IMG/VR virus record: IMGVR_UViG_3300047094_002472
DNA: 64,000 nt
Strand: one strand, 5' to 3'
From: a virus
Both the position numbers and the translations under genes were made by a program. Of this stretch, positions 1-64,000 are shown piece by piece; position 1 is the first letter of the stretch, and each line of letters starts with the position of its first letter. The notes below the pieces were generated by a model that did not search any database, was not told where the DNA came from, and saw nothing but the letters and a program-made list of their open reading frames with translations.

Positions 1-131
1 CACGGGGCTTAACTTATCCTTAAATAAAACCCATAAAACCAAACCCACGCCAGCATAAAGAGCCAAATCCATTGTGGATAGTTTGCTAGCAAATTGATCA
101 AAACTCTCTGTAAAATTCATGGCGTTTCCTC

Positions 132-554
132 TTATTTGTCTGAGACCTCTGGTACACTATTTGGATCTGTAAAAATTCCGCTCTTTCTAAAAATTTCAAC
201 CATAGAGTCTATAGCTGAACTCACGAGCAACATCAAAAGAGCTTTTGTATATTTACTTATAATAGGCTGTAGTACAACTGGAACATAGGGGACGGTTACA
301 ACTAAAAATACCTTATCATAAAACATACTAAGCATGGCTAATGCTATAGTCTTTTTATTAGACCCCTTTAATGACGGGTTTGATGTCTCTATGATCTTTA
401 TTGTTTCTGCTATAGCGATCTGTAATATTCCCCAAGCCTGAGACATAGCCACAGACTTTGAGCCAGATAGAGACTTTTTAACTTTATCAATTAGTGCTTC
501 TAACGAAGAAGAGAGTTCTATACTAAGTATCTGATTTTGAATAGATGTGGTCAT
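132..554 (-). CDS. hypothetical hydrophobic protein (start re-assigned to MTTSIQ)
   Basis: AGGAG SD at 563-567 precedes ATG at 554; GGTGTA motif at 580-585 overlaps the longer ORF's GTG start. Confidence 0.7.
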   Translation of the reverse strand: MTTSIQNQILSIELSSSLEALIDKVKKSLSGSKSVAMSQAWGILQIAIAETIKIIETSNPSLKGSNKKTIALAMLSMFYDKVFLVVTVPYVPVVLQPIISKYTKALLMLLVSSAIDSMVEIFRKSGIFTDPNSVPEVSDK

Positions 555-599
555 ACATAGTGCTCCTATATCGAGTATATACACCGCACAGGAAAATGA

Positions 600-911
600 T
601 TAAACGCTTTTGGTTTTGCTGCGAGGCTTTCTTTTTTTACGAGCATTTGCCTTATTGGCTTCTTTTCTTTCTTGCTCTGTGGCAGTACTCCACCAAGTTT
701 GCTTTAGATTAGTTCGTCCATTAATATACTTAAATAAGACTGTTAATTGTCCTATTATTAGTATAGTAGCTTCTAATCCCTTGCTAGTTTCTTGAATCAA
801 ATCTTCTTTTTGCTGATTATCTTCAAGTAAACCACATAAGTATAGACCGCTAAACAAAAAACTAACCAGAGTGAACCAGAATTCACTGGTTCTATATCCA
901 GGCTTAATCAT
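600..911 (-). CDS. small membrane protein, holin-like
   Basis: KPGYRTSEFW N-terminus, two hydrophobic segments, basic C-terminal tail. Confidence 0.45.
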   Translation of the reverse strand: MIKPGYRTSEFWFTLVSFLFSGLYLCGLLEDNQQKEDLIQETSKGLEATILIIGQLTVLFKYINGRTNLKQTWWSTATEQERKEANKANARKKRKPRSKTKSV

Positions 912-932
912 AGATTAGTCCCGCTATTAGTG

Positions 933-1145
933 TTATGGTGCAACTATAGAGCCGCCATCAACTAGAGTAACCAATATGCCATTAGTAAATCTATTGCTAT
1001 ATTTTGTTTCAATAGAAGGCATATCTGGTGTGTTTTTCACATAGGTGTTTAATAGTGAACTATTACCTGTGGCAGTAGTTGAAACAACAGATGTTCCGTT
1101 TTTAATTTGGTTGGCAGAAACAGCCTTTTGAATATTATTGGCCAT
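933..1145 (-). CDS. hypothetical protein
   Basis: ORF with AAGG SD and upstream GGTGTA motif. Confidence 0.6.
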   Translation of the reverse strand: MANNIQKAVSANQIKNGTSVVSTTATGNSSLLNTYVKNTPDMPSIETKYSNRFTNGILVTLVDGGSIVAP

Positions 1146-1200
1146 AATTTATACCTTTTGGTTAAGCTTTTAATTTTAAGGTTAATTTGATATACACCGG

Positions 1201-3105
1201 TTAGCTACTAAAATTAGAGAATTCGTATTTGTTTTGAACCGCTTGTAAATCTATTGGTGTTAAGCTATAGTTCTCGCCGGGGCTTAAGCTTTGTATAATA
1301 CTATTAACTATAGAGTATCTATTAGTGATAAATGGTCCGCCGGTAGGTGTCCACCAAGTTGTTAAAACAACCAGCTCGTTATCTATAATTAAAAATACTG
1401 GATTTCCACTGTCGCCTACTATTATGTCTTCGGTCCATGAAGCGAATTGATTCGGAGATGGTACTATTGGAGTACTATATGAAGCGTTGGGGTTTATATT
1501 ACTGACACTGGCCATTTGGTAGTACTCGATGTTTGGCGAGGTTCCAATTCCGAACAAATTGGCTCCAGACCAAAGTTTTAATATGGCTTTTTCTTCTTGA
1601 TCTAGGGCTACAGCATAAAGCCAAGGATTCATACTAAAAGAGCTAATCTGCAATCCAAGACTATCATATACTGAGGCCAAAATACTACTACTAAGATAAT
1701 CCATAAAATTAGTTGGTAATACTTTTGCTATTTTTATATTACTAGGCACTTCGCTATCTAAAAGAGCTACTGCAATATCGGTACTCTCATCACCATACTG
1801 TATAATATTTCTACGAATAGCATTATTATTCTCATCAACAAATATTATTGGCGTCCCACCATTTGGCAATATGCTGGTAACAAAGTGTTTAGCGAATAAA
1901 ACGTGTTTTCTGGTTATGAGAGTACCACCGCGAGTATTCCACGCCGCACCGCTACGCTGTGCTGGACTAAAGCAGCTAATATTACTTACTCCATTTATCC
2001 AGCAGCTGGGGTTTCGGACCCATATTCCAGCATCACCAACGCCACCGTATGGATTCTGAGAAGAATAGACTAGGCAATCAGTAGCTGGATTTTTACCAAC
2101 CAGCCTACTTGCTGTACCAGAGTTAATGTGTTGTGGTATAATGTTTTTACTAGTGCTTTGTTTACGTATGCATCTAAATGATCTAGGATAATATTTATCA
2201 TAGACTGCTTGTAGGTCTATTGGGGTTAAAGAATATCCTTGTCCGGGACTTAATTCTTCTATTATAGCATTAACTTGATCATATCTCTTGGTAATAAAAG
2301 GACCATTAGTAGGAGTCCACCAAGTGGTTAAAACTACCAATTCGTTATCTATGATATAAAAAACTGGGTTTCCACTGTCTCCAACAACAATATCTTCTGT
2401 CCACTGTGGATATGGATTAATGCTACCTTGGGGACCGGAAAAATTATCAAAAGCAATTATATGATATAGACTATTATAGTCTACAGTTGTAGATGTTTTT
2501 ACATGAGCTTTTTCTTCTTGATCTAAGCCAACACCCAAGATGCCTAATAATCCATAGTCCAAATCGCCACCGGTCGGCCACCCTAAAACCATATAGTCTT
2601 GATAGTTTTTAGGTAAAACTTTGGCTATCTTTATATTAGATGGAACTTCACTATCTAATAGAGCTATTGTTATATCAGAAATATCGTCGCCATATTGTAT
2701 TATGTTTCGCCTTATGGCGTTATTATTTTCATCAACAAAGATTAACGGGGTTCCACCGTTAGGAAGAATGCTGGTTTTATAGTGTTTGGCAAATAGAACG
2801 TGTTTGCGAGTTATGAGTGTGCCACCTCTGGTATTCCAAGATGCTCCGCTTCTTTGCGCTGGGCTAAAGCAACTAATATTGCTTACTCCATTTATCCAAC
2901 AGTTGGAATTGCGAACCCAAATTCCCGCATCGCCCACGCCGCCATAAGGATTTTGTGATGAGTATACAAAACGGTCGGTAGAGGGATTTTTACCAGATAA
3001 TCTAGAAGCTGTTGAGGAGTTTATATGATTTGCTATTATAGTCTTATCTATAAGACTAGGCATATTACTTGTTAATAATTTATTGTCTTTAAGGTAGATT
3101 GGCAT
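1201..3105 (-). CDS. tandem double trypsin-like (S1) serine protease
   Basis: Two copies of LITRKHVLFAKH (His), DI(T/A)(I/V)ALLD (Asp) and GDSGNP (Ser). Confidence 0.8.
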   Translation of the reverse strand: MPIYLKDNKLLTSNMPSLIDKTIIANHINSSTASRLSGKNPSTDRFVYSSQNPYGGVGDAGIWVRNSNCWINGVSNISCFSPAQRSGASWNTRGGTLITRKHVLFAKHYKTSILPNGGTPLIFVDENNNAIRRNIIQYGDDISDITIALLDSEVPSNIKIAKVLPKNYQDYMVLGWPTGGDLDYGLLGILGVGLDQEEKAHVKTSTTVDYNSLYHIIAFDNFSGPQGSINPYPQWTEDIVVGDSGNPVFYIIDNELVVLTTWWTPTNGPFITKRYDQVNAIIEELSPGQGYSLTPIDLQAVYDKYYPRSFRCIRKQSTSKNIIPQHINSGTASRLVGKNPATDCLVYSSQNPYGGVGDAGIWVRNPSCWINGVSNISCFSPAQRSGAAWNTRGGTLITRKHVLFAKHFVTSILPNGGTPIIFVDENNNAIRRNIIQYGDESTDIAVALLDSEVPSNIKIAKVLPTNFMDYLSSSILASVYDSLGLQISSFSMNPWLYAVALDQEEKAILKLWSGANLFGIGTSPNIEYYQMASVSNINPNASYSTPIVPSPNQFASWTEDIIVGDSGNPVFLIIDNELVVLTTWWTPTGGPFITNRYSIVNSIIQSLSPGENYSLTPIDLQAVQNKYEFSNFSS

Positions 3106-3109
3106 AGCA

Positions 3110-4147
3110 TTATACTATTCCAAGGATAGAGGAACCGTTGATGCCTTTGTCGTAGGCGATAATCACATTGCCGATGATCCCGCGTCGGTTGTAAGACGCG
3201 CCGCGAAACGTCGCATCGCCATCGACTGTGCCGCCGTCGTTGACGTACGAACTGTCGTTGAATGTCGCATTGCCATGAACGCGACCGTAGAAAGTGTATC
3301 CCGGCCCAAAGGCGCCGTTGTACGCAGAATCATTAAACGTCGCATCGCCGTAGACATCGCTGCCGTTGAGCGAACTGTCGTTGAATGTCGCATCGCCGCT
3401 GACGGTGCCGTAGTTGGTCGAACTGTCGTTAAACGTCGCGTCTCCGGTGACGGTGCCGGTGCCTGCGTTGAACGAACTGACATTAAACGTCGCGTCTCCG
3501 GTGACGGTGCCGTAGTTGCGCGAACTGTAGTTGAACGTCGCGTTGCCGTTGATGGTGCAGCCATCGTTGTTGACCGAATAATCGTTGAACGTCGCGTTGC
3601 CGGTGACGGTGCCGCTGTTGATCGAACTGTCATTAAACGTCGGGTCTCCGGTTACGGTGCCGTAGTTTTGCGTGCTGTTGTTGAACGTCGCGTCTCCGGT
3701 GACGGTGCCGATGTTGTACGTGCCGTCGTTAAACGTCGCGTCTCCGGTGACGGTGCCGTAGTTTTGCGTGCCGTCGTTAAACGTCGCGTTGCCGTTGACG
3801 GTGCCGATGTTGAGCGCGCCGTCGTTAAACGTCGCGTTGCCGTTGATGGTGCCGGTACTGCCGTTTTGCGTACCCATATTGATCGCCGCTTGGCCGGTGA
3901 CGGTGATTGCGACCAAGAGAGACACAGACACATCGCCGGGCCGGACGAGCGTCAGGTTCACCACAGTTGGCGCACTGCCGCTGTTGATCGCCACGCTGGC
4001 ACTCAAAACGACACTATCGCTGCTGGTGGGCAGGGCAGACGCGGCAACGGTGTGGGCAGAGTCCGTCCACCAGTTGCCGAGAGTCTGCCAGTCGCCAGGC
4101 AGTTCAGCCGCGACGTCTGCCGCACCGTTGAAGTAAAATGTTGCCAT
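3110..4147 (-). CDS. GC-rich beta-helix repeat protein (adhesin/fibre-like)
   Basis: About 14 repeats of 16-18 aa, ATFNDxxxNxGTVxG(D/N); N-terminal YFNG...DWxxxGNW...LP; GC content far above the flanks. Confidence 0.7.
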   Translation of the reverse strand: MATFYFNGAADVAAELPGDWQTLGNWWTDSAHTVAASALPTSSDSVVLSASVAINSGSAPTVVNLTLVRPGDVSVSLLVAITVTGQAAINMGTQNGSTGTINGNATFNDGALNIGTVNGNATFNDGTQNYGTVTGDATFNDGTYNIGTVTGDATFNNSTQNYGTVTGDPTFNDSSINSGTVTGNATFNDYSVNNDGCTINGNATFNYSSRNYGTVTGDATFNVSSFNAGTGTVTGDATFNDSSTNYGTVSGDATFNDSSLNGSDVYGDATFNDSAYNGAFGPGYTFYGRVHGNATFNDSSYVNDGGTVDGDATFRGASYNRRGIIGNVIIAYDKGINGSSILGIV

Positions 4148-4164
4148 TTATTTTCTCCTAATAA

Positions 4165-4479
4165 TTACTTTTTAACCGGAGGAACTGGTGGTAAAAATAA
4201 GCCTTCAAGACTAGTTTTAACATCAGAGCCAAGCAACTCAAGAACTCTTGCTTCAACTTGGACCTGAGTATAATCGCCAGCGGCCGCATAAGCATCACCT
4301 TCCCAAAGAACTAGTGGTCTTGGGCATGGACGAATTTGAGCCACAACACTCTTTCTAGTAGCATTATCAATAATAGTAACATCTAATGATGAGAGAGTAA
4401 TGGGCTTTTGAACTCTTACTTCACCATTAGCTCTGGTAATAGTAGGTGGTTGAATAGTAACGGGATTGGGTAAATTCAT
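4165..4479 (-). CDS. hypothetical virion-associated protein (start MNLPNP)
   Basis: AGGAG SD before ATG at 4479; lies among fibre genes. Confidence 0.6.
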   Translation of the reverse strand: MNLPNPVTIQPPTITRANGEVRVQKPITLSSLDVTIIDNATRKSVVAQIRPCPRPLVLWEGDAYAAAGDYTQVQVEARVLELLGSDVKTSLEGLFLPPVPPVKK

Positions 4480-4510
4480 AATTTTCTCCTTTTTAAAATT
4501 GATCGTAATG

Positions 4511-5755
4511 TTAGTAGCCGGGAACAAAAGCAATTACATCCCATTTGTCTCTTCCAGCATGATATGTGGCAGCTAAAATGTCCATCTTATTCGCTGCTGT
4601 ACTCCAAGGTAGTGGTGAGGTGGCGCTGCTAGGAATGTTAAATTTGTTGCCCAGAGTGATGGTTCTGCCGCCAGTAGAGTCTTGGGAGATTCTCCAGCGG
4701 AGTGTTTTACCGTTAACGGGATTGGTTGGGTTGGCTAGTGTGGTGTTGCCTGTAAGGGTTATATCGAATATGTCACCAGTAGCGGCGTCGGTGTTTATTG
4801 TTGAAGAGTATGATGAACTAATAACGGTTGTTGAACCGCCCAATACGGATGTTCCGTTACTGTCTAGGATGTCACCGTCTATTGGTAGTGTTAACCTACC
4901 ATCTGTACCAAAAGTCCAGTGATTATTATTATTGTCTGTACCAACAATAACATCTCCACCATTTTTTTCAATCTTAACATATTGATCATCATCTCCTAAA
5001 TAAATATCAACCGTTGAAGGATCTCCTGAGATAAGATGAACATGACTATGTTCTGAACTAGATATCCCATTATTAGTTACAGTAACAAATTGACCAGTTG
5101 GCATACCATTAGATTCTTCAAAATTATAATATAGTGTTGGATCATTTTGTGTCTGATAATTGGTTGATCTTGTTCCATCCACACTTGTTAATGTTAGAGT
5201 AAATTCAGAGATATTGCTATTAGCTGGTATAGTCCAAGTAATACTTTCTGCGTCTGGACCGGTTGTACTTACGAAAGTTAGTTTACCAGTTAGTGCTCGA
5301 CCCAATGATTGTGGGGTAACTCCAGGACCAGAGATTGTATAGTTTACTGTTCCAAAATAAGCCCAGTTTTGTAAAGTAACTACAATTGTGATGGGATTAC
5401 CATATTCAATATAATTACTAGAACTGATTGCCCAAATAGCTGCGGTTGGACGAATTACTAAGCTTTGTCCAGCGACTGCTGTGGGTGGTGATAGTGCAAC
5501 AGCATTATTTGTTTCACTTAGTATACTACCGTTGGGTAATGTTAAAGAACCGTTGCTACCAAGAACAGCATAATTTGATAATATTGAGTTTATCTCGGCT
5601 TCAGTATAATATCTATTATCATGATTATGAGGCAAATTAACTATGTCTGTTAGTTTTATTTTGTTTGTTTGAGTACCAGCAGCATTTGTGGCCGGAACAA
5701 CAGCGTCATTTTCTGCAACACCAACTGGTAATTGTGAAATTTTAATTTGGGTCAT
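4511..5755 (-). CDS. tail fibre-like structural protein
   Basis: IKISQLP N-terminus, HNHDNRYYTE motif, WTFGTDGRLTLP, C-terminal LANPTNPVNG...QDSTGGRT domain typical of phage fibre tips. Confidence 0.7.
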   Translation of the reverse strand: MTQIKISQLPVGVAENDAVVPATNAAGTQTNKIKLTDIVNLPHNHDNRYYTEAEINSILSNYAVLGSNGSLTLPNGSILSETNNAVALSPPTAVAGQSLVIRPTAAIWAISSSNYIEYGNPITIVVTLQNWAYFGTVNYTISGPGVTPQSLGRALTGKLTFVSTTGPDAESITWTIPANSNISEFTLTLTSVDGTRSTNYQTQNDPTLYYNFEESNGMPTGQFVTVTNNGISSSEHSHVHLISGDPSTVDIYLGDDDQYVKIEKNGGDVIVGTDNNNNHWTFGTDGRLTLPIDGDILDSNGTSVLGGSTTVISSSYSSTINTDAATGDIFDITLTGNTTLANPTNPVNGKTLRWRISQDSTGGRTITLGNKFNIPSSATSPLPWSTAANKMDILAATYHAGRDKWDVIAFVPGY

Positions 5756-5805
5756 AGTATTATCCTATAGGTAAAAATTATCTAACAATATTTACACCAA
5801 AACTT

Positions 5806-8409
5806 TTAATAAAATAACAGAGCTCTAAAACACTCTGCACCTAGCTGTCTATTTATCCACAAATACTTTAAGTGGTCGGGTGTTTCGAATATTTCCATTC
5901 TATTACTAATGCCAAGACCTGTATTTGTAGTAGCTTGAGTATAAGGAAAGAGTCCAGCGCCATGCATCGTATAAGTATCCAAGTCCAGATAATAACATCT
6001 TTGTGTTAAATCTTTACTAAAATAAATACGGTCATTGCCATCATAAGCATACTGTGAACTACTGCCGAGAGTTTCCGTTTGTGGCGTGGTTGAAACCAAA
6101 TCCCAAGAGTCAGTATTAATATTATATCTTTCAAAACCAAGAGAGCCACCACCCCTAGATATAATTAGATGATTTCCTCTCTTGTTAGCGTCTGAGACAC
6201 CAAAGTTCCATGTGAAATTAAGACCCGCACCTTTGGCAACAGGTGCTAGAATTGAATAGGTTGTACTATTGCTTGTTGCTGCTGTGGTTACAGCGGCTGA
6301 AAAAGTTAATGTGTTGCTAGTATTAGATGATACAGTAGCCTCTTGCGAAACACCCGCACCACCAGTAAACTTTACCCTGCGACCGGCCCAAATATTTGTA
6401 ACCCAGTTTTTGGATGTGTCCTGAAGTGTTGTTGTGGAATGTGTGCCGGTTGCGATGCCATTGTCTAATGCTCCAAAAGCATTTGGTTTTGAAATAACAT
6501 ACTTCGTTGTGGCGTTAACTGGCGTAGTTACAGACGTAGTAAAGGTTAATGAGTTAGCAGTATTAGATGCTATTCTAAAAGATTGTCCTGTGGCTGATGC
6601 GCTTAATGATGTTGTCATATAGCAAACATAACCAGCCCACTGATTAGTGGTCCAATTCTTTGTAGAGTCAACCAATACTGTGGCACTATGAGCAGTAAAT
6701 GTGGCATTGGCCGAAGGAGTTCCGCTAATAGTATAGGTATAAGTTGTAGCGCCAGTAACAGTAATTGTTGCTGTTATATTATACAAAGAGGCATCAGCCC
6801 CTGTTGCACCAGAATGAGTGACAGAGTATCCTGTTTTAAAGTTGTGACTCTGTACCGTTGTTACAGTAGCTGTTGTTCCAGACCTTGTTGTTGAGGATAT
6901 TGCTATGGGCTTATGCGACCCATATGCTGCCGCGCCGCTTCTTGCAACACCGCCGTCTATTTTTTTATTACCAACAATCATATCTTCTTCTACGCAATAA
7001 GTATAGATACTAGAGTGTGCGCCAAGAGCCAGATATAAAAGATCAGTATCTCCTTGGATTTTAAAGGTTGATGTATTATCTGGAGTGACATCAAAAGGTG
7101 TCGCAACAGTTATGCTAGTAGAGGTATTACTTAATACTATTCTTTGTTGACCCGCGCCGGTGCCACCAGTAATAAGCACTACATAATTAGCCCACCTGTT
7201 GGTTGACCAACTTTTTGACGAGTCGGTGATGGATGTGCTTGTTCCAGAGGATGCTGTACCAGCATCAAAACCTTCTATCATATATTGTGATGTTGAATTT
7301 GGTGCAGTACCGGCGTTGCTCCATGTTAATGTATTACTAGTATTAGAAACTATTTGTCTAAGTTGTCCAACACCAGTTCCGCTAAAAATACGAACCCAGT
7401 AACCAGCATACTGATTAGGCGTCCAGCTTTTCGACGTATCAACCAAGGAGGTTGTTGTTCCAGAAGTTGCTGTACCCTTTGACCATATAGATGAATTTTC
7501 TGTTGTTCTTTCTACGGTTCCATCTGTTATGGTGATATTACTAAGAACACTACCCTGTGCTGTTCGATAATACCAAATATCAGCAGCAATGTCATAATAT
7601 GTTAAGTTTGGTGATGCATTTGTATATAGGTATATACCACCAGACTGAATAACAAATCTTGAGGTTTCATCCGGCTGAGTGGTCCAGTTGGAGTCTACTG
7701 TAAGAGTACCAGACTCTATGGTATATATTGATTGAGAGCCTGCTGTGACAGAAATAGCTGTGGCCATCGGCGCCATCGCATCAACGTTTTGTGCTAACTG
7801 ATTAATATCTGCCAGGGTTATAGTTGTGGCATCATTATATAAAACTTTTCTAATTTGAGAGATACCAGAACCAAATAAAATTCTTACTTGGTATCCTACC
7901 CACTGGTTGATGGTCCAGTTTTTAGTAGTGTCGGTGATTCTAACTAACGATGTGCTACTTGTTACAGCGGTTGATACGCCGGTGTCAGCAACAACAACAT
8001 CTGAAACATTTATTATGGTTCTTTGTTGACCAGCACCAGTGCCGCCCACTATCTTAATATCAAATCCCTTTAAAATTTTATCATATATAGTATCTGTGGT
8101 AATAGTGTTAGCAGTAGCACTAATGACCCTACCATTATGGCCAGCAGCACCAGCAAATTTCATGCTGCTAAATGTTGTTGGGGTCACAACCGGACTCGCA
8201 AGTTGTAAATATGTATCGGTGTATGTGTCATATCTCCAAAAACTAGCATTAGCAATTAAATAATAAATATATCTTCCGTGATTAACGTGGTATAAACTAT
8301 TGTCCGCAGAGCAGGCTGAACTCACAGCAGAGGATACTGCGGGAGCAAATCTTAGCCACTCCCATACCGGAAGGTCTACTTGGGTTCTTAGGGTATTAGT
8401 TAAAGCCAT
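5806..8409 (-). CDS. large virion protein with D(T/S)(S/T)KxW(T)xNQWxG repeats
   Basis: Five DTSKSWTxNQWAG-like repeats with GTGAGQQR motifs, flanked by beta-propeller-like termini. Confidence 0.7.
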   Translation of the reverse strand: MALTNTLRTQVDLPVWEWLRFAPAVSSAVSSACSADNSLYHVNHGRYIYYLIANASFWRYDTYTDTYLQLASPVVTPTTFSSMKFAGAAGHNGRVISATANTITTDTIYDKILKGFDIKIVGGTGAGQQRTIINVSDVVVADTGVSTAVTSSTSLVRITDTTKNWTINQWVGYQVRILFGSGISQIRKVLYNDATTITLADINQLAQNVDAMAPMATAISVTAGSQSIYTIESGTLTVDSNWTTQPDETSRFVIQSGGIYLYTNASPNLTYYDIAADIWYYRTAQGSVLSNITITDGTVERTTENSSIWSKGTATSGTTTSLVDTSKSWTPNQYAGYWVRIFSGTGVGQLRQIVSNTSNTLTWSNAGTAPNSTSQYMIEGFDAGTASSGTSTSITDSSKSWSTNRWANYVVLITGGTGAGQQRIVLSNTSTSITVATPFDVTPDNTSTFKIQGDTDLLYLALGAHSSIYTYCVEEDMIVGNKKIDGGVARSGAAAYGSHKPIAISSTTRSGTTATVTTVQSHNFKTGYSVTHSGATGADASLYNITATITVTGATTYTYTISGTPSANATFTAHSATVLVDSTKNWTTNQWAGYVCYMTTSLSASATGQSFRIASNTANSLTFTTSVTTPVNATTKYVISKPNAFGALDNGIATGTHSTTTLQDTSKNWVTNIWAGRRVKFTGGAGVSQEATVSSNTSNTLTFSAAVTTAATSNSTTYSILAPVAKGAGLNFTWNFGVSDANKRGNHLIISRGGGSLGFERYNINTDSWDLVSTTPQTETLGSSSQYAYDGNDRIYFSKDLTQRCYYLDLDTYTMHGAGLFPYTQATTNTGLGISNRMEIFETPDHLKYLWINRQLGAECFRALLFY

Positions 8410-8429
8410 AATTTATTTGTCCTATTGTA

Positions 8430-8759
8430 TTAAGAAAAATTAAGTTTGCTGCGAATACAGTTTGCATATGTGTTGCGAGAAATATCTATAAATTGTCTAT
8501 GATCCATATTAGAAATAGTAGTGACGTTGCTTAAGTTGCCAAGATTTGCAGTACCAGATATACCTTCTATCGTAACTCTTTGTCTATTTGCACTGTCAAC
8601 TACCGCATTACTTTCTAATAGTTTAACTATTCGTCTCAAAAGAATATTTGCTTCTTCCGAGGCTAATTGATTAGCGCCAATTTGATCACTACTAATAGTT
8701 ACGGGAGAACTATTGCTATTGTTAGCTTGGCCGTTTTGATTTTGTGGAAAATAGGTCAT
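8430..8759 (-). CDS. hypothetical protein (structural region)
   Basis: ORF with upstream GGTGTA motif. Confidence 0.6.
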   Translation of the reverse strand: MTYFPQNQNGQANNSNSSPVTISSDQIGANQLASEEANILLRRIVKLLESNAVVDSANRQRVTIEGISGTANLGNLSNVTTISNMDHRQFIDISRNTYANCIRSKLNFS

Positions 8760-8800
8760 TGTAGCCTCTGTTTTTGATTATTCTATATAATATACACCCA

Positions 8801-11404
8801 TTACACCATAATCCAGTTCGACCCATCGCTAATCACAGATATAGACATATCCATTCTGTTAAGACCTATAGAATCATAACCGTCTATCGTTTGAGATGAA
8901 TGTGGATATAAATATATGGTATCTGATGTCTTATTTTTAAGAGTATATTGAGCTTTGTTATTAATCGCAGTTGGTAATATTAGTTTGTATCCCACAGCAC
9001 TATCTTTAAAAATATATACGTATTCTTTTGTGATGCTACTAAAATCACCAGTAATATCGATGGGATCATCATGAACCAACACGGACGTTGCCAAATACTC
9101 AAGTGGTACTCCTGTTGCAACAATAGAAACCACCCTATTTTCAAAATCGCTAATATCTGTACTAATATGCTGATGGCCAACTAAAGAGTAGTCACCAGAT
9201 GCTTGTTTATTATTTATCTGTGTTTGTAGGTTGCTAATATCGGTATTAGTTGCATAGTCGCCAGTGGCTTGTTTATTGTCTAGAGCAGTTTGTAGTCCAG
9301 TAATATTATCAATAATGTGGGTATGTGTGGCATTGGCATAATTTCCGGCTGGCTGCAAACCAGAAGTTGATATACTTAGGGTGTCTGCTGATGTATTATA
9401 AGTTAAAACTATATTACTACCAGCTATTAATGATGTGCTAACAATTGACTCTACGCCAGTATTGAAGTTAGAAATGTCAGAATATGTATGATTATGCCCA
9501 ACTGAAGACTTAAGGTCTAATGCTGTTTGGGTCGCACTACTGATTGGTTTATTAGCATCGCTAGTGTTATCGACACTACCTAGACCAACCATGCTTTTGG
9601 TAATGCCAGCCACAGTTCCCGTAAAGGTCGGGTTAGCAAGAGGAGCTTTAAGGTCTAAAGCACTTTGCTGTGCTGTGCTAACTGGCTTGTTAGCGTCACT
9701 GGTGTTGTCAACGTTGCCTAATCCAACATCATTTTTGACTAGACTAATATTACCGATTTTACCAGCCACGCTTTGTACGGGAGCAGCAGCACTAGCTCTG
9801 GCGTCGGTATAGTATTTATTGACACCGCCTTCTGCTATGCTATCCGTACTACCTGGGGAAGCAGTAATCTCTATGTACGAGCTTCCACCCCAACGGTATG
9901 TTTTATTGTTATCCAAGGATATATAAATTTTTCCAGTTTCGCCAACGACAGGAAATGTGGAGAGGTTTAAGTACTCTAAAACATCATCTATATAGCTTGG
10001 TAATTGAACCGCTGGTACAAGCCCATTAATCAATGTAGCATAATTACCAACAGGTTGTTTATTGTCTAGTGTATTCTGCAGATTACTTATATCTGATATG
10101 TTGTGGCCATGAGCCAGAGCAGCTTTATTATCTAGTGCTGTTTGTAAGCCATTAATTGTGGCAATATCTTGGGTACCAGTATGATTGGCTCTTTGTATAG
10201 AATGTGCTTGAGCAGAGTTTGCTTTTGTTGAGGCGTCTATGGCGGCGTTTGCTTGTACAGCCGCATCTGCTGAAGCCTGTGGAACACTAACTGGTTTATT
10301 TATATCGCTGATGTTATCAACATTGCCTAAACCGACCATGCTTTTAGTTATACCGTTAACAGTGCCAGTAAAAGTTGGGCTAGCAAGTGGAGCCTTAAGA
10401 TCTAAAGCACTTTGCTGTGATGTGCTAACCGGCTTATTGGTATCGCTAGTGTTATCAACATTGCCTAGGCCAACCATGCTTTTGGTTATGCCATTCACAG
10501 TACCGGTAAACGTGGGATTAGCAAGAGGAGCTTTGCTGTCTAGACCGGTCTGCAATCCACTTACTTCGCTGATAGCGTGGTTATGGGTAGCAGCAGCATA
10601 ATTCCCAGCGGGCTGTTTGCTGTCTAGTGCAGTTTGAACCGCTGTGCTAATGGGCTTGTTAGCATCGCTAGTGTTGTCAACATTACCTAGATTAACGTCG
10701 TTTTTATTGAGTGTGACCGCACCAGTCTTGCCGGATACGCTTTGTACTGGTGCTGCTGCGCTTGCCCTAGCATCTGTATAATACTTATTAGTATTGCCTT
10801 CTGGTACAGAGTCTGATGATCCTGGTGAAGCACTAATCTCTATGTATCCTGTACCACCCCAACGATAGACTTTACTATTATCTAAAGATACATAAATTTT
10901 ACCACTCTCACCGCTTATAGGAAAAGATGATAAATTATTATATTCTAGGATATCGTCAACATAACTTGGTAGTTGAGACGGAGGTATCAATCCATTAATT
11001 AAAGTGGCATAGTTACCTACCGGCTGTTTATTATCAATTTGACTTTGTAGACCACTTATTGTAGATGATATATTATTATTTATAAATGTAGATAAATTGT
11101 TTATATCTTCTGGATTATGGCTATGAGTTTTATTAGCATAGTCTCCGGTAGAGGATATTGTTATTGATGGCTGATTAATATCATATTCTATATCTATTCC
11201 GGATCCAGCATTAATAACAGAGAATAGTCTAGAGTCTATATTAGAATTAAAATCTGATGGTAGTAAAGCAACACTATTGGTTATCTCTAAATTAACAGCT
11301 GAAGAAGTTATAATATCTATATTAGATGGATTTTGTCCCACCGTCGTTTCTATTTCAACGCTGGTAACCTGGGATGGAGAAATTTCAACAGTAAATATAC
11401 TCAT
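8801..11404 (-). CDS. long tail fibre protein
   Basis: Repeated KSMVGLGNVDNTSDxNKPVS and HxH..I.GLQTALD motifs; duplicated QLPSYxDDxLEY...YRWGG module. Confidence 0.8.
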   Translation of the reverse strand: MSIFTVEISPSQVTSVEIETTVGQNPSNIDIITSSAVNLEITNSVALLPSDFNSNIDSRLFSVINAGSGIDIEYDINQPSITISSTGDYANKTHSHNPEDINNLSTFINNNISSTISGLQSQIDNKQPVGNYATLINGLIPPSQLPSYVDDILEYNNLSSFPISGESGKIYVSLDNSKVYRWGGTGYIEISASPGSSDSVPEGNTNKYYTDARASAAAPVQSVSGKTGAVTLNKNDVNLGNVDNTSDANKPISTAVQTALDSKQPAGNYAAATHNHAISEVSGLQTGLDSKAPLANPTFTGTVNGITKSMVGLGNVDNTSDTNKPVSTSQQSALDLKAPLASPTFTGTVNGITKSMVGLGNVDNISDINKPVSVPQASADAAVQANAAIDASTKANSAQAHSIQRANHTGTQDIATINGLQTALDNKAALAHGHNISDISNLQNTLDNKQPVGNYATLINGLVPAVQLPSYIDDVLEYLNLSTFPVVGETGKIYISLDNNKTYRWGGSSYIEITASPGSTDSIAEGGVNKYYTDARASAAAPVQSVAGKIGNISLVKNDVGLGNVDNTSDANKPVSTAQQSALDLKAPLANPTFTGTVAGITKSMVGLGSVDNTSDANKPISSATQTALDLKSSVGHNHTYSDISNFNTGVESIVSTSLIAGSNIVLTYNTSADTLSISTSGLQPAGNYANATHTHIIDNITGLQTALDNKQATGDYATNTDISNLQTQINNKQASGDYSLVGHQHISTDISDFENRVVSIVATGVPLEYLATSVLVHDDPIDITGDFSSITKEYVYIFKDSAVGYKLILPTAINNKAQYTLKNKTSDTIYLYPHSSQTIDGYDSIGLNRMDMSISVISDGSNWIMV

Positions 11405-11805
11405 GTTGAGCAGCTCAGTTGTTCTGTTGATTGGCTAAATCGTTTTAGTATTGTAACTGTGCCATAAAGAACTCTTTCAACATTTTTTCCACCCCCAAGA
11501 TAAAGGTCTTGCGGTGTTTGTATTTCTAGATCATATTTAGCATTGCTAAAAGCATAATTATTTGTGACACCAGCGGGGATAAGTAGTGTTATTTTCCCGT
11601 TTAGAGGATCAATAGTAAACTTATATTGTGAATAATTTGTATTTTCCGAGCTAAATATCATACTTTCACCGCTGCTGGTTTTCCATATTACCCTAGCACA
11701 ATATCCTGTCATATTTATAGGATTACCAGAATCGTTACGATGGACTATGGATAGTCTAAAAGAGGAACCCTGTTCTATAGAGAAGTCGTATTTGCTAGCT
11801 GCCAT
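11401..11805 (-). CDS. fibre/baseplate-associated Ig-like (BppU-N-like) protein
   Basis: IEQGSSF...INMTGY.AR...GKITL...YDLEI...RVLYG pattern. Confidence 0.6.
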   Translation of the reverse strand: MAASKYDFSIEQGSSFRLSIVHRNDSGNPINMTGYCARVIWKTSSGESMIFSSENTNYSQYKFTIDPLNGKITLLIPAGVTNNYAFSNAKYDLEIQTPQDLYLGGGKNVERVLYGTVTILKRFSQSTEQLSCST

Positions 11806-11808
11806 ATT

Positions 11809-12129
11809 TTAGCTTCTTTCTATTCTTTCTTCTAGGGCTTCCAGAGTTTTTCCCAACATAACTATTTGAACCTTAAGTTCATTCATGACTTCGGTATTTC
11901 TTTGCAAGGCTGCTGCAAAAGCAGCTTGTGTTTCCTTGTTAGTATTTAATCTCTCTAGAATAAACTGTCTGTCATGAACATATGGGGATTGGGTTTCTAT
12001 CATAACTAACACCTCTGCCTTAGTGGCCATGTTTCGACCTATAGCCACCCAAAACCCCACCATTGTCACTATAATACCAATACTCGTTGTGGCAATATTT
12101 TCCCAAAAATGTATTATGGTATCACTCAT
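11809..12129 (-). CDS. membrane protein with coiled coil
   Basis: N-terminal TM segment, heptad-rich C-terminus. Confidence 0.55.
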   Translation of the reverse strand: MSDTIIHFWENIATTSIGIIVTMVGFWVAIGRNMATKAEVLVMIETQSPYVHDRQFILERLNTNKETQAAFAAALQRNTEVMNELKVQIVMLGKTLEALEERIERS

Positions 12130-12149
12130 AGCTTAGGTCTTTCTATATT

Positions 12150-12188
12150 AAAACTATAAGCCAACGATACACGAGGCATCATTGGCTT
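12150..12188 (-). terminator. intrinsic terminator
   Basis: AAGCCAATGATGC-CTCGT-GTATCGTTGGCTT stem followed by ATAGTTTT, downstream of 12221..13045. Confidence 0.6.
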
Positions 12189-12220
12189 TAGTTGTATCGT
12201 TAATTATTACGTTATATTAA

Positions 12221-13045
12221 TTAGTTGGTCTTTGCCTTATAATCTGATGTTACAGGAACATTTGCTCCGATCTTGTAAACTAGTTGACCGGGGAGTGTTC
12301 TTGTTGGATTAGCAGCATTATCTGTTGCAAGAGTATCGACTGCTACAACAGGATATCCAGCCTCGAAACGACCAGTATATTTGTTGTATTTGTTCTCTCT
12401 TATGGCTGTGGTGAAGCGTCTTGTTCTTAGAACATTAAGCTTGTTAATGCTTTGAACAAGTTGTGGCTGAGCAGCGCCGCTTCTTAGTACGGTGTTGCTA
12501 ACGCCGCCAAGAGTTACGGTGACCTTCTTACCAACTGGTGACTGGTTGTTATATGCAAAAACACCAGAGCTTACGCCCTTGTCTGTGTTAACTCCATCAA
12601 CAACGACCGAGCCAACAACTTGTCTTTCGCCACCATAGACTTTGTCAGCGGATTCTACTCGTGCATCAGCAATGTTGCCGCCAGCTTTGATTGTGCCACC
12701 ATCATTTGTTGCTTTATTACCACTGATATAATAAACACTGCCCGCTGTTGTTGCTGGGGCGGCTGTTGTTGGAGTGGTTGTTGTGCCTGATGATACTAAG
12801 TTTACAACGCCGGAAGCGAAAACACCAGAAAGGGGTGATCCGCCAACTTTAGTAAAGGTAAAGGATTGACCGATATATTTTGCTGGTAGTGTGACTCCAG
12901 CTGCTTCTACTCCATCAACAAATAGCTGCATGGTTTCCGGAAGCATTGATCCAGAAGCAACTGTTGTATATGTTAGTGTGTCGGCCCCAGCAGAGGCCAT
13001 TGTGATATCTTGTGATGTGCTTGATGGGCCAGTAAGAGTTGGCAT
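12221..13045 (-). CDS. probable abundant structural protein
   Basis: Own GGTGTA motif and terminator; G/T/S/V-rich two-domain protein with TTPTTAAP linker. Confidence 0.6.
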   Translation of the reverse strand: MPTLTGPSSTSQDITMASAGADTLTYTTVASGSMLPETMQLFVDGVEAAGVTLPAKYIGQSFTFTKVGGSPLSGVFASGVVNLVSSGTTTTPTTAAPATTAGSVYYISGNKATNDGGTIKAGGNIADARVESADKVYGGERQVVGSVVVDGVNTDKGVSSGVFAYNNQSPVGKKVTVTLGGVSNTVLRSGAAQPQLVQSINKLNVLRTRRFTTAIRENKYNKYTGRFEAGYPVVAVDTLATDNAANPTRTLPGQLVYKIGANVPVTSDYKAKTN

Positions 13046-13099
13046 AGTTTAAACCCTCTATATATTAGTTTGGTTAAATAGTCAATATTTGATACACCA

Positions 13100-13780
13100 C
13101 TATTGTGTATTCTTTTGTTTTTCTAGTAAAATTTTTATAAGGCTCTGTAAAGCAGGACGAGAGAATACTCTGACCCCATATAGGCCAGTTTTTTCTATAA
13201 TATTGAAGTGATTTTCTGTCCAACTGTTGCCGGTACAATACACATTAATGTCTTTAGAGTTTTCGTGTAAAAACACAGAGGCTATAAGATTATCAGCCAA
13301 ATTATCTAAAAAATACCCAGTAGAAGGAAAAACTTCTCTAATATTAAAGCTATCTAGTATTTCACAAAGCTTTTTCAGGCATTGATGATCGAATACCCTA
13401 TACTCTAAGATATATCTAGTTTTTAGACCATGCTCATTACAATATTCTGATATTGTTCTAATATCTTCTCTGATCTTGTCATATTTTCTATTAGAAACAA
13501 GATTTTGCGGCATTACAATATCTATAGAGGTAGCGCCCGCCTTAAAGGCTTGCTCTATGGCCGTTTTTCTGCTCAATAGATCAGATGTGCCACAAGGAAA
13601 ATCCACAAGACAAGAAAGAGATGTTGCGGATTTATCGACCAGAGACTTGATTATTCTTAGATAATAATGTGAGCAAGTTATAGAGTTTATTTTTATTGGC
13701 TCTGAAATAATGCCATTGACCAAATCTTTTACTTCTGCTTCATTTTTGTCTGTGTCTATTATGGCAAAATCTATGTGCAT
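13100..13780 (-). CDS. DeoC-like TIM-barrel protein, apparently lacking catalytic lysines
   Basis: CLVDFPCG, AGATSIDIVM, RYILE and PSTGYF match deoxyribose-phosphate aldolase, but KTSTG is replaced by FPSTG. Confidence 0.7.
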   Translation of the reverse strand: MHIDFAIIDTDKNEAEVKDLVNGIISEPIKINSITCSHYYLRIIKSLVDKSATSLSCLVDFPCGTSDLLSRKTAIEQAFKAGATSIDIVMPQNLVSNRKYDKIREDIRTISEYCNEHGLKTRYILEYRVFDHQCLKKLCEILDSFNIREVFPSTGYFLDNLADNLIASVFLHENSKDINVYCTGNSWTENHFNIIEKTGLYGVRVFSRPALQSLIKILLEKQKNTQ

Positions 13781-14448
13781 TATTTTTGTTTTTTCGTATA
13801 GTTTTTTATATAGTCAATATTTGGATATTTCTTGCTACCAAGAATACCGTCAGCGAAACCATAATTAACCGCTTCTTCAGCTGTTAATATCCAATCGCAT
13901 TTATTGGCTAATTGCGACACAATATGTTTTTTTGCCATCATTCTTTTCCAATTTTTTTCTTTCGCCATACTACTCTGCATACACCTATCTGTGAATATGT
14001 CCACCATTTTATCGCATTCTTGTTCGTTCCATTTAATAGAACTCGCTGCTGCTTTTGAGTGTTCGCCATCTAAGCTAAATGACCCATAATGAATCAGAAC
14101 ATTAGTATTAGGCATTAATATCCTGAGATCAGCAGACTGTAATAAGACGCTGCTAGAGGACTCGGCTCTTGCATATGCTAAAATTATAGTTTTTGCTTTG
14201 GATGCCTTGATGGCGTCATACATCCCTAAGCAGTCTTGCCATTCTCCTCCTGGCAAATGCATATGTATAAAAATAGGGTCTAAAGATATAAGATTCAGAT
14301 ATCTTAGATTTTTTTCAAAAATTACAGCAGACCTATAATCTAGATTGCTTTCTTCGATATTATCCAAAGGAGCATGGAGGTATATCTCTCTATTTTCTAT
14401 GTCGATATTATTAGTGTGTATATCATTGATAGTGTTATGGGTATTCAT
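13780..14448 (-). CDS. clpP: ClpP-like protease
   Basis: HLPGG, AESSS (Ser), LIHYG (His), DWILTAEEAVNYGFAD (Asp). Confidence 0.85.
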   Translation of the reverse strand: MNTHNTINDIHTNNIDIENREIYLHAPLDNIEESNLDYRSAVIFEKNLRYLNLISLDPIFIHMHLPGGEWQDCLGMYDAIKASKAKTIILAYARAESSSSVLLQSADLRILMPNTNVLIHYGSFSLDGEHSKAAASSIKWNEQECDKMVDIFTDRCMQSSMAKEKNWKRMMAKKHIVSQLANKCDWILTAEEAVNYGFADGILGSKKYPNIDYIKNYTKKQK

Positions 14449-14884
14449 ATTTATTATCTAAGAATTTATATACGGTCTTATTTATAGCATTCATAACCAA
14501 TGCGTCATCGAAGCATTTGCCTGTGGCGATTCTAAATCTATATCTAGTAAATACATCTAAGGTTTCAACACCATCAACGCTCTCTAATATATCTATGATT
14601 TCTTTGGTAATATCAAAGTTGGTGTGGCCTGTCCAGAAATTAAAGATCTTTCCAGAAGCGGTGTGTTCATTATATGGAATAATACCCATAGGAGAAGCTA
14701 TAACTTTAATACTTTCCCCAGCCTGCTTTGGTATTGGTTGATCTTCGGTATCGGAGTCTTGATTTCTATACAAGTCTATATCGAGACTCTCGTTATCGTA
14801 GTCTGTCCATCGGCTTTGATCGGTATCCTTGCCAAAAGGATCAATCCATTTTTGCCAAACTATTAGTGGTTTTTTTGATGTCAT
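14435..14884 (-). CDS. conserved hypothetical phage protein
   Basis: FWTGHTNFDIT...GVETL..FTRYRFRI motif; operon context. Confidence 0.6.
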   Translation of the reverse strand: MTSKKPLIVWQKWIDPFGKDTDQSRWTDYDNESLDIDLYRNQDSDTEDQPIPKQAGESIKVIASPMGIIPYNEHTASGKIFNFWTGHTNFDITKEIIDILESVDGVETLDVFTRYRFRIATGKCFDDALVMNAINKTVYKFLDNKYEYP

Positions 14885-14958
14885 ATAGTTTCTTAAGAAG
14901 AATACACGAGAATTACTACTATCAATATACCCCGCAAGGCTATTGTTATAGTAGGAGT

Positions 14959-15366
14959 CTATTTATCCGTACCAAGAAAAACATTTCTTGGGCGTATAAA
15001 AGGCCTATTCTCAGTATTTTTAGCCACTTTATGCTCGTCATTAATTGGTCCTGTGGCCAACATCATGCCCCAAGAGATAAGAATAGTTTCTAGTGTTGGT
15101 GCCATTAATGGTTTCTGCTTTGACAAACTAACTATCAAATCGAGGGTAGCTTGTTCATAATTACTATTATTGATATCAAATAGCATCTTAGCAAAATCCT
15201 CACAGGACTTTGTATCCTTATTATTTAGTTCCAAAGCAACCCATGACCTACCAAAACCATCAATAGAAAAAGTTATACTGTTTTTGTCTGACTGCTTTGT
15301 TGTTTGTGGTTCGGCAGTAGAACTTTTATTGATAAATAAGTTTTTAAGAGATGAGAATATATTCAT
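14959..15366 (-). CDS. hypothetical protein
   Basis: Overlapping ORF in operon. Confidence 0.55.
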   Translation of the reverse strand: MNIFSSLKNLFINKSSTAEPQTTKQSDKNSITFSIDGFGRSWVALELNNKDTKSCEDFAKMLFDINNSNYEQATLDLIVSLSKQKPLMAPTLETILISWGMMLATGPINDEHKVAKNTENRPFIRPRNVFLGTDK

Positions 15367-15752
15367 TTTAGCTTTTGTATAACCTCAAAAATTAAGCCAG
15401 CATACTCTGTTGAAGGATTCTGGAAATTAAAACTGATCCAGTGCGAATCAAAATTCTTAACGTTTTCTTTTATTAGGAAAGAATAAACTAAATTAATTGT
15501 ATTCTTTTTTCTTGGTTTAATTATTGTTGAGTTAGCAGAGACTATTTGAGGACTTAACTCAAACTGACTGGTCATTAAAAACTTTCGCATGTGGTCTATC
15601 AGGCTATTATCTATAGAGTTAGCATTCTTAGTATCAATTTCTAGCACTGGAAACTCTATTGAGTTTTCTGTTGTAGAGAGAATATACGTCTTATTTTCTT
15701 CTAAGTTTGTTGTGATAGCCACACAGTAGGCATCTATATTAAATTTGCTCAA
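15363..15752 (-). CDS. hypothetical protein
   Basis: TTG start overlapping the stop codon of the sigma gene. Confidence 0.55.
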   Translation of the reverse strand: MSKFNIDAYCVAITTNLEENKTYILSTTENSIEFPVLEIDTKNANSIDNSLIDHMRKFLMTSQFELSPQIVSANSTIIKPRKKNTINLVYSFLIKENVKNFDSHWISFNFQNPSTEYAGLIFEVIQKLK

Positions 15753-16396
15753 GTTAGAACTCCTCTGATTGTGTCGAGGGCTTTATTTAGGCCTTGTCTG
15801 ACAGCCTCTCTAGTGACCCCGTACTTGCTTCCAATTTGTTCGAATGTATAAGATTCAAAGTAATATAATTTGATATAGTCTTTTTGTTTATCTGTCAAAC
15901 TATTTAGTGAAAGAAGCTGTTCTATAAGAGATGATAAATTTTCTGATTCTTCATTTTTCATAGCTATATCATCGGGTTGCTCACATCTAGCATCGGCAGA
16001 CAGTGAATGATAGCCGCTATCATTTTCATCTGTTACATAATCTAGAGAATAAGCCTTTGTTCTCTTGGTGTGCTTATGTTCCTTTGAAACATATGTTTTT
16101 ATGGCCCACAAAGCACACTGATTTCTGTAAGAGTACTTGGTTTTCTTTGCTCCATTTAGTCCAAGCCTATTATCATCCCATCTCCAATCCGCCATCATGA
16201 TAGCATTAGCTATTGAGGATACCGCGTCCTCGTCCTTAAGCATTTTTGCTGATAGTCCACTATAAAATTTTGGACCAAACTTAGATATGGCCTTTTTTGC
16301 TAGTAGTATATAAGTTTTTAGATCGTCAAACTTTATGGTGTTGTGGTCTTTGTATTCGATTTTTTGATCGCCGATTCCATTAATCTGTAATAGCAT
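15749..16396 (-). CDS. phage sigma-70 family factor
   Basis: Region-4 HTH LTDKQKDYIKLYYFESYTFEQIGSKYGVTREAVRQ; region-2-like AIMMADWRWD...YSY...WAI. Confidence 0.8.
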   Translation of the reverse strand: MLLQINGIGDQKIEYKDHNTIKFDDLKTYILLAKKAISKFGPKFYSGLSAKMLKDEDAVSSIANAIMMADWRWDDNRLGLNGAKKTKYSYRNQCALWAIKTYVSKEHKHTKRTKAYSLDYVTDENDSGYHSLSADARCEQPDDIAMKNEESENLSSLIEQLLSLNSLTDKQKDYIKLYYFESYTFEQIGSKYGVTREAVRQGLNKALDTIRGVLT

Positions 16397-16471
16397 TGGT
16401 TTCCTTTGTGTAATCCTTGGGGTTTGTGTCCTTATGTCTTGAATCGACCGTGGGCGACTCAGACTTTAGTG

Positions 16472-16499
16472 AGAATACCTGATGTATTCCAAAAGTCAA
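16472..16499 (-). promoter_or_regulatory. sigma70-like promoter of the sigma gene, with an overlapping inverted repeat
   Basis: TTGACT-16-TATTCT; GAATAC-N5-GTATTC. Confidence 0.5.
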
Positions 16500-16963
16500 C
16501 TAGTCTTCTTTGTCAACTTGTTCCACTGGTCTGGGTCGGGCCTATCCTTATCTCCTCGTTTAGCTGGCTTATATTTCTTTCCTTCTCTTTGCTTCTTTTT
16601 ACGAATATTCTCCCATAATCCCGGAAGATCTTTCTTTGCTACATTGTGTTGAGCTTCAGAAACATACATAATAAAATCATGTATAGTTCTCATATAGTCT
16701 TCTGTTATGGCTATTTTCCCTTGTAGCCAGCTTTCTGTTAGGTTGTCTCGCACCGTTGGGTTTTCTAAAGAATCGAGAATAGATTTGCTATGATTCATAA
16801 TCGCCCTGATCGACCCAACACTCATTTCATAGAAGTCTTTCTTATATTCCATCATTTCTTGTTCTGTTGTTTCTATTTCTTCCATAGACATAAAGTCTTC
16901 AGATTCTTCAGCAGAAGAAAAGTATTGCTTGATATTGTTCAGTATTTCATTAAATCGTGACAT
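16496..16963 (-). CDS. hypothetical protein (basic tail typical of head-associated proteins)
   Basis: LTESWLQGKI and GLWENIRKKK...RPD motifs. Confidence 0.55.
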   Translation of the reverse strand: MSRFNEILNNIKQYFSSAEESEDFMSMEEIETTEQEMMEYKKDFYEMSVGSIRAIMNHSKSILDSLENPTVRDNLTESWLQGKIAITEDYMRTIHDFIMYVSEAQHNVAKKDLPGLWENIRKKKQREGKKYKPAKRGDKDRPDPDQWNKLTKKTS

Positions 16964-17009
16964 GTTTGATCCTTTTTATTGGTTCAGTTCAGAAATTATT
17001 TTATGGTTG

Positions 17010-17750
17010 TTAACTATTGTTTTCTTTTTGAATGGTTTTAAGTAGTCTATAGTACACTGCTTTAGCTTTACTATGATCATATCCACTTATTTTAGCATAG
17101 TCTTCTATGATTCTTTTAGGAGTTTTATTTTTGTCGTAGACCCGATTAAAAATTTCTAATTGTTTTTGTTTTGTTAATCCAATATATTCTGGTTTATATA
17201 GTCTCAACCAATCTTTAAATTTTGACCTGTTAATACTATGTCTTGTTGCAAAATCCTGTTGTGTTTCTAGGGGGTTGGTTGCCCAATCTTCTATTAATTC
17301 TATAACTCTATTATATGGAATCGTTAAGTTTCTATCTCTATTGGCAATAATTTTATTTTTATCTTTGTTTATTCTCTTAAGGGCTTTTGATATTTTATTT
17401 CTAGTAGATTTTGTTCTTTTTTTATGTATATAAGAATAGTCAGTTGAGCTAGATAAAATATTGGTTAAGAATCCGGTTTTATTGACTTTTCTTCCAAACC
17501 ATCTTATTAAGAATTCTTCTCTACTCTCTGCCTCCTCTTTAGTCTTGATTTGCCAAAGAACTTTAACAAAAAAATCATACTTTGCAATTGTATTCAGCTT
17601 ATAGGGGTTGCTCTTTTCTTTTTGATGATTCTGCATTCTAAAATAGAAATTTTTATCTGAAGAAGAAATTCCTATATAAAATAAATTTTCTTCCAAAAAA
17701 CCAGTTTTATACTTTGTGTTTTTCTTGTATAGTGCGTATACGTAGTACAT
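17010..17750 (-). mobile_element. free-standing GIY-YIG-type homing endonuclease
   Basis: YYVYALY...FYIG...R..NH...REEFLI...LTN; very AT-rich; own GGTGTA motif and SD-occluding hairpin. Confidence 0.7.
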
Positions 17751-17807
17751 AATGGTGATGCTCCATAAGAGAAATACACCATAAAAATAGGATCTCCAAA
17801 ATTATAT

Positions 17808-18458
17808 TTAGGTTAAATCGGATACTTTTTTATTTGACCAAAATTTGCAGGACCAATATTTGGCCTTATATCTTGGACCAGGATTATCACATCCGTGTCT
17901 GGCTCGAAAATTTTTACGACGTTCAGGACTATCTCTTTTTATAGATCGCTCTGGATCACCAAAATTTACCTTTACAACATTCCCCTTATCGTTCTTTACA
18001 TAAACGCTGAATTTTTTAGGACCGTCAGGGGTTCTAAAGGGTTTATTGAGTTGAACCTTTCTGCCTTGATATTCTGATCCTTGAGACATAAAAACTAGAA
18101 CTCTGCCGTCTTTTTTCTTTATTCCAGGGTTTTGAAAATAATAAAGTTCTTGCGTTAAAGGATCCATATAAATATATCTAGCTATTATTGGTAATATATA
18201 TTCTTCAGAAGCTTCTCCAACATCCATATATTCATTATCGGCTGGAAAATAAGCATTACTCTCCGTTAATAGCTCAACATCAGGATCGTGTTCTAGTATT
18301 TCGCATACCTGTTCTACAAGAGAGGCTTTGGTTTGACCTAGACAAACAGCTACTCTTTGTTTAGAGTCATCATAGTCCTTTTTCATAGCTTCATCACTCA
18401 TGCAACGAGAAAGAAATTTCTGTTCGTCTTCGTTGTTCTCTGGTTTTGGAATAGGCAT
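17808..18458 (-). CDS. conserved phage protein (YQGRKVQLNKP...VNFGDP...ARH..C family); start MPIPKP
   Basis: Motifs seen in large myoviruses; AGGAG SD before 18458. Confidence 0.65.
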   Translation of the reverse strand: MPIPKPENNEDEQKFLSRCMSDEAMKKDYDDSKQRVAVCLGQTKASLVEQVCEILEHDPDVELLTESNAYFPADNEYMDVGEASEEYILPIIARYIYMDPLTQELYYFQNPGIKKKDGRVLVFMSQGSEYQGRKVQLNKPFRTPDGPKKFSVYVKNDKGNVVKVNFGDPERSIKRDSPERRKNFRARHGCDNPGPRYKAKYWSCKFWSNKKVSDLT

Positions 18459-18498
18459 GTAGTATCTCCTTAGTGTAATTATACACCGCAATTTGATC

Positions 18499-19617
18499 TT
18501 ATTTTTTATTTTTATGGGTTATCCGTAGAATATCTAAACAGGTATTATGCCACGTTCTATTGGTCATTTTTTCTACTCCGGATGGATTAGACCTAATTTC
18601 ATTTTTATAAACGTGTCTCATATAATCAATAGTTTCGTCTAGCACCGACTGGTCCAGCTTTGCCCAATTACTCTCCCCATATAGTATTCTGTTATCGTAT
18701 GCTTTTTCTTGAGATCTTATATTGGCCCTATAAAGGTGTTCACTTTCAGGATACTCAGCAACAACCCCGCACTGTGTAGCTATTACAGGCTTGTTCATAA
18801 CCATAGCCTCAGATATGCTTGTGCCGGTAGAGCATACTCTTTGTGGGGATAACAAACAATCTGCTGATAGGATGAAATCAGCCATATCGTATTGGGTTTG
18901 TAATCTATTGTATAAAAATATTTTTTCCTTATGTGGTATATTATCTACCAAAGACAACCACTTATTTGTTTCTTCTTCTGTTAAAAAATCATTAGTTGGT
19001 AATAATCTAAGTTCGACATTATCTGTCTTTTTGAAAGCAAGACTAAATGCCTTAATCAAGAAATCATGACCATTACTCAGAGACCACTTACCAGTAGAGT
19101 AGAATATATAGTTATTATTAGATCTATCAGCTACTTGTTCTGGAACAGTGAAAATAGATCTATCAACTCCTAGAGATATCTTGTGTATTGGAACTTTTAT
19201 CTGATTCTTAATCAGTATATCTTTTGCCCAATCAGAGCTGACAAAAATTCCGTCTGTGTAGTTTAGGTGATGCACTTCTGAGGCCGTTAGATAGTCTGTG
19301 TCCGGTATCACTAAAGAGTAATACTTACCTTTTCCTGGTCTAGTAGCCAGATCATGGGGATGCCATATCTTAAGTGCTGGTGCTCTATAATTAAATTGTC
19401 TACTATATTTTATAGCCCCAGAGCAAATATCTGCTTCTTCTGTGCTATTAAATAACAACTTGCCGTCTATAAGAATAGGAAATAAAGAGGTGTCTATATC
19501 TATGCCCCTAAAGCCCTTTAAGATGCTCATAGAAATAGAACCTAAATTATCCCCGCCTATAGGACACATTAGGTTTAGTTGTTGTTTTTTAGTGGTTTTT
19601 ATTTTAGTTTTACTCAT
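18499..19617 (-). CDS. GT4-like glycosyltransferase, degenerate
   Basis: LGVDRSIF, GKW...GHD.LI.AF, ISEAMVMNKPVIAT. Confidence 0.7.
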   Translation of the reverse strand: MSKTKIKTTKKQQLNLMCPIGGDNLGSISMSILKGFRGIDIDTSLFPILIDGKLLFNSTEEADICSGAIKYSRQFNYRAPALKIWHPHDLATRPGKGKYYSLVIPDTDYLTASEVHHLNYTDGIFVSSDWAKDILIKNQIKVPIHKISLGVDRSIFTVPEQVADRSNNNYIFYSTGKWSLSNGHDFLIKAFSLAFKKTDNVELRLLPTNDFLTEEETNKWLSLVDNIPHKEKIFLYNRLQTQYDMADFILSADCLLSPQRVCSTGTSISEAMVMNKPVIATQCGVVAEYPESEHLYRANIRSQEKAYDNRILYGESNWAKLDQSVLDETIDYMRHVYKNEIRSNPSGVEKMTNRTWHNTCLDILRITHKNKK

Positions 19618-20746
19618 GGATTTTATTATGTGTGTTATTTACCTGTATGAATGTAGTTTTTTTGCCAAAATCTTTTATTTTGGACGCACCGATATATGTA
19701 CATGCACTTCTCAGTCCACCAAAAATATCTAATAAAATTTCTTGTACTGGTCCCTTGTATGGTATGGTAACGCACCGTCCTTCGCTGGTTCTATAATTAG
19801 CCACCCCGTTGTGGTGTTTTTCCATAGCTTCTTTTGAACTCATACCATAAAACCTAAGATTCTTTTTACGTTTTTCTGTTTTATATCCTGGGTTATGCGA
19901 TTGCCACCACTCACTGTGTACGGATTTATCATTATTAATAATAGAGCATCTATACTCATGAGACCACTCACCTTCACACTCTTCGCAGCCTGCAAAAAAA
20001 TTGCCACACATTACAAAGTCTGCGTTAGTACCAAAAACCTTACAAATATCTCCTACGTATCTACAGCCTCCATCCCCGCAGATATGTCCTCCAAGACCAT
20101 GAGCCGCATCGGAACACTCTAAACAAGCAGAGATTTGACCATATCCGACACCTGTTTTTAGTCTTGTTGTGCAGACAGATCCTGGGCCTATACCTATCTT
20201 GATAATATCTACTTTTCCATGTAGTAATAATTCCTCTACCATTTCCGGTGTTACTACATTACCCGCCATTATAACTATGTCTTCGTATAACCGACGAATG
20301 TGGGCTACTGTTTTTACAAATTTTTCACTATAACCATTTGCTACATCAACGCACAAATTAGGTAGAGGACAACCTCTATCTCTTAGACTATTAAAAACAA
20401 ATGTTAGTTTTTCTATATCACTTGCGGATGTGCCGGTGGAATAGAAGGTTAGTTCTTTATGGTCATTTTTACTATTACAATAGTAATCTATTAAGGTTTC
20501 TGGTTTATAATGTTTATGTAGTGCTACCATGGCTTGATTATGACATACCACATCGGCCATAGCAAATGTGCCAGTTGTATCCATATTTGCCACAATAACC
20601 GGTATAGCAGAAAATCTTCTTGGTGAGTGCAAAAACTTGAAGTCTCTTACTAAGCAAACCTCGGATCTGCTAGATAGTGTGGATCTTTTTGGTCTAATTA
20701 GAACATCATCAAAATCAAGCTTTAGTTCATTAATAATTTTTTGCAT
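19610..20746 (-). CDS. guaC: GMP reductase
   Basis: LDFDDVLIRPKRSTLSSR, DVANGYS, KIGIGPGSVCTTR, FYGMSS, GGLRSACTYIGA. Confidence 0.95.
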   Translation of the reverse strand: MQKIINELKLDFDDVLIRPKRSTLSSRSEVCLVRDFKFLHSPRRFSAIPVIVANMDTTGTFAMADVVCHNQAMVALHKHYKPETLIDYYCNSKNDHKELTFYSTGTSASDIEKLTFVFNSLRDRGCPLPNLCVDVANGYSEKFVKTVAHIRRLYEDIVIMAGNVVTPEMVEELLLHGKVDIIKIGIGPGSVCTTRLKTGVGYGQISACLECSDAAHGLGGHICGDGGCRYVGDICKVFGTNADFVMCGNFFAGCEECEGEWSHEYRCSIINNDKSVHSEWWQSHNPGYKTEKRKKNLRFYGMSSKEAMEKHHNGVANYRTSEGRCVTIPYKGPVQEILLDIFGGLRSACTYIGASKIKDFGKKTTFIQVNNTHNKIHE

Positions 20747-20747
20747 A

Positions 20748-20954
20748 TTACTGAGTTCTTTTCATAAAGTTATCTGTGTCGTAACATTTCCATGTTTTGT
20801 GGTCATCAAAACCTTGTTCACTAACGCATATTTTGGGTCCGGTCATAATACCCCTGCCCTTATAGTGTTTCAATGCCGCTAGTATAGCTGACTCATGATC
20901 TGGAGAATCTATAATGTATTTGATTTGTCCAGACTTAACATAATATTTTGGCAT
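20748..20954 (-). CDS. hypothetical protein
   Basis: Tightly packed ORF. Confidence 0.5.
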   Translation of the reverse strand: MPKYYVKSGQIKYIIDSPDHESAILAALKHYKGRGIMTGPKICVSEQGFDDHKTWKCYDTDNFMKRTQ

Positions 20955-20955
20955 A

Positions 20956-21486
20956 TTAAACCGAAAAAAAATACCATCTTTTATAGGTATCTATGTTTTC
21001 TGCAGAGTTGATGTGGGATAGATACTCTTTTATGTCGTTCCATGAAGAGAATATCGTTTGGTGAGGAATTGTGCCAAAGAGCCAGTCGGGAGCATTAATC
21101 TTGCCTTGTTCCATATGAACAATAATGGGTTTCTTCTGACGATTGGCCCAAAAAATTTCTTCATATGTTCCGCATGGGTGAATATCTAGATTTAAATTAA
21201 CCACTAAAAAATCGCTTATGTCAACCAATCTAAGATCAACTCTACGAATCACCTTCATCATTTCGGCTAGTTCGTCATATCTTTCTTTTTGCTTTAGTTT
21301 GGTTTTAATAATATGAGAATCGTGGTCTTCCATTCCGGTTGTGGTAGGCTTTGTAATGGGATTAAAAACAACCACACCCATATCTTCCAAGAATGGAGTT
21401 ATATTATCCCTCCATGTGGTTCCTCTATCCGGCACCCTATCCATCGCACCGGCCAAATAAACTCTTTGATTTTTAAGTCTATTCAT
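20956..21486 (-). CDS. nucleoside 2-deoxyribosyltransferase-like / nucleotide N-hydrolase
   Basis: VYLAG, VFNP, DLRLVDISD, GTYEE...A..QKKP. Confidence 0.75.
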   Translation of the reverse strand: MNRLKNQRVYLAGAMDRVPDRGTTWRDNITPFLEDMGVVVFNPITKPTTTGMEDHDSHIIKTKLKQKERYDELAEMMKVIRRVDLRLVDISDFLVVNLNLDIHPCGTYEEIFWANRQKKPIIVHMEQGKINAPDWLFGTIPHQTIFSSWNDIKEYLSHINSAENIDTYKRWYFFSV

Positions 21487-21632
21487 TGTGTCCTTTTATC
21501 TAGAAAAAGAAATCCCGCTAAGTTTGAAGATGGTTCTGTTCCTGAGATCAACCCATTATGGGTTCTAGATAACATGGTTCCACCCTCATACCAGCCAACT
21601 ATCATAGCAATCAATAGTATATAAAACATTCT

Positions 21633-21866
21633 TCACTCTTCTGGAGATAGTAGTCCGGACGAAAGAACAATTTCTTCTGTTTGTGGGTTCTTAACTACTG
21701 TTTGTTCTACTCCAGCTGTTGATTCTATAATTGAAACAATCTCTCTTGGATTGGTCAGATTTTGTAGGCTACCTAGTAGTTGGTTAACACTCTCCGCAGA
21801 AGATTCTGATACTGTGGTTACTGATACTGTGTAGTTGTTTAGTAGAAGGTTTAGGGTAGTTGACAT
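21633..21866 (-). CDS. hypothetical protein
   Basis: AGGAG SD. Confidence 0.5.
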   Translation of the reverse strand: MSTTLNLLLNNYTVSVTTVSESSAESVNQLLGSLQNLTNPREIVSIIESTAGVEQTVVKNPQTEEIVLSSGLLSPEE

Positions 21867-21881
21867 TCATGCTCCTTTGCT

Positions 21882-22187
21882 TTATTGTTGTTGGTTTATG
21901 GTATCTATAATAATGGACGAAACTAAAGAATAAATTTCTTTCTTTTCATGATTTGTGTAGCCTAATGAGAGGTCTTCGGTCTTTTCAAAAGAAAATCCTG
22001 GATAATATTTATTACAAAGACCATTAATAAAATTAACACTAATTCGTTCATCAATAATTTTTTTGTGTGATATTAGGTGATTAATTTTTTCTAGAACTTC
22101 GGGGGTTTCACCATACTTGCGTTCTAGCCTATTAATTAGCCATACCAAAAATTCTTTGCATTGTTGATTGTTCATCTCTTGCTCCAA
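21882..22187 (-). CDS. hypothetical protein
   Basis: ORF. Confidence 0.5.
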   Translation of the reverse strand: MEQEMNNQQCKEFLVWLINRLERKYGETPEVLEKINHLISHKKIIDERISVNFINGLCNKYYPGFSFEKTEDLSLGYTNHEKKEIYSLVSSIIIDTINQQQ

Positions 22188-22224
22188 AAGTCTTGCATTA
22201 GTGTAGCGTATGGATCTTTTGGTG

Positions 22225-22797
22225 TCAAGTCTTTTTGTTTATGTCGTAGATGAATACTTGGAAATCACTCCAGATATCATCTATTAGATCGCTAATAAAA
22301 CCCCAGTTACCACCAGCAAGACCGCTACCAAACTTTGGAGCATGTATTTGTACTGACTGATCGGTATTTATTTTTTCTTTAATATATTTGGATACTGATA
22401 GCATGGATCTGCATAAGGCCAAATAGTTTAACGGCCTTTTATTTCTTGGAGATATTGTTCCATTTTGAGATATCATATTGGCAAAAATAATTTGATTATT
22501 ATTCTTTTTATGTTCTCTTGCAAGTATAAACTGTGAGTATCCGAGGTTTTTCTTTAAAAAGGATGGTCCTAGCATATGATAGTTATCTCTAACGATGGGA
22601 TAATGCTGTACTATTCCTGCTGTAAAACCACCACCAAAAACATCAACATTATTGCATACGTGTGGAACAATAATAGTAGTGCTGTGAGAGCTAGATAATA
22701 TTAAACGGTCTAACGATAAAAAAATATCATCTTTTATAGTTGAAAATGTGTGCTGTGGTATAGAGGCCGTTTTTTTCATAAGTCTCTCCGTTTTCAA
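22225..22797 (-). CDS. macrodomain protein (ADP-ribose hydrolase-like)
   Basis: HVCNN..VFGGGF, NMISQ, IHAPKFGSGLAGGNW. Confidence 0.85.
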   Translation of the reverse strand: MKTERLMKKTASIPQHTFSTIKDDIFLSLDRLILSSSHSTTIIVPHVCNNVDVFGGGFTAGIVQHYPIVRDNYHMLGPSFLKKNLGYSQFILAREHKKNNNQIIFANMISQNGTISPRNKRPLNYLALCRSMLSVSKYIKEKINTDQSVQIHAPKFGSGLAGGNWGFISDLIDDIWSDFQVFIYDINKKT

Positions 22798-22800
22798 AAT

Positions 22801-22829
22801 ATAATAGGAGAGGCCAGCAGCTTAGTCAA
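22801..22829 (-). promoter_or_regulatory. sigma70-like promoter
   Basis: TTGACT-17-TATTAT. Confidence 0.55.
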
Positions 22830-22912
22830 GATCTACGACTTATGGGTAAGGGTGTTAGAACTATAGCTAAAACACTATTTTACGATTATAATAATATGTA
22901 TCTATTTTCTTT

Positions 22913-24253
22913 TTAAGAGCATGCTGGCTCTTCTGCATCGATAGAAACATATTCATCTCTAGTTGATACCACCACGAAGTTTATGTACGAACATCGTTGT
23001 TCGACAAAAAATTCTGCTTCTGAGCAACACTCCCCTTGATTTGAGGGTCTGAAACCAGCAATAATTTCTGGTATGTTGCTAAAAGAGTTTGGTATATGTG
23101 TTATTAAACTAATTGTGTATCTGATTTGCTGCTGAGATTCTATATATTCTGCCCCACTGTATATGTCTAGCGTGGGAGCAACCTGATAGGTGGATGATTG
23201 AATAGACACTTGTTCCGGTGAGCCTATACTTTGGGGGTTAACAATATCACATACTTTGGAGGGGCAATCAACTAAGCATATGCCTCTGTCGTCGTTTTCG
23301 TATGGTTCACAGCATTCTTTATTGTTCGGGCAGTCAGAGTCTGTGTTGCAGCACGGCTTTTCATTAATGCCTGCGGTTGCGTGTGGTCCACAGCAGCATT
23401 TCCAGCCGCCGTACCCGGCTATGGTACCGTCTCCGTTATAGTTTGTGACTCTAACTACGGCTCCTCTACAATCCGAGCATAACAAACCCCTCTTGCAAGC
23501 ATTATAGGCTCCAGGCCAGATACGACCATCGACTGCGAAGGCTTCCCAGGGATATTGTGTGCCTGGACCTATAGCAACACCAGCTAGTTTGCAATCTTTA
23601 GTCCATGAGTCTCCGGGTGGTGGGGGTGGAGGTATCTGTGGTTTGGGTAGTGGTACGCCGCCGCCGCCACCAATTCCGCCTCCACCACCGCCTGGGCCTC
23701 CGCCACCATCGCCATCTCCGGGTGGGTCTTCATAGCCAGGTGGTGTTATTTCGCCTCCCCAACCAGCGCCCGGCCACGGGTCCTCTTCTTCTGGAGGAAA
23801 GCCGCTTCCAGAGCCGCTTCCTGAGCCAGATGAGCTTTTACTGGGGCCACTACCCGATCCAGAACTGCTTCCGCTTCCGGACTTACCTTCGCCGTCCCCG
23901 GATTTGCCAATACTTCCTGATCCAGATCCGCTATTTGACGAGCTGCTAGAACCACTTCCAGATGAGCTAGAACAACCACAGTCTCTACAACAATCATCAT
24001 AGTTTTCATATGTACCATCATCGGCCAGAATACATCTTGTTTCTCCAAAAAAATCAGTGTCACACTTCCATGCAATATTAAATGGTGTGGTGGTTGGGCC
24101 AAAAGTGGTGGTTGGGCCAAAAGTTGTTGTTGTTGTTGTTGTTGTTGTAACTCCTATACATTCTTCTTGAGTTAAATATGGTCCACCAATAATATCATAT
24201 ATTGATTGATCTATAGAAGAAACAGATGAATATATACAGTTTTGGCAACTCAT
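22913..24253 (-). CDS. Cys-rich low-complexity (T/S/G/P) protein
   Basis: Poly-Thr, GS and poly-Gly/Pro linkers between Cys clusters (CCNTDSDC...ECC). Confidence 0.7.
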   Translation of the reverse strand: MSCQNCIYSSVSSIDQSIYDIIGGPYLTQEECIGVTTTTTTTTTFGPTTTFGPTTTPFNIAWKCDTDFFGETRCILADDGTYENYDDCCRDCGCSSSSGSGSSSSSNSGSGSGSIGKSGDGEGKSGSGSSSGSGSGPSKSSSGSGSGSGSGFPPEEEDPWPGAGWGGEITPPGYEDPPGDGDGGGGPGGGGGGIGGGGGVPLPKPQIPPPPPPGDSWTKDCKLAGVAIGPGTQYPWEAFAVDGRIWPGAYNACKRGLLCSDCRGAVVRVTNYNGDGTIAGYGGWKCCCGPHATAGINEKPCCNTDSDCPNNKECCEPYENDDRGICLVDCPSKVCDIVNPQSIGSPEQVSIQSSTYQVAPTLDIYSGAEYIESQQQIRYTISLITHIPNSFSNIPEIIAGFRPSNQGECCSEAEFFVEQRCSYINFVVVSTRDEYVSIDAEEPACS

Positions 24254-27200
24254 GATTCTGGTCCTAATGTAATTATTTTTGTAGGCCTGTGGTTTGGTCT
24301 AGAGCAATTAAGTTTTATTTTTGATGAGTCTTCTATATTGGATACAGAAAACTGTGCTCCTCTAGCAAAGGTTGGACAACCCTCGCCTTCTGGGTTTATA
24401 GCTTCATACCCCATATCTACTAAATTCTGAATTGTTATTGATGATATTATATAATTTATTGCGGTGTCAAAATAACCAACCATAATATCGTTAGATAATC
24501 CTGGATAAGAATCGCGGTCTCCAAATGGTGCTGTTGAGGCTGGCCTAAATAGGTCTTCCCAGTGTCCTGATGGGGTTCCAGCTCCTCCTGTATTTTCTAA
24601 AGGTATTTTTGTTCTTGGCCAAGGCTCCATGTTTAGATTAACGTTGGGAAATGCACATTGACAATATTTTCTGACTGCTTTTTCATAGAGATTGTATGTG
24701 TTTGGCTGGGTTTCTCTAAGTAAGAATTGATTATCTATTAACCCATTTTCACTAACCTCTATATTTGTCCATAATGTACCTATGCCTATGGCATGTCCTA
24801 GTTCATGAACAAGAATTACTATTTTTTGAGCATTATTATAATTATTCCAGAATGCCGTATTTATCCATATATCAAACTCCACAGAGGTTCTTTTTATTGG
24901 ATTATTTCCGATAGGACCTGTTTCGCTAACAACAGCACAAGAAGCTATCCAGTTGTCTGTGGGATTATTGACCGCTTGAAAGTCTACTAATTCTATACCA
25001 TTCCAGTCTGGTCTAAAATTTCTAATATAGTTTGTATTTGCACCAGAAACACGCAAGTTCTGCATCCATCTGTTTGCGGCTTGAGTTAGTTGGTTTCTGA
25101 TAGTTGTATTAGCAATGAGACTAAAAGAGCCGGTATTGAATGCCGGGGCAGGTGGGGGTGCGGGGGTTGTTGTTGTTGGACGGGATAAGAATAGTTGTCC
25201 AGGCATTGCTACCGCTGAATATGGGCTATATCCATTTCCGATGCGGTTAACGCTGATTCTAAAACTGAAACTACCAAATCCTATATATTCTGTTAGTCCT
25301 ACTAAAAAGATGGTTCCTTGAGATCCTGGAGTGACACAAAGAGTGTACCCGCCAGAACAATTCGATGTTGTACTGAAATCAGTCTCTCTATAAAGGATAA
25401 TTCCACCTAAATTATTCAGGCTTGTCCATGCAAGAGCAACAGCTCCGGGTTTTGGTTGTTCTCCGACAGCTGGAGTATAGTAGTATTGTATGTCAACGTC
25501 TGGAGGTCCGCTGTACGCATATGACTGATTTACAGGATAATTAAATGTCAATTTGGCTTGTGTTGGATAGGCTGCTCCGCTGGGGATAAGATTTGATGTT
25601 GACCAAACTAGATTTTGAGGAGTGGGACTTGGGGTGGTTGTTGGGGGAATTGTAGTTGGTGCTATCGTTGTTGTAGTTGTTGGACGAACAGTGGTGGTCG
25701 GGGCTACTGTGGTTGTTGGCGTTGCTGTGGTTGTGGTTGTTGGCGTTGCTGTGGTTGTGGTTGTTGGCGTTGCTGTGGTTGCTGGGCCACTAGTTGTGGT
25801 TGGACTGCTTGTGGGCTGGCTTGTTGGTCCGCTTGTGGGCTGGCTTGTTGGTCCGCTTGTGGGCTGGCTTGTTGGTCCGCTTGTGGGCTGGCTTGTTGGT
25901 CCGCTTGTGGGCTGGCTTGTTGTTTCTATTAATTTAACGCAGTACCAAGCTGGTGGATCTATAGTTGTGGTTGGGCCAACCGTGGTGGTAGCTTGGCTGC
26001 AATTAGACTGTGAACAAGAAACACCTCTAATGTAATTGGTTTCTATGGTATCTGGGAACGGAGAATAGCACTGCTGCTCTGTTATATTGTTTATGCAGTC
26101 GATAAATGTTCTTTGTCCTGTACCTAGATTAACGCTGAAATAACAACAGGCGCTTCTCGGGTCTAGTGTTGTGGTGGGACCACCCGTAGTGGTTGGACCG
26201 CTTGTGGTTGGAACGCCCGTTGTGGTTGGACCGCTGGTGGTAGTTGGACCGCTGGTGGTAGTTGGACCGCTTGTGGTTGGAACGCCCGTTGTGGTTGGTC
26301 CGCTGGTGGTAGTTGGACCGCTTGTGGTTGGAACGCCCGTTGTGGTTGGACCGCTGGTGGTAGTTGGACCGCTGGTGGTAGTTGGACCGCTTGTGGTTGG
26401 AACGCCCGTTGTGGTTGGACCGCTGGTGGTAGTTGGACCGCTTGTGGTTGGTCCGCTGGTGGTAGTTGGACCGCTTGTGGTTGGAACGCCCGTTGTGGTT
26501 GGTCCGCTGGTGGTAGTTGGACCGCTTGTGGTTGGAACGCCCGTTGTGGTTGGACCGCTGGTGGTAGTTGGACCGCTTGTAGTTGGTACGCACCAATTAA
26601 TATCTGAGCAAGACTGCTGGGCGTAGAAGGTTTTTCCGTTCTGTGGTCTACATCTAGGAGCGGTCTCATTATTTGTGCAATTATTTTCTCCTTCACAACA
26701 CGCTCCGAAACATGCGCTTGTTGGTAATGCGGACTCGCATTCGGCCTGAGAAACATATTCTCCATTGCTGTTTACATAACTTGGCAGCTCGTAGCAGTGT
26801 GGTAATACCTCTATTGCATCTCCACAGGTTATTGACCATCTTTTTGGTATACTTGTGGTGGTCGGGCCGCCCGTGGTAGTTGGACCAGTCGTTGTGGTTG
26901 GACAATCTGCGCATTCTAGTTTAAAACAACCATTAATACTTACTAAATTATATCCGCAATTATTAATGCATGGTGGAACACTAATTGGCGGACAGGGGGT
27001 ACTTGTGGTAGTTGGGCCACTGGTAGTTGGAACGCTCGTGGTGGTTGGACCGCCAGTTGTGGTTGGGCCACTGGTAGTTGGAACGCTCGTGGTGGTTGGA
27101 CCGCCAGTTGTGGTCGGGCCACTGGTAGTTGGAACGCTCGTGGTGGTTGGACCGCTGGTTGTGGTTGGGCCACTGGTAGTTGGAACGCTCGTGGTGGTTG

Positions 27201-28743
27201 GACCGCCAGTTGTGGTTGGGCCACTGGTAGTTGGAACGCTCGTGGTGGTTGGACCGCCAGTTGTGGTCGGGCCACTGGTAGTTGGAACGCTCGTGGTGGT
27301 TGGACCGCTGGTTGTGGTCGGGCCACTGGTAGTTGGAACGCTCGTGGTGGTTGGACCGCCAGTTGTGGTTGGGCCACTGGTAGTTGGAACGCTCGTGGTG
27401 GTTGGACCGCCAGTTGTGGTTGGGCCACTGGTAGTTGGAACGCTCGTGGTGGTTGGACCGCCAGTTGTGGTTGGGCCACTGGTAGTTGGAACGCCCGTTG
27501 TGGTTGGTCCGCTGGTTGTAGTAGGACCGCCAGTTGTTGTGGGACATTCACAAATTTCATGTTGAGTTGGATCAAAATCGCAAAGACTAATTGCTAGACA
27601 GGCTGATTCAGAACTAAGAGTGTTAACAGATTCTGAAACTATAGATAAGTTATTCTCTGTTAAGATAGAAATTATGTCTCTAACACAAACTATTTGTCCT
27701 TCGCATGGAGAAGGAGTCGTGGTCAGACTTACACAGCCTACTTGTTCACAGGTCTCGCCTGGAGTGAATTGTGTAATTATTGAGGATGGTCTTGGAACCA
27801 ACATGCAGTTTTCGTATGTGGTTATGTTGCATCCTAAAAATGTTCCGTCTGATAGGCGGAAACAACAAGCTCCGGTTTGCGGTTGTTGTGTAGTAGTGGC
27901 ACTACCACACGGAGAGCCGTCTAGATTTAAACATACTAATTCTGGACAACCACTTTCCCCTATAGTTGTTGTACGATAACATGGAGCTTCGCAATCGCCT
28001 GTTATAAACAGGTCTGCGCATTTTGGAATAATTAAAACAGTACCACTAGTTGTAATAGAGTCGTTTGTTGTAATAGTAAAAGTAGAAGAATTTGATATTG
28101 TCGATACATTATAGGTTCCAGATATTGATAATCCAGTAATAGTCTCGAACTGTACTATAGACCCGGCAGAAAGTCCGTGATTTGGGAGAGTGACCTCTAT
28201 CGTATTTCCTTGCTGACTATACATTGCTTCGTTTGCGTTGTATGGTTTATACAAAACGTATGGAAGCTCTTCTGTTTTACTTAAAATAATATAGGAGGTA
28301 TTATCTGTAAAACTAGATAATGAATTAAAAATATTGGAAGGAGAATAGGAGAGATAGCCTGTGCCGTTGGCATTTGTTGTATATGCTGTTATTAGCTTAT
28401 CTTTAAATGCAGACTGAGATAGATTTACTGAATCTCCAAAATATTTTACGGTCCTTAGTGGCTCTCTGACTATATAAAAAATAGGAGCATCATAGTCTGG
28501 AGGGGTAGAAGGTATGTTCAGACTATATGGTAGTTGATTTGAATTACTTTCTATGAGATAAACACGATCTCTACTAAGAAAAGAGAGAGAATTGAAGTTA
28601 CTACTAGAAGAATAGGATACGTAGCCAGACCCCACACTATTAGTGGAATAGATATTCTTGATTCCCTGGCCTTGTAGATCGAAGATATTTGTTTGATCTC
28701 TTAACCACTGTAGAAATATAAGGGGTTTATTTACTAACATCAT
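24250..28743 (-). CDS. 1497-aa mucin-like protein with GACC Cys modules and C-terminal leishmanolysin (M8)-like metalloprotease
   Basis: PTTT repeat tracts; GACC/SACC modules; HELGHAIGIG...GTPSGHWED...NDIMVG. Confidence 0.8.
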   Translation of the reverse strand: MMLVNKPLIFLQWLRDQTNIFDLQGQGIKNIYSTNSVGSGYVSYSSSSNFNSLSFLSRDRVYLIESNSNQLPYSLNIPSTPPDYDAPIFYIVREPLRTVKYFGDSVNLSQSAFKDKLITAYTTNANGTGYLSYSPSNIFNSLSSFTDNTSYIILSKTEELPYVLYKPYNANEAMYSQQGNTIEVTLPNHGLSAGSIVQFETITGLSISGTYNVSTISNSSTFTITTNDSITTSGTVLIIPKCADLFITGDCEAPCYRTTTIGESGCPELVCLNLDGSPCGSATTTQQPQTGACCFRLSDGTFLGCNITTYENCMLVPRPSSIITQFTPGETCEQVGCVSLTTTPSPCEGQIVCVRDIISILTENNLSIVSESVNTLSSESACLAISLCDFDPTQHEICECPTTTGGPTTTSGPTTTGVPTTSGPTTTGGPTTTSVPTTSGPTTTGGPTTTSVPTTSGPTTTGGPTTTSVPTTSGPTTTSGPTTTSVPTTSGPTTTGGPTTTSVPTTSGPTTTGGPTTTSVPTTSGPTTTSGPTTTSVPTTSGPTTTGGPTTTSVPTTSGPTTTGGPTTTSVPTTSGPTTTSTPCPPISVPPCINNCGYNLVSINGCFKLECADCPTTTTGPTTTGGPTTTSIPKRWSITCGDAIEVLPHCYELPSYVNSNGEYVSQAECESALPTSACFGACCEGENNCTNNETAPRCRPQNGKTFYAQQSCSDINWCVPTTSGPTTTSGPTTTGVPTTSGPTTTSGPTTTGVPTTSGPTTTSGPTTSGPTTTSGPTTTGVPTTSGPTTTSGPTTTSGPTTTGVPTTSGPTTTSGPTTTGVPTTSGPTTTSGPTTTSGPTTTGVPTTSGPTTTGGPTTTLDPRSACCYFSVNLGTGQRTFIDCINNITEQQCYSPFPDTIETNYIRGVSCSQSNCSQATTTVGPTTTIDPPAWYCVKLIETTSQPTSGPTSQPTSGPTSQPTSGPTSQPTSGPTSQPTSSPTTTSGPATTATPTTTTTATPTTTTTATPTTTVAPTTTVRPTTTTTIAPTTIPPTTTPSPTPQNLVWSTSNLIPSGAAYPTQAKLTFNYPVNQSYAYSGPPDVDIQYYYTPAVGEQPKPGAVALAWTSLNNLGGIILYRETDFSTTSNCSGGYTLCVTPGSQGTIFLVGLTEYIGFGSFSFRISVNRIGNGYSPYSAVAMPGQLFLSRPTTTTPAPPPAPAFNTGSFSLIANTTIRNQLTQAANRWMQNLRVSGANTNYIRNFRPDWNGIELVDFQAVNNPTDNWIASCAVVSETGPIGNNPIKRTSVEFDIWINTAFWNNYNNAQKIVILVHELGHAIGIGTLWTNIEVSENGLIDNQFLLRETQPNTYNLYEKAVRKYCQCAFPNVNLNMEPWPRTKIPLENTGGAGTPSGHWEDLFRPASTAPFGDRDSYPGLSNDIMVGYFDTAINYIISSITIQNLVDMGYEAINPEGEGCPTFARGAQFSVSNIEDSSKIKLNCSRPNHRPTKIITLGPES
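25700..25925 (-). repeat. coding tandem repeats: 24-bp (QPTSGPTS) about 5 copies and 21-bp (ATPTTTT) about 3 copies
   Basis: Direct near-identical nucleotide repeats. Confidence 0.9.
26170..26590 (-). repeat. coding tandem repeats of GPTTTS/GPTTTGVPTTS units
   Basis: Near-identical 18-bp and 33-bp units. Confidence 0.9.
27005..27540 (-). repeat. 51-bp tandem repeat (GPTTTGGPTTTSVPTTS), about 10 copies
   Basis: Near-identical nucleotide units. Confidence 0.92.
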
Positions 28744-28812
28744 ATCCTTGTTTTTTTTAGGAATGCTCTATAAGCTTTACTTACACCCCCAACTTGAGTA
28801 ATGCTGTTTTTT

Positions 28813-29049
28813 TTACCATTTACCAACTGGGCATTTCTGATCGCCCCAAGCCAGTTTGTTCAGAAACACCTTTTTATTATTCACATTACAGCCACATTGT
28901 AAACATTGGCTATTTTTTCTATCAAAAAACTCACACGAAGAACATATTGTAAATCTGCGACCTATTTCGCCTTGAGAGCTTTTTGGCGAGCCAGAGTAGA
29001 TATGCCAAAATAAAGATTTAAGAAATGTGGCTATTCTGAGAAAGGTCAT
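28813..29049 (-). CDS. small Cys-rich protein
   Basis: CxxC...CxxCGC...CPxGKW. Confidence 0.65.
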   Translation of the reverse strand: MTFLRIATFLKSLFWHIYSGSPKSSQGEIGRRFTICSSCEFFDRKNSQCLQCGCNVNNKKVFLNKLAWGDQKCPVGKW

Positions 29050-29278
29050 TTTTAGGAAAATCCTTTAGTGGTAAAATATTCCCATCTATATCTCTATAAT
29101 ATAGATCAAGATACTCCACTATAGTATTCCCATCAAACCACTGCACAAATCCATTAGATATATTAACACACATCTTTTGAACATTCTTATTCTTATGTCT
29201 AAAATCTGCACTTAATGCAAACTTATTATCATTAAGGGCAAAGATATCCCCGTTATTTAACTCCTCTAAATATTTCAT
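29018..29278 (-). CDS. hypothetical protein
   Basis: Overlapping ORF chain. Confidence 0.55.
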   Translation of the reverse strand: MKYLEELNNGDIFALNDNKFALSADFRHKNKNVQKMCVNISNGFVQWFDGNTIVEYLDLYYRDIDGNILPLKDFPKNDLSQNSHIS

Positions 29279-29457
29279 TCTTCATCTGTCTCCCAATCTT
29301 CCCACGCTTCGTCTGCTCTTGTATCTTCCATTTTCTTTTTAAGCTGTTTCTTAGATTTGTTGAGAAACCTTTGTTCTTCGGAAACTTCTTGCTTGGAACG
29401 AAAATTACTTTGTAGATTTTTTCTACGACTATCTTTTCTGTTTTCTGGATCTTTCAT
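29275..29457 (-). CDS. small charged hypothetical protein
   Basis: ORF chain downstream of a TTGACA element at about 29519-29524. Confidence 0.5.
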   Translation of the reverse strand: MKDPENRKDSRRKNLQSNFRSKQEVSEEQRFLNKSKKQLKKKMEDTRADEAWEDWETDEE

Positions 29458-29632
29458 TTTTTTTATAGGTGAGAGTGCGAAGCTATTGTGTATCTTATAC
29501 TATGGCCGGTTTTGTTTTTGTCAAGGCTAAAATAAAAATTTCTTCGCTTGACTAATCGAATACCGGGGATAATATTGTGCAGGTCCGGGGTTATTCTACT
29601 ACTCTCTAGACAATATCCATTAGGAAATATCA

Positions 29633-31189
29633 ATGATCCACCCCAAAGTATCGTGTCTTTGCCCAACAAGAGGTAGATTTGACACCTTAAGGGAATCTTT
29701 GGCGTTTTTTCTTTTACAGGACTATTCCAATAAGGAAATGATTGTATTTAATAATCATCCAGAGCCAATGGCAATTCATCCAAAGCTAATAAAGCATAAT
29801 ATTAAAGTTATTAATGCTGGGGACTATAGTGGAAAGTCTATGCAGAAAATATATAGCGACGCTCTACAGTATGTTTCTCATGACTCAGAATACATTGCGA
29901 TATGGGACGATGACGATATGTATTTCCCATGGCATTTATCTGACAACATGAATAAATTAATATCCTCTAAAGAAAAATTAGCTATAAGACCTGCTGCTGG
30001 ATATTGGCAAGACATAAATAATGCTACGGGAATAGAGTATAGCTTCATGCAAAACAATCTTGAAGCTGGAATGATAGCCAGAAAAGACATTGTCTTTTTT
30101 AACTCCGGGATCAATGACACCAAATCAGAGCACTACACGCACCCGCATCTGCTATGGACAGGTACAGCCAACTCAAATAATCATTTTATACTAAACGACA
30201 AAATAACCGCCGTGTATAGATGGGGATATGGAAAATCCTATGCTCACCTACAGTCTGCTGGCCCGCATAGGAATAATTCTGATACAGGTATTAATAAAGC
30301 TTTAACGCCAAAGGGCGTAAGTTCTCTTTTTTTTGATTTTTTACATAAGTGTAGCTATGATTTTTCATCTAATAAAGTGTTAAACTTTGATAGTGACAGA
30401 AAAGCCGAGTTTCTGCTAAAACTATTATCTAATAATATTTATATGTATGATCATGTCGATAAATACAAAGCTTGGCTATATTGGGATAGTAAAAATATCC
30501 CACAGTTTATAAAAGAATGTAACAGAAGCATACAAGAAAACACATTTGCCAAAGTAGAAATTACAGATGATGATTATATCAATAATGTTTTAAAAATTAA
30601 AATACCCGATAAGATCCTATCTTGTGGACCACAGCAAAAGGCCGACTATATCAGAATATACTTATTAAATTATTTTGGTGGCTGGTGGTTTGATGCTGAC
30701 ACATATGTTGTTGGAGACTTAGACAAATATTATTTTAACTTTTTGACACATAATGAGACTGTTTTTCCTTGGGAATATAATATTGTTGGTAATATCACGA
30801 CCCCTATTTTAAGTTCTAAACCCCACGGCTTAATAATTAGGGAAGCATATAATAATATACATGAATTTTTAAAAACAGACCAACAAATAGGGTGGTCTGG
30901 ACTAGGAATCAATGGCATCATAAAGTCTGCCCAAAAATGGAAAGACAGAATAGGATGGAATTTATTTGGTCTAAAAGATATAGCAACCTATGGATATAAT
31001 AATAACTTAATAGACAAATGGGATTTTTCTAATATGGAAGCGTCAAAACTACAAATGATAATATTTCACTGGAGTCAAATAGGTGCCGAACTGAATGGAA
31101 AAATAAAAGAAAATCCCACAACAAAAGATATCATTGACACCTATCCTAATTTAGAAAAATTATTTAATCTGTCAAAACAAAGGTACTAA
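29633..31189 (+). CDS. two-domain glycosyltransferase (GT2-like plus DXD capsular-synthesis/GT32-like)
   Basis: VSCLCPTRGR...QDY...WDDDD; LYWD...KADYIRIYLL..FGGWWFDADT. Confidence 0.85.
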   Translation: MIHPKVSCLCPTRGRFDTLRESLAFFLLQDYSNKEMIVFNNHPEPMAIHPKLIKHNIKVINAGDYSGKSMQKIYSDALQYVSHDSEYIAIWDDDDMYFPWHLSDNMNKLISSKEKLAIRPAAGYWQDINNATGIEYSFMQNNLEAGMIARKDIVFFNSGINDTKSEHYTHPHLLWTGTANSNNHFILNDKITAVYRWGYGKSYAHLQSAGPHRNNSDTGINKALTPKGVSSLFFDFLHKCSYDFSSNKVLNFDSDRKAEFLLKLLSNNIYMYDHVDKYKAWLYWDSKNIPQFIKECNRSIQENTFAKVEITDDDYINNVLKIKIPDKILSCGPQQKADYIRIYLLNYFGGWWFDADTYVVGDLDKYYFNFLTHNETVFPWEYNIVGNITTPILSSKPHGLIIREAYNNIHEFLKTDQQIGWSGLGINGIIKSAQKWKDRIGWNLFGLKDIATYGYNNNLIDKWDFSNMEASKLQMIIFHWSQIGAELNGKIKENPTTKDIIDTYPNLEKLFNLSKQRY

Positions 31190-31196
31190 AGACATA

Positions 31197-31694
31197 ATGC
31201 CTGGATCATATAGTGATTTCAAAGAAGAGATCAAGAGACATCTCTGTTCAACTCTCGACCCAGATTCAAATATCTTAGATGTTGGCGCCGGACTAGGAAC
31301 GTATGGTCTTCTACTAAGAGACTATTTTAATAAAATAGACGCTATTGAAATTTTTGAACCATATATAAACCACTATAACTTAAAAAATATCTATTCTAAT
31401 GTTTTTTTAGCCGATATAAAAATATTTAATATTTATAAACATGATTATATAATTATGGGTGATGTATTTGAACATCTTTCTCAATATGATTCTATAAAAA
31501 TTCTTGACAAAATTAATGGCTTAAATAAAAAATGTCTTATAGCTGTTCCATATATGTATCCTCAAGGAGAGTGTTATGGCAATATCCACGAAACACACCT
31601 ACAGCCCGATCTGACAGAAGATAAAATGATTAAATTTTATAGCTTAAATAAATTATTTGGAAATAATAGATACGGTTATTTTATTAATTATTAA
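31197..31694 (+). CDS. class I SAM-dependent methyltransferase
   Basis: ILDVGAGLG, AIEIF, GDVFEHL. Confidence 0.85.
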   Translation: MPGSYSDFKEEIKRHLCSTLDPDSNILDVGAGLGTYGLLLRDYFNKIDAIEIFEPYINHYNLKNIYSNVFLADIKIFNIYKHDYIIMGDVFEHLSQYDSIKILDKINGLNKKCLIAVPYMYPQGECYGNIHETHLQPDLTEDKMIKFYSLNKLFGNNRYGYFINY

Positions 31695-31698
31695 TTTT

Positions 31699-32646
31699 TT
31701 ATAGTACAGGATATAATATTCCATAGCCCTCATATTCTTTTTTACCAGAATACTTTGGATTGTCTAAAGACCTAGACTTTTTCTTAAATACATTTATATA
31801 GTCATCTGCTGTTTTTAGCATCCCGTCCATAGCAGAGTACTTTATTTTGCGACTATATGAAAGCAGCAGACTAGCACATCCCACAGCAAATGGATTACTC
31901 ATGCTTGTGCCACTCATCATAGCATATTTATTACCCGGAACAGAGCTAACTATCTCATGTCCAGGAGCTAAAAAGTCTAGCTCTTCTCCGCTACATGTAA
32001 AGCTGGTTCTTTCCAGATTCTTGTCTATCGCACCAATACTAACAACATTAGAATATTTACCAGGATACATTATAGAGGATCTTTCGCCAGCGTTACCAGC
32101 AGCAGAAAAGACTACAACATTTTTAGAACACGCATAATCTATTGCTTGCTTAATCGCCTGACTTGACGAAGGAGAACCAAGAGACATCGTGATTAGATCC
32201 GCACCATTATCTGCTGCCCAAGATACCGCCTCGGCTATGGCCCTAGTATCACCCAGACCATCATCATTCAATGCCTTGAGAGGCATTATTTTAGTTTTAG
32301 GGGCAACACCCACCATACCTAAACCATTGTCTGTGGCGGCGATTGTACCGCTAACATGAGAACCGTGACCATTACCATCAATGGGATCTTTATCTTCTAA
32401 AAAATTCTTACCTTGAATTAAGTTGTCTTTAAGATCGTCGTGATATAAATCGCAACCAGTATCTATTACTGCAACAACAACGCCTTCACCTTTAGAATAT
32501 TGCCATTGATCTTTTATATTAAATTTTGTAATTTCCCAACCACAATACTGACCACTAGAGGTTGATAAGCCATAAACGTTCTCTCTATCATATGGAAGAA
32601 GACCACAATCTTTTTTATTACGTCTATTTTTCATCATTTTCTCCAT
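31699..32646 (-). CDS. subtilisin-like S8 protease
   Basis: VAVIDTG, HGSHVSG, AAGN, SGTSMS. Confidence 0.92.
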   Translation of the reverse strand: MEKMMKNRRNKKDCGLLPYDRENVYGLSTSSGQYCGWEITKFNIKDQWQYSKGEGVVVAVIDTGCDLYHDDLKDNLIQGKNFLEDKDPIDGNGHGSHVSGTIAATDNGLGMVGVAPKTKIMPLKALNDDGLGDTRAIAEAVSWAADNGADLITMSLGSPSSSQAIKQAIDYACSKNVVVFSAAGNAGERSSIMYPGKYSNVVSIGAIDKNLERTSFTCSGEELDFLAPGHEIVSSVPGNKYAMMSGTSMSNPFAVGCASLLLSYSRKIKYSAMDGMLKTADDYINVFKKKSRSLDNPKYSGKKEYEGYGILYPVL

Positions 32647-33373
32647 TTATTGTTTTGTTTATCCAATCAATATACAAGCTGACTCTAGTATGTCCACTCT
32701 CGTCCCCATATGTTGAGTCTGGCTTTCCATCCATAGCCATAACACAAGAATTAATACCAGCTAATTTATTTCCAATAAATAATCCACCGCCACTATCCCC
32801 ACTACCTATAATAAACTCTAGTTCTGTTCTATTATGACGAGAAGGAGTGCAGACTAATAGTTTTCTATCTATAGATTCTATTATGTTAGAACCAGCCCGT
32901 CTTTTATCGTCACTGTATTTTACGCCTGTATTAAAAGTTCCATGTAAACCAAATCCTGATATGGAACACACCTCTCCTACCTCATCATCATCACTATAAA
33001 ATTCTGGATAAAAATCCAATCCAAGATCTTCTTCTGTATTGCCTAAAGCAATATCATATTCACCAAAATTATTTTCGTGATAGTTCTCATGATATGTTAC
33101 TGTCTCGACACATATTTTTTTGTCCCCAGAAGTAACATAGCAAGTCTCGCAGTTCTGTACAACATGGGCCGCTGTCATTACCCATCTTGGTTTTATTGCC
33201 ACAGCAGAGGCACAAAACGGCTTTCCATCCTTATATTTTCCGCAAACCTTTAAAACAAACTTGAATTTTGACCCATATTCCACATACTTTTCGTCTGGCG
33301 TATTTGGATCTATTGTGCCACCAAATGAGATAGAAGCTACCATAAATATGGCTAAAGCTAAAAGGAGTTTCAT
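32624..33373 (-). CDS. secreted trypsin-like S1 protease
   Basis: Signal peptide, TAAHV, YDIAL, GDSGGG. Confidence 0.9.
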   Translation of the reverse strand: MKLLLALAIFMVASISFGGTIDPNTPDEKYVEYGSKFKFVLKVCGKYKDGKPFCASAVAIKPRWVMTAAHVVQNCETCYVTSGDKKICVETVTYHENYHENNFGEYDIALGNTEEDLGLDFYPEFYSDDDEVGEVCSISGFGLHGTFNTGVKYSDDKRRAGSNIIESIDRKLLVCTPSRHNRTELEFIIGSGDSGGGLFIGNKLAGINSCVMAMDGKPDSTYGDESGHTRVSLYIDWINKTINGENDEK

Positions 33374-33388
33374 ATACCACCCCCGTGA

Positions 33389-33700
33389 TCATGGCTTATT
33401 TTTCACCTTACTATAGTACACCGCACAGTCATGTTCGACATCTTTATTCCAGCTCTTATAATCCATAAAATGCCCAAATGTTAAATGACACTGATTATCG
33501 CATAATGTTATCAAATTTAATGGGTCTAATTCTAGTTCGGGGTATTTATGTACTGGTTTTATATGATGAACCTCTAACCCTTTTGTTTTTCCACAAGCGG
33601 AACATTTAGGGTATTTTGCTAAGTGTTCTCTTCTTAGATCTTTCCATCTAGGAGATCTACTTGCATATCTGATTTCTTTTGGTTTTAAAAAATTAAACAT
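33389..33700 (-). CDS. small HNH endonuclease
   Basis: CxxC...EVHH.....NLITLC...CH. Confidence 0.85.
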   Translation of the reverse strand: MFNFLKPKEIRYASRSPRWKDLRREHLAKYPKCSACGKTKGLEVHHIKPVHKYPELELDPLNLITLCDNQCHLTFGHFMDYKSWNKDVEHDCAVYYSKVKNKP

Positions 33701-33772
33701 TTCGCTATACTTTTATCGTGTATAATATAATTGTAATACGCTCACAAAAAGAACGCTTAAGAAGGAGAATCC

Positions 33773-34135
33773 ATGATTTCCGGCAAGGTATGGGGAACTA
33801 CTCAGTGTATTTTTAAACATAATAATGTATCTATACACAGAATAGACATAAAAAAGGGAGGAACCTGCTCAAAACACTATCATTTACACAAATATAATAG
33901 GTTTTTTGTTGAGAATGGAAATCTTAAGATTCTAGTCTGGCAGAAAGACTATGACTTAGTTGATGAAACCATACTATCTCCAGGTCAATCGACAGAAATC
34001 AAACCCGGACTATTTCATCAGTTTGTAGCACTAGAAGACACGATAGCTTATGAGATATATTATTTAGAACTAGAAGATAATGACATTATTAGAGATTCTT
34101 GTGGTCATTTAATAAGTCCTAATAGAAAGAATTAA
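33773..34135 (+). CDS. cupin (sugar isomerase-like)
   Basis: KVWG, CSKHYH, PGLFHQF, EIY...DIIR; upstream CGTGTA motif and AAGGAG SD. Confidence 0.8.
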   Translation: MISGKVWGTTQCIFKHNNVSIHRIDIKKGGTCSKHYHLHKYNRFFVENGNLKILVWQKDYDLVDETILSPGQSTEIKPGLFHQFVALEDTIAYEIYYLELEDNDIIRDSCGHLISPNRKN

Positions 34136-34137
34136 TT

Positions 34138-35691
34138 ATGAATTCATGGGATTGTTTCGACACTTTGATAGCTAGATCTTTTCATAGTCCTAAATCTATT
34201 TTTGATATAGTGGGTAAAAAAATTGGAGATTTATCCTTTACGCAAAAAAGAATAGACGCTGAAAGACTCTCTAAGCACAAGACATACGAAGATATATATG
34301 CACACTTACCACAATATGACTCCACACTAGAGATACAAACAGAAAAAGAGTATTCTTTTCCTATTTTAGAAAACTGGAATCGCGTAAAAGATGGAGATAT
34401 TATTATCTCAGACATGTATTTATCGTCTTCGCAGATTCGAGACCTGCTAGACCATCACGGTTTCAATAAGGATATAAGAATTATATCTACATATGGTGGT
34501 AAACATTCTGGAAGAGTATGGTCTTCTCTAAAAAACTCTAAAATTAATATTGAAAATCATTATGGGGATAATTTACATTCTGATATCAAAATGTCTAGAA
34601 GTTTTGGTTTCAATAGTATTTTTTTTGGTGGCAATGAATTTACACAAGAAGAGCGGTACTTGAGCGACAATAATCAATATTTTTTAGCAGCTCTTATGCG
34701 TAGGGCTAGACTATCGAATCCATATTTTGCACCAAAGTCTTCGTTTATTCATAGTGCTGGTTCTTTTCAAAATATAGCTGGTCATGACTGGATTGAAGAA
34801 ATCCATGGCCAAGTATATCTATATACTTTAAATAAAAATTTTGAAGACCATTTTCTTTTAAGAAACAAAAAATATAAGAATACTTTTGTGAAACTATATT
34901 TCGACGGCACCAGTCTTGTTTGTCACGACGCACACACCTACACTCCTCTTTATAAAGGAATTTGGACTGAAGACCCATTAAACTATGAATCCCCAACCCA
35001 GAGATTGATTTGGATAGATCAATCACAATTTAATTTGCCTATTTTAGTTTTAACAGCATTAGCCCTACCGACAGATAAAAATTTAGTTTTTTCACAAAGA
35101 GATTGTTTATACCTTCGTCAAATATATAACATTCTGTTAGAAAAGAACTCTCCAATGCTAGAGGTTTGTCGCAGATCTTATCTTAAACCATTCAGTCAAG
35201 AATATATAAACTACATTATATCTACCACAAAAAATTCTACTATAGTTGATTCACATGGTAGCGGATACTCATCAAATATGTTCCTTCAAACATATAATCA
35301 TACTTGCGATGTTTATCATATATTTAAACATTATTTAGACATGACACAAAAAAAACGTCTTGGATTCTTTGAAGACTTTGAGATAGGACACCAAATGGAG
35401 TGTACTTCTTTAGGCGGAAGAACATGGTTTTGTCCTGGAAGATCATTTGAAAAATACAATATCCATGACACAGGAAGACTTATCGGCTGGCAAAGCAATG
35501 CTCCTGTTAGAAATGTTCCCGAACATGATAAAATTATTGCCACAACTATTGAAAAAGCAATAAATAATACCTGCTCTTTCCTTCATCTGTATAAAGATTT
35601 GCTTGTAGTCAACAATGAAATACTGCCAACTCTAGCTAAAAAACTTAAGAATACTTTTACTGATATAGTGGTGAATACTATAGGAAAATAA
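34138..35691 (+). CDS. HAD-like hydrolase of polysaccharide-locus type
   Basis: WDCFDTLIAR, ISDMYL, GKHSG, HYGDNLHSD. Confidence 0.8.
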   Translation: MNSWDCFDTLIARSFHSPKSIFDIVGKKIGDLSFTQKRIDAERLSKHKTYEDIYAHLPQYDSTLEIQTEKEYSFPILENWNRVKDGDIIISDMYLSSSQIRDLLDHHGFNKDIRIISTYGGKHSGRVWSSLKNSKINIENHYGDNLHSDIKMSRSFGFNSIFFGGNEFTQEERYLSDNNQYFLAALMRRARLSNPYFAPKSSFIHSAGSFQNIAGHDWIEEIHGQVYLYTLNKNFEDHFLLRNKKYKNTFVKLYFDGTSLVCHDAHTYTPLYKGIWTEDPLNYESPTQRLIWIDQSQFNLPILVLTALALPTDKNLVFSQRDCLYLRQIYNILLEKNSPMLEVCRRSYLKPFSQEYINYIISTTKNSTIVDSHGSGYSSNMFLQTYNHTCDVYHIFKHYLDMTQKKRLGFFEDFEIGHQMECTSLGGRTWFCPGRSFEKYNIHDTGRLIGWQSNAPVRNVPEHDKIIATTIEKAINNTCSFLHLYKDLLVVNNEILPTLAKKLKNTFTDIVVNTIGK

Positions 35692-35720
35692 ATTATTCTA
35701 TACAACATAGATTCTTTTAA

Positions 35721-36566
35721 CTAAAGAATAGGCTTTCTATCAAATCTATCCAAAATATTCTTAAGACTACCGTTTGATCTGTCAATATTGAGAGCTAAAG
35801 CCCCGGCCAAGACTTGTTCCAATTTATCCTTTTTATTTATTCTTACCGGATGATCACCCAGCGCTACCACTGGAACACCTAAGATACCCGCCTCATATAA
35901 GCAAGTAGAGGATATTGATACTACAACAGACGCCTTAGAGGCTAGTTCTAAGAAGTCTGTACAGTCGGAATACTCCGCTCTGTTAAAACTTCTTTTTCTT
36001 TTAGAGTTTGGGTGTGCCTTGACTACAATCTTATTGTTTGGGTACATATATTCAACATGAGCAACAAATTCTTCCATATTATTATAATGAGAATTATGTA
36101 GCACTTGGGTGTCGTTTTCTATTTGCATAGGAACCAGCACATATCCCTCATCTCTTAAAGGATATTTTGTTTGCAGTTCTTCTCTTTTAGAATACATAGA
36201 GTCGATATCTTGCTTGGTTATCCAAGATAAATCTTTACACAGAATAGAACTTCCACAGAATCCTAAAGGATCAACAAAAAAATTGTCTGACTGTGGTAGC
36301 ATACCCCATTCTAAATAGCATTTTGGTATACCTCTGAGTTCGCATATTTTAGATACTGATAATGCTGTATGCTGATAGCCATTCCAAATAACAGCAAAAT
36401 TTGCATACTTGATCTTATCTGCTGATTTAAAGACCTCATTCTTAATACCTTCCCACCAGTAATCGCACTCGTATTCATTAGCAAATCTCTTAATAAGATT
36501 TACTTCTCTCTCATTATTAAAACCACAATGAACAACAAATGGCTTTTTGGTAGATTTATCTTCCAT
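35721..36566 (-). CDS. KpsS/KpsC-like capsule-synthesis glycosyltransferase
   Basis: LEWG.LP, DPLG, PMQ..ND, KAHP, SSTCLYEA. Confidence 0.75.
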   Translation of the reverse strand: MEDKSTKKPFVVHCGFNNEREVNLIKRFANEYECDYWWEGIKNEVFKSADKIKYANFAVIWNGYQHTALSVSKICELRGIPKCYLEWGMLPQSDNFFVDPLGFCGSSILCKDLSWITKQDIDSMYSKREELQTKYPLRDEGYVLVPMQIENDTQVLHNSHYNNMEEFVAHVEYMYPNNKIVVKAHPNSKRKRSFNRAEYSDCTDFLELASKASVVVSISSTCLYEAGILGVPVVALGDHPVRINKKDKLEQVLAGALALNIDRSNGSLKNILDRFDRKPIL

Positions 36567-37455
36567 ACGATCCTATGACTCTTCCCTTTTGAGTTCTGAC
36601 TACAAACCCCATCCTAACTAGAAATGGCTCTATACTATTCTCTATAGTCTCTATTGCAATACCAGTCAAAGAAGAAATACTCTTAAGTCCAAGGGGATTA
36701 CCTTTATGCTTGACTAGTATATCTAAATACATTCTATCATAAAGATCTAGCCCGTTCCCATCTACCCCCTGACTATTAAATATATCGTCTACTCCCATAT
36801 TCTTATCTTTATAGTATGCGACACAATTTTTGTACCACTGAAGTCTACCATTAAGGATTCTAGGAGTTCCCTTGCTTCTTTTCGCTATTTCTAGTGCGGT
36901 ATCCTGGTCTAAATCTATTCCTAGCTTTTTAGCGTTCAATTCGGCTAGTTTAGCAAGATCATCGTGGCTATAAAAAGAAAGATGTTCCTTAATCTGAAAA
37001 CGATCATAAAAGGGCTGACTAAGACTACCACCACTTGTTGTGGCTCCAACCAAAGTAAATGCCGGAATATCTATTTGTTCTGGTTTATCTTCTACCATTA
37101 TACTAAGAACAAAGTCTTCCATTACTGGATATAGAAATTCTTCTACTAGTTTTGGTAATCTATGAATCTCGTCTATAAAAAGAACAGATCTTGGTGCCAT
37201 ACCCATTAAGTACGGAAGTATATTCTTTACGCTTCTTACGTTTGCCGCGTTGAGAGTATATAGGTTGACTTCCATCTCGTTTGCTATGGCACTCGCTATA
37301 GTGGTCTTGCCTAGCCCCGGAGGGCCGTCTATTAAAACATGAGGCATCACACCACCAGAGTTTTTACAACCCACCACAGAGACTCTGAGCCGCTCCACAA
37401 CATCTTGCTGACCAACAACATCATCAAATCTCGTTGGTCTAATAATACTAGCCAT
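36556..37455 (-). CDS. ruvB: Holliday junction branch migration motor RuvB (start MASIIRP)
   Basis: RP..F.D.VGQ, GPPGLGKTT, FIDEIHRL, EEFLYPVMEDF, GATT, DRF, GTPRI, IEPFL...RTQKGR. Confidence 0.95.
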   Translation of the reverse strand: MASIIRPTRFDDVVGQQDVVERLRVSVVGCKNSGGVMPHVLIDGPPGLGKTTIASAIANEMEVNLYTLNAANVRSVKNILPYLMGMAPRSVLFIDEIHRLPKLVEEFLYPVMEDFVLSIMVEDKPEQIDIPAFTLVGATTSGGSLSQPFYDRFQIKEHLSFYSHDDLAKLAELNAKKLGIDLDQDTALEIAKRSKGTPRILNGRLQWYKNCVAYYKDKNMGVDDIFNSQGVDGNGLDLYDRMYLDILVKHKGNPLGLKSISSLTGIAIETIENSIEPFLVRMGFVVRTQKGRVIGSYGR

Positions 37456-37894
37456 GCTTTCCTCCAAATGTTTCCAATGTATATTTAACTAAGTTGCCAA
37501 TATCTTCGGTCTTTATTTTGTCATATGCGTCTACCAGAAGTTCTCTAGCCTCTTTATCGGTAAAACCATACGTACTTAATATTTTAGCAGACCTGTCTAG
37601 TAGGTCAATCGGAATTTTAACAACTTCTCTATCCTCTGACTCTGGCTTTTTGTTAACGATCTCCGTATCGACAGGGATTTCTTTTTTGGTTTTAGGTTTA
37701 CTATAAAGGATCTTTATCTTAGATATTCTTTTTGGTTGAAAAACAGTTCCGCAATCACAAACAACTTTGAAGTTTTTTGTTTGAGTCTCTTTAAGAGATA
37801 GCCAGTGCTGTATGGTACATTCTGTGTTTGGACACTCATATTTAAAATGAGCGTCTAGACTAATCGGTTTCAGGCTTCTCTTTTTTGTTTTCAT
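37448..37894 (-). CDS. Zn-ribbon protein with RuvA domain III-like C-terminus
   Basis: YECPNTEC..H...VCDCG N-terminus; SAKILSTYGFTDKEARELL...DIGNLVKYTL C-terminus; overlaps the ruvB start. Confidence 0.6.
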   Translation of the reverse strand: MKTKKRSLKPISLDAHFKYECPNTECTIQHWLSLKETQTKNFKVVCDCGTVFQPKRISKIKILYSKPKTKKEIPVDTEIVNKKPESEDREVVKIPIDLLDRSAKILSTYGFTDKEARELLVDAYDKIKTEDIGNLVKYTLETFGGKHG

Positions 37895-38282
37895 CTTTTG
37901 TCCAAAATACGAAGTCATTAAGTTCGTCATCATACGCAGACTCTATCAGACCTTGCTTACTTAAGTTTGCCAACAGGTTGCTGACAAGTCTAGAGTTTAA
38001 AGCCTCAAGAATATCAGCAAATATTTTCTCATCAATAATATATCTTACCTCTTTGGTATTCTTGTTTACCTGCTTTTTAGCATTTTGCTCAACAATAACC
38101 AAAGATTCTTTTTGTGTTAAAACAGAATTCAGTTCTTTTATATCTTCCTCAGAAGCGCCTGTTAGAAGTTCAGTAAAATCATCTGCATTTTCTATCATGT
38201 CCTTACCGAAACTATTAAAAACAACTAACCTAGCACTATCTGTAAACTTTTCTATATTGTCGATAATAAATTTTTGACTCAT
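37860..38282 (-). CDS. hypothetical protein (probable paralog of 53725..54126)
   Basis: Shared LA.L...G.(I/L)E.A(Y/W)DDE....(V/I)FW C-terminal motif. Confidence 0.6.
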   Translation of the reverse strand: MSQKFIIDNIEKFTDSARLVVFNSFGKDMIENADDFTELLTGASEEDIKELNSVLTQKESLVIVEQNAKKQVNKNTKEVRYIIDEKIFADILEALNSRLVSNLLANLSKQGLIESAYDDELNDFVFWTKDENKKEKPETD

Positions 38283-38515
38283 AATGAGTACGTGCCTCCT
38301 TCATTAGTATACTCCGTCCAGTTCAAAGCGGCAGAATATATTGGCTTATATACTATGGTCTCAGAACCATTATACTCGATAACTTGCATAACACAATCTT
38401 GTAGTTCGTTAATTCTAACTTCTATTTCTTTTATTGCTTCTTGTCTAGATAGTACAGTTATCATATCCCCAGACGAGAAAAATAGTTTAAACTTCACATT
38501 AGTTGAGTATGTCAT
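38279..38515 (-). CDS. hypothetical protein
   Basis: ORF chain; start uncertain. Confidence 0.45.
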   Translation of the reverse strand: MTYSTNVKFKLFFSSGDMITVLSRQEAIKEIEVRINELQDCVMQVIEYNGSETIVYKPIYSAALNWTEYTNEGGTYSL

Positions 38516-38951
38516 ACAGTCCCTTGTAATAGTTTGGTTGCTTGACAAAATATGCTGCATATTGCTGTATATGTTTAGTATAAATATTTAGCAGTTTATC
38601 TTCCACGAAATGCTTTGCTTTATATATTGGTTCGTTGTACTGATTGTTCCCCAAATACAGGAGGGAGTTTCCTCCACCCACTGTATTGGAGACCCAATCA
38701 GTCACAGGTAACGAAACAAACGGAAAGTCTGTAGTATTATTAATTTTATACCAATCATTTGAGTGGCCCGGTGGATTGTTAATTAGATTGTCTATCATTT
38801 TCTGAACCCACTCTGATATAGGGCCACTACTAACATCAAACTTAAAATAAAATTTATTCCAGTCTGATTCTTGCTGACCCTGATCATAGTCATGACTATC
38901 ATCGTAGTCATCTTCATAATAGTCTTCATAATCATCATATGGTTCGTGCAT
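38499..38951 (-). CDS. hypothetical protein with acidic N-terminus
   Basis: ORF. Confidence 0.55.
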   Translation of the reverse strand: MHEPYDDYEDYYEDDYDDSHDYDQGQQESDWNKFYFKFDVSSGPISEWVQKMIDNLINNPPGHSNDWYKINNTTDFPFVSLPVTDWVSNTVGGGNSLLYLGNNQYNEPIYKAKHFVEDKLLNIYTKHIQQYAAYFVKQPNYYKGLYDILN

Positions 38952-38954
38952 ATA

Positions 38955-40040
38955 TTATCCAATACAAAATTTATCACTAATTTGAGCAGCAAGATCTTTG
39001 GCAGAACTAGCCAAAAAACGATTGTTACTAAAGTATAGTGCTGTGGATGCTTGGTTTAGGTACTCGACAACTGTTTTTAAAAGTTTGATCTGTGATCCAT
39101 CAAGGTTTATATCCTCTTCTGGCAGAGCATCGTGTGCATCCTTAGACCCGTCCTCATCGCCTACAAATCTGTCACCATAAACAGACTGAACAAGCATTGG
39201 ATCGCCATAAGCCCTCATCTGATTCAGAATATCTGTTGCAACATTTACTGATACAGGAACACCGGTAATATCGGACTTCTTATAAGCCTTGGAATATTCC
39301 TTAAACCATTCGTCACTAGTCTTATTGGCTACAAGATTAACAAGAGCAGAAACACCATCAAGAGCTTGTTTAAGATGTTCAATATTTACCGGGTTACCAT
39401 TTGATCCCGACAAAATACTAGTAAAATAAGGCTGCTTTCCCTCCCAGGCTTTTCTCCACCAAGTATATGGGATTCGATAAATCTGATTAATTTTGATGGC
39501 TCGGGCATCACCCTCAAAGTGGTTTACCAGTTTCTTTTGAATACCACTCCAATAAGTCTTGTTAGGACTATTAGCGTTTGGGTTTAGAATCCAATAGCAC
39601 TGATAACCATTGCGAGTATCAACAACCCAACTTGGCTTGACAGGAAAGTTATTAATCTTATTCAAGAATTCCTTCTTCTTTCGCATAACAATACTAGGCT
39701 TGAAATAAGACCCCTTATCGTCTCGTCCAGCATCCATATCAACAAAACAAGCACGAATCCTGCTAATAGCATATTGCTTGCGACCACCATTAACATAAAA
39801 ATAAGCATCGGCACCCTGACTATCATTTGCAATAGCAACAGTAGTAAGATGATCCGTATGATTCATACTACTGATCTTCTTGCGAGGATCACCGTTATAA
39901 CAGAAAATATGCTGACCACCAAAAGAAGCCAAAAACTTATTTCTCAATGCTATCTGAGTATCTGTTCCAATAGCACTATGAGTCTTATCGAACGGATTAA
40001 AAGCCAAAGTATCGCTAAACATCTGTTTTCCCTTTTCCAA
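38955..40040 (-). CDS. RepB'-like primase (AEP superfamily)
   Basis: YFYVNG, CFVDMD, PSWVVDT.NGYQCYW, RIPYT; start may be 40022. Confidence 0.7.
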   Translation of the reverse strand: MEKGKQMFSDTLAFNPFDKTHSAIGTDTQIALRNKFLASFGGQHIFCYNGDPRKKISSMNHTDHLTTVAIANDSQGADAYFYVNGGRKQYAISRIRACFVDMDAGRDDKGSYFKPSIVMRKKKEFLNKINNFPVKPSWVVDTRNGYQCYWILNPNANSPNKTYWSGIQKKLVNHFEGDARAIKINQIYRIPYTWWRKAWEGKQPYFTSILSGSNGNPVNIEHLKQALDGVSALVNLVANKTSDEWFKEYSKAYKKSDITGVPVSVNVATDILNQMRAYGDPMLVQSVYGDRFVGDEDGSKDAHDALPEEDINLDGSQIKLLKTVVEYLNQASTALYFSNNRFLASSAKDLAAQISDKFCIG

Positions 40041-40100
40041 ACTACTAACTACATTTTCGATATTGGGATAGTGAACATCGCTATCAAGAGCAATATCTAA

Positions 40101-40180
40101 AAGATGGCCGAGAGAATCGAACCCTCGTTATTAGCAACACAAACTATTAGATACTGCTAATAAGATCCACACGCCACCTT
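40101..40180 (-). ncRNA. tRNA-like RNA element lacking a D-stem
   Basis: Closing helix AAGGTGGC/GCCATCTT, T-arm GAGGG-TTCGATT-CTCTC, 9-bp helix TTATTAGCA/TGCTAATAA. Confidence 0.55.
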
Positions 40181-40189
40181 GACTATTAA

Positions 40190-41050
40190 TCAATACTGAT
40201 TATCGTAATCCTCGTCCTCGTAATCTTCTTCATCTTCTTCGTCGAACTGACCCCAATAACTTTCATCATAGTCATTAAGATAATCATCCTCATCATCCTC
40301 ATACTCGTCCTGAGTAAAATCGGCTGAATAAAGAGGCTTGAGTAGTTCGCCTTCGTATTCCCCAACCACTTCATATCGACAGGTACGAAGTTTTTCACAA
40401 TTACAGTCGCTTGGAACGCTTACCACATCCTTGGGATTGATTTTAACAATCACGATACGATCACCGCTTTCCACACTACCATAACTAGCAACATAATTTA
40501 ATGCACCAGCATGGAGACCATCAGAGCATCCACGACTACGATTATCGTCCACCTTTGCTCGTTGCATACTAACTACCTGACCAACACTGTTATCAAATAC
40601 CCCACGGTACTTATCCTTATAATCTGAACGAACAGCCTTATAGGCGAGGAAGTGACCGTCCTCCGTAATAGGCAGATGTTCATGCTCCAAGAAATCATAG
40701 AGTTCCTTTTGACTCTGCATACTTGGATTCTCCATAAGATTATTTAGAAAGGTCACAAGCGGTTCAAAGGGCAGACCCTTGCTCATAAACTCAAGGATAC
40801 GCTTACTGATACTGCCGTGAACAACTTCACCCTCATAAGTAACTTGTCCATTCTTGATCTCGACCAAACCATCACTAAAATTAGCAACAGCCTTTTCTAC
40901 ATCAACAATATCCAAGAGTTCTTCTGCGGTTGCTGTGGGCAGAGCCTCAAGGATCATCTTGTAGTTAATATGATCCGGCAACACCTGATAACTCTGGTTA
41001 TTAAGAACCAGCGTCAAATTACCATCGACAAACATAAAAGGAACAGCCAT
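40190..41050 (-). CDS. rIIB: rIIB-like protein
   Basis: ELYDFLEH..LPITEDG.FLAYK, CSDGLH, VKINPKDVVSVP.D...KLRTCRYEV. Confidence 0.85.
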   Translation of the reverse strand: MAVPFMFVDGNLTLVLNNQSYQVLPDHINYKMILEALPTATAEELLDIVDVEKAVANFSDGLVEIKNGQVTYEGEVVHGSISKRILEFMSKGLPFEPLVTFLNNLMENPSMQSQKELYDFLEHEHLPITEDGHFLAYKAVRSDYKDKYRGVFDNSVGQVVSMQRAKVDDNRSRGCSDGLHAGALNYVASYGSVESGDRIVIVKINPKDVVSVPSDCNCEKLRTCRYEVVGEYEGELLKPLYSADFTQDEYEDDEDDYLNDYDESYWGQFDEEDEEDYEDEDYDNQY

Positions 41051-41075
41051 TTTAATTCTCCTATTACCTGTGAAA

Positions 41076-43763
41076 TTACCTAATTAAACTACTCAACTGA
41101 ATCTTAAACAAATCAACATTGTCTTGACTCATTTGACTAAACCAATCTTTACCATTATTATTGTAATAACTATTTCGCTCATCAAGTTGATTGATCGGGT
41201 TCTTGTTAGTTTTGAGTTCTCGCAGGTTCCCGCTAACTTGGTGACTACCAAGAATATACTTTAGCATCGGGTTCTTGTCAACCTCCGCTTTAATATTTTC
41301 TCTAATCTCACTAATTTTTGGCAGAGTATACTTCTCGGATACTTCCGTCTTGATTATTTTGGCATACTCAATAGCCAGAGTAGCCTTGTCCCCACCGTAT
41401 AGTCTGTTTTCGATAGTTTGTAGCAGATAATTGTACGCAACATTACCATTACGAATCTGGTTACTGTCAACGTCTTTAATGCCAAGATCACTCAACAGTT
41501 TTGTCATATGGTTTAGGTAATCCGTTTCATTGAATCTGGTTATAGCAAACTTAGAATCATGAACAGTATGGGCAAAGAACTCCAAAATCATGGTATTATC
41601 AACTGCTTCTGACAGTTTCTTGTTGCTAATAAATTTACCATAGTCTAACCCAAAGATATTGAGCATATGGAACATAAACTGTCTATCCACAGACCCATAG
41701 TTATAGTACCTATAGGAGTCGGACTTTTCTTGCTTTTCATACTCTCTCTTGGCATACTCAATAATAGCGTTGTACGAGGCAATATTTTTAAAATGCTTCT
41801 GTGCAACAACCTTGAGTTGACGCTTTAGAAACTCATTGAAATTAGTAAGTGTATGACCATCGTTTTCAAGTTTAGCGACAAACGCACTCTTGATAGCATA
41901 GATCTTATTTTTTCCAATCAAGTCCTTCATTATATGCTTGATATGATCGTCATGTAGTGTGAGAGAAATATCTGCGATCTCTGGAAAGCCAGAACCCTCT
42001 TGAGACTTATATCTTACCATAGGCACATAAACAATCTCGTCTGTTTCCAGAAAGTCATTCAACTGATCTTCCGATAGCATCTTAAGACACTGAGCATCGT
42101 TATACGGATTACTAATGCTCTTGCTCTTGGCGTCTGCCCCATAGATGAAAAATACATCTTGGTCGCTGACACTACCCTTGCTATTTCTAGCGGACTGCTT
42201 TCTTGGGCCGGAATTTTGGGTTAGATGCTTATAGTCAGAGACTTTAAGAATGTTATCCTCGCCCACATCCTTTCGCAACTTATCAAAACCTTCGTGACTT
42301 TGGGTATAATCCTTACTATCAAGCATCATATACGCAAAGCAATCGTTCTGATTACAATATCTTGTGATAATCTTTTTGGCTGTTTCTTCGCTCTTAACAT
42401 CACAAACAAAGAAAGCCATGCTACCATTCTTCTTGGTGGAATTCCAGTAAGAATATCCCTTGCCAGTCAAGGTTTCGTGATGAATCTTATCTGTGAGAGC
42501 AACAAGCCTACGAGAACGGTAGCCGCTGCTCTTATAGTTAAAGACATACAGACTCTTACCGGCTGGGATTTTATACTCAAGATCATTACCAGAATTAATC
42601 TGATGCTCCTTGCCGGTATCATCCTTCCAAGATGCACCAACACCCCAACCGCCCGCCAATTCATTCATTGTATAATACAGACTGATGGCTTCTACCTTGG
42701 TTTTGGCGGCGGCGATCTTTTTGGAGAATTCCTCCTTCATTTCCATATAGATGTCTTGAGTCTTTTGACGCAGCGTTTTAATAACCTGCTTCGTATACTG
42801 CAAGCCTTCTCTAGAAACGTCCATTTCCAATTCGCCAATTCCAAAATCCAGTTCAAGATAGAGACCCGAGTGAATGATCTCTCCAATAAAACTCTTCCAA
42901 CTATCAATATCCGCCTTCTGGAAAGCACGATTCCACCTCTGGATATGATCTGGAGTATCCTCTTTCTCTTGCCCAACAATTTGTGCAGTATGCACAGGAT
43001 ATGCGATATTGCCCATGATAGCCACAACGCCGCTATCAATACGATGATAATTATTAGGATAATACTGACTATCGTTATTAAGTCTACAGACTCTCCATCC
43101 AGTACCACTGATTACAATATTGGTATTGCTATACTTATGGTCTTGGAGATTTGGTGCAACACCACCCTCAATAATAGGCTTCATTCGGAAATAATGAAAA
43201 ATCCTCATAGCCTTGTTAGTAAACTCAGCAAAATCCTGCTGCTTAACAGCAAAACTAATTTCAAGACCGTTTGGTTCTTTTGTGTCGGAAGTATTAAAAA
43301 GATTCAGAGTAGGAACACCACTATCATCAATAGCAGCGATATACGTATACTTCTTGCCGTTAAAATAAGACGCAGTAGTAAAACTTTTTGTATATGCAAA
43401 CGGACTCTTAGACCCTAGACCCAAGCACCCCACAAAATCATTGCTATCGTTCTTATTTGAAGCACCGTAGGTAGTATACAGGTTCTCCATATCTTCCTGA
43501 CTAAGACCAGTGCCATAGTCTCGCACCATAAAAGTAGGATTGGCAGCGGTAGGAAGAAATACCTTAAAGGGATTCTTATTTCCGGCAGAAATATGGCTAT
43601 CATAAGCATTGGTTGAAAGTTCACGAATAGCGGCCATTACTTTATCGGAATAAAGAGAGTCCGACAAAATCTTAAACATCTTGCTCGTCTGAGCGATATT
43701 AAACTGGTTCTTGCTAGAAACTCCAGAACTGTGAGTTTCGATTGTACGATCTGCCAACTTCAT
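41076..43763 (-). CDS. rIIA: rIIA-like protein (GHKL ATPase N-terminus)
   Basis: ILSDSLYSDK..A.IRELSTNAYD, RDYGTGLS, GCLGLGSKSPFAY, SREGL. Confidence 0.9.
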   Translation of the reverse strand: MKLADRTIETHSSGVSSKNQFNIAQTSKMFKILSDSLYSDKVMAAIRELSTNAYDSHISAGNKNPFKVFLPTAANPTFMVRDYGTGLSQEDMENLYTTYGASNKNDSNDFVGCLGLGSKSPFAYTKSFTTASYFNGKKYTYIAAIDDSGVPTLNLFNTSDTKEPNGLEISFAVKQQDFAEFTNKAMRIFHYFRMKPIIEGGVAPNLQDHKYSNTNIVISGTGWRVCRLNNDSQYYPNNYHRIDSGVVAIMGNIAYPVHTAQIVGQEKEDTPDHIQRWNRAFQKADIDSWKSFIGEIIHSGLYLELDFGIGELEMDVSREGLQYTKQVIKTLRQKTQDIYMEMKEEFSKKIAAAKTKVEAISLYYTMNELAGGWGVGASWKDDTGKEHQINSGNDLEYKIPAGKSLYVFNYKSSGYRSRRLVALTDKIHHETLTGKGYSYWNSTKKNGSMAFFVCDVKSEETAKKIITRYCNQNDCFAYMMLDSKDYTQSHEGFDKLRKDVGEDNILKVSDYKHLTQNSGPRKQSARNSKGSVSDQDVFFIYGADAKSKSISNPYNDAQCLKMLSEDQLNDFLETDEIVYVPMVRYKSQEGSGFPEIADISLTLHDDHIKHIMKDLIGKNKIYAIKSAFVAKLENDGHTLTNFNEFLKRQLKVVAQKHFKNIASYNAIIEYAKREYEKQEKSDSYRYYNYGSVDRQFMFHMLNIFGLDYGKFISNKKLSEAVDNTMILEFFAHTVHDSKFAITRFNETDYLNHMTKLLSDLGIKDVDSNQIRNGNVAYNYLLQTIENRLYGGDKATLAIEYAKIIKTEVSEKYTLPKISEIRENIKAEVDKNPMLKYILGSHQVSGNLRELKTNKNPINQLDERNSYYNNNGKDWFSQMSQDNVDLFKIQLSSLIR

Positions 43764-43803
43764 CTTTGTTCTCCAAAAGTGTTATCGTTCCTGTGATAGC
43801 GTA

Positions 43804-43832
43804 AGTATAGCATCGGCAATCCGGCTTGTCAA
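43804..43832 (-). promoter_or_regulatory. sigma70 promoter with CCGAT box (rIIA)
   Basis: TTGACA-AGCCGGATTGCCGATGC-TATACT. Confidence 0.8.
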
Positions 43833-43856
43833 CCTTTAATCGTTCGCCTCGTCAAA

Positions 43857-44096
43857 TTATTTCCTTATCCGGTTATTAATAGACAAGACTCCTAATAATA
43901 GAGATAAAATACCAACATATCTTACTGCTGGTATTGGCAATAGAAAAAACCATAAACCAGAAAATATGGTTATAATAGAAAATAAGACTACAAACCAAGT
44001 TGGTATAAAAGAACAGCCACTAATAACAAAACAAAATGGCCCAGAAAATAAAATCCATAAAAAAATGATTGATACGAATAATGCCAAACTAAACAT
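43857..44096 (-). CDS. small membrane protein
   Basis: Three hydrophobic segments. Confidence 0.55.
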   Translation of the reverse strand: MFSLALFVSIIFLWILFSGPFCFVISGCSFIPTWFVVLFSIITIFSGLWFFLLPIPAVRYVGILSLLLGVLSINNRIRK

Positions 44097-44107
44097 TTAT
44101 ATATTCA

Positions 44108-44428
44108 TTAGTTATCTAAATCATCATCCTCTAATGAATTCCTCCATTCTTCATTGTCGTGAATCCAACCCTCATTTGATTCGTATTCTTCATCTTCGTT
44201 CATATCTTCTTCGCCTATCTCTGCTGCGTCCTCTAGAAATAATGTGATTGTCATCATCATTTCCATAAGAGTATCTAACTTATTGATCATTAAGTTGATC
44301 TGTTTTTTCATAGCGTCAACATCTTTGCTTAACGCCGCTATTTCTTTAGAGTTTTTTGTTTCCACTTGGGATATCTCTCTATGGTTTTTGTTGATTTCTT
44401 TCAGAATATCATTAATTTCTTTAGACAC
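44108..44428 (-). CDS. coiled-coil hypothetical protein
   Basis: AGGAG SD, GTG start. Confidence 0.55.
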   Translation of the reverse strand: MSKEINDILKEINKNHREISQVETKNSKEIAALSKDVDAMKKQINLMINKLDTLMEMMMTITLFLEDAAEIGEEDMNEDEEYESNEGWIHDNEEWRNSLEDDDLDN

Positions 44429-44437
44429 AGTATCTCC

Positions 44438-44767
44438 TTAGCCTAGCCTTTTGTATTCTTTTATATCTCCATTTTGGGATATTTTTTGATCTTCATATGT
44501 TGATGCGACCCTACGATAATACTCCTGTTTTATGTTTTCTAATACACCAGTTATGATCGCTATTTTAGGATAGGATGGAGTACCCATTAAACCAGCACTA
44601 ACTCGGCTAAAAACATAGTTAATATTACCCGCGATCTTTAATAGTTGTTCATTACTCAGTTCGGTTGTATCAAAAGGCTTATCCAGAACCGTATTTTTAA
44701 GACAAAGAATGAGTTCGCCTACGCACTCGTCAAGTTTACTTCTATTAGATTCATCTATATATGGCAT
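44438..44767 (-). CDS. conserved hypothetical phage protein
   Basis: MPYI...GNINY...GVLE..K.EYYRR...YED.KI..NGD. Confidence 0.7.
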   Translation of the reverse strand: MPYIDESNRSKLDECVGELILCLKNTVLDKPFDTTELSNEQLLKIAGNINYVFSRVSAGLMGTPSYPKIAIITGVLENIKQEYYRRVASTYEDQKISQNGDIKEYKRLG

Positions 44768-44770
44768 TTT

Positions 44771-45304
44771 TTAGTCCTCGCTGCATCTACATTGATACTT
44801 ATTACAATAACAACATTTAGGCCCAGGGCTTGAAAAACCCCAAGCATTAGCATAACCATCAAAACTTTCTTTCCCGGTATCTATACATACTAGTTTAGTT
44901 TTGCCCTTTCTTTCTATTAGTCCAATGTTCCAATAGTGGCAATCCCAAAACTTTAATTTGGTTTTTTGATATATTTTATTTACTAGATTTTGTATAGACC
45001 TTAAAGAATGTGGCCTATCATTAGTACATATGGGCATCTGTGCTTTTTCGGTAATATACCCCCAGCCACTAGTCATAGAAGGACAATCTATATCAGAGCA
45101 GAATTGTAGTTGACAAACATCTCCAAGAACTTTTGGGGCTAGGTCAAAAAGACTCAACTTCTTTTGTCTCCAATATGAATCTAAAGCCTTTTGCTTATTA
45201 CGAAACTCTTTAAATCCAAGATCGTTTTGGCTTACTATGCTATAGAATTGAGCATAGCCTCCTTCATCGTATAGATTTATATCTATAAGATAGTTTTTAC
45301 TCAT
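44771..45304 (-). CDS. minimal protein-kinase-fold enzyme
   Basis: EGGYAQFY (Gly loop), FKEF (Lys), ITEKA (hinge), DCHYWNIG (catalytic loop), IDTG. Confidence 0.7.
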   Translation of the reverse strand: MSKNYLIDINLYDEGGYAQFYSIVSQNDLGFKEFRNKQKALDSYWRQKKLSLFDLAPKVLGDVCQLQFCSDIDCPSMTSGWGYITEKAQMPICTNDRPHSLRSIQNLVNKIYQKTKLKFWDCHYWNIGLIERKGKTKLVCIDTGKESFDGYANAWGFSSPGPKCCYCNKYQCRCSED

Positions 45305-45621
45305 TGTTTTTCTTCAATGGGATTTCCGGTTAGCATTTCAACAAGACGAACCGCATCACTAAGATTATCAAAGGTTCCTATGTGCATACCAGATTGAACA
45401 TGATCCGCTTTAAAAGACCCAAAAACCACATAGAATGGTTCCCCAACCGTTTCATCTCTAGAAAAATAGTCTTCTGCATCTTTTACAGCATCGAAGATAA
45501 CCCCGCCCTCATAATCCTTAATTTCTTTTACGGTGTCTATAGCAAAATACTGAAAATGAGATCTAGGATTTCCGGTATTCAACCCAATGCCTCTAAAAAA
45601 CCTATTACTAATTGTTGTCAT
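45301..45621 (-). CDS. hypothetical protein
   Basis: ORF chain. Confidence 0.5.
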   Translation of the reverse strand: MTTISNRFFRGIGLNTGNPRSHFQYFAIDTVKEIKDYEGGVIFDAVKDAEDYFSRDETVGEPFYVVFGSFKADHVQSGMHIGTFDNLSDAVRLVEMLTGNPIEEKQ

Positions 45622-45623
45622 GT

Positions 45624-45866
45624 TTAATCTTGCCTATAAAGAGGAACTACTGTTTTTTGGTCGTTATATGGATTATTTTGTAGTCTCAGATCATACAAAT
45701 CTCCATACTGGTTTATTTTAGCCCAAGCAACTGGTTGGTCAAGTTTTTCATACTTGGCTTTTAGTCTTTTGAGTTCGTCTTTGGCATTGTTAACCACAAA
45801 ACGATCAGCACCATTAGCCCACGCAAATTCAATTAAATATTCTATCGGATTGGCGTGTTGTTCCAT
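45624..45866 (-). CDS. hypothetical protein
   Basis: ORF chain. Confidence 0.5.
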   Translation of the reverse strand: MEQHANPIEYLIEFAWANGADRFVVNNAKDELKRLKAKYEKLDQPVAWAKINQYGDLYDLRLQNNPYNDQKTVVPLYRQD

Positions 45867-45867
45867 T

Positions 45868-46083
45868 TTATGCAAATCCTATTCTAGTTTTTTCGGAAAG
45901 TGTTACTTCTATCTCATTGGCAGAAAATGTTTGAGTTGTATAAGAGCGACTATTCCACCAGCCACACTCGTATGTAATGTGGTTTTCGCCCCTAATATTT
46001 ATTCCAACTATTGTACCAAACACATCATCTGCCAACTTTACTTGGCTACCAATCTTATATAGTTCTATAGTATTCTTACTCAT
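45868..46083 (-). CDS. small SH3-like hypothetical protein
   Basis: IGSQVKL...G.I.GI...YECGWW; AGGAG SD. Confidence 0.55.
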   Translation of the reverse strand: MSKNTIELYKIGSQVKLADDVFGTIVGINIRGENHITYECGWWNSRSYTTQTFSANEIEVTLSEKTRIGFA

Positions 46084-46100
46084 ATATCTCCTTTGTATTT

Positions 46101-46400
46101 CTAGCGATACCTAACACAAGCATACCATCCTCTCGCCCCTCTGGCAACCCCAATTTCTACCGGAGTCTTTTGTCCCCAATAGCAACAATTTTTAATAGCA
46201 CGATCCGCACTAATGGGAGAAAAACCCACCCCTTCATAGCCTCTATTTCCACCACAATGACCCATAGAATTTCTTTGGGCCTGAATATTTGCAACCCCTT
46301 GTGCTGATGACGTTGTATATGCGTATGTTTTATTCACATTTTGAGCATTAGCAACTACGGGGCAGACCAAGAACAGACCAATAATAAAAGCCTTCTTCAT
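46101..46400 (-). CDS. small secreted CAP/SCP-like protein
   Basis: Signal peptide; MGH.GG..GYEGVG...NCCYWG....EIGVARG..GWYAC. Confidence 0.65.
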   Translation of the reverse strand: MKKAFIIGLFLVCPVVANAQNVNKTYAYTTSSAQGVANIQAQRNSMGHCGGNRGYEGVGFSPISADRAIKNCCYWGQKTPVEIGVARGARGWYACVRYR

Positions 46401-46430
46401 AATTTCCTCCTTGAAAGTTATAGATGGGAT

Positions 46431-46483
46431 AAAAAGATCCCCCGAAAGTGTGCATTATTAAGAGGCATCGGGGGTTTCTTTTT
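46431..46483 (-). terminator. bulged hairpin / terminator-like element
   Basis: CCCCCGA...TCGGGGG stem with inner TGC/GCA, followed by ATCTTTTT. Confidence 0.45.
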
Positions 46484-46491
46484 CATAAAAA

Positions 46492-46710
46492 TTATCGGAT
46501 AACAGTTACGTTACGGGTGCGACAAACACCGTTAGCACAACCTGAAACAATTCTCTTTGGTAGAACTACGGTTTCACGAACAACACTCTTTGTAACAGTC
46601 ACAACTTTTCGACCGCGAACAACCGCACAATTACCAGACTGGCAATCTCCAGCAAAAGATAGTGCCGGAATCGAAAGAGCAACAACTAGAAACAGAACAA
46701 TATTCTTCAT
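46492..46710 (-). CDS. small secreted basic Cys peptide (CxxGxC twice)
   Basis: Signal peptide ending SFA; GDCQSGNC...GCANGVC. Confidence 0.7.
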   Translation of the reverse strand: MKNIVLFLVVALSIPALSFAGDCQSGNCAVVRGRKVVTVTKSVVRETVVLPKRIVSGCANGVCRTRNVTVIR

Positions 46711-46757
46711 ATTAGAATCTCCTTGGTGTTTAAAAAATAAAAGGTCAAATCCATTCG

Positions 46758-46802
46758 ACTCAGTTAACTGAGTATCATAGTCCGCTCAGTATCCACTGTC
46801 AA
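46758..46802 (-). promoter_or_regulatory. sigma70 promoter with 16-bp palindromic operator candidate
   Basis: TTGACA-17-TATGAT; ACTCAGTTAACTGAGT at 46758-46773. Confidence 0.7.
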
Positions 46803-46821
46803 CATACAAAATTGTATGCAG

Positions 46822-46894
46822 TAGGAGTGGTGGGAGTCGAACCCACACTTGCAAAATTTTAAGTTTTGTGACTCTGCCATTGGTCTACACTCCC
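46822..46894 (-). tRNA. tRNA-Leu(UAA), short variable loop, no encoded CCA
   Basis: GGGAGTG/CACTCCT acceptor, CAAAA-CTTAAAA-TTTTG anticodon arm, GTGGG-TTCGACT-CCCAC T-arm. Confidence 0.9.
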
Positions 46895-46899
46895 ATAAA

Positions 46900-46979
46900 A
46901 CACACCGACTACACAAACCATTGATTTGAGGTTGACTATAACTTTGTGCCTCTCGTTTAGTTTGTGTAGCCAGTGCATC
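46900..46979 (-). ncRNA. long structured hairpin upstream of tRNA-Leu
   Basis: About 19-bp stem (ATGCACTGGCTACACAAAC/GTTTGTGTAGTCGGTGTGT, G-U pairs on the minus strand), internal loop, GAGG/CCTC inner stem. Confidence 0.5.
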
Positions 46980-46990
46980 TTGGGTTTTAA

Positions 46991-47272
46991 TCAGCCGTTG
47001 GCATGAGCCTTAAGACGGGCCACAATCTGAGCCATCTGCTCAACATTGTCCACCGTCTTGATTGGCTTCGCACGTTCCATTGTGGGCAACTCAATACCCT
47101 TGGCCTTAAGAGCCTCCTTGGTACGAGCAAAACGAGCCATCGTACTAGCGACCTTCTGACCCGTCTTAGTAGCAATCTCAGCATAGGTCTTGCTAGAAAA
47201 CACCGCCTCAAGAAACTGCTCGTCGCTGCAACGAACACGCTTCTGCTTTTCCAGAGTAGTAACTTCAGCCAT
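46991..47272 (-). CDS. basic HTH-like protein
   Basis: TYAEIATKTGQKVASTMAR; GGAGG SD; own promoter and 5'UTR hairpin. Confidence 0.6.
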   Translation of the reverse strand: MAEVTTLEKQKRVRCSDEQFLEAVFSSKTYAEIATKTGQKVASTMARFARTKEALKAKGIELPTMERAKPIKTVDNVEQMAQIVARLKAHANG

Positions 47273-47351
47273 AATCAACCTCCAAATCTTAATCCAAACT
47301 CACTCAGCAGGATTCGATCACGCGACCGATTAACTCCTGCCTTGTCCTTTC

Positions 47352-47380
47352 ATTGTACAACAGTGTATCGTCACTGTCAA
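47352..47380 (-). promoter_or_regulatory. sigma70 promoter with ACGAT box
   Basis: TTGACA-GTGACGATACACTGTTG-TACAAT. Confidence 0.75.
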
Positions 47381-47440
47381 TACGCATCCTTGAAAAATTT
47401 TTGCGTTCCAACTCGTTTTTTGAAAAAACTAAATTGTGTC

Positions 47441-47839
47441 CTAGTTAGACTTTCTTCGCAACCAGCGAGAATATTCTGGTGCTTTATATCCTGTTTTTCT
47501 TGACATCTCATTATTATTGATTTGATTTATAATAATAGACGTTGGCAAACTTTTAACACCCATCTTTGCCTTAAAGTCTGGATTCGCTTCTATGTCTATA
47601 ATACATACAATATATCTATCTATGTCTTCTATGTTTGATAGATCTTTTTTAAGTTGCTGACAGTATCCGCACCAATCAGCACTAAATATTAAAAGTATTG
47701 GCATATCGGCTTCTTTTGCCAAAACCTTTGCTGTTTCATAATCGTCTTTAATGACGTATGAAGTTTCAGAAACTTGAGCGTTTGCTAAAGTGGAGATAAA
47801 TAAACACAATAGAGTAACAACTGTGGACAATCGTTTCAT
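47441..47839 (-). CDS. exported thioredoxin-like protein
   Basis: Signal peptide (ANA); FSADWCGYC; SLPT cis-Pro loop. Confidence 0.85.
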   Translation of the reverse strand: MKRLSTVVTLLCLFISTLANAQVSETSYVIKDDYETAKVLAKEADMPILLIFSADWCGYCQQLKKDLSNIEDIDRYIVCIIDIEANPDFKAKMGVKSLPTSIIINQINNNEMSRKTGYKAPEYSRWLRRKSN

Positions 47840-47860
47840 GGTTTACTCCACCATATCGAC

Positions 47861-48130
47861 TTAATTATTTTCTAGTGTGACTTTAATAATAGCATAGTCT
47901 TCTCTATCGCTATCTATGATTTGTATTTCTGTGACCCTTCCTTTTCCAAAAAAATCATAACCAATATGCAAAAATGGGCCACCCTCAAAATCTGCATATG
48001 TTGGACTACTTGGGTCTACTTCAAAGCCTATTCTTAAAAACCCGCTATCTCCTTCGACTATAAACTGATTATCATTTATTTGAGTTACAGTTCTTTTCCT
48101 TCCATATCTAGATTTTATATTACTAGACAC
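47861..48130 (-). CDS. hypothetical protein
   Basis: DFEGGPF motif. Confidence 0.55.
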   Translation of the reverse strand: MSSNIKSRYGRKRTVTQINDNQFIVEGDSGFLRIGFEVDPSSPTYADFEGGPFLHIGYDFFGKGRVTEIQIIDSDREDYAIIKVTLENN

Positions 48131-48314
48131 AAACTACCTCTTGAGTACTAACATGATCTTCTTTATTTACAGACGCTAGACCATTAAGAACGTCTTTTAG
48201 AGTTTTATTTTCTTCTTGTAGTATTTGAATAATTCTATCAGCATCCGAAAGTGCCATACTTAGAACCTTGACTTTCTTAGCCAACTCATCACCCACATAA
48301 TTATTCATGCTCAT
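48123..48314 (-). CDS. hypothetical coiled-coil protein
   Basis: AGGAG SD. Confidence 0.5.
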   Translation of the reverse strand: MSMNNYVGDELAKKVKVLSMALSDADRIIQILQEENKTLKDVLNGLASVNKEDHVSTQEVVCV

Positions 48315-48356
48315 GATAAACTCCTTTTTAGGAATATACTACATATATTAAATACA

Positions 48357-48641
48357 CTATTTGATATCAATTTCGACCAGAAATCGCCTCAAGTCTTTCA
48401 ACTGGGCATGTGTTAAAACTATTTGATCTGAATATGGTTTCGAGTGTACCAAAACCTGCCAGATATATCTTAATTTTTGCCATAATGACAGGCTTCTGGC
48501 ATATGACGGGTAGGAGTAAATAGATAGGTCTGCTATTTGGCACTCATGGTCATACTCTATATATAGAATCTCGCCTTTACAATCACAAGGCACAAATACC
48601 GATGTTGTTTTATCTTTACTGTATTTTGTCACGCATCCCAT
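48357..48641 (-). CDS. hypothetical protein
   Basis: ORF chain. Confidence 0.5.
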   Translation of the reverse strand: MGCVTKYSKDKTTSVFVPCDCKGEILYIEYDHECQIADLSIYSYPSYARSLSLWQKLRYIWQVLVHSKPYSDQIVLTHAQLKDLRRFLVEIDIK

Positions 48642-48834
48642 ATAGGTGCGATCCTCCTTGATCTTCCTTTATTTCAGTAAATTCTTGTGGACTTAATAGA
48701 TATGTGACTTGAGAAGATTCTCCCCAAATCTCATACAGTTGAGAGTTTAGCCTTCTGGTAATATAGCCATATTCTGTTATGGCGTGGTTATTCCCATCAT
48801 TAGTATCAATTAGAACCCTTACTCCTGCTGACAT
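48616..48834 (-). CDS. hypothetical protein
   Basis: ORF chain. Confidence 0.5.
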   Translation of the reverse strand: MSAGVRVLIDTNDGNNHAITEYGYITRRLNSQLYEIWGESSQVTYLLSPQEFTEIKEDQGGSHLYGMRDKIQ

Positions 48835-48937
48835 TTTTTGGTTCCTTTTTCTTAAAGATTCTATCGTAGTTATCAGCCCATGTTTTTGGGTCTACGCTCT
48901 TTGGTCTGCGTTTCGACCCCTTACCATTTTCACTCAT

Positions 48938-49636
48938 TTATTCCTCCAATACGAATGACCAGTAACGACTATCTTCCTTCTTCTGAAGATCGTCCCAATA
49001 AATAGAACGGGCAATATAAGAAGGAATCTTATGCTTGCCACAATTTATCATCCAGTGACGCTCCATTTGCTTATATACGAACGAACCAGACTTACTCTTA
49101 TTATACTTCAGACTTTCAACATCGTACAGCCTCAACTGGTGAATATCCCCACAGAGTACTCTGGCCTCATTGGGATGAATCATTTCAAGAGCAAAACTAA
49201 TCTTAGCCAAACCAATACCGCTAATCTTATTTAGGATACTGTCTCGCTTCTTAACGTGATACTTCTTAGTTGTAAGATAAAAGTCTTTAGGATTGGCCCA
49301 AAACTTTGTGCTAAAGTCCCAAATATAATTGGTTCGGTTATTGTGCAGACCGACTCCGCTCTTGTGGAGTTTTTCAAGAAGAACTTCTTTGCTATCAATC
49401 CATTCGTTAAAATTTTTGATGGCATTATAACCCTTGACATTACCCTGCCAAGTGGTATGGACGCTGCAATATGCGAAAAGATAACGCCGAAAAATATCTT
49501 CATTGGTTTTCGGGCGAACGCTCTCCCAATAATCCTTATAGGCTACAATCTTATCCTTGGGAAAGTTCTTAAAGAATTCGTCGGCCTTAGACGTATTAAT
49601 AACTACGGGCTTTTTCTCAACTACTGCTTCGCTCAT
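48938..49636 (-). CDS. HhH-GPD/Ogg2-like DNA glycosylase
   Basis: GLHNNR, ISGIGLAKISF (HhH), LCGDIHQLR. Confidence 0.65.
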   Translation of the reverse strand: MSEAVVEKKPVVINTSKADEFFKNFPKDKIVAYKDYWESVRPKTNEDIFRRYLFAYCSVHTTWQGNVKGYNAIKNFNEWIDSKEVLLEKLHKSGVGLHNNRTNYIWDFSTKFWANPKDFYLTTKKYHVKKRDSILNKISGIGLAKISFALEMIHPNEARVLCGDIHQLRLYDVESLKYNKSKSGSFVYKQMERHWMINCGKHKIPSYIARSIYWDDLQKKEDSRYWSFVLEE

Positions 49637-49672
49637 ATTTACTCCAATGTTTGTTCCAAAGTGTATGCTCCG

Positions 49673-49701
49673 ATTCTACACTAAAGGTATCGGCTTGTCA
49701 A
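49673..49701 (-). promoter_or_regulatory. sigma70 promoter with CCGAT box
   Basis: TTGACA-AGCCGATACCTTTAGTG-TAGAAT. Confidence 0.8.
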
Positions 49702-49712
49702 GTGTCATTACT

Positions 49713-50021
49713 TCAATCAAATGGACAAGCGTTTGGATCGCCACCATTGTTAATAAATTCCTGATGTTTTTCTTGATATAAAACACCAGTATGAAACCCC
49801 TTTTTTTGAGATTTTTGTTTTTCTTCTTGTTTCTTTTTTTTATTCTGGAATTTTCGTTGTTTTTTTAGGGTTTTCTTTGTTTCTTTTTGCTCTTGAATAG
49901 AATCTAATGCTCCTATTCTTTTTGCTTCTTGTAAACCATACTCTTGAATAATTCTACGATTACCTCTAAATTGTGAACTTTTACTATATCTATTTGCTTT
50001 ATATTTCACGACTACCTCCAT
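49713..50021 (-). CDS. basic hypothetical protein
   Basis: Lys-rich ORF; start uncertain. Confidence 0.45.
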   Translation of the reverse strand: MEVVVKYKANRYSKSSQFRGNRRIIQEYGLQEAKRIGALDSIQEQKETKKTLKKQRKFQNKKKKQEEKQKSQKKGFHTGVLYQEKHQEFINNGGDPNACPFD

Positions 50022-51306
50022 GTAAAATTTTGAAAGTGGGAAATCTTAAAGAGATACCGCCATCTTGATTCTCACTCTCGCTAAAGTACTGGACAGTAAT
50101 AATCTTACCAAGAATCTTTTTGGGATGCTTATGAAAGTCCTGTCTTTGTTCGATACTAAAGCCGCTGCCGACTCTAACATCATAGCCTTTATGCTTAATG
50201 GTTACGCAACTAAGCATAGTTTCTTCTGTTTCTTGACCATCTTTAACATAACGAAATGGCCCCATTTCAACATCAACAACCTCATATTCATCATCAGAAA
50301 ATGACTTATACTTAAGCAAATCTTTCGATCTTTTTCCCTTATATGGTTCGTCCGCTCTCAGCATCAGTCCTTCCCAGCCATATTCATTAGACAAGGATAC
50401 CCATTCTTCAAAATGAGCATCATCCTTAACCTTATCTTGAGCCAAAACGCTCAAACATGGACAGGTATTCTTTCTCATTACTTCTCTAAGATTATTATAC
50501 CTATGAGAAAACAGTTTGCCCTTAGTACCCTTTTGACTATAGAATTCGTCATGACTAATCATGTCGAATATTTTGTACGAGGGATTTGGAATAGTGTGGT
50601 CTTTCTTACGAAGTTCCTTCATAACTCCCTGGAAATCCTCGTTACCATTTTCGTCCACAAGGCAAAGTTCACCGTCGAATACTACGTTAGAAATACCCAA
50701 ATTGCGTATACCATCAGCAACAACAGAGAGAGTATCGAAAACCTTACCTGTTCTTGAAAAGAAAATGGTTTCGCCTTTACTATCCACAACGCCAATACAC
50801 CTAGCGCCATCAATTTTACGACTAACATACCAATCGTCCTTCCAGTCTACAATTTTAGGTTCATATTTTTCAGCGAGTGCAACGCTAAATGTGGGAATAA
50901 AATCTGGAATCGCTTTATTAATCAACTTATCGCCAGCACGAGTTTTTAGGTCTTTATCAATAATACAATGGATAAGTTCTTTATGCTCTGGATGAGAATC
51001 GACGAAACTATTTACCGCACCAATAGCATCGTGACCAGTAATCTCTCTATTTTTAAGAGCATCAAGCAAATCAAAAATACTTTTATAAGCATGACCTCTC
51101 AGATGAGATTTTTTCTTAAGATTATCGCTTGTCACAAAATATTGCCAAGTTGGATGATAAGTATAAAGCAGAATGTTCTTAATAAAATTTGCACCAGCAC
51201 CATTACCAGAAACATAGTCTGTAATAATGTCCACTTTATCGTTTGTGCTACTGGTGGCACGAAGATCACGAACAAAACCATCAAGATGTTCAAAACTATC
51301 GGTCAT
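49999..51306 (-). CDS. lig: ATP-dependent DNA ligase (start MTDSFE)
   Basis: KIDG, FDGE, IFD, EGLMLR, KRS..LLKYK, VGSGF, LRFP; AGGAGG SD. Confidence 0.95.
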   Translation of the reverse strand: MTDSFEHLDGFVRDLRATSSTNDKVDIITDYVSGNGAGANFIKNILLYTYHPTWQYFVTSDNLKKKSHLRGHAYKSIFDLLDALKNREITGHDAIGAVNSFVDSHPEHKELIHCIIDKDLKTRAGDKLINKAIPDFIPTFSVALAEKYEPKIVDWKDDWYVSRKIDGARCIGVVDSKGETIFFSRTGKVFDTLSVVADGIRNLGISNVVFDGELCLVDENGNEDFQGVMKELRKKDHTIPNPSYKIFDMISHDEFYSQKGTKGKLFSHRYNNLREVMRKNTCPCLSVLAQDKVKDDAHFEEWVSLSNEYGWEGLMLRADEPYKGKRSKDLLKYKSFSDDEYEVVDVEMGPFRYVKDGQETEETMLSCVTIKHKGYDVRVGSGFSIEQRQDFHKHPKKILGKIITVQYFSESENQDGGISLRFPTFKILHGGSREI

Positions 51307-51332
51307 ACCAAATCCTCCTGTGTTATCCCAAC

Positions 51333-51361
51333 ATTCTAGCATAAGCCAATCGTCTTGTCAA
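51333..51361 (-). promoter_or_regulatory. sigma70 promoter with ACGAT box (ligase)
   Basis: TTGACA-AGACGATTGGCTTATGC-TAGAAT. Confidence 0.8.
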
Positions 51362-51579
51362 GTATCGTCAATTTGTTTGCGTTTCTTGAACACCCTAGCC
51401 ATAATTTGTATTAGGTCGCTACCAGCAGTCTGATAAAATGCCGGGCAAATAGCATGAATAATTAATAGAGCCCCCGATAAAAAACAAACAAATCCATAAA
51501 AAACAGCAAACTTAAAGTGCTGTAAATACGTCATCCCATTTTCTTCTAAGTGTTCAATCCACCTTTTCTTTAAATTCAT
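51358..51579 (-). CDS. small membrane protein
   Basis: HL...GMTY.QH..FA...IHA..P motif. Confidence 0.6.
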   Translation of the reverse strand: MNLKKRWIEHLEENGMTYLQHFKFAVFYGFVCFLSGALLIIHAICPAFYQTAGSDLIQIMARVFKKRKQIDDT

Positions 51580-52207
51580 AGAAATAAACCTCTTCGTCGC
51601 TTTCACTCACCCATCTGCTTCCAGTGTTTTCACAACTAAATTCCAGTCCAAACACCTTCCAGTCTGGTTTTTTATCAAACCTTTTGCTGATAAAGGAACC
51701 ACCATCCATCCACAAGATTCTATTATTTGGTTGAATAAAATACTGACCACCATTTCCTTCAAAAACATGACCGCATTTATGTCCAGCCGCTATTTCACCA
51801 TAGCCATTTTGATACTGAGGCCCAAAACACCAGTCTATAGTAAATAGATATTTAGCCTTGTGTAGTGTTTTATTCTTTAGAAGAATATTTGCTGCTCTAT
51901 TTTTAGTATATTGATCAATTTTTATACTAGCGTAATAACTCATACTATCCCATAATTGAATCCAGTCCAAAGGATAGTCTGAGCCTCCACTTTCATTTGC
52001 TCTTAAATAGTGGATTGGAACTCTGGCGTGTTGACTGCCATACTCTGTCATAACAGAAAACAAGCCGCATCTTTGTGGAATACTCGTAAAGTTAAATACT
52101 TCTACTGGTATTCTATCTGAATTTATGTCTGGAGATTTGTTATATAGGAAATTTGTGTCAAGATACGCTATGAAAATAGGAGTATCAATATTCAGATAGT
52201 TGCTCAT
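51554..52207 (-). CDS. conserved hypothetical phage protein
   Basis: YLNID.P, QLWD, YLFTIDW, HKCGH, QPNNR. Confidence 0.7.
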   Translation of the reverse strand: MSNYLNIDTPIFIAYLDTNFLYNKSPDINSDRIPVEVFNFTSIPQRCGLFSVMTEYGSQHARVPIHYLRANESGGSDYPLDWIQLWDSMSYYASIKIDQYTKNRAANILLKNKTLHKAKYLFTIDWCFGPQYQNGYGEIAAGHKCGHVFEGNGGQYFIQPNNRILWMDGGSFISKRFDKKPDWKVFGLEFSCENTGSRWVSESDEEVYFYEFKEKVD

Positions 52208-52542
52208 TTAGATCTCGACAATAAATAGTTCATAGCATTAACAATTCCAGTTAAGTTGTCCCCTAGTTTGCCTATGCCAGTATTACATCTGTCGCATATC
52301 CAACCCCTAAAACTATCATCCGTATGGTCATGATCTAATACCCATTTTATTGGTATCTTTTTGCAGCACTCACAAATTTCGGGTCTTGGTGGAGCCTCTT
52401 TATGTAGTTTGCCTCTAATCTTAGAATGTTTTTTAACGCACTTTTTACATCTACTATCCAATTTATCTTTGTACATACTGTGTTTAGGAAAACTTTTCCT
52501 ATTTTTCCTTTCGCCACAATACGAACAAATTTTTCTTGGCAT
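52204..52542 (-). CDS. endonuclease VII-like protein
   Basis: CECC...LDHDH....RGWIC..CNTGIG..GD. Confidence 0.8.
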   Translation of the reverse strand: MPRKICSYCGERKNRKSFPKHSMYKDKLDSRCKKCVKKHSKIRGKLHKEAPPRPEICECCKKIPIKWVLDHDHTDDSFRGWICDRCNTGIGKLGDNLTGIVNAMNYLLSRSK

Positions 52543-52548
52543 CTTAAC

Positions 52549-52686
52549 TTACTTCTTTTTCTTTTTGACTTTCTTTTCTAGTTTAGCCATTCTTTTTTCT
52601 AGAAGTTTAAGATACTCCATTTCTTTTTGGCGATGCTTGTTGTTTTCTTTTTGGGTTTTCTTAAAAAGTTTCTTCCATACGCTCAT
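52549..52686 (-). CDS. small Lys-rich protein (45 aa, not in the ORF track)
   Basis: AGGAG SD; MSVWKKLFKK...KKKKK. Confidence 0.55.
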   Translation of the reverse strand: MSVWKKLFKKTQKENNKHRQKEMEYLKLLEKRMAKLEKKVKKKKK

Positions 52687-52715
52687 AATAATCTCCTATT
52701 AATATTAGTTTAAAG

Positions 52716-53071
52716 TGGACGAGTCGGGAGTCGAACCCGAGTCTTGTGATATTTCTAATTACATCTTCTACAAGTTTATTTTGTTCATGGGTTAAATAGG
52801 ATTACAGAACAAACAAGATTCATTCCTATCTTACCAACTGCTCTTAACCTACAACCCGTTGGACATTGTAAGTGCAGAGGGATTTAACGACAGACTTTTG
52901 ATCGCTACCCTCATTCGCAATCGCAGTCTGTTACTGCCCGTTTTTATTAGGCAGCAAGTGCTAACTGAGTTGTGCCAGTTAAAGCATTTGATCCGGTTTT
53001 AAAGTGGCCTCCAGATCAACCACTACTTGCTTACATAATTTTCCATATCCAATCGAAACCTTTACTCGCCC
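52716..53071 (-). ncRNA. ssrA: tmRNA; tag (A)GTTQLALAA at 52947-52976
   Basis: GGGCGAG/CTCGTCC-A acceptor with G3-U70; unpaired D-loop GGTTTCGA; T-arm TCGGG-TTCGACT-CCCGA; resume context TTAACT-GGC; tag ends LAA-stop. Confidence 0.93.
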
Positions 53072-53098
53072 GTAATTTTATATACACCTAGAGTCTTT

Positions 53099-53302
53099 TT
53101 AGGTCTCATTCCCGGCATTTATATCCGTATTAGATAGATTTTTAATTTCCTCCATAAGTTTTTGTAGATCATCATCACCAACAGGCATGATTATCCTGGT
53201 TAGTTCTGCTCTAAAATTCTCCATTTCTTGCCATAGCACAATATTGAGCGTAGCAGAAAATACGAGAGACAAAAACAACATTACAATAAGTGCATTTTTC
53301 AT
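53099..53302 (-). CDS. small membrane-anchored protein
   Basis: N-terminal TM segment. Confidence 0.5.
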   Translation of the reverse strand: MKNALIVMLFLSLVFSATLNIVLWQEMENFRAELTRIIMPVGDDDLQKLMEEIKNLSNTDINAGNET

Positions 53303-53304
53303 AA

Positions 53305-53377
53305 TAGGGCGTGAGAGAATCGAACTCCCTTAACTACCTTATAAGAGTAGCGTCTTAGACCATTAGACGAACGCCCC
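53305..53377 (-). tRNA. tRNA-Ile(UAU), no encoded CCA
   Basis: GGGGCGT/ACGCCCT-A, GTCT/AGAC D-stem, CTACT-CTTATAA-GGTAG, GGGAG-TTCGATT-CTCTC. Confidence 0.88.
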
Positions 53378-53390
53378 GCATTGTTCTGTT

Positions 53391-53419
53391 ATTCTACATC
53401 ATCGACCATCGGTTGTCAA
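53391..53419 (-). promoter_or_regulatory. sigma70 promoter with CCGAT box (tRNA-Ile)
   Basis: TTGACA-ACCGATGGTCGATGATG-TAGAAT. Confidence 0.8.
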
Positions 53420-53442
53420 CACTTGAGCCTAAAAAATAAATG

Positions 53443-53622
53443 TCAGAGAACACCAAAAACTTTCATCATAATAATAGAACTCATAACTAAGCCCACAATA
53501 CTAGTAAGTGTGCGAATAAGTTCAAACTTATGGTTGTGTTTATCTACCCATAACTCAAAACTATCCCTGAGTTTACCCTGCCTCTTAAGTTTATCAAGCC
53601 TTTTTTGGCTGAGTCTTTCCAT
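53443..53622 (-). CDS. small membrane protein
   Basis: C-terminal TM segment; start uncertain. Confidence 0.45.
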   Translation of the reverse strand: MERLSQKRLDKLKRQGKLRDSFELWVDKHNHKFELIRTLTSIVGLVMSSIIMMKVFGVL

Positions 53623-53724
53623 TATTCGTCCTTTGATTCTAGCGACCTTAGTATTCTTTGGCACTCTTGTAGTTTAGAATCCATATCCATACATTTTTTG
53701 CATAGTTCGGAGTCTACATATTCT

Positions 53725-54126
53725 TTAATCTTGTCTATCTCCGCTTTTAGTTCGATTATTTGGTTGATGTTCATTATTGGATACCTCAGTATTGTTACCT
53801 TTATTTTGCGGCATCCAAAAAATCATTTCGCCACTTTCATCATCCCATGCACACTCAAGTTTTCCAGCCGCAGCAAGTTTCGCTAAACCAACTTCGTGTA
53901 GCCAAATGCTAACCTCTTCAAATGTGTCATTAAAACTATCTTCATCGACTATATATCTATCGTTCTCGTCAATACCAACAATATGATTTGAGATAATATC
54001 CTTAACTTGATTGATGGTTATAAAGTCGTCCAGATTTTCTGTATAGTTTTCACACAAAGAGGATGCTGCTGCTGATCTAATACTATCGGCATAAGCATCC
54101 AAATCTAACACGCTGTAAGTTTCCAT
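53725..54126 (-). CDS. hypothetical protein (probable paralog of 37860..38282)
   Basis: LAKLAAAGKLECAWDDE...IFW. Confidence 0.6.
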   Translation of the reverse strand: METYSVLDLDAYADSIRSAAASSLCENYTENLDDFITINQVKDIISNHIVGIDENDRYIVDEDSFNDTFEEVSIWLHEVGLAKLAAAGKLECAWDDESGEMIFWMPQNKGNNTEVSNNEHQPNNRTKSGDRQD

Positions 54127-54142
54127 ATTAATACCCCTAAAA

Positions 54143-54424
54143 CTAGATAAATCTTTTAATACTTGATGAATCCTGATTATTAGCCATTTTCTCTAGCAGT
54201 CTATCTATGGTTTGCTGTAAATTATAGTTTCCTCTTGGGAGCCACTTACTATCTTCATAAAGAGCGGTCATTATTTGAGGAATATAATGCTGGTAGGCTA
54301 TTTCAAATTCCTCTGGAAAATAATGCTTTAGGATACGCTCAATATGAAACATACTATTGGTAATTTCATCCCTATAGTCTATTAGTTTATTGAATTGATC
54401 CCTTTGTTCTTGTGTAAAATTCAT
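54143..54424 (-). CDS. hypothetical protein
   Basis: ORF chain. Confidence 0.55.
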   Translation of the reverse strand: MNFTQEQRDQFNKLIDYRDEITNSMFHIERILKHYFPEEFEIAYQHYIPQIMTALYEDSKWLPRGNYNLQQTIDRLLEKMANNQDSSSIKRFI

Positions 54425-54834
54425 GTGACTTGTTCTCGGGGCTTAAGTTTCATCATTTTATGTTTGGTTTTCCAAACTCCAGTTTCCTTGTTTTGAATAT
54501 CCCCATTCATCCAAATATGACAGAAACCGGCCTGCTTGTCAATACCCCATGCGAGAATACCATTTTCATCTACCTTTTCCACAACAAAACGTCCGCGATA
54601 ACCCATTGGGATAAATTCACCCCGGCTTACATAGAATGGGCCGCCAGCAACCTTGATCCTATCCCCCTTAATCAGTTCTCTCCAATTAAAGTCACGAATA
54701 ATCTTTGTATTTTTTGATTCCTTGCTTTTTGCCTTAAAAACAAATGGATGATTACAATTCTTGCACATATATGCACGGGGGCCAGTAACCGTGCCGCACT
54801 TGTCACAAGCCTTCTTACCTTTACCAAGACCCAT
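54421..54834 (-). CDS. Zn-ribbon protein (start MGLGKG)
   Basis: CDKC....GPRAY.CKNC.HPF; AGGAG SD and promoter directly upstream. Confidence 0.7.
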   Translation of the reverse strand: MGLGKGKKACDKCGTVTGPRAYMCKNCNHPFVFKAKSKESKNTKIIRDFNWRELIKGDRIKVAGGPFYVSRGEFIPMGYRGRFVVEKVDENGILAWGIDKQAGFCHIWMNGDIQNKETGVWKTKHKMMKLKPREQVT

Positions 54835-54872
54835 AATCTGATCTCCTGTGATTGAGTAACTGATACGCTCTA

Positions 54873-54900
54873 AGTATAACATACCAATCGGCACTGTCAA
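54873..54900 (-). promoter_or_regulatory. sigma70 promoter with CCGAT box
   Basis: TTGACA-GTGCCGATTGGTATGT-TATACT. Confidence 0.75.
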
Positions 54901-54910
54901 GCCATAGTCT

Positions 54911-55330
54911 TTAAGAATTTCTATGAGCCTCACAACGAGTTGAAATCCAACCCTCTTTATTGGGCTCTCCTTTGTTTCCACAAATATCGCAAATCTTATA
55001 ACTCATTGCTTCTGCCATGCTCACTAAACCTTCTATATATTCATCCCCACCACTAAAATAAACTCTAAGACCACCGTACTTTTCTTTAATTTGGTCAAAT
55101 TTTACAGGAAAATACTCAGTAATAGTAGCATATTCTGGATTATATTTTGTTCTGGCTTCAATGTTTCCTTCATGCTGGTTAATCATCCAACAAAGAGAAG
55201 ATAGAATGTCATACCAACCTTCTCCGCACTCTATGCCAAAACACATAGGGCTTTCCATAGGAGTCTTGTTTTTATTGACAAAAAGTTGTGGATATTTTTC
55301 GTATAACTGATTTTGTAATTCGCTGTTCAT
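54911..55330 (-). CDS. conserved hypothetical phage protein
   Basis: ECGEGW, QIKEKYGGLR.Y, CDICG...C. Confidence 0.7.
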   Translation of the reverse strand: MNSELQNQLYEKYPQLFVNKNKTPMESPMCFGIECGEGWYDILSSLCWMINQHEGNIEARTKYNPEYATITEYFPVKFDQIKEKYGGLRVYFSGGDEYIEGLVSMAEAMSYKICDICGNKGEPNKEGWISTRCEAHRNS

Positions 55331-55575
55331 AGTCTTTGTTTTCTTTTTTGTTCTTCTGATTTATAATCCGGTTCTGGTATGATAGTAAGTTTACCGGGGC
55401 TATAGTGACAAAAGTAACTTTGCTTAATCTTTCGTTTAATTAAATTGTTTTCTTCGATTTCAACATAGATATTAATGCGATAGCGGTTTTCAAAAACATT
55501 AATAATTTTAATCATCAAATAGTTTTTGGGCTTATCTACCTGCTTAAACAATAAACTCTCAATCTCTAAATCCAT
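55327..55575 (-). CDS. hypothetical protein
   Basis: ORF chain. Confidence 0.5.
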   Translation of the reverse strand: MDLEIESLLFKQVDKPKNYLMIKIINVFENRYRINIYVEIEENNLIKRKIKQSYFCHYSPGKLTIIPEPDYKSEEQKRKQRL

Positions 55576-55793
55576 TACCTAGCCCTCCGATTTGCTCTAT
55601 GAAGAATACGAATAGTTTCTTTGGCGTTACTTGGAACCATAACTAAACTTGGTGCTGTTTTATGTCCCCAATCCATAAAACCAACAGCACGATGCTCAAC
55701 ACTACATTCTGTGCAAATGATTTTGCGTCCAGTCTCAGTTAAAAACTCATACCGATCAATACCAACGCAGTTTTTACAATAGATACAGTTCAT
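55575..55793 (-). CDS. DksA/TraR C4-type zinc-finger-like protein
   Basis: CxxC...DRYEFL.....CxxC. Confidence 0.5.
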   Translation of the reverse strand: MNCIYCKNCVGIDRYEFLTETGRKIICTECSVEHRAVGFMDWGHKTAPSLVMVPSNAKETIRILHRANRRAR

Positions 55794-55812
55794 GGCAACC
55801 TCCGTTTAGCGG

Positions 55813-55840
55813 ATTATACCATAGTCATCGGCATTGTCAA
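55813..55840 (-). promoter_or_regulatory. sigma70 promoter with CCGAT box (within the deaminase 3' end)
   Basis: TTGACA-ATGCCGATGACTATGG-TATAAT. Confidence 0.75.
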
Positions 55841-56272
55841 CTCGTCTACTGTAATCAAATTTCCAATACTGTCACTAAAATTGCCGCCATCGGTACTATA
55901 ATAAATATCTTTCAATCCAACAGCACTTAAGAGTTTATTACAATTTTCGCAAGGTTTACTTCCAAGTATTAGTCCCTTTCGATTAATTCTAAGAACACAT
56001 AATGTCCAATCAGAACGAATGGTATTGTATTGATCCAAAAGTTTAGAAATAAGATGAGATTCAGCGTGTACATATGGATATTCTATATATTTAGGAAGAT
56101 TAAACTGCTCACCTATACGATAGGCTCTGGTATTAGTTTTTATCGGATTGTTTTTGGTGAAACAAATCATTTTGTTACCATGAAAAGCAGCGGCATAGTG
56201 GTAACACCTAATAAGAGGACTTGGATTCCAATTAGCGTATGCTTTACGTATTGTCTTGTTTATTATTTTCAT
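55814..56272 (-). CDS. cytidine/dCMP deaminase-like protein
   Basis: HAE...SKPCENC Zn motif. Confidence 0.8.
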   Translation of the reverse strand: MKIINKTIRKAYANWNPSPLIRCYHYAAAFHGNKMICFTKNNPIKTNTRAYRIGEQFNLPKYIEYPYVHAESHLISKLLDQYNTIRSDWTLCVLRINRKGLILGSKPCENCNKLLSAVGLKDIYYSTDGGNFSDSIGNLITVDELTMPMTMV

Positions 56273-56426
56273 TATCCGTATTATCCAATGTGCTTTGATA
56301 TGTTTTGCTATAAGTATCGTCTATCACTGGCTCTGGATATAACTTATCGGCAGATGACAATGGGACAAGATTTACCCTCTTACTTTGTGGAGAGTCTGTT
56401 AGTTTGATTTTTTGTGGCTCTTTCAT
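56244..56426 (-). CDS. hypothetical protein
   Basis: ORF chain. Confidence 0.4.
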   Translation of the reverse strand: MKEPQKIKLTDSPQSKRVNLVPLSSADKLYPEPVIDDTYSKTYQSTLDNTDNENNKQDNT

Positions 56427-56434
56427 ATTATGTC

Positions 56435-56581
56435 CTATTTAGTAGCAAGCATATATAGGCCGCAGTTAGCAAAAGAGTAGCCAGCATACGCTATGCCAAG
56501 ACCATAATTGCCTTTACAAAACTGCTCTATACTAACATAAGCATATACGCAGCCAGTTAGTGCTATTAGCCATCCACTCAT
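56435..56581 (-). CDS. 48-aa membrane protein (not in the ORF track)
   Basis: MSGWLIALTGCVYAYVSIEQFCKGNYGLGIAYAGYSFANCGLYMLATK; AGGAG SD. Confidence 0.65.
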   Translation of the reverse strand: MSGWLIALTGCVYAYVSIEQFCKGNYGLGIAYAGYSFANCGLYMLATK

Positions 56582-57492
56582 GTTAATACTCCTTTACAAA
56601 TTTCTTCGTGCTTCTCTATAGCGTAGTCTTTTGCTTTTAGTTCCATATCTACATCAAAATCTAGTCCATAGGTTTCAAACTTATTATAGGCATAATCTGC
56701 ATGGGCTCTAGGATTATTACCTTCTCTTGATTCACTATAATGAAATAGTGGTTTGTGTCCATGCCAAGTGTCGTGACACGCAATAATGGCTGTATTTTCA
56801 TTAAGCATATCAGAATGGCATTTGTGATGCAAATAGTCGAACGTGATAGGGATATTGGTTTTAGGATGAAAATGAGTGATTAGTTCACGAACACTCCAAC
56901 AATTCAATTTGTCATCATTCTCAATAACAAGTCTTGCCTTGCAATTATCGTCTAATTTATCAAAGTTGCGTTTAAATCGTTCAATGATTTCATCATACGT
57001 TCCATTTTTATTATGAACGTGCAAATTCATTGGGTTGTAGTAATTTGCTTTACAGCCAATCCTGTCGAGAAAACTGCTATAGAAATTAAGTTCTGTAATA
57101 GTTTTTTCTACTGCTTTTTCATTGGTGGATGCAAGAACATTAAACTCTGATGGGTGACAAGATATGCGAACACCCTTATCTTTAATGGTTTGTTCTATAT
57201 TGTCCATTTCATCTTGAATATCGTCATAATTAGGCAAATCTTCTAGAGAAATATTAGCCTCATCAAAAGTGATAAGAGGAAATAGATCACTACTAACTCT
57301 ATAAGAGTAGCCATTATCACCGCAAAACTGGATTGTTTCATTGGTTACAACCATATTATTGTGGATACGATCACCAAGGATACTCAACGCTTCCACTCTT
57401 GGAAGTGAAGCGAAACGCTTGTAGGTCATTGTTTTAAATCCATGACCCTGTTCCTTAAGTTTTAAAGATATGCAGCACAGACCGTAAGCCAT
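56578..57492 (-). CDS. uvsE: UV-damage endonuclease
   Basis: YRVSSDLFP, RISCHP..F.VL.S, NLH, IENDD, FD..HH, HYSE, HAD, ELKAKD. Confidence 0.93.
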   Translation of the reverse strand: MAYGLCCISLKLKEQGHGFKTMTYKRFASLPRVEALSILGDRIHNNMVVTNETIQFCGDNGYSYRVSSDLFPLITFDEANISLEDLPNYDDIQDEMDNIEQTIKDKGVRISCHPSEFNVLASTNEKAVEKTITELNFYSSFLDRIGCKANYYNPMNLHVHNKNGTYDEIIERFKRNFDKLDDNCKARLVIENDDKLNCWSVRELITHFHPKTNIPITFDYLHHKCHSDMLNENTAIIACHDTWHGHKPLFHYSESREGNNPRAHADYAYNKFETYGLDFDVDMELKAKDYAIEKHEEICKGVLT

Positions 57493-57513
57493 AGATTCTC
57501 CTAAGATAGCATC

Positions 57514-57541
57514 AGTATACTACGCTATCGGCATCTGTCAA
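57514..57541 (-). promoter_or_regulatory. sigma70 promoter with CCGAT box (uvsE)
   Basis: TTGACA-GATGCCGATAGCGTAG-TATACT. Confidence 0.75.
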
Positions 57542-58161
57542 CGCGATTCTTGAGTTTCTTCGTATTCTTGCAGAAGTGCTGCTCTCATAGGCTCTGTGAT
57601 ATTATTAGAATCTAGATAATAGGCAAGATTCATATGAAATGTATTAGGCATATGACTGAGAACCCTATCAGAATAGATGGGATTCTTTGGTCTTTTGCGT
57701 AAAGAGCGATTAATGTGATAATGAAGCAGATATGCGTTAACTGCACGAATATACTTATCAACACTTACATCTTCTATAGGGTTATTGTGCAGCAATCTTA
57801 GTGCCTTGTTCTCACAATCATGTTCTAATTCTAGAATATCATGAAGACTTTGGTTTAATTCCTCATCCGTATAATTAGACTCTGGCTTATCTATCCATTC
57901 AAATAAAGTGTCATATGTTAATAACGACCTATCCCATAGGTCACGATTATTTTTCCACTGTAAGTAGTGACAATATTCATGCAAGAATACTTCAAAACCC
58001 ATATCATGGTCTAAAGCAACAACCAATTCCCTCTCACCATCTTCTGCACCAAACCATCCTCCATAACCATCTAATTCCTTTTTTCTATGTATCAACACAG
58101 AAAATCCATTGGCTAAAAGTTCTCTGGTGCATTTGGTGATAAAATTTAGTTTAGTATCCAT
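57538..58161 (-). CDS. HExxH metallopeptidase-like protein
   Basis: LHEYCHYLQW...LEHDCE. Confidence 0.65.
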   Translation of the reverse strand: MDTKLNFITKCTRELLANGFSVLIHRKKELDGYGGWFGAEDGERELVVALDHDMGFEVFLHEYCHYLQWKNNRDLWDRSLLTYDTLFEWIDKPESNYTDEELNQSLHDILELEHDCENKALRLLHNNPIEDVSVDKYIRAVNAYLLHYHINRSLRKRPKNPIYSDRVLSHMPNTFHMNLAYYLDSNNITEPMRAALLQEYEETQESR

Positions 58162-58163
58162 AC

Positions 58164-58355
58164 TTATGCTCTGTTTTCGGTAACGTCTATCGCAGAATAA
58201 ATTCTCATAACTTTATGGGTGGGTTCAAAATATTGCTGAAAAGCCAGTTGTGCTTCTAGTTCGGTTGTTGTAAAAAAAGTTTCATGCAGCAAAATAGTTT
58301 GCTTATACTTATCGTTTTTTTCGTATCCCTGACCAGTAACTAAAAATTCTAACAT
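58164..58355 (-). CDS. hypothetical protein
   Basis: ORF chain. Confidence 0.45.
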   Translation of the reverse strand: MLEFLVTGQGYEKNDKYKQTILLHETFFTTTELEAQLAFQQYFEPTHKVMRIYSAIDVTENRA

Positions 58356-58639
58356 TATATTTTTTCTTTCTTGTTATAGTTTTCTTGTCTCAGTTTATCT
58401 TCCTTCTGCATATAATAGGCCGTAGAAACTAAAAAGAATAATCCACCAAAGAATACTACCAGTCCAACAAGTAAATATATGGCGAACAAAGATAGCACAA
58501 GATTTATTAACATATCTAGTCTTTCGTTATTTTAAGTACAATTCCAAAAATAGTAAACATTATACAGCATATTCCTATAAATATGAACGGGAAAGCGAAC
58601 AATATGTCGCTATATTCACTAAGTCTAAAGTTTACCATA

Positions 58640-59266
58640 TTATAGTCCAAACGCTTCAATAGTATATTTAAATGGCTTATCTGGTATATTTTTCACTAAT
58701 TCTAACATTTGTTGTGCTATTTCTCTGATTTCTAGTTGAGCGTTGTCTTTATTTCTTAAAGATTGAAAATGATAAAAACTTCTCCAATTAAAACTCACAT
58801 CAGCGGTAATTTGTGTATTATATCCTCTAAAAAATCGAGCAGATTCTTTGGCTCTTTTTCGATCAACACCATAATTATCTGTTAAATCTTTAATACAATC
58901 ATGGTATAGTCTCAACCCATTTTCCGTATAATGCTTTAATTGTTCTTTCCATAGTTCGGGCCAGTCTTCAGGGACTAAATATTTATCTTCTTTGATCTCT
59001 TTATATCTTGCAGATTCTCCGTTGACACTAACGCCGATACGATGTTTGATAATATGTATATGAGAGGCTATATCTGTGGTTACAAGAAAGTGTAGATAAG
59101 ATTTTTCAAAAGGAGTATGATGCCCTTCATCCGCTAACATTTTTAACAGTTTGGGGATTCTATTGATTTTATCTTCTGATAAATCTCTAGAAGTGCTAGT
59201 CCAAGCAGAACAACTTATAATTTTATCATCACCGTAGTATCCTACCAACTCAACATTATTTTGCAT
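58640..59266 (-). CDS. thyX: flavin-dependent thymidylate synthase
   Basis: HHTPFE, KHR...ESARY, KESAR, NWRS..HF..LR...AQ.EIR. Confidence 0.93.
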   Translation of the reverse strand: MQNNVELVGYYGDDKIISCSAWTSTSRDLSEDKINRIPKLLKMLADEGHHTPFEKSYLHFLVTTDIASHIHIIKHRIGVSVNGESARYKEIKEDKYLVPEDWPELWKEQLKHYTENGLRLYHDCIKDLTDNYGVDRKRAKESARFFRGYNTQITADVSFNWRSFYHFQSLRNKDNAQLEIREIAQQMLELVKNIPDKPFKYTIEAFGL

Positions 59267-59858
59267 ATTTAGTCCTATATTGTATGAGGTCATTTATCCA
59301 TTCTAAAAATAGTTCCTGGCTCATATCTCGTTTTGCTTTATTGCAGATTTCACAACAAGTTACGGTATTATTTTTTGTATATCCTTTACTAGAATCAATT
59401 CTATCTAAACCATTATATGTAAAAGAGCCATTTCTTTTTCTTTTTCCTATGTTGGTTTTTATTGTTGTTCTAGGCAATCTGCCACAATAATAACATTGTT
59501 TTTGTGTTAATTCTAAAAATTCTTCTTTTGTAAATTCAAAATCTATTTTCTTGTTTTGGCTTCGATTTACATAGCCCTTATAGCAACAGTGTTTTGCCGC
59601 TTCACCTAAAGGCTTAGTATTTCTTTGTGCAGTTTTTTCTGGAAGAATATTTTTTCTAAACTCATCTAACAAACATCCGCAACTCTTGGTTCTTTTTAAG
59701 CAACCTATTCTCAATATTTTTTCTTGACCACAAACACATTTAACTTTCCAATAACTTTCCCTCCTATCCTTCCAAAATACTTTAAAACCCATAAATTCGG
59801 TAACTGTTAATCTGCCAAATGTTTTACCTATCAAATTTTGTGCTGGTTTGTTTTTCAT
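59256..59858 (-). mobile_element. free-standing HNH homing endonuclease (start MKNKPA)
   Basis: GKTFGRLTV, CVCG, SCGC, CYYCG, LDRIDSSKGY..NN.VTCC..CN.AK; SD-occluding hairpin. Confidence 0.85.
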
Positions 59859-59991
59859 AGTTATCTCCATAATAAATGGTTATATTATCTAATACACCAA
59901 TTACCATAGAAATAGTAAGAATATTTTATTTTTTTTTGGCCTATTGATTATATGGTTTTCTGCATCTGGAGTTACGCTAACTAGTTTTACA

Positions 59992-60240
59992 TTACTTATA
60001 ATTTTTGATTTCCATGTTTAGTAAATATGTTTGTTGATGATCCAACCATTTATTATCTGTCATGTCATTATAAATTGCTTTGGCTAATTTGCTAACGCTC
60101 TTTGCAACTCCGCTACGGTTTGAATCATCTGCTTTTGACCAGTAATATTGTACAGGCTCTCCCTTTTCTTCGTCACCCTTTTCCTTGAGGGTTTCGTACC
60201 CCTGTTGTTTTGCCCACTTTTTTATTTCTGACCAAAGCAT
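59992..60240 (-). CDS. hypothetical protein
   Basis: AGGAG SD before MLWSEI. Confidence 0.55.
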   Translation of the reverse strand: MLWSEIKKWAKQQGYETLKEKGDEEKGEPVQYYWSKADDSNRSGVAKSVSKLAKAIYNDMTDNKWLDHQQTYLLNMEIKNYK

Positions 60241-60371
60241 CCAGTTTCTCCCTAGAGTTACGCTCATTATACAACTTGTTCAGCATCCTGTCAATGTCAG
60301 ATATTTGTTCTTGGTCGAGGCCATAGCCTTTTCTCAACGAATATTGACAAATTCTAATAAGCAAATCATAA

Positions 60372-60566
60372 TCATTTTTTGTCATATCTTTTCCACGCAT
60401 CCTTATGCTTAATCGCTATAATTTCTGCTCTTTGCTCTTTAATAACATGATACTGATAAGAAATTAACTCTTTAAGACCATCAATATATGTTTGTATGGC
60501 GGAGTCTTGTATGTCAATATTCTCTTCTAGTATTCTATATTTCAGAGGGTTGGGTGTTTCTTTCAT
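60372..60566 (-). CDS. hypothetical protein
   Basis: ORF chain. Confidence 0.45.
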   Translation of the reverse strand: MKETPNPLKYRILEENIDIQDSAIQTYIDGLKELISYQYHVIKEQRAEIIAIKHKDAWKRYDKK

Positions 60567-60745
60567 TGGTTGTGTTCTATCTTTGGTATTAGGTTTGTAT
60601 CGTCCAATACTTCTTTTAGTTCTATGGTAAGTAATGATAGGTTTTTATTGCTTGAGTTTTTGGATACTAGCATTTGAATTAGTTGACATATTTTTTCGCA
60701 AGAAATCTGTTGTTGGGTGAGAGATATTGCTATTTTAGTATCCAT
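60563..60745 (-). CDS. hypothetical protein
   Basis: ORF chain. Confidence 0.45.
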   Translation of the reverse strand: MDTKIAISLTQQQISCEKICQLIQMLVSKNSSNKNLSLLTIELKEVLDDTNLIPKIEHNQ

Positions 60746-60872
60746 AAATTATTATTCTTGCACCTTGGTTCCCATATCGTATGGGTATCCATCTTTGGGA
60801 TCGTCGCTATAAACTCCTTCATATTCATTATCCCACCAAGGAATTTTGCTGTCTGGTAGTTGTTCACTCATA

Positions 60873-61283
60873 TTATTCCTTTTCTACCATCGTACCATCT
60901 TTTACCACATAAATCTTAACATTAATGCTTGATCGAATATAGTCTCTACCACCATCAATCATATTGCCGTTTTTGAAACTCTTATAGTCGTGACGAAATT
61001 GAGAATATTGTAGATCACCATTATCATCTTCTACCATACCGAAAGTTAAATCCTCTATGCTATCGGCATTAAATATTACATATTTCTCTCTATCATGGTC
61101 ATAACCAAAACCAAAATATCTATTGCCAAATTCTGGATGTGGTGTTTCTCTATAAAAAATATCCGCAGGAGTATCACTTCGTCTAAAGTCTGTGGTACAA
61201 ACATAGTTCACTGGAACACCATCTTTTACAGAATAATATTCTGTGATGTTGTTTGTATTTGTCATTGGGAAATGTTTAATCAT
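60873..61283 (-). CDS. conserved hypothetical phage protein
   Basis: YS..RHDY.......IDGGRDY. Confidence 0.65.
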   Translation of the reverse strand: MIKHFPMTNTNNITEYYSVKDGVPVNYVCTTDFRRSDTPADIFYRETPHPEFGNRYFGFGYDHDREKYVIFNADSIEDLTFGMVEDDNGDLQYSQFRHDYKSFKNGNMIDGGRDYIRSSINVKIYVVKDGTMVEKE

Positions 61284-61289
61284 TTTAGG

Positions 61290-61568
61290 TTAATACCTTT
61301 CACCCTCTAGGGGGTCTTTACTATAAGGATAGTTGAACGGGCCAAGATTTTGTTTACGCCTTTTCTTTATCCAGTCAAGAGTATCGTCAAAGCATTTTTC
61401 GCAAATTTGAATATCAAACTTTGTGCCATCATATTTCGATCCATAGCCCCATATTGCTTCTAATGTAGCATATTCATTACCAATTTGTTCTATGGAACAA
61501 GGATTTCCACAAACGTCACAATAAACTCCATCTTCAACTTTTCTTTCAACAATCTTATATGTTTTCAT
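61290..61568 (-). CDS. Zn-binding hypothetical protein
   Basis: CDVCG...WGYGS..DG...CEKCF. Confidence 0.6.
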   Translation of the reverse strand: MKTYKIVERKVEDGVYCDVCGNPCSIEQIGNEYATLEAIWGYGSKYDGTKFDIQICEKCFDDTLDWIKKRRKQNLGPFNYPYSKDPLEGERY

Positions 61569-62040
61569 CGAATATTTCCATATCGTCAAAATTATATGGT
61601 TCGACAGTCCAGCCTAGTTTTAGTAGATCTAACCTAATCTCATCTGTAACAAAACCCTCACCAGCATAACCTTCTACATTATGTTGTCCTATGCCACTAC
61701 AATACCAATCAATATAGTCTCCCTTTTCATTTAGATCAGCAACAATACCACCAGCATATCTCCAAGAGCAAGTCCATTCTTTTTTGTTTTGTAAAAATCT
61801 ATTGTTGCACAAAGCAGCGTATAGGTTTTGACTGTAAGTATTACTATTCTTGCATTTATTAGCAATCCACTCACACCCCCTCAAATCCCAACCTAGATCA
61901 TTATCTTGAGGCATTTCTTTATGCGACAACATCTCTTTCATTGAATCATACTGCTCTTGAGTAATATCGCCTTTATCTAGGGACTTTTTATAATGGTTCA
62001 TCATAAAACTTCCCCTATCGGGACTTGTGAAGTATTTCAT
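61555..62040 (-). CDS. conserved hypothetical phage protein
   Basis: QNLYAALCNN, CSWR.AG, DYIDWYCSG. Confidence 0.65.
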   Translation of the reverse strand: MKYFTSPDRGSFMMNHYKKSLDKGDITQEQYDSMKEMLSHKEMPQDNDLGWDLRGCEWIANKCKNSNTYSQNLYAALCNNRFLQNKKEWTCSWRYAGGIVADLNEKGDYIDWYCSGIGQHNVEGYAGEGFVTDEIRLDLLKLGWTVEPYNFDDMEIFDENI

Positions 62041-62239
62041 GCCAGTTCTTCTCTAAATGGTTCATAATATCTGGTATTTTACGATCATTATAAAAACAGT
62101 CAAGGTGCGAGCCTGTTAATTCTCTATATTTATCGGGCCAAACTTTATTTAAGCAATTCATAATATTTTGACCTTCTCTAATGCCTAAACGGTATTGACT
62201 ATCAATATGGTTTTTGAACTGCTGAAATGTCATGTCCAA
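62015..62239 (-). CDS. hypothetical protein
   Basis: REGQ..MN...DCFY.D. Confidence 0.55.
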   Translation of the reverse strand: MDMTFQQFKNHIDSQYRLGIREGQNIMNCLNKVWPDKYRELTGSHLDCFYNDRKIPDIMNHLEKNWHEILHKSR

Positions 62240-62988
62240 AGACTTCCTCTGATCTTAATAAGTTCAATAAGCATCTTTGTATCTTCTTTTTCGTAATCGT
62301 CTTGCATTTTACTAATTTTCTTATAATAACTCTTGCCGTGCTTTTCCTCAGAGAAAATTTCGTAAGGGTCTGGTCTGTTGTCTCTGTTTTTCCACCAGTT
62401 ATATAACTCTGTTGTTTTACGAGCGGCGACTGCCTGTTCAGTTGGCTCACCAAACCCCTTATCTCCCTTTCTAAAGCCATAATCTTTGTTATAGGTCAAA
62501 CCACTAGCCCATTTTAAATAATCAAGCCCAGCCTCAACGCAGCGACCGTGAACAAATTTATACTTCTTTTCCTTATAACACTTGAATAAATGGGCGTATT
62601 CTATTTCTACAAGATCAACAAGTTCATTAAAAAGACCATGAATAATTCTATAGTCTAAGTCATAGTAATTGCCCGGCTTTAATCCCGTATTAAGACAATG
62701 AGTTTTGTCTATAAATCTATTGCGAACGTAAGCCTCTATGGTATAGTAAATATCACAGGGTAAATAAATTATATCCTGCAAACGATCAAGTAGTTTTTCT
62801 GCCACCCAATATCTATAAGGATGCTTATTTTGAGCCTCTTTACGCCATTCGTCCCAACCTTCCCATGCTAGTGCATATGGTTTATCTGTTCCCCTAATCC
62901 AGTCTGCTAAACTAGAGCAACTCCAATAATTTATTCTACTTCTTTTGCTTAATTTAAACATATTATTCCAGTTCCACCCCATGTTCAT
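62230..62988 (-). CDS. conserved hypothetical phage protein
   Basis: YWSCS..ADWIRGT.KP; LY.WW...R; IR.SLWT. Confidence 0.65.
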   Translation of the reverse strand: MNMGWNWNNMFKLSKRSRINYWSCSSLADWIRGTDKPYALAWEGWDEWRKEAQNKHPYRYWVAEKLLDRLQDIIYLPCDIYYTIEAYVRNRFIDKTHCLNTGLKPGNYYDLDYRIIHGLFNELVDLVEIEYAHLFKCYKEKKYKFVHGRCVEAGLDYLKWASGLTYNKDYGFRKGDKGFGEPTEQAVAARKTTELYNWWKNRDNRPDPYEIFSEEKHGKSYYKKISKMQDDYEKEDTKMLIELIKIRGSLWT

Positions 62989-63184
62989 TCACCAACCTAT
63001 AGAATTCTTCACGAATTTTATCAAGAGCATCATCAGCATCTTTAAAGTCATTACCATGTTTCTGCCAAGAACGAAGTTGTTGAGCAAAATACCATAGCAT
63101 ACTCTTGGCTTTCGCCGCATTAATAGCGGTATCAAATTCGCTCTGTTCTTCTGGTAAGTTAAATCTCAACGTAACTATTGGCAT
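62963..63184 (-). CDS. hypothetical protein
   Basis: FNLPEE..EF..A. Confidence 0.55.
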   Translation of the reverse strand: MPIVTLRFNLPEEQSEFDTAINAAKAKSMLWYFAQQLRSWQKHGNDFKDADDALDKIREEFYRLVNEHGVELE

Positions 63185-63186
63185 AA

Positions 63187-63399
63187 TTATTCTTTATGGT
63201 TATCAAGTTTAAGTGCTTGGGTAAAAGCCTCAAAGGTATCATCGGTATGAAGTTCGATCAAAACGGCCAAACCCTCTAAAACATTAGCGAGTTTATCATT
63301 ATTCATCTTATTTTCCAGCACAGCATTTGTCACAGACCGCAGATGATCCGCAAAAAGTGCTGTTTGATTAATCTTGTTTTCTAGATCGAACCTATCCAT
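63187..63399 (-). CDS. hypothetical protein
   Basis: DRFDLE..I. Confidence 0.55.
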   Translation of the reverse strand: MDRFDLENKINQTALFADHLRSVTNAVLENKMNNDKLANVLEGLAVLIELHTDDTFEAFTQALKLDNHKE

Positions 63400-63610
63400 T
63401 AGCAATCTCCTTTTCATATTCCTCAATATCTGTCTTAAATTCATCCGCTTGGCCTAAAACAACAGCAGCATGATACAAGATATGATCTCTAGGATCGCTA
63501 CCATCCTGAATAAATTCTTGATAACTAATTTGCTCACTATCACAATCAAAAATATATCTAGCACACTCCATAGCGGCTTCAGTATAATTCACTTCAGTTT
63601 GTGTACGCAT
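63392..63610 (-). CDS. hypothetical protein
   Basis: AGGAG SD. Confidence 0.55.
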   Translation of the reverse strand: MRTQTEVNYTEAAMECARYIFDCDSEQISYQEFIQDGSDPRDHILYHAAVVLGQADEFKTDIEEYEKEIANG

Positions 63611-63625
63611 ATTTATTGCTCCTAT

Positions 63626-63895
63626 TTAGGTAAGTTCCTTGATAATCTTGTTAAATTTATTTTGAATCTTCTTATTTTTCGGAGCATCGCAAAACCCAAG
63701 CCCCTTTTTAGTTTCTTCAACGCTTTCAACAATAGGAGGCTCATATTCTGTAGTTGTCCACTGACAATTCTTCTCAAAGAAAGTAAAGTCTAGTTCTCCA
63801 AGACCATCGTGAACGTCATCCTTGTTTTCAGCCTCAATAACAAAAGAGGTACTCTTAGCCTCAACGTAATTCATAGTAACCAGATATTTAGGCAT
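63626..63895 (-). CDS. hypothetical protein
   Basis: GGAG SD; upstream promoter. Confidence 0.55.
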   Translation of the reverse strand: MPKYLVTMNYVEAKSTSFVIEAENKDDVHDGLGELDFTFFEKNCQWTTTEYEPPIVESVEETKKGLGFCDAPKNKKIQNKFNKIIKELT

Positions 63896-63930
63896 GATTC
63901 GTCTCCAAAAGAGTGATGTTGCTAGTAAAC

Positions 63931-63958
63931 ACTATACCTCGTCTTTGAGAAATGTCAA
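63931..63958 (-). promoter_or_regulatory. sigma70 promoter
   Basis: TTGACA-16-TATAGT. Confidence 0.65.
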
Positions 63959-64000
63959 GAGGCTTCTTAAACTTTTTAATATTGCTCACTACCCATCCGT

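Follow-up and report, generated by a model that had tools for sequence, protein, structure and literature searches.

Results

Organization of the locus and the RuvB motor

The window, meaning the whole 64,000-nt stretch of DNA analysed here, derives from an uncultured lake-water phage, and metagenomes of lake water with dates from 2016 to 2024 contain near-identical DNA. Its ruvB gene (36556..37455, minus strand; 299 aa) lies between rIIB and the protease genes of the phage; the contigs are collinear, measure 112–238 kb and in some cases have terminal repeats, and on account of this setting a prophage or host-derived origin of ruvB was rejected. The longest ruvB open reading frame (36556–37467, minus strand) is counted from an alternative TTG start at 37467; the ATG at 37455 is likely the real start, considering the GGAGG placed 6 nt upstream and the relatives that start there too. 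Immediately upstream, positions 37448..37894 (minus strand) encode a protein of 148 aa plus stop codon, here named ZnA (“mini-RuvA”), with its start set from homologues at M14 of a 161-aa open reading frame. The two genes meet in a coupling junction (37448..37465, minus strand; GGAGG at 37461–37465, ruvB ATG at 37453–37455, ZnA TAG at 37448–37450), where the ZnA stop overlaps the ruvB start by 8 nt in ATGGCTAG and the ruvB Shine-Dalgarno sequence sits inside ZnA; an overlapping upstream gene of 148 aa had been described in an earlier, sequence-only reading of this DNA. Further upstream, up140 (37860..38282, minus strand) encodes an acidic protein of 140 aa with a KPETD tail conserved in the alignment, and it overlaps the start of ZnA by 35 nt.

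The phage RuvB comprises the complete three-domain set in the order of P-loop RuvB_N (2.3e-46, 157.9 bits), lid (AAA_lid_4; 8.8e-10, 38.7 bits) and C-terminal winged helix (RuvB_C; 7e-19, 68 bits), each of them above the Pfam cut-off, and the closest PDB structure is likewise a RuvB (9dx4_A, E 1.1e-66). Walker A (GPPGLGKTT), Walker B (DEIH), sensor 1, the arginine finger and sensor 2 are all invariant across 20 relatives, and the catalytic motifs line up with those of E. coli RuvB. Relative to the E. coli protein, some 18 N-terminal residues (~18) are missing and the presensor-1 hairpin shows a 4-residue gap in the 9dx4_A alignment (LSIMVEDKPE----QIDIP versus LDIMIGEGPAARSIKIDLP), yet it keeps its hydrophobic residues despite being shorter. 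Judged by domains and motifs, the protein is an intact AAA+ motor, and the sequence-only reading holds in this respect as well as in its description of a shortened β-hairpin with hydrophobic residues retained.

Architecture and distribution of the ZnA family

ZnA is built from a basic C4 zinc ribbon (residues 9–66; 37697..37870, minus strand), delimited by conservation and a pLDDT of 82–95, a disordered linker (residues 67–92; 37619..37696, minus strand; pLDDT 36–40) and a three-helix domain (residues 93–148; 37451..37618, minus strand) that profile and fold matches assign as a homologue of RuvA domain III. A zinc ribbon joined through a linker to the C-terminal segment, as proposed before, is thus present. 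The ribbon cysteines are arranged as C21-x4-C26 and C46-D-C48. Among 148 representatives at 50% identity, C46 is invariant, and C21, C26, C48, H30 and W31 are each conserved to ≥90%. In the structure model, C21 and C26 occupy the loop between strands 16–20 and 29–33 while C46 and C48 lie beside a short strand pair; two Cys knuckles on a small β-structure, the arrangement that defines a zinc ribbon, are therefore found in the ZnA N-terminus. The ribbon carries a net charge of +9, which is the family median as well, and conservation within the protein is highest in the N-terminal domain (70% identity, compared to 43% for the C-terminal domain). Modelled alone, the ribbon has generic ribbons as its nearest folds (ZitP, LysW, S27e, IBR; Z up to 3.2), and Foldseek with the ribbon alone returned E-values all >0.7 and no specific structural relative.

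The linker has pLDDT <50 across residues 70–91 of the AlphaFold model and varies from 6 to 80 aa across the family, with 14% identity to the window copy. The three C-terminal helices of that model span residues 96–147 and include the nearly invariant G110 (invariant in 42 closer homologues) and the highly conserved F111. RuvA_N was detected neither in the window ZnA copy nor in 10 related phage records, nor is it among the 25 commonest Pfam families listed for 42 and 148 ZnA members; HhH, representing RuvA domain II, is also not among the 25 commonest families listed for the 148 ZnA members, and the 148-aa window protein is made up of ribbon, linker and three-helix domain only. The absence of RuvA domains I and II from the module, noted earlier for the window, accordingly applies to ZnA and to the complete relatives alike.

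The family is abundant: grouped at 50% identity, it has at least 379 clusters (E ≤1e-3), and every member comes from uncultured phage or metagenome contigs; fused or longer ZnA forms were not found, which is weak evidence. Among 185,579 cellular species, two ZnA matches were obtained and both were rejected as false: they occur in Flavobacteriales MAGs, and in the one match checked the motif NFKVVCDC is located inside a 461-aa frame that reads as a phosphoglucosamine-mutase-like gene. In a cultured-phage collection, neither the locus (blastn) nor ZnA (tblastn) found a match. RuvB homologues in that collection are about 36–41% identical to the phage RuvB, and the near-full-length matches listed (51 of 93 records) are unannotated fragments, Wolbachia WO, streptococcal prophage or metagenome-derived records, hence probably cellular DNA. 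Literature searches on phage RuvB/RuvA, on RuvA domain III with zinc and on RuvB with rIIA found no description of a ZnA–RuvB module.

Relationship of the ZnA C-terminus to RuvA domain III

Searched against the PDB, a ZnA profile from 42 sequences had RuvA domain III as its best hit (E 0.0029), and with 148 diverse representatives 1IXS_A came top (E 3.5e-4), RuvA accounting for 7 of the 9 hits at E <10. In the Pfam scan of members, RuvA_C was the commonest family (23/148, best E 1.5e-5) and UBA matched 3/148 (best E 0.066). A six-frame search of one relative with RuvA_C also landed on the ZnA C-terminus, at 20 bits. The window copy by itself fell below every RuvA_C threshold, which counts against the adaptor reading. 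In the AlphaFold model the C-terminal domain has a pLDDT of 87–91, and its first Foldseek match is 1ixs_A (TM 0.75, rmsd 1.6 Å). A search independent of Foldseek (VIA) returned RuvA domain III as the top 4 of 48,161 chains over 48–51 residues (rmsd 1.5–2.2 Å) with Z of 6.7–7.7, values below 8 being common among small helical domains in fold searches of this type. The resemblance to domain III claimed from the sequence is above chance by family profile, and profile and model evidence identify the ZnA C-terminus as a homologue of RuvA domain III at the level of the family.

Co-folding of RuvB with ZnA residues 88–148, which the sequence-only reading had put forward as a check, gave 0.66 in the median run compared to 0.00 for the best of three controls, with three runs agreeing in 100% of the contacts and a partner pLDDT of ≥85. 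The calibrated mark of the tool is reached by 58 of 80 complexes of solved structure and by 2 of 110 mismatched pairs, counts that apply only roughly here because own alignments were supplied. The interface involves residues 74–85 and 117–130 of RuvB, that is, helix α3 and the presensor-1 hairpin, and residues 101–111 and 132–146 of ZnA. The surface formed by helix α3 and the presensor-1 hairpin is where RuvA domain III binds RuvB (PMC9477746). The ZnA C-terminal domain is thus predicted to dock at the canonical RuvA site, and the score may partly reflect memory, since the complex of RuvA domain III with RuvB has already been solved.

These results have to be weighed against the notion of the ZnA C-terminus as a generic UBA-like bundle with a partner other than RuvB, its adjacency to ruvB then being a consequence of collinear genomes within one phage group. 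UBA, CUE and similar three-helix domains do appear lower down the fold lists, the single E-values are modest and, as said, the Z values are of a common size; furthermore, all loci belong to one phage group with RuvBs about 67–98% identical, so that synteny alone is weak evidence. We nonetheless consider this explanation very improbable. Two sequence and two structure methods all rank RuvA domain III first, ahead of UBA, the co-fold exceeds its controls at the canonical interface and, although the flanking genes vary between loci, ZnA where present always adjoins ruvB. UBA-like domains share a small fold with the ZnA C-terminus, whereas the profiles choose RuvA_C and the phage context offers no ubiquitin system.

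Linkage to ruvB and repeated loss of ZnA

Conservation of the linkage, on which the sequence-only reading had staked its proposal, was evident wherever ZnA occurs. In 34 of 35 ZnA-anchored loci ruvB follows directly after ZnA, the remaining one being a 395-bp fragment, and the same order is seen in three divergent family members. The spacing between ZnA and ruvB ranges from −29 to +3 nt in 34 related loci.

Surveyed from the side of RuvB (the best 80 of 405 IMG/VR RuvB relatives), ZnA is missing in 16/80 loci and up140 is upstream in 80/80. Five CheckV-complete genomes without ZnA are also without any RuvA_C or RuvA_N, a positive control having been run. The losses are scattered over the RuvB tree, with 7 changes of which at least 3 are forced by well-supported branches, and deletion remnants of ZnA persist at the junctions of ZnA-less loci. 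ZnA was thus deleted independently at least three times while RuvB was kept. Scattered losses and deletion remnants together indicate that RuvB can persist without ZnA, which is therefore not an obligatory replacement of RuvA; it is rather an accessory adaptor or regulator. Of the earlier formulation, in which the motor was paired with an adaptor “instead of RuvA”, the domain III homology stands and the replacement goes too far.

The same losses bring into consideration a regulator or decoy that acts at the domain III site in lieu of a targeting adaptor. ZnA would then tune the nucleotide cycle of RuvB, exclude host RuvA or block host RuvB; junction recognition would fall to host RuvA or up140, and the ribbon would contribute to folding or to binding a partner, not to DNA targeting. 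That RuvB and up140 are retained where ZnA has repeatedly been lost suits a dispensable modulator, and domain III by itself is a nucleotide-exchange factor in bacterial RuvAB (PMC9477746). In addition, phages lacking ZnA still conserve the RuvB interface, as though it had another user as well: relaxation of the interface in the ZnA-less lineages was not significant (conservation drop of 0.033 at the interface versus −0.004 elsewhere; column permutation p 0.14), and the largest single drop anywhere in RuvB is at the interface residue M84. It would be odd, however, for a mere decoy to have its ribbon as the most basic and best conserved part, and translational coupling to the phage’s own ruvB suggests a stoichiometric partner. 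We regard the regulator or decoy as unlikely.

The pairing of up140 with RuvB, absent from the sequence-only reading, is constant from either side, RuvB coming after up140 in 76/76 informative up140-anchored loci. The up140 protein has no significant PDB or Pfam match, with weak winged-helix hints only; its Atlas model is poor (pLDDT 0.46), and profile-profile comparison finds it unrelated to ZnA (probability 0.7%).

Recombination genes in the wider genome

For the search beyond the window, complete relatives stood in for the window phage’s own genome. RuvA_N was absent from the 10 related records, and neither RuvC nor RusA was found in the relatives searched. The earlier statement that ruvC was not seen stands to this extent, but the window does contain a candidate junction resolvase outside the ruvB operon: an endonuclease VII family gene at 52204..52542 (minus strand; Pfam PF02945, 8e-11, 42 bits versus a cut-off of 23.6). 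A search of 10 related records, 8 of them complete genomes, found endonuclease VII homologues in 6, all of these complete. A RecA-like gene occurs in the relatives, and the repertoire further includes a ligase, UvdE and an Ogg-like gene. The phage is of lytic type and has both rIIA and rIIB.

Discussion

ZnA is best understood, in our view, as a reduced, accessory adaptor of RuvA type that serves the phage’s own RuvB, an interpretation we consider probable while leaving appreciable room for doubt. In bacterial RuvAB, domain III tethers the motor and activates its ATPase. The domain III homologue of ZnA would bind the phage RuvB, and the flexible linker of variable length would tie it to the strongly basic C4 ribbon which, in place of the OB and helix-hairpin-helix domains of RuvA, would keep the complex attached to DNA or to a partner bound to it. 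We infer both the target of the ribbon and the pathway: anchoring of the complex to DNA or a DNA-bound partner appears most likely, direct DNA binding being suggested by charge and conservation. Together with the RecA-like recombinase, endonuclease VII and ligase, RuvB–ZnA would power branch migration or remodel forks in the service of recombination-dependent replication and repair. ZnA is dispensable to the module, of which RuvB and up140 are always kept. Given the presence of endonuclease VII, RecA-like protein (in relatives), ligase and repair enzymes, ordinary processing of Holliday junctions or forks is the simplest role; delivery of RuvB to “another substrate”, as the sequence-only reading envisaged, is pure conjecture. 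As a tentative extension, and a doubtful one, the module might be a three-part motor having RuvB and the acidic, possibly winged-helix up140 as its core and ZnA as an optional plug-in that links it, by a domain III handle and a DNA-binding zinc ribbon, to a particular DNA structure or a replisome component, with recognition of junctions or forks moved off the OB/HhH core of RuvA. If true, it would represent a natural modular AAA+ translocase with swappable targeting.

RuvA recognises the Holliday junction and, via domain III, runs the nucleotide cycle of RuvB. T4 conducts recombination-dependent replication with UvsX, the SF2 branch-migration helicase UvsW and endonuclease VII. The phage studied here resembles T4 in gene context, with a RecA/UvsX-like recombinase (in relatives), endonuclease VII, ligase and rIIA/rIIB; RuvB–ZnA would take the branch-migration role, and an AAA+ RuvB would thus be used in this phage where T4 uses an SF2 helicase. 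Isolated RuvA domain III reportedly modulates the RuvB ATPase by itself (Nishino and colleagues, about 2000), a regulatory role of domain III in its own right. Both that fragment and ZnA, for which binding is predicted from models, would be RuvB-binding modules without the junction-binding core. The isolated domain III is an engineered fragment, whereas ZnA is a natural family with an added zinc ribbon. The bacterial RuvA–RuvB complexes (PDB 1IXS/1IXR, 7PBL series, 7X7P/7X7Q; PMC9477746) have the same three-domain RuvB and resemble the phage module in that ZnA carries its domain III homologue behind a flexible linker, predicted to sit on α3 and the presensor-1 hairpin. They differ from it in the partner, ZnA having a 60-residue basic C4 ribbon instead of OB domain I and helix-hairpin-helix domain II. 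Unlike bacterial RuvAB, the phage module is without RuvC, its partner is dispensable in nature, a third, acidic protein (up140) is always linked to RuvB, and it resides in a lytic-type phage with rIIA and rIIB.

New in this study are the repeated independent deletion of ZnA and the constant pairing of up140, a new protein, with RuvB. The ZnA family appears to split the two jobs of RuvA in a natural way, placing domain III on another, very small DNA- or partner-binding module, and natural deletion variants keep RuvB without any RuvA-like protein. Taken together, these features offer a direct experimental handle on the effect of domain III alone on the motor and on the re-aiming of an AAA+ translocase, as well as on the branch migration that large freshwater phages without UvsW-type helicases would perform.

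Results

The ruvB open reading frame (36556-37467(-)) matches the full RuvB_N profile (2.3e-46), and its product also matches the RuvB lid and the RuvB C-terminal winged helix. Translation probably begins with the ATG at 37455, because a GGAGG lies 6 nt upstream and the upstream TTG is stop-blocked in many relatives. Of the solved structures, RuvB 9dx4_A matches best (E 1.1e-66), and in the alignment the presensor-1 hairpin is 4 residues short at its tip, with the hydrophobic strand residues retained. The sequence-only reading had likewise described an intact RuvB whose shortened hairpin keeps its hydrophobic residues. Its catalytic motifs do not vary among 20 relatives. Among the matches listed from a cultured-phage collection (51 of 93 records), those of near full length fall on unannotated fragments, Wolbachia WO, streptococcal prophage or metagenome-derived records, and the remainder are clamp loaders. 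The near-full-length matches are probably cellular DNA and, read in this way, they make a RuvB in a lytic-type phage itself unusual.

The stop of the preceding gene overlaps the ruvB ATG within ATGGCTAG. This gene (37448-37894(-)), whose start is set at 37894 by homologues, encodes the 148-aa ZnA. In the AlphaFold model, an N-terminal beta domain (residues 10-65, pLDDT 87-95) is followed by a disordered linker (residues 70-91, pLDDT below 50) and three helices (96-108, 113-127 and 132-147; pLDDT 87-91). Across 148 representatives from 50% identity clusters, C21, C26, C46, C48, H30 and W31 are fully or almost fully conserved. The ribbon (net charge +9) is the best conserved part at 70% identity; the C-terminal domain shows 43% and the linker, 6 to 80 residues long, only 14%. 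The overlapping upstream gene, with a zinc ribbon joined by a linker to the C-terminus, is present as the sequence-only reading described. Modelled on its own, the ribbon resembles generic zinc ribbons only (Z up to 3.2).

The C-terminus had been likened to RuvA domain III, the RuvB-docking part of RuvA, and four independent lines agree on this identity. With a profile of 42 homologues, Thermus thermophilus RuvA domain III (1IXS_A) ranks first in the PDB (E 0.0029); with the diverse profile of 148 representatives, 1IXS_A improves to E 3.5e-4 and RuvA accounts for 7 of the 9 matches at E<10. Pfam RuvA_C is the commonest family among ZnA members (23 of 148, best E 1.5e-5), and a six-frame RuvA_C search of one relative's genome gave a match (20 bits) exactly at the ZnA C-terminus. 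The top Foldseek match is again 1ixs_A (TM 0.75 on target, rmsd 1.6 A, 46 columns), followed by further RuvA entries and then by UBA domains. A second, Foldseek-independent aligner ranked RuvA domain III in the top four places among 48,161 chains (Z 7.7, 7.3, 6.8 and 6.7; rmsd 1.5-2.2 A over 48-51 residues). The window copy by itself gives no significant RuvA domain III match, so the case rests on the family. That the C-terminus is a generic UBA-like domain, as the lower Foldseek ranks might be read, is unlikely in view of the four concordant lines together with the co-fold.

The co-fold paired full-length RuvB (alignment A2) with ZnA residues 88-148 (alignment A1). Scores of 0.66, 0.66 and 0.67 were obtained in three runs, against 0.00 for the best of three controls; the runs share 100% of contacts, with partner pLDDT of at least 85. 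The calibration mark was reached by 58 of 80 solved complexes and 2 of 110 mismatched pairs, counts that hold only roughly here because our own alignments were used. The predicted interface comprises RuvB residues 74-85 and 117-130, that is, helix alpha3 and the presensor-1 hairpin, and on ZnA includes the conserved Y-G-F turn (109-111) and helix 3. It coincides with the canonical site of RuvA domain III on RuvB, a composite hydrophobic surface of helix alpha3 and the presensor-1 hairpin (PMC9477746). As RuvA domain III-RuvB complexes have already been solved, the predicted docking may reflect likeness to these rather than an independent inference.

ZnA has 78 close homologues, and among 1.84 billion representatives its family reaches 379 clusters at E<=1e-3. 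The best 150 of these clusters are all 80-185 aa and nearly all two-domain, except for a small number that are shorter or have the N-terminal part alone; neither longer nor fused forms turned up, nor did true cellular homologues in a scan of 185,579 species. The proposed linkage to ruvB is conserved: ruvB follows ZnA with a spacing of -29 to +3 nt in 34 viral loci anchored on ZnA and is likewise next in three divergent members.

ZnA is repeatedly lost. In a RuvB-anchored survey of the best 80 of 405 IMG/VR relatives, all at least 73% identical, the order up140-ZnA-RuvB occurs in 64 of 80 loci; the remaining 16 have up140 directly next to ruvB, at a distance of only 10-60 nt. These 16 loci (L056, L058, L063, L064, L066, L070, L075, L082, L083, L085, L086, L105, L106 and L114-L116; about 2860-3040 in each) show a clean deletion between up140 and ruvB. 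CheckV rates five of the ZnA-less genomes as complete, two of which have terminal repeats, and neither ZnA nor RuvA_C nor RuvA_N was found anywhere in the five; the ZnA profile would have detected ZnA if present, given that it scores E 1e-42 to 1e-52 in five complete genomes that do carry the gene. The 12 ZnA-less rows are scattered over a maximum-likelihood tree built from 59 distinct RuvB sequences: 7 changes are needed, at least 3 are forced by well-supported branches, and a single change of state is allowed by 0 of 200 bootstrap trees. Some junctions, most clearly L058, retain the first ZnA codons, which overlap the up140 end, and the final TTTGGAGAAAA..ATGGCTAA segment, which is the ruvB ribosome-binding site. 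The losses look like independent deletions. Relaxation of the RuvB interface in ZnA-less rows was not significant, the interface being about as conserved as the remaining protein (p 0.14).

The invariant partner of RuvB is up140, an acidic protein of 140 aa (37860-38282(-); net charge about -11) with a conserved C-terminal KPETD tail; its gene shares 35 nt with the start of ZnA. The gene always lies directly ahead of ZnA-ruvB or, in ZnA-deleted loci, of ruvB itself. An up140-anchored survey gave all three genes in 71 loci, up140-RuvB only in 5, and no locus without RuvB. The up140 protein shows weak winged-helix hints only and may be the core partner of RuvB; a relationship to ZnA was rejected by profile-profile comparison. 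In one up140-anchored locus (L169, about 2911-3389) the RuvB profile matches a short piece only, starting ~200 nt after up140, and ruvB may be interrupted or rearranged there.

The window is a portion of a large uncultured phage. Metagenomes from lake water and fresh water, with dates from 2016 to 2024, contain near letter-for-letter copies of it; among 50,697 deposited phage records there is no match to the locus DNA or to ZnA. Just upstream of ruvB-ZnA lie rIIB (40190-41050, PHROG 2.5e-74) and rIIA (41076-43763, PHROG 1.3e-112). Between rIIB and the module sits a 361-aa gene of phrog_3123 (38955-40040(-)), present at this position in only 12 of 34 related loci (about a third); its FVDMD and NGYQCYW motifs are reminiscent, at sequence level, of primase-polymerases. 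Adjoining subtilase S8 and trypsin-like protease genes (31699-33373(-)), the latter product with a hydrophobic, signal-like N-terminus, are both kept beside the ruvB module in relatives. The trypsin-like gene is directly 3' of ruvB in L044 and L047; in the window ~3.2 kb is inserted between them, carrying an HNH endonuclease gene (33389-33700), a cupin gene (33773-34135, plus strand), a gene for a 517-aa protein (34138-35691, plus strand), and a glycosyltransferase-like gene (35721-36566). The insert (33389-36566) resembles an island that is mobile or variable. Glycosyltransferase genes and a protein with phage-tail repeats are encoded in the left part of the window. A 1497-aa open reading frame (24250-28743(-)) has no Pfam match and lies in a region of unusual composition (GC up to 0.51 vs ~0.36 elsewhere, GC skew strongly positive).

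Further along, DNA-repair and nucleotide-metabolism genes form a cluster (47441-59293(-)) that encodes thioredoxin (47441-47839), an Ogg-like glycosylase (48938-49636), ATP-dependent DNA ligase (49999-51342), endonuclease VII (52204-52542(-), 8e-11), UV-damage endonuclease UvdE (56578-57492) and ThyX (58640-59293). For a phage of the lake surface this repair load is notable. A RecA-like gene is found in 4 of the 5 relatives searched for it, and 6 of 10 related records have endonuclease VII. With endonuclease VII, ligase, UvdE and Ogg-like genes in the window and a RecA-like gene in relatives, the phage has a recombination and repair toolkit.

Discussion

Based on the collective evidence, ZnA is best seen as an accessory mini-RuvA. 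The sequence-only reading had proposed an adaptor instead of RuvA. Its architecture holds, with a domain III handle on a zinc ribbon and no RuvA_N (OB domain I) in ten related phage records, eight of them CheckV-complete; the replacement does not hold in its strict form, since repeated loss means that ZnA is not an obligatory substitute for RuvA. Five of those ten records (three complete) were also searched for RuvC and RusA, and neither was found, in keeping with the earlier remark that no ruvC was seen; the sequence-only reading overlooked the endonuclease VII at 52204-52542 as candidate resolvase. A main role for ZnA in regulation, or in competition with host RuvA, is a less probable alternative.

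No paper describing a phage RuvB-ZnA module was found in the literature. The module is a variant of RuvAB. New in the present study are the repeated deletions of ZnA, the invariant pairing of up140 with RuvB and the endonuclease VII in the window. In RuvAB, domain III serves as a nucleotide-exchange and ATPase-activating element (PMC9477746). In the accessory mini-RuvA, the domain III handle would hold the phage RuvB, and the flexible linker would tether this handle to the basic zinc ribbon, which would probably contact DNA or a DNA-bound partner. ZnA would most likely serve branch migration or fork remodelling during recombination-dependent replication and repair.
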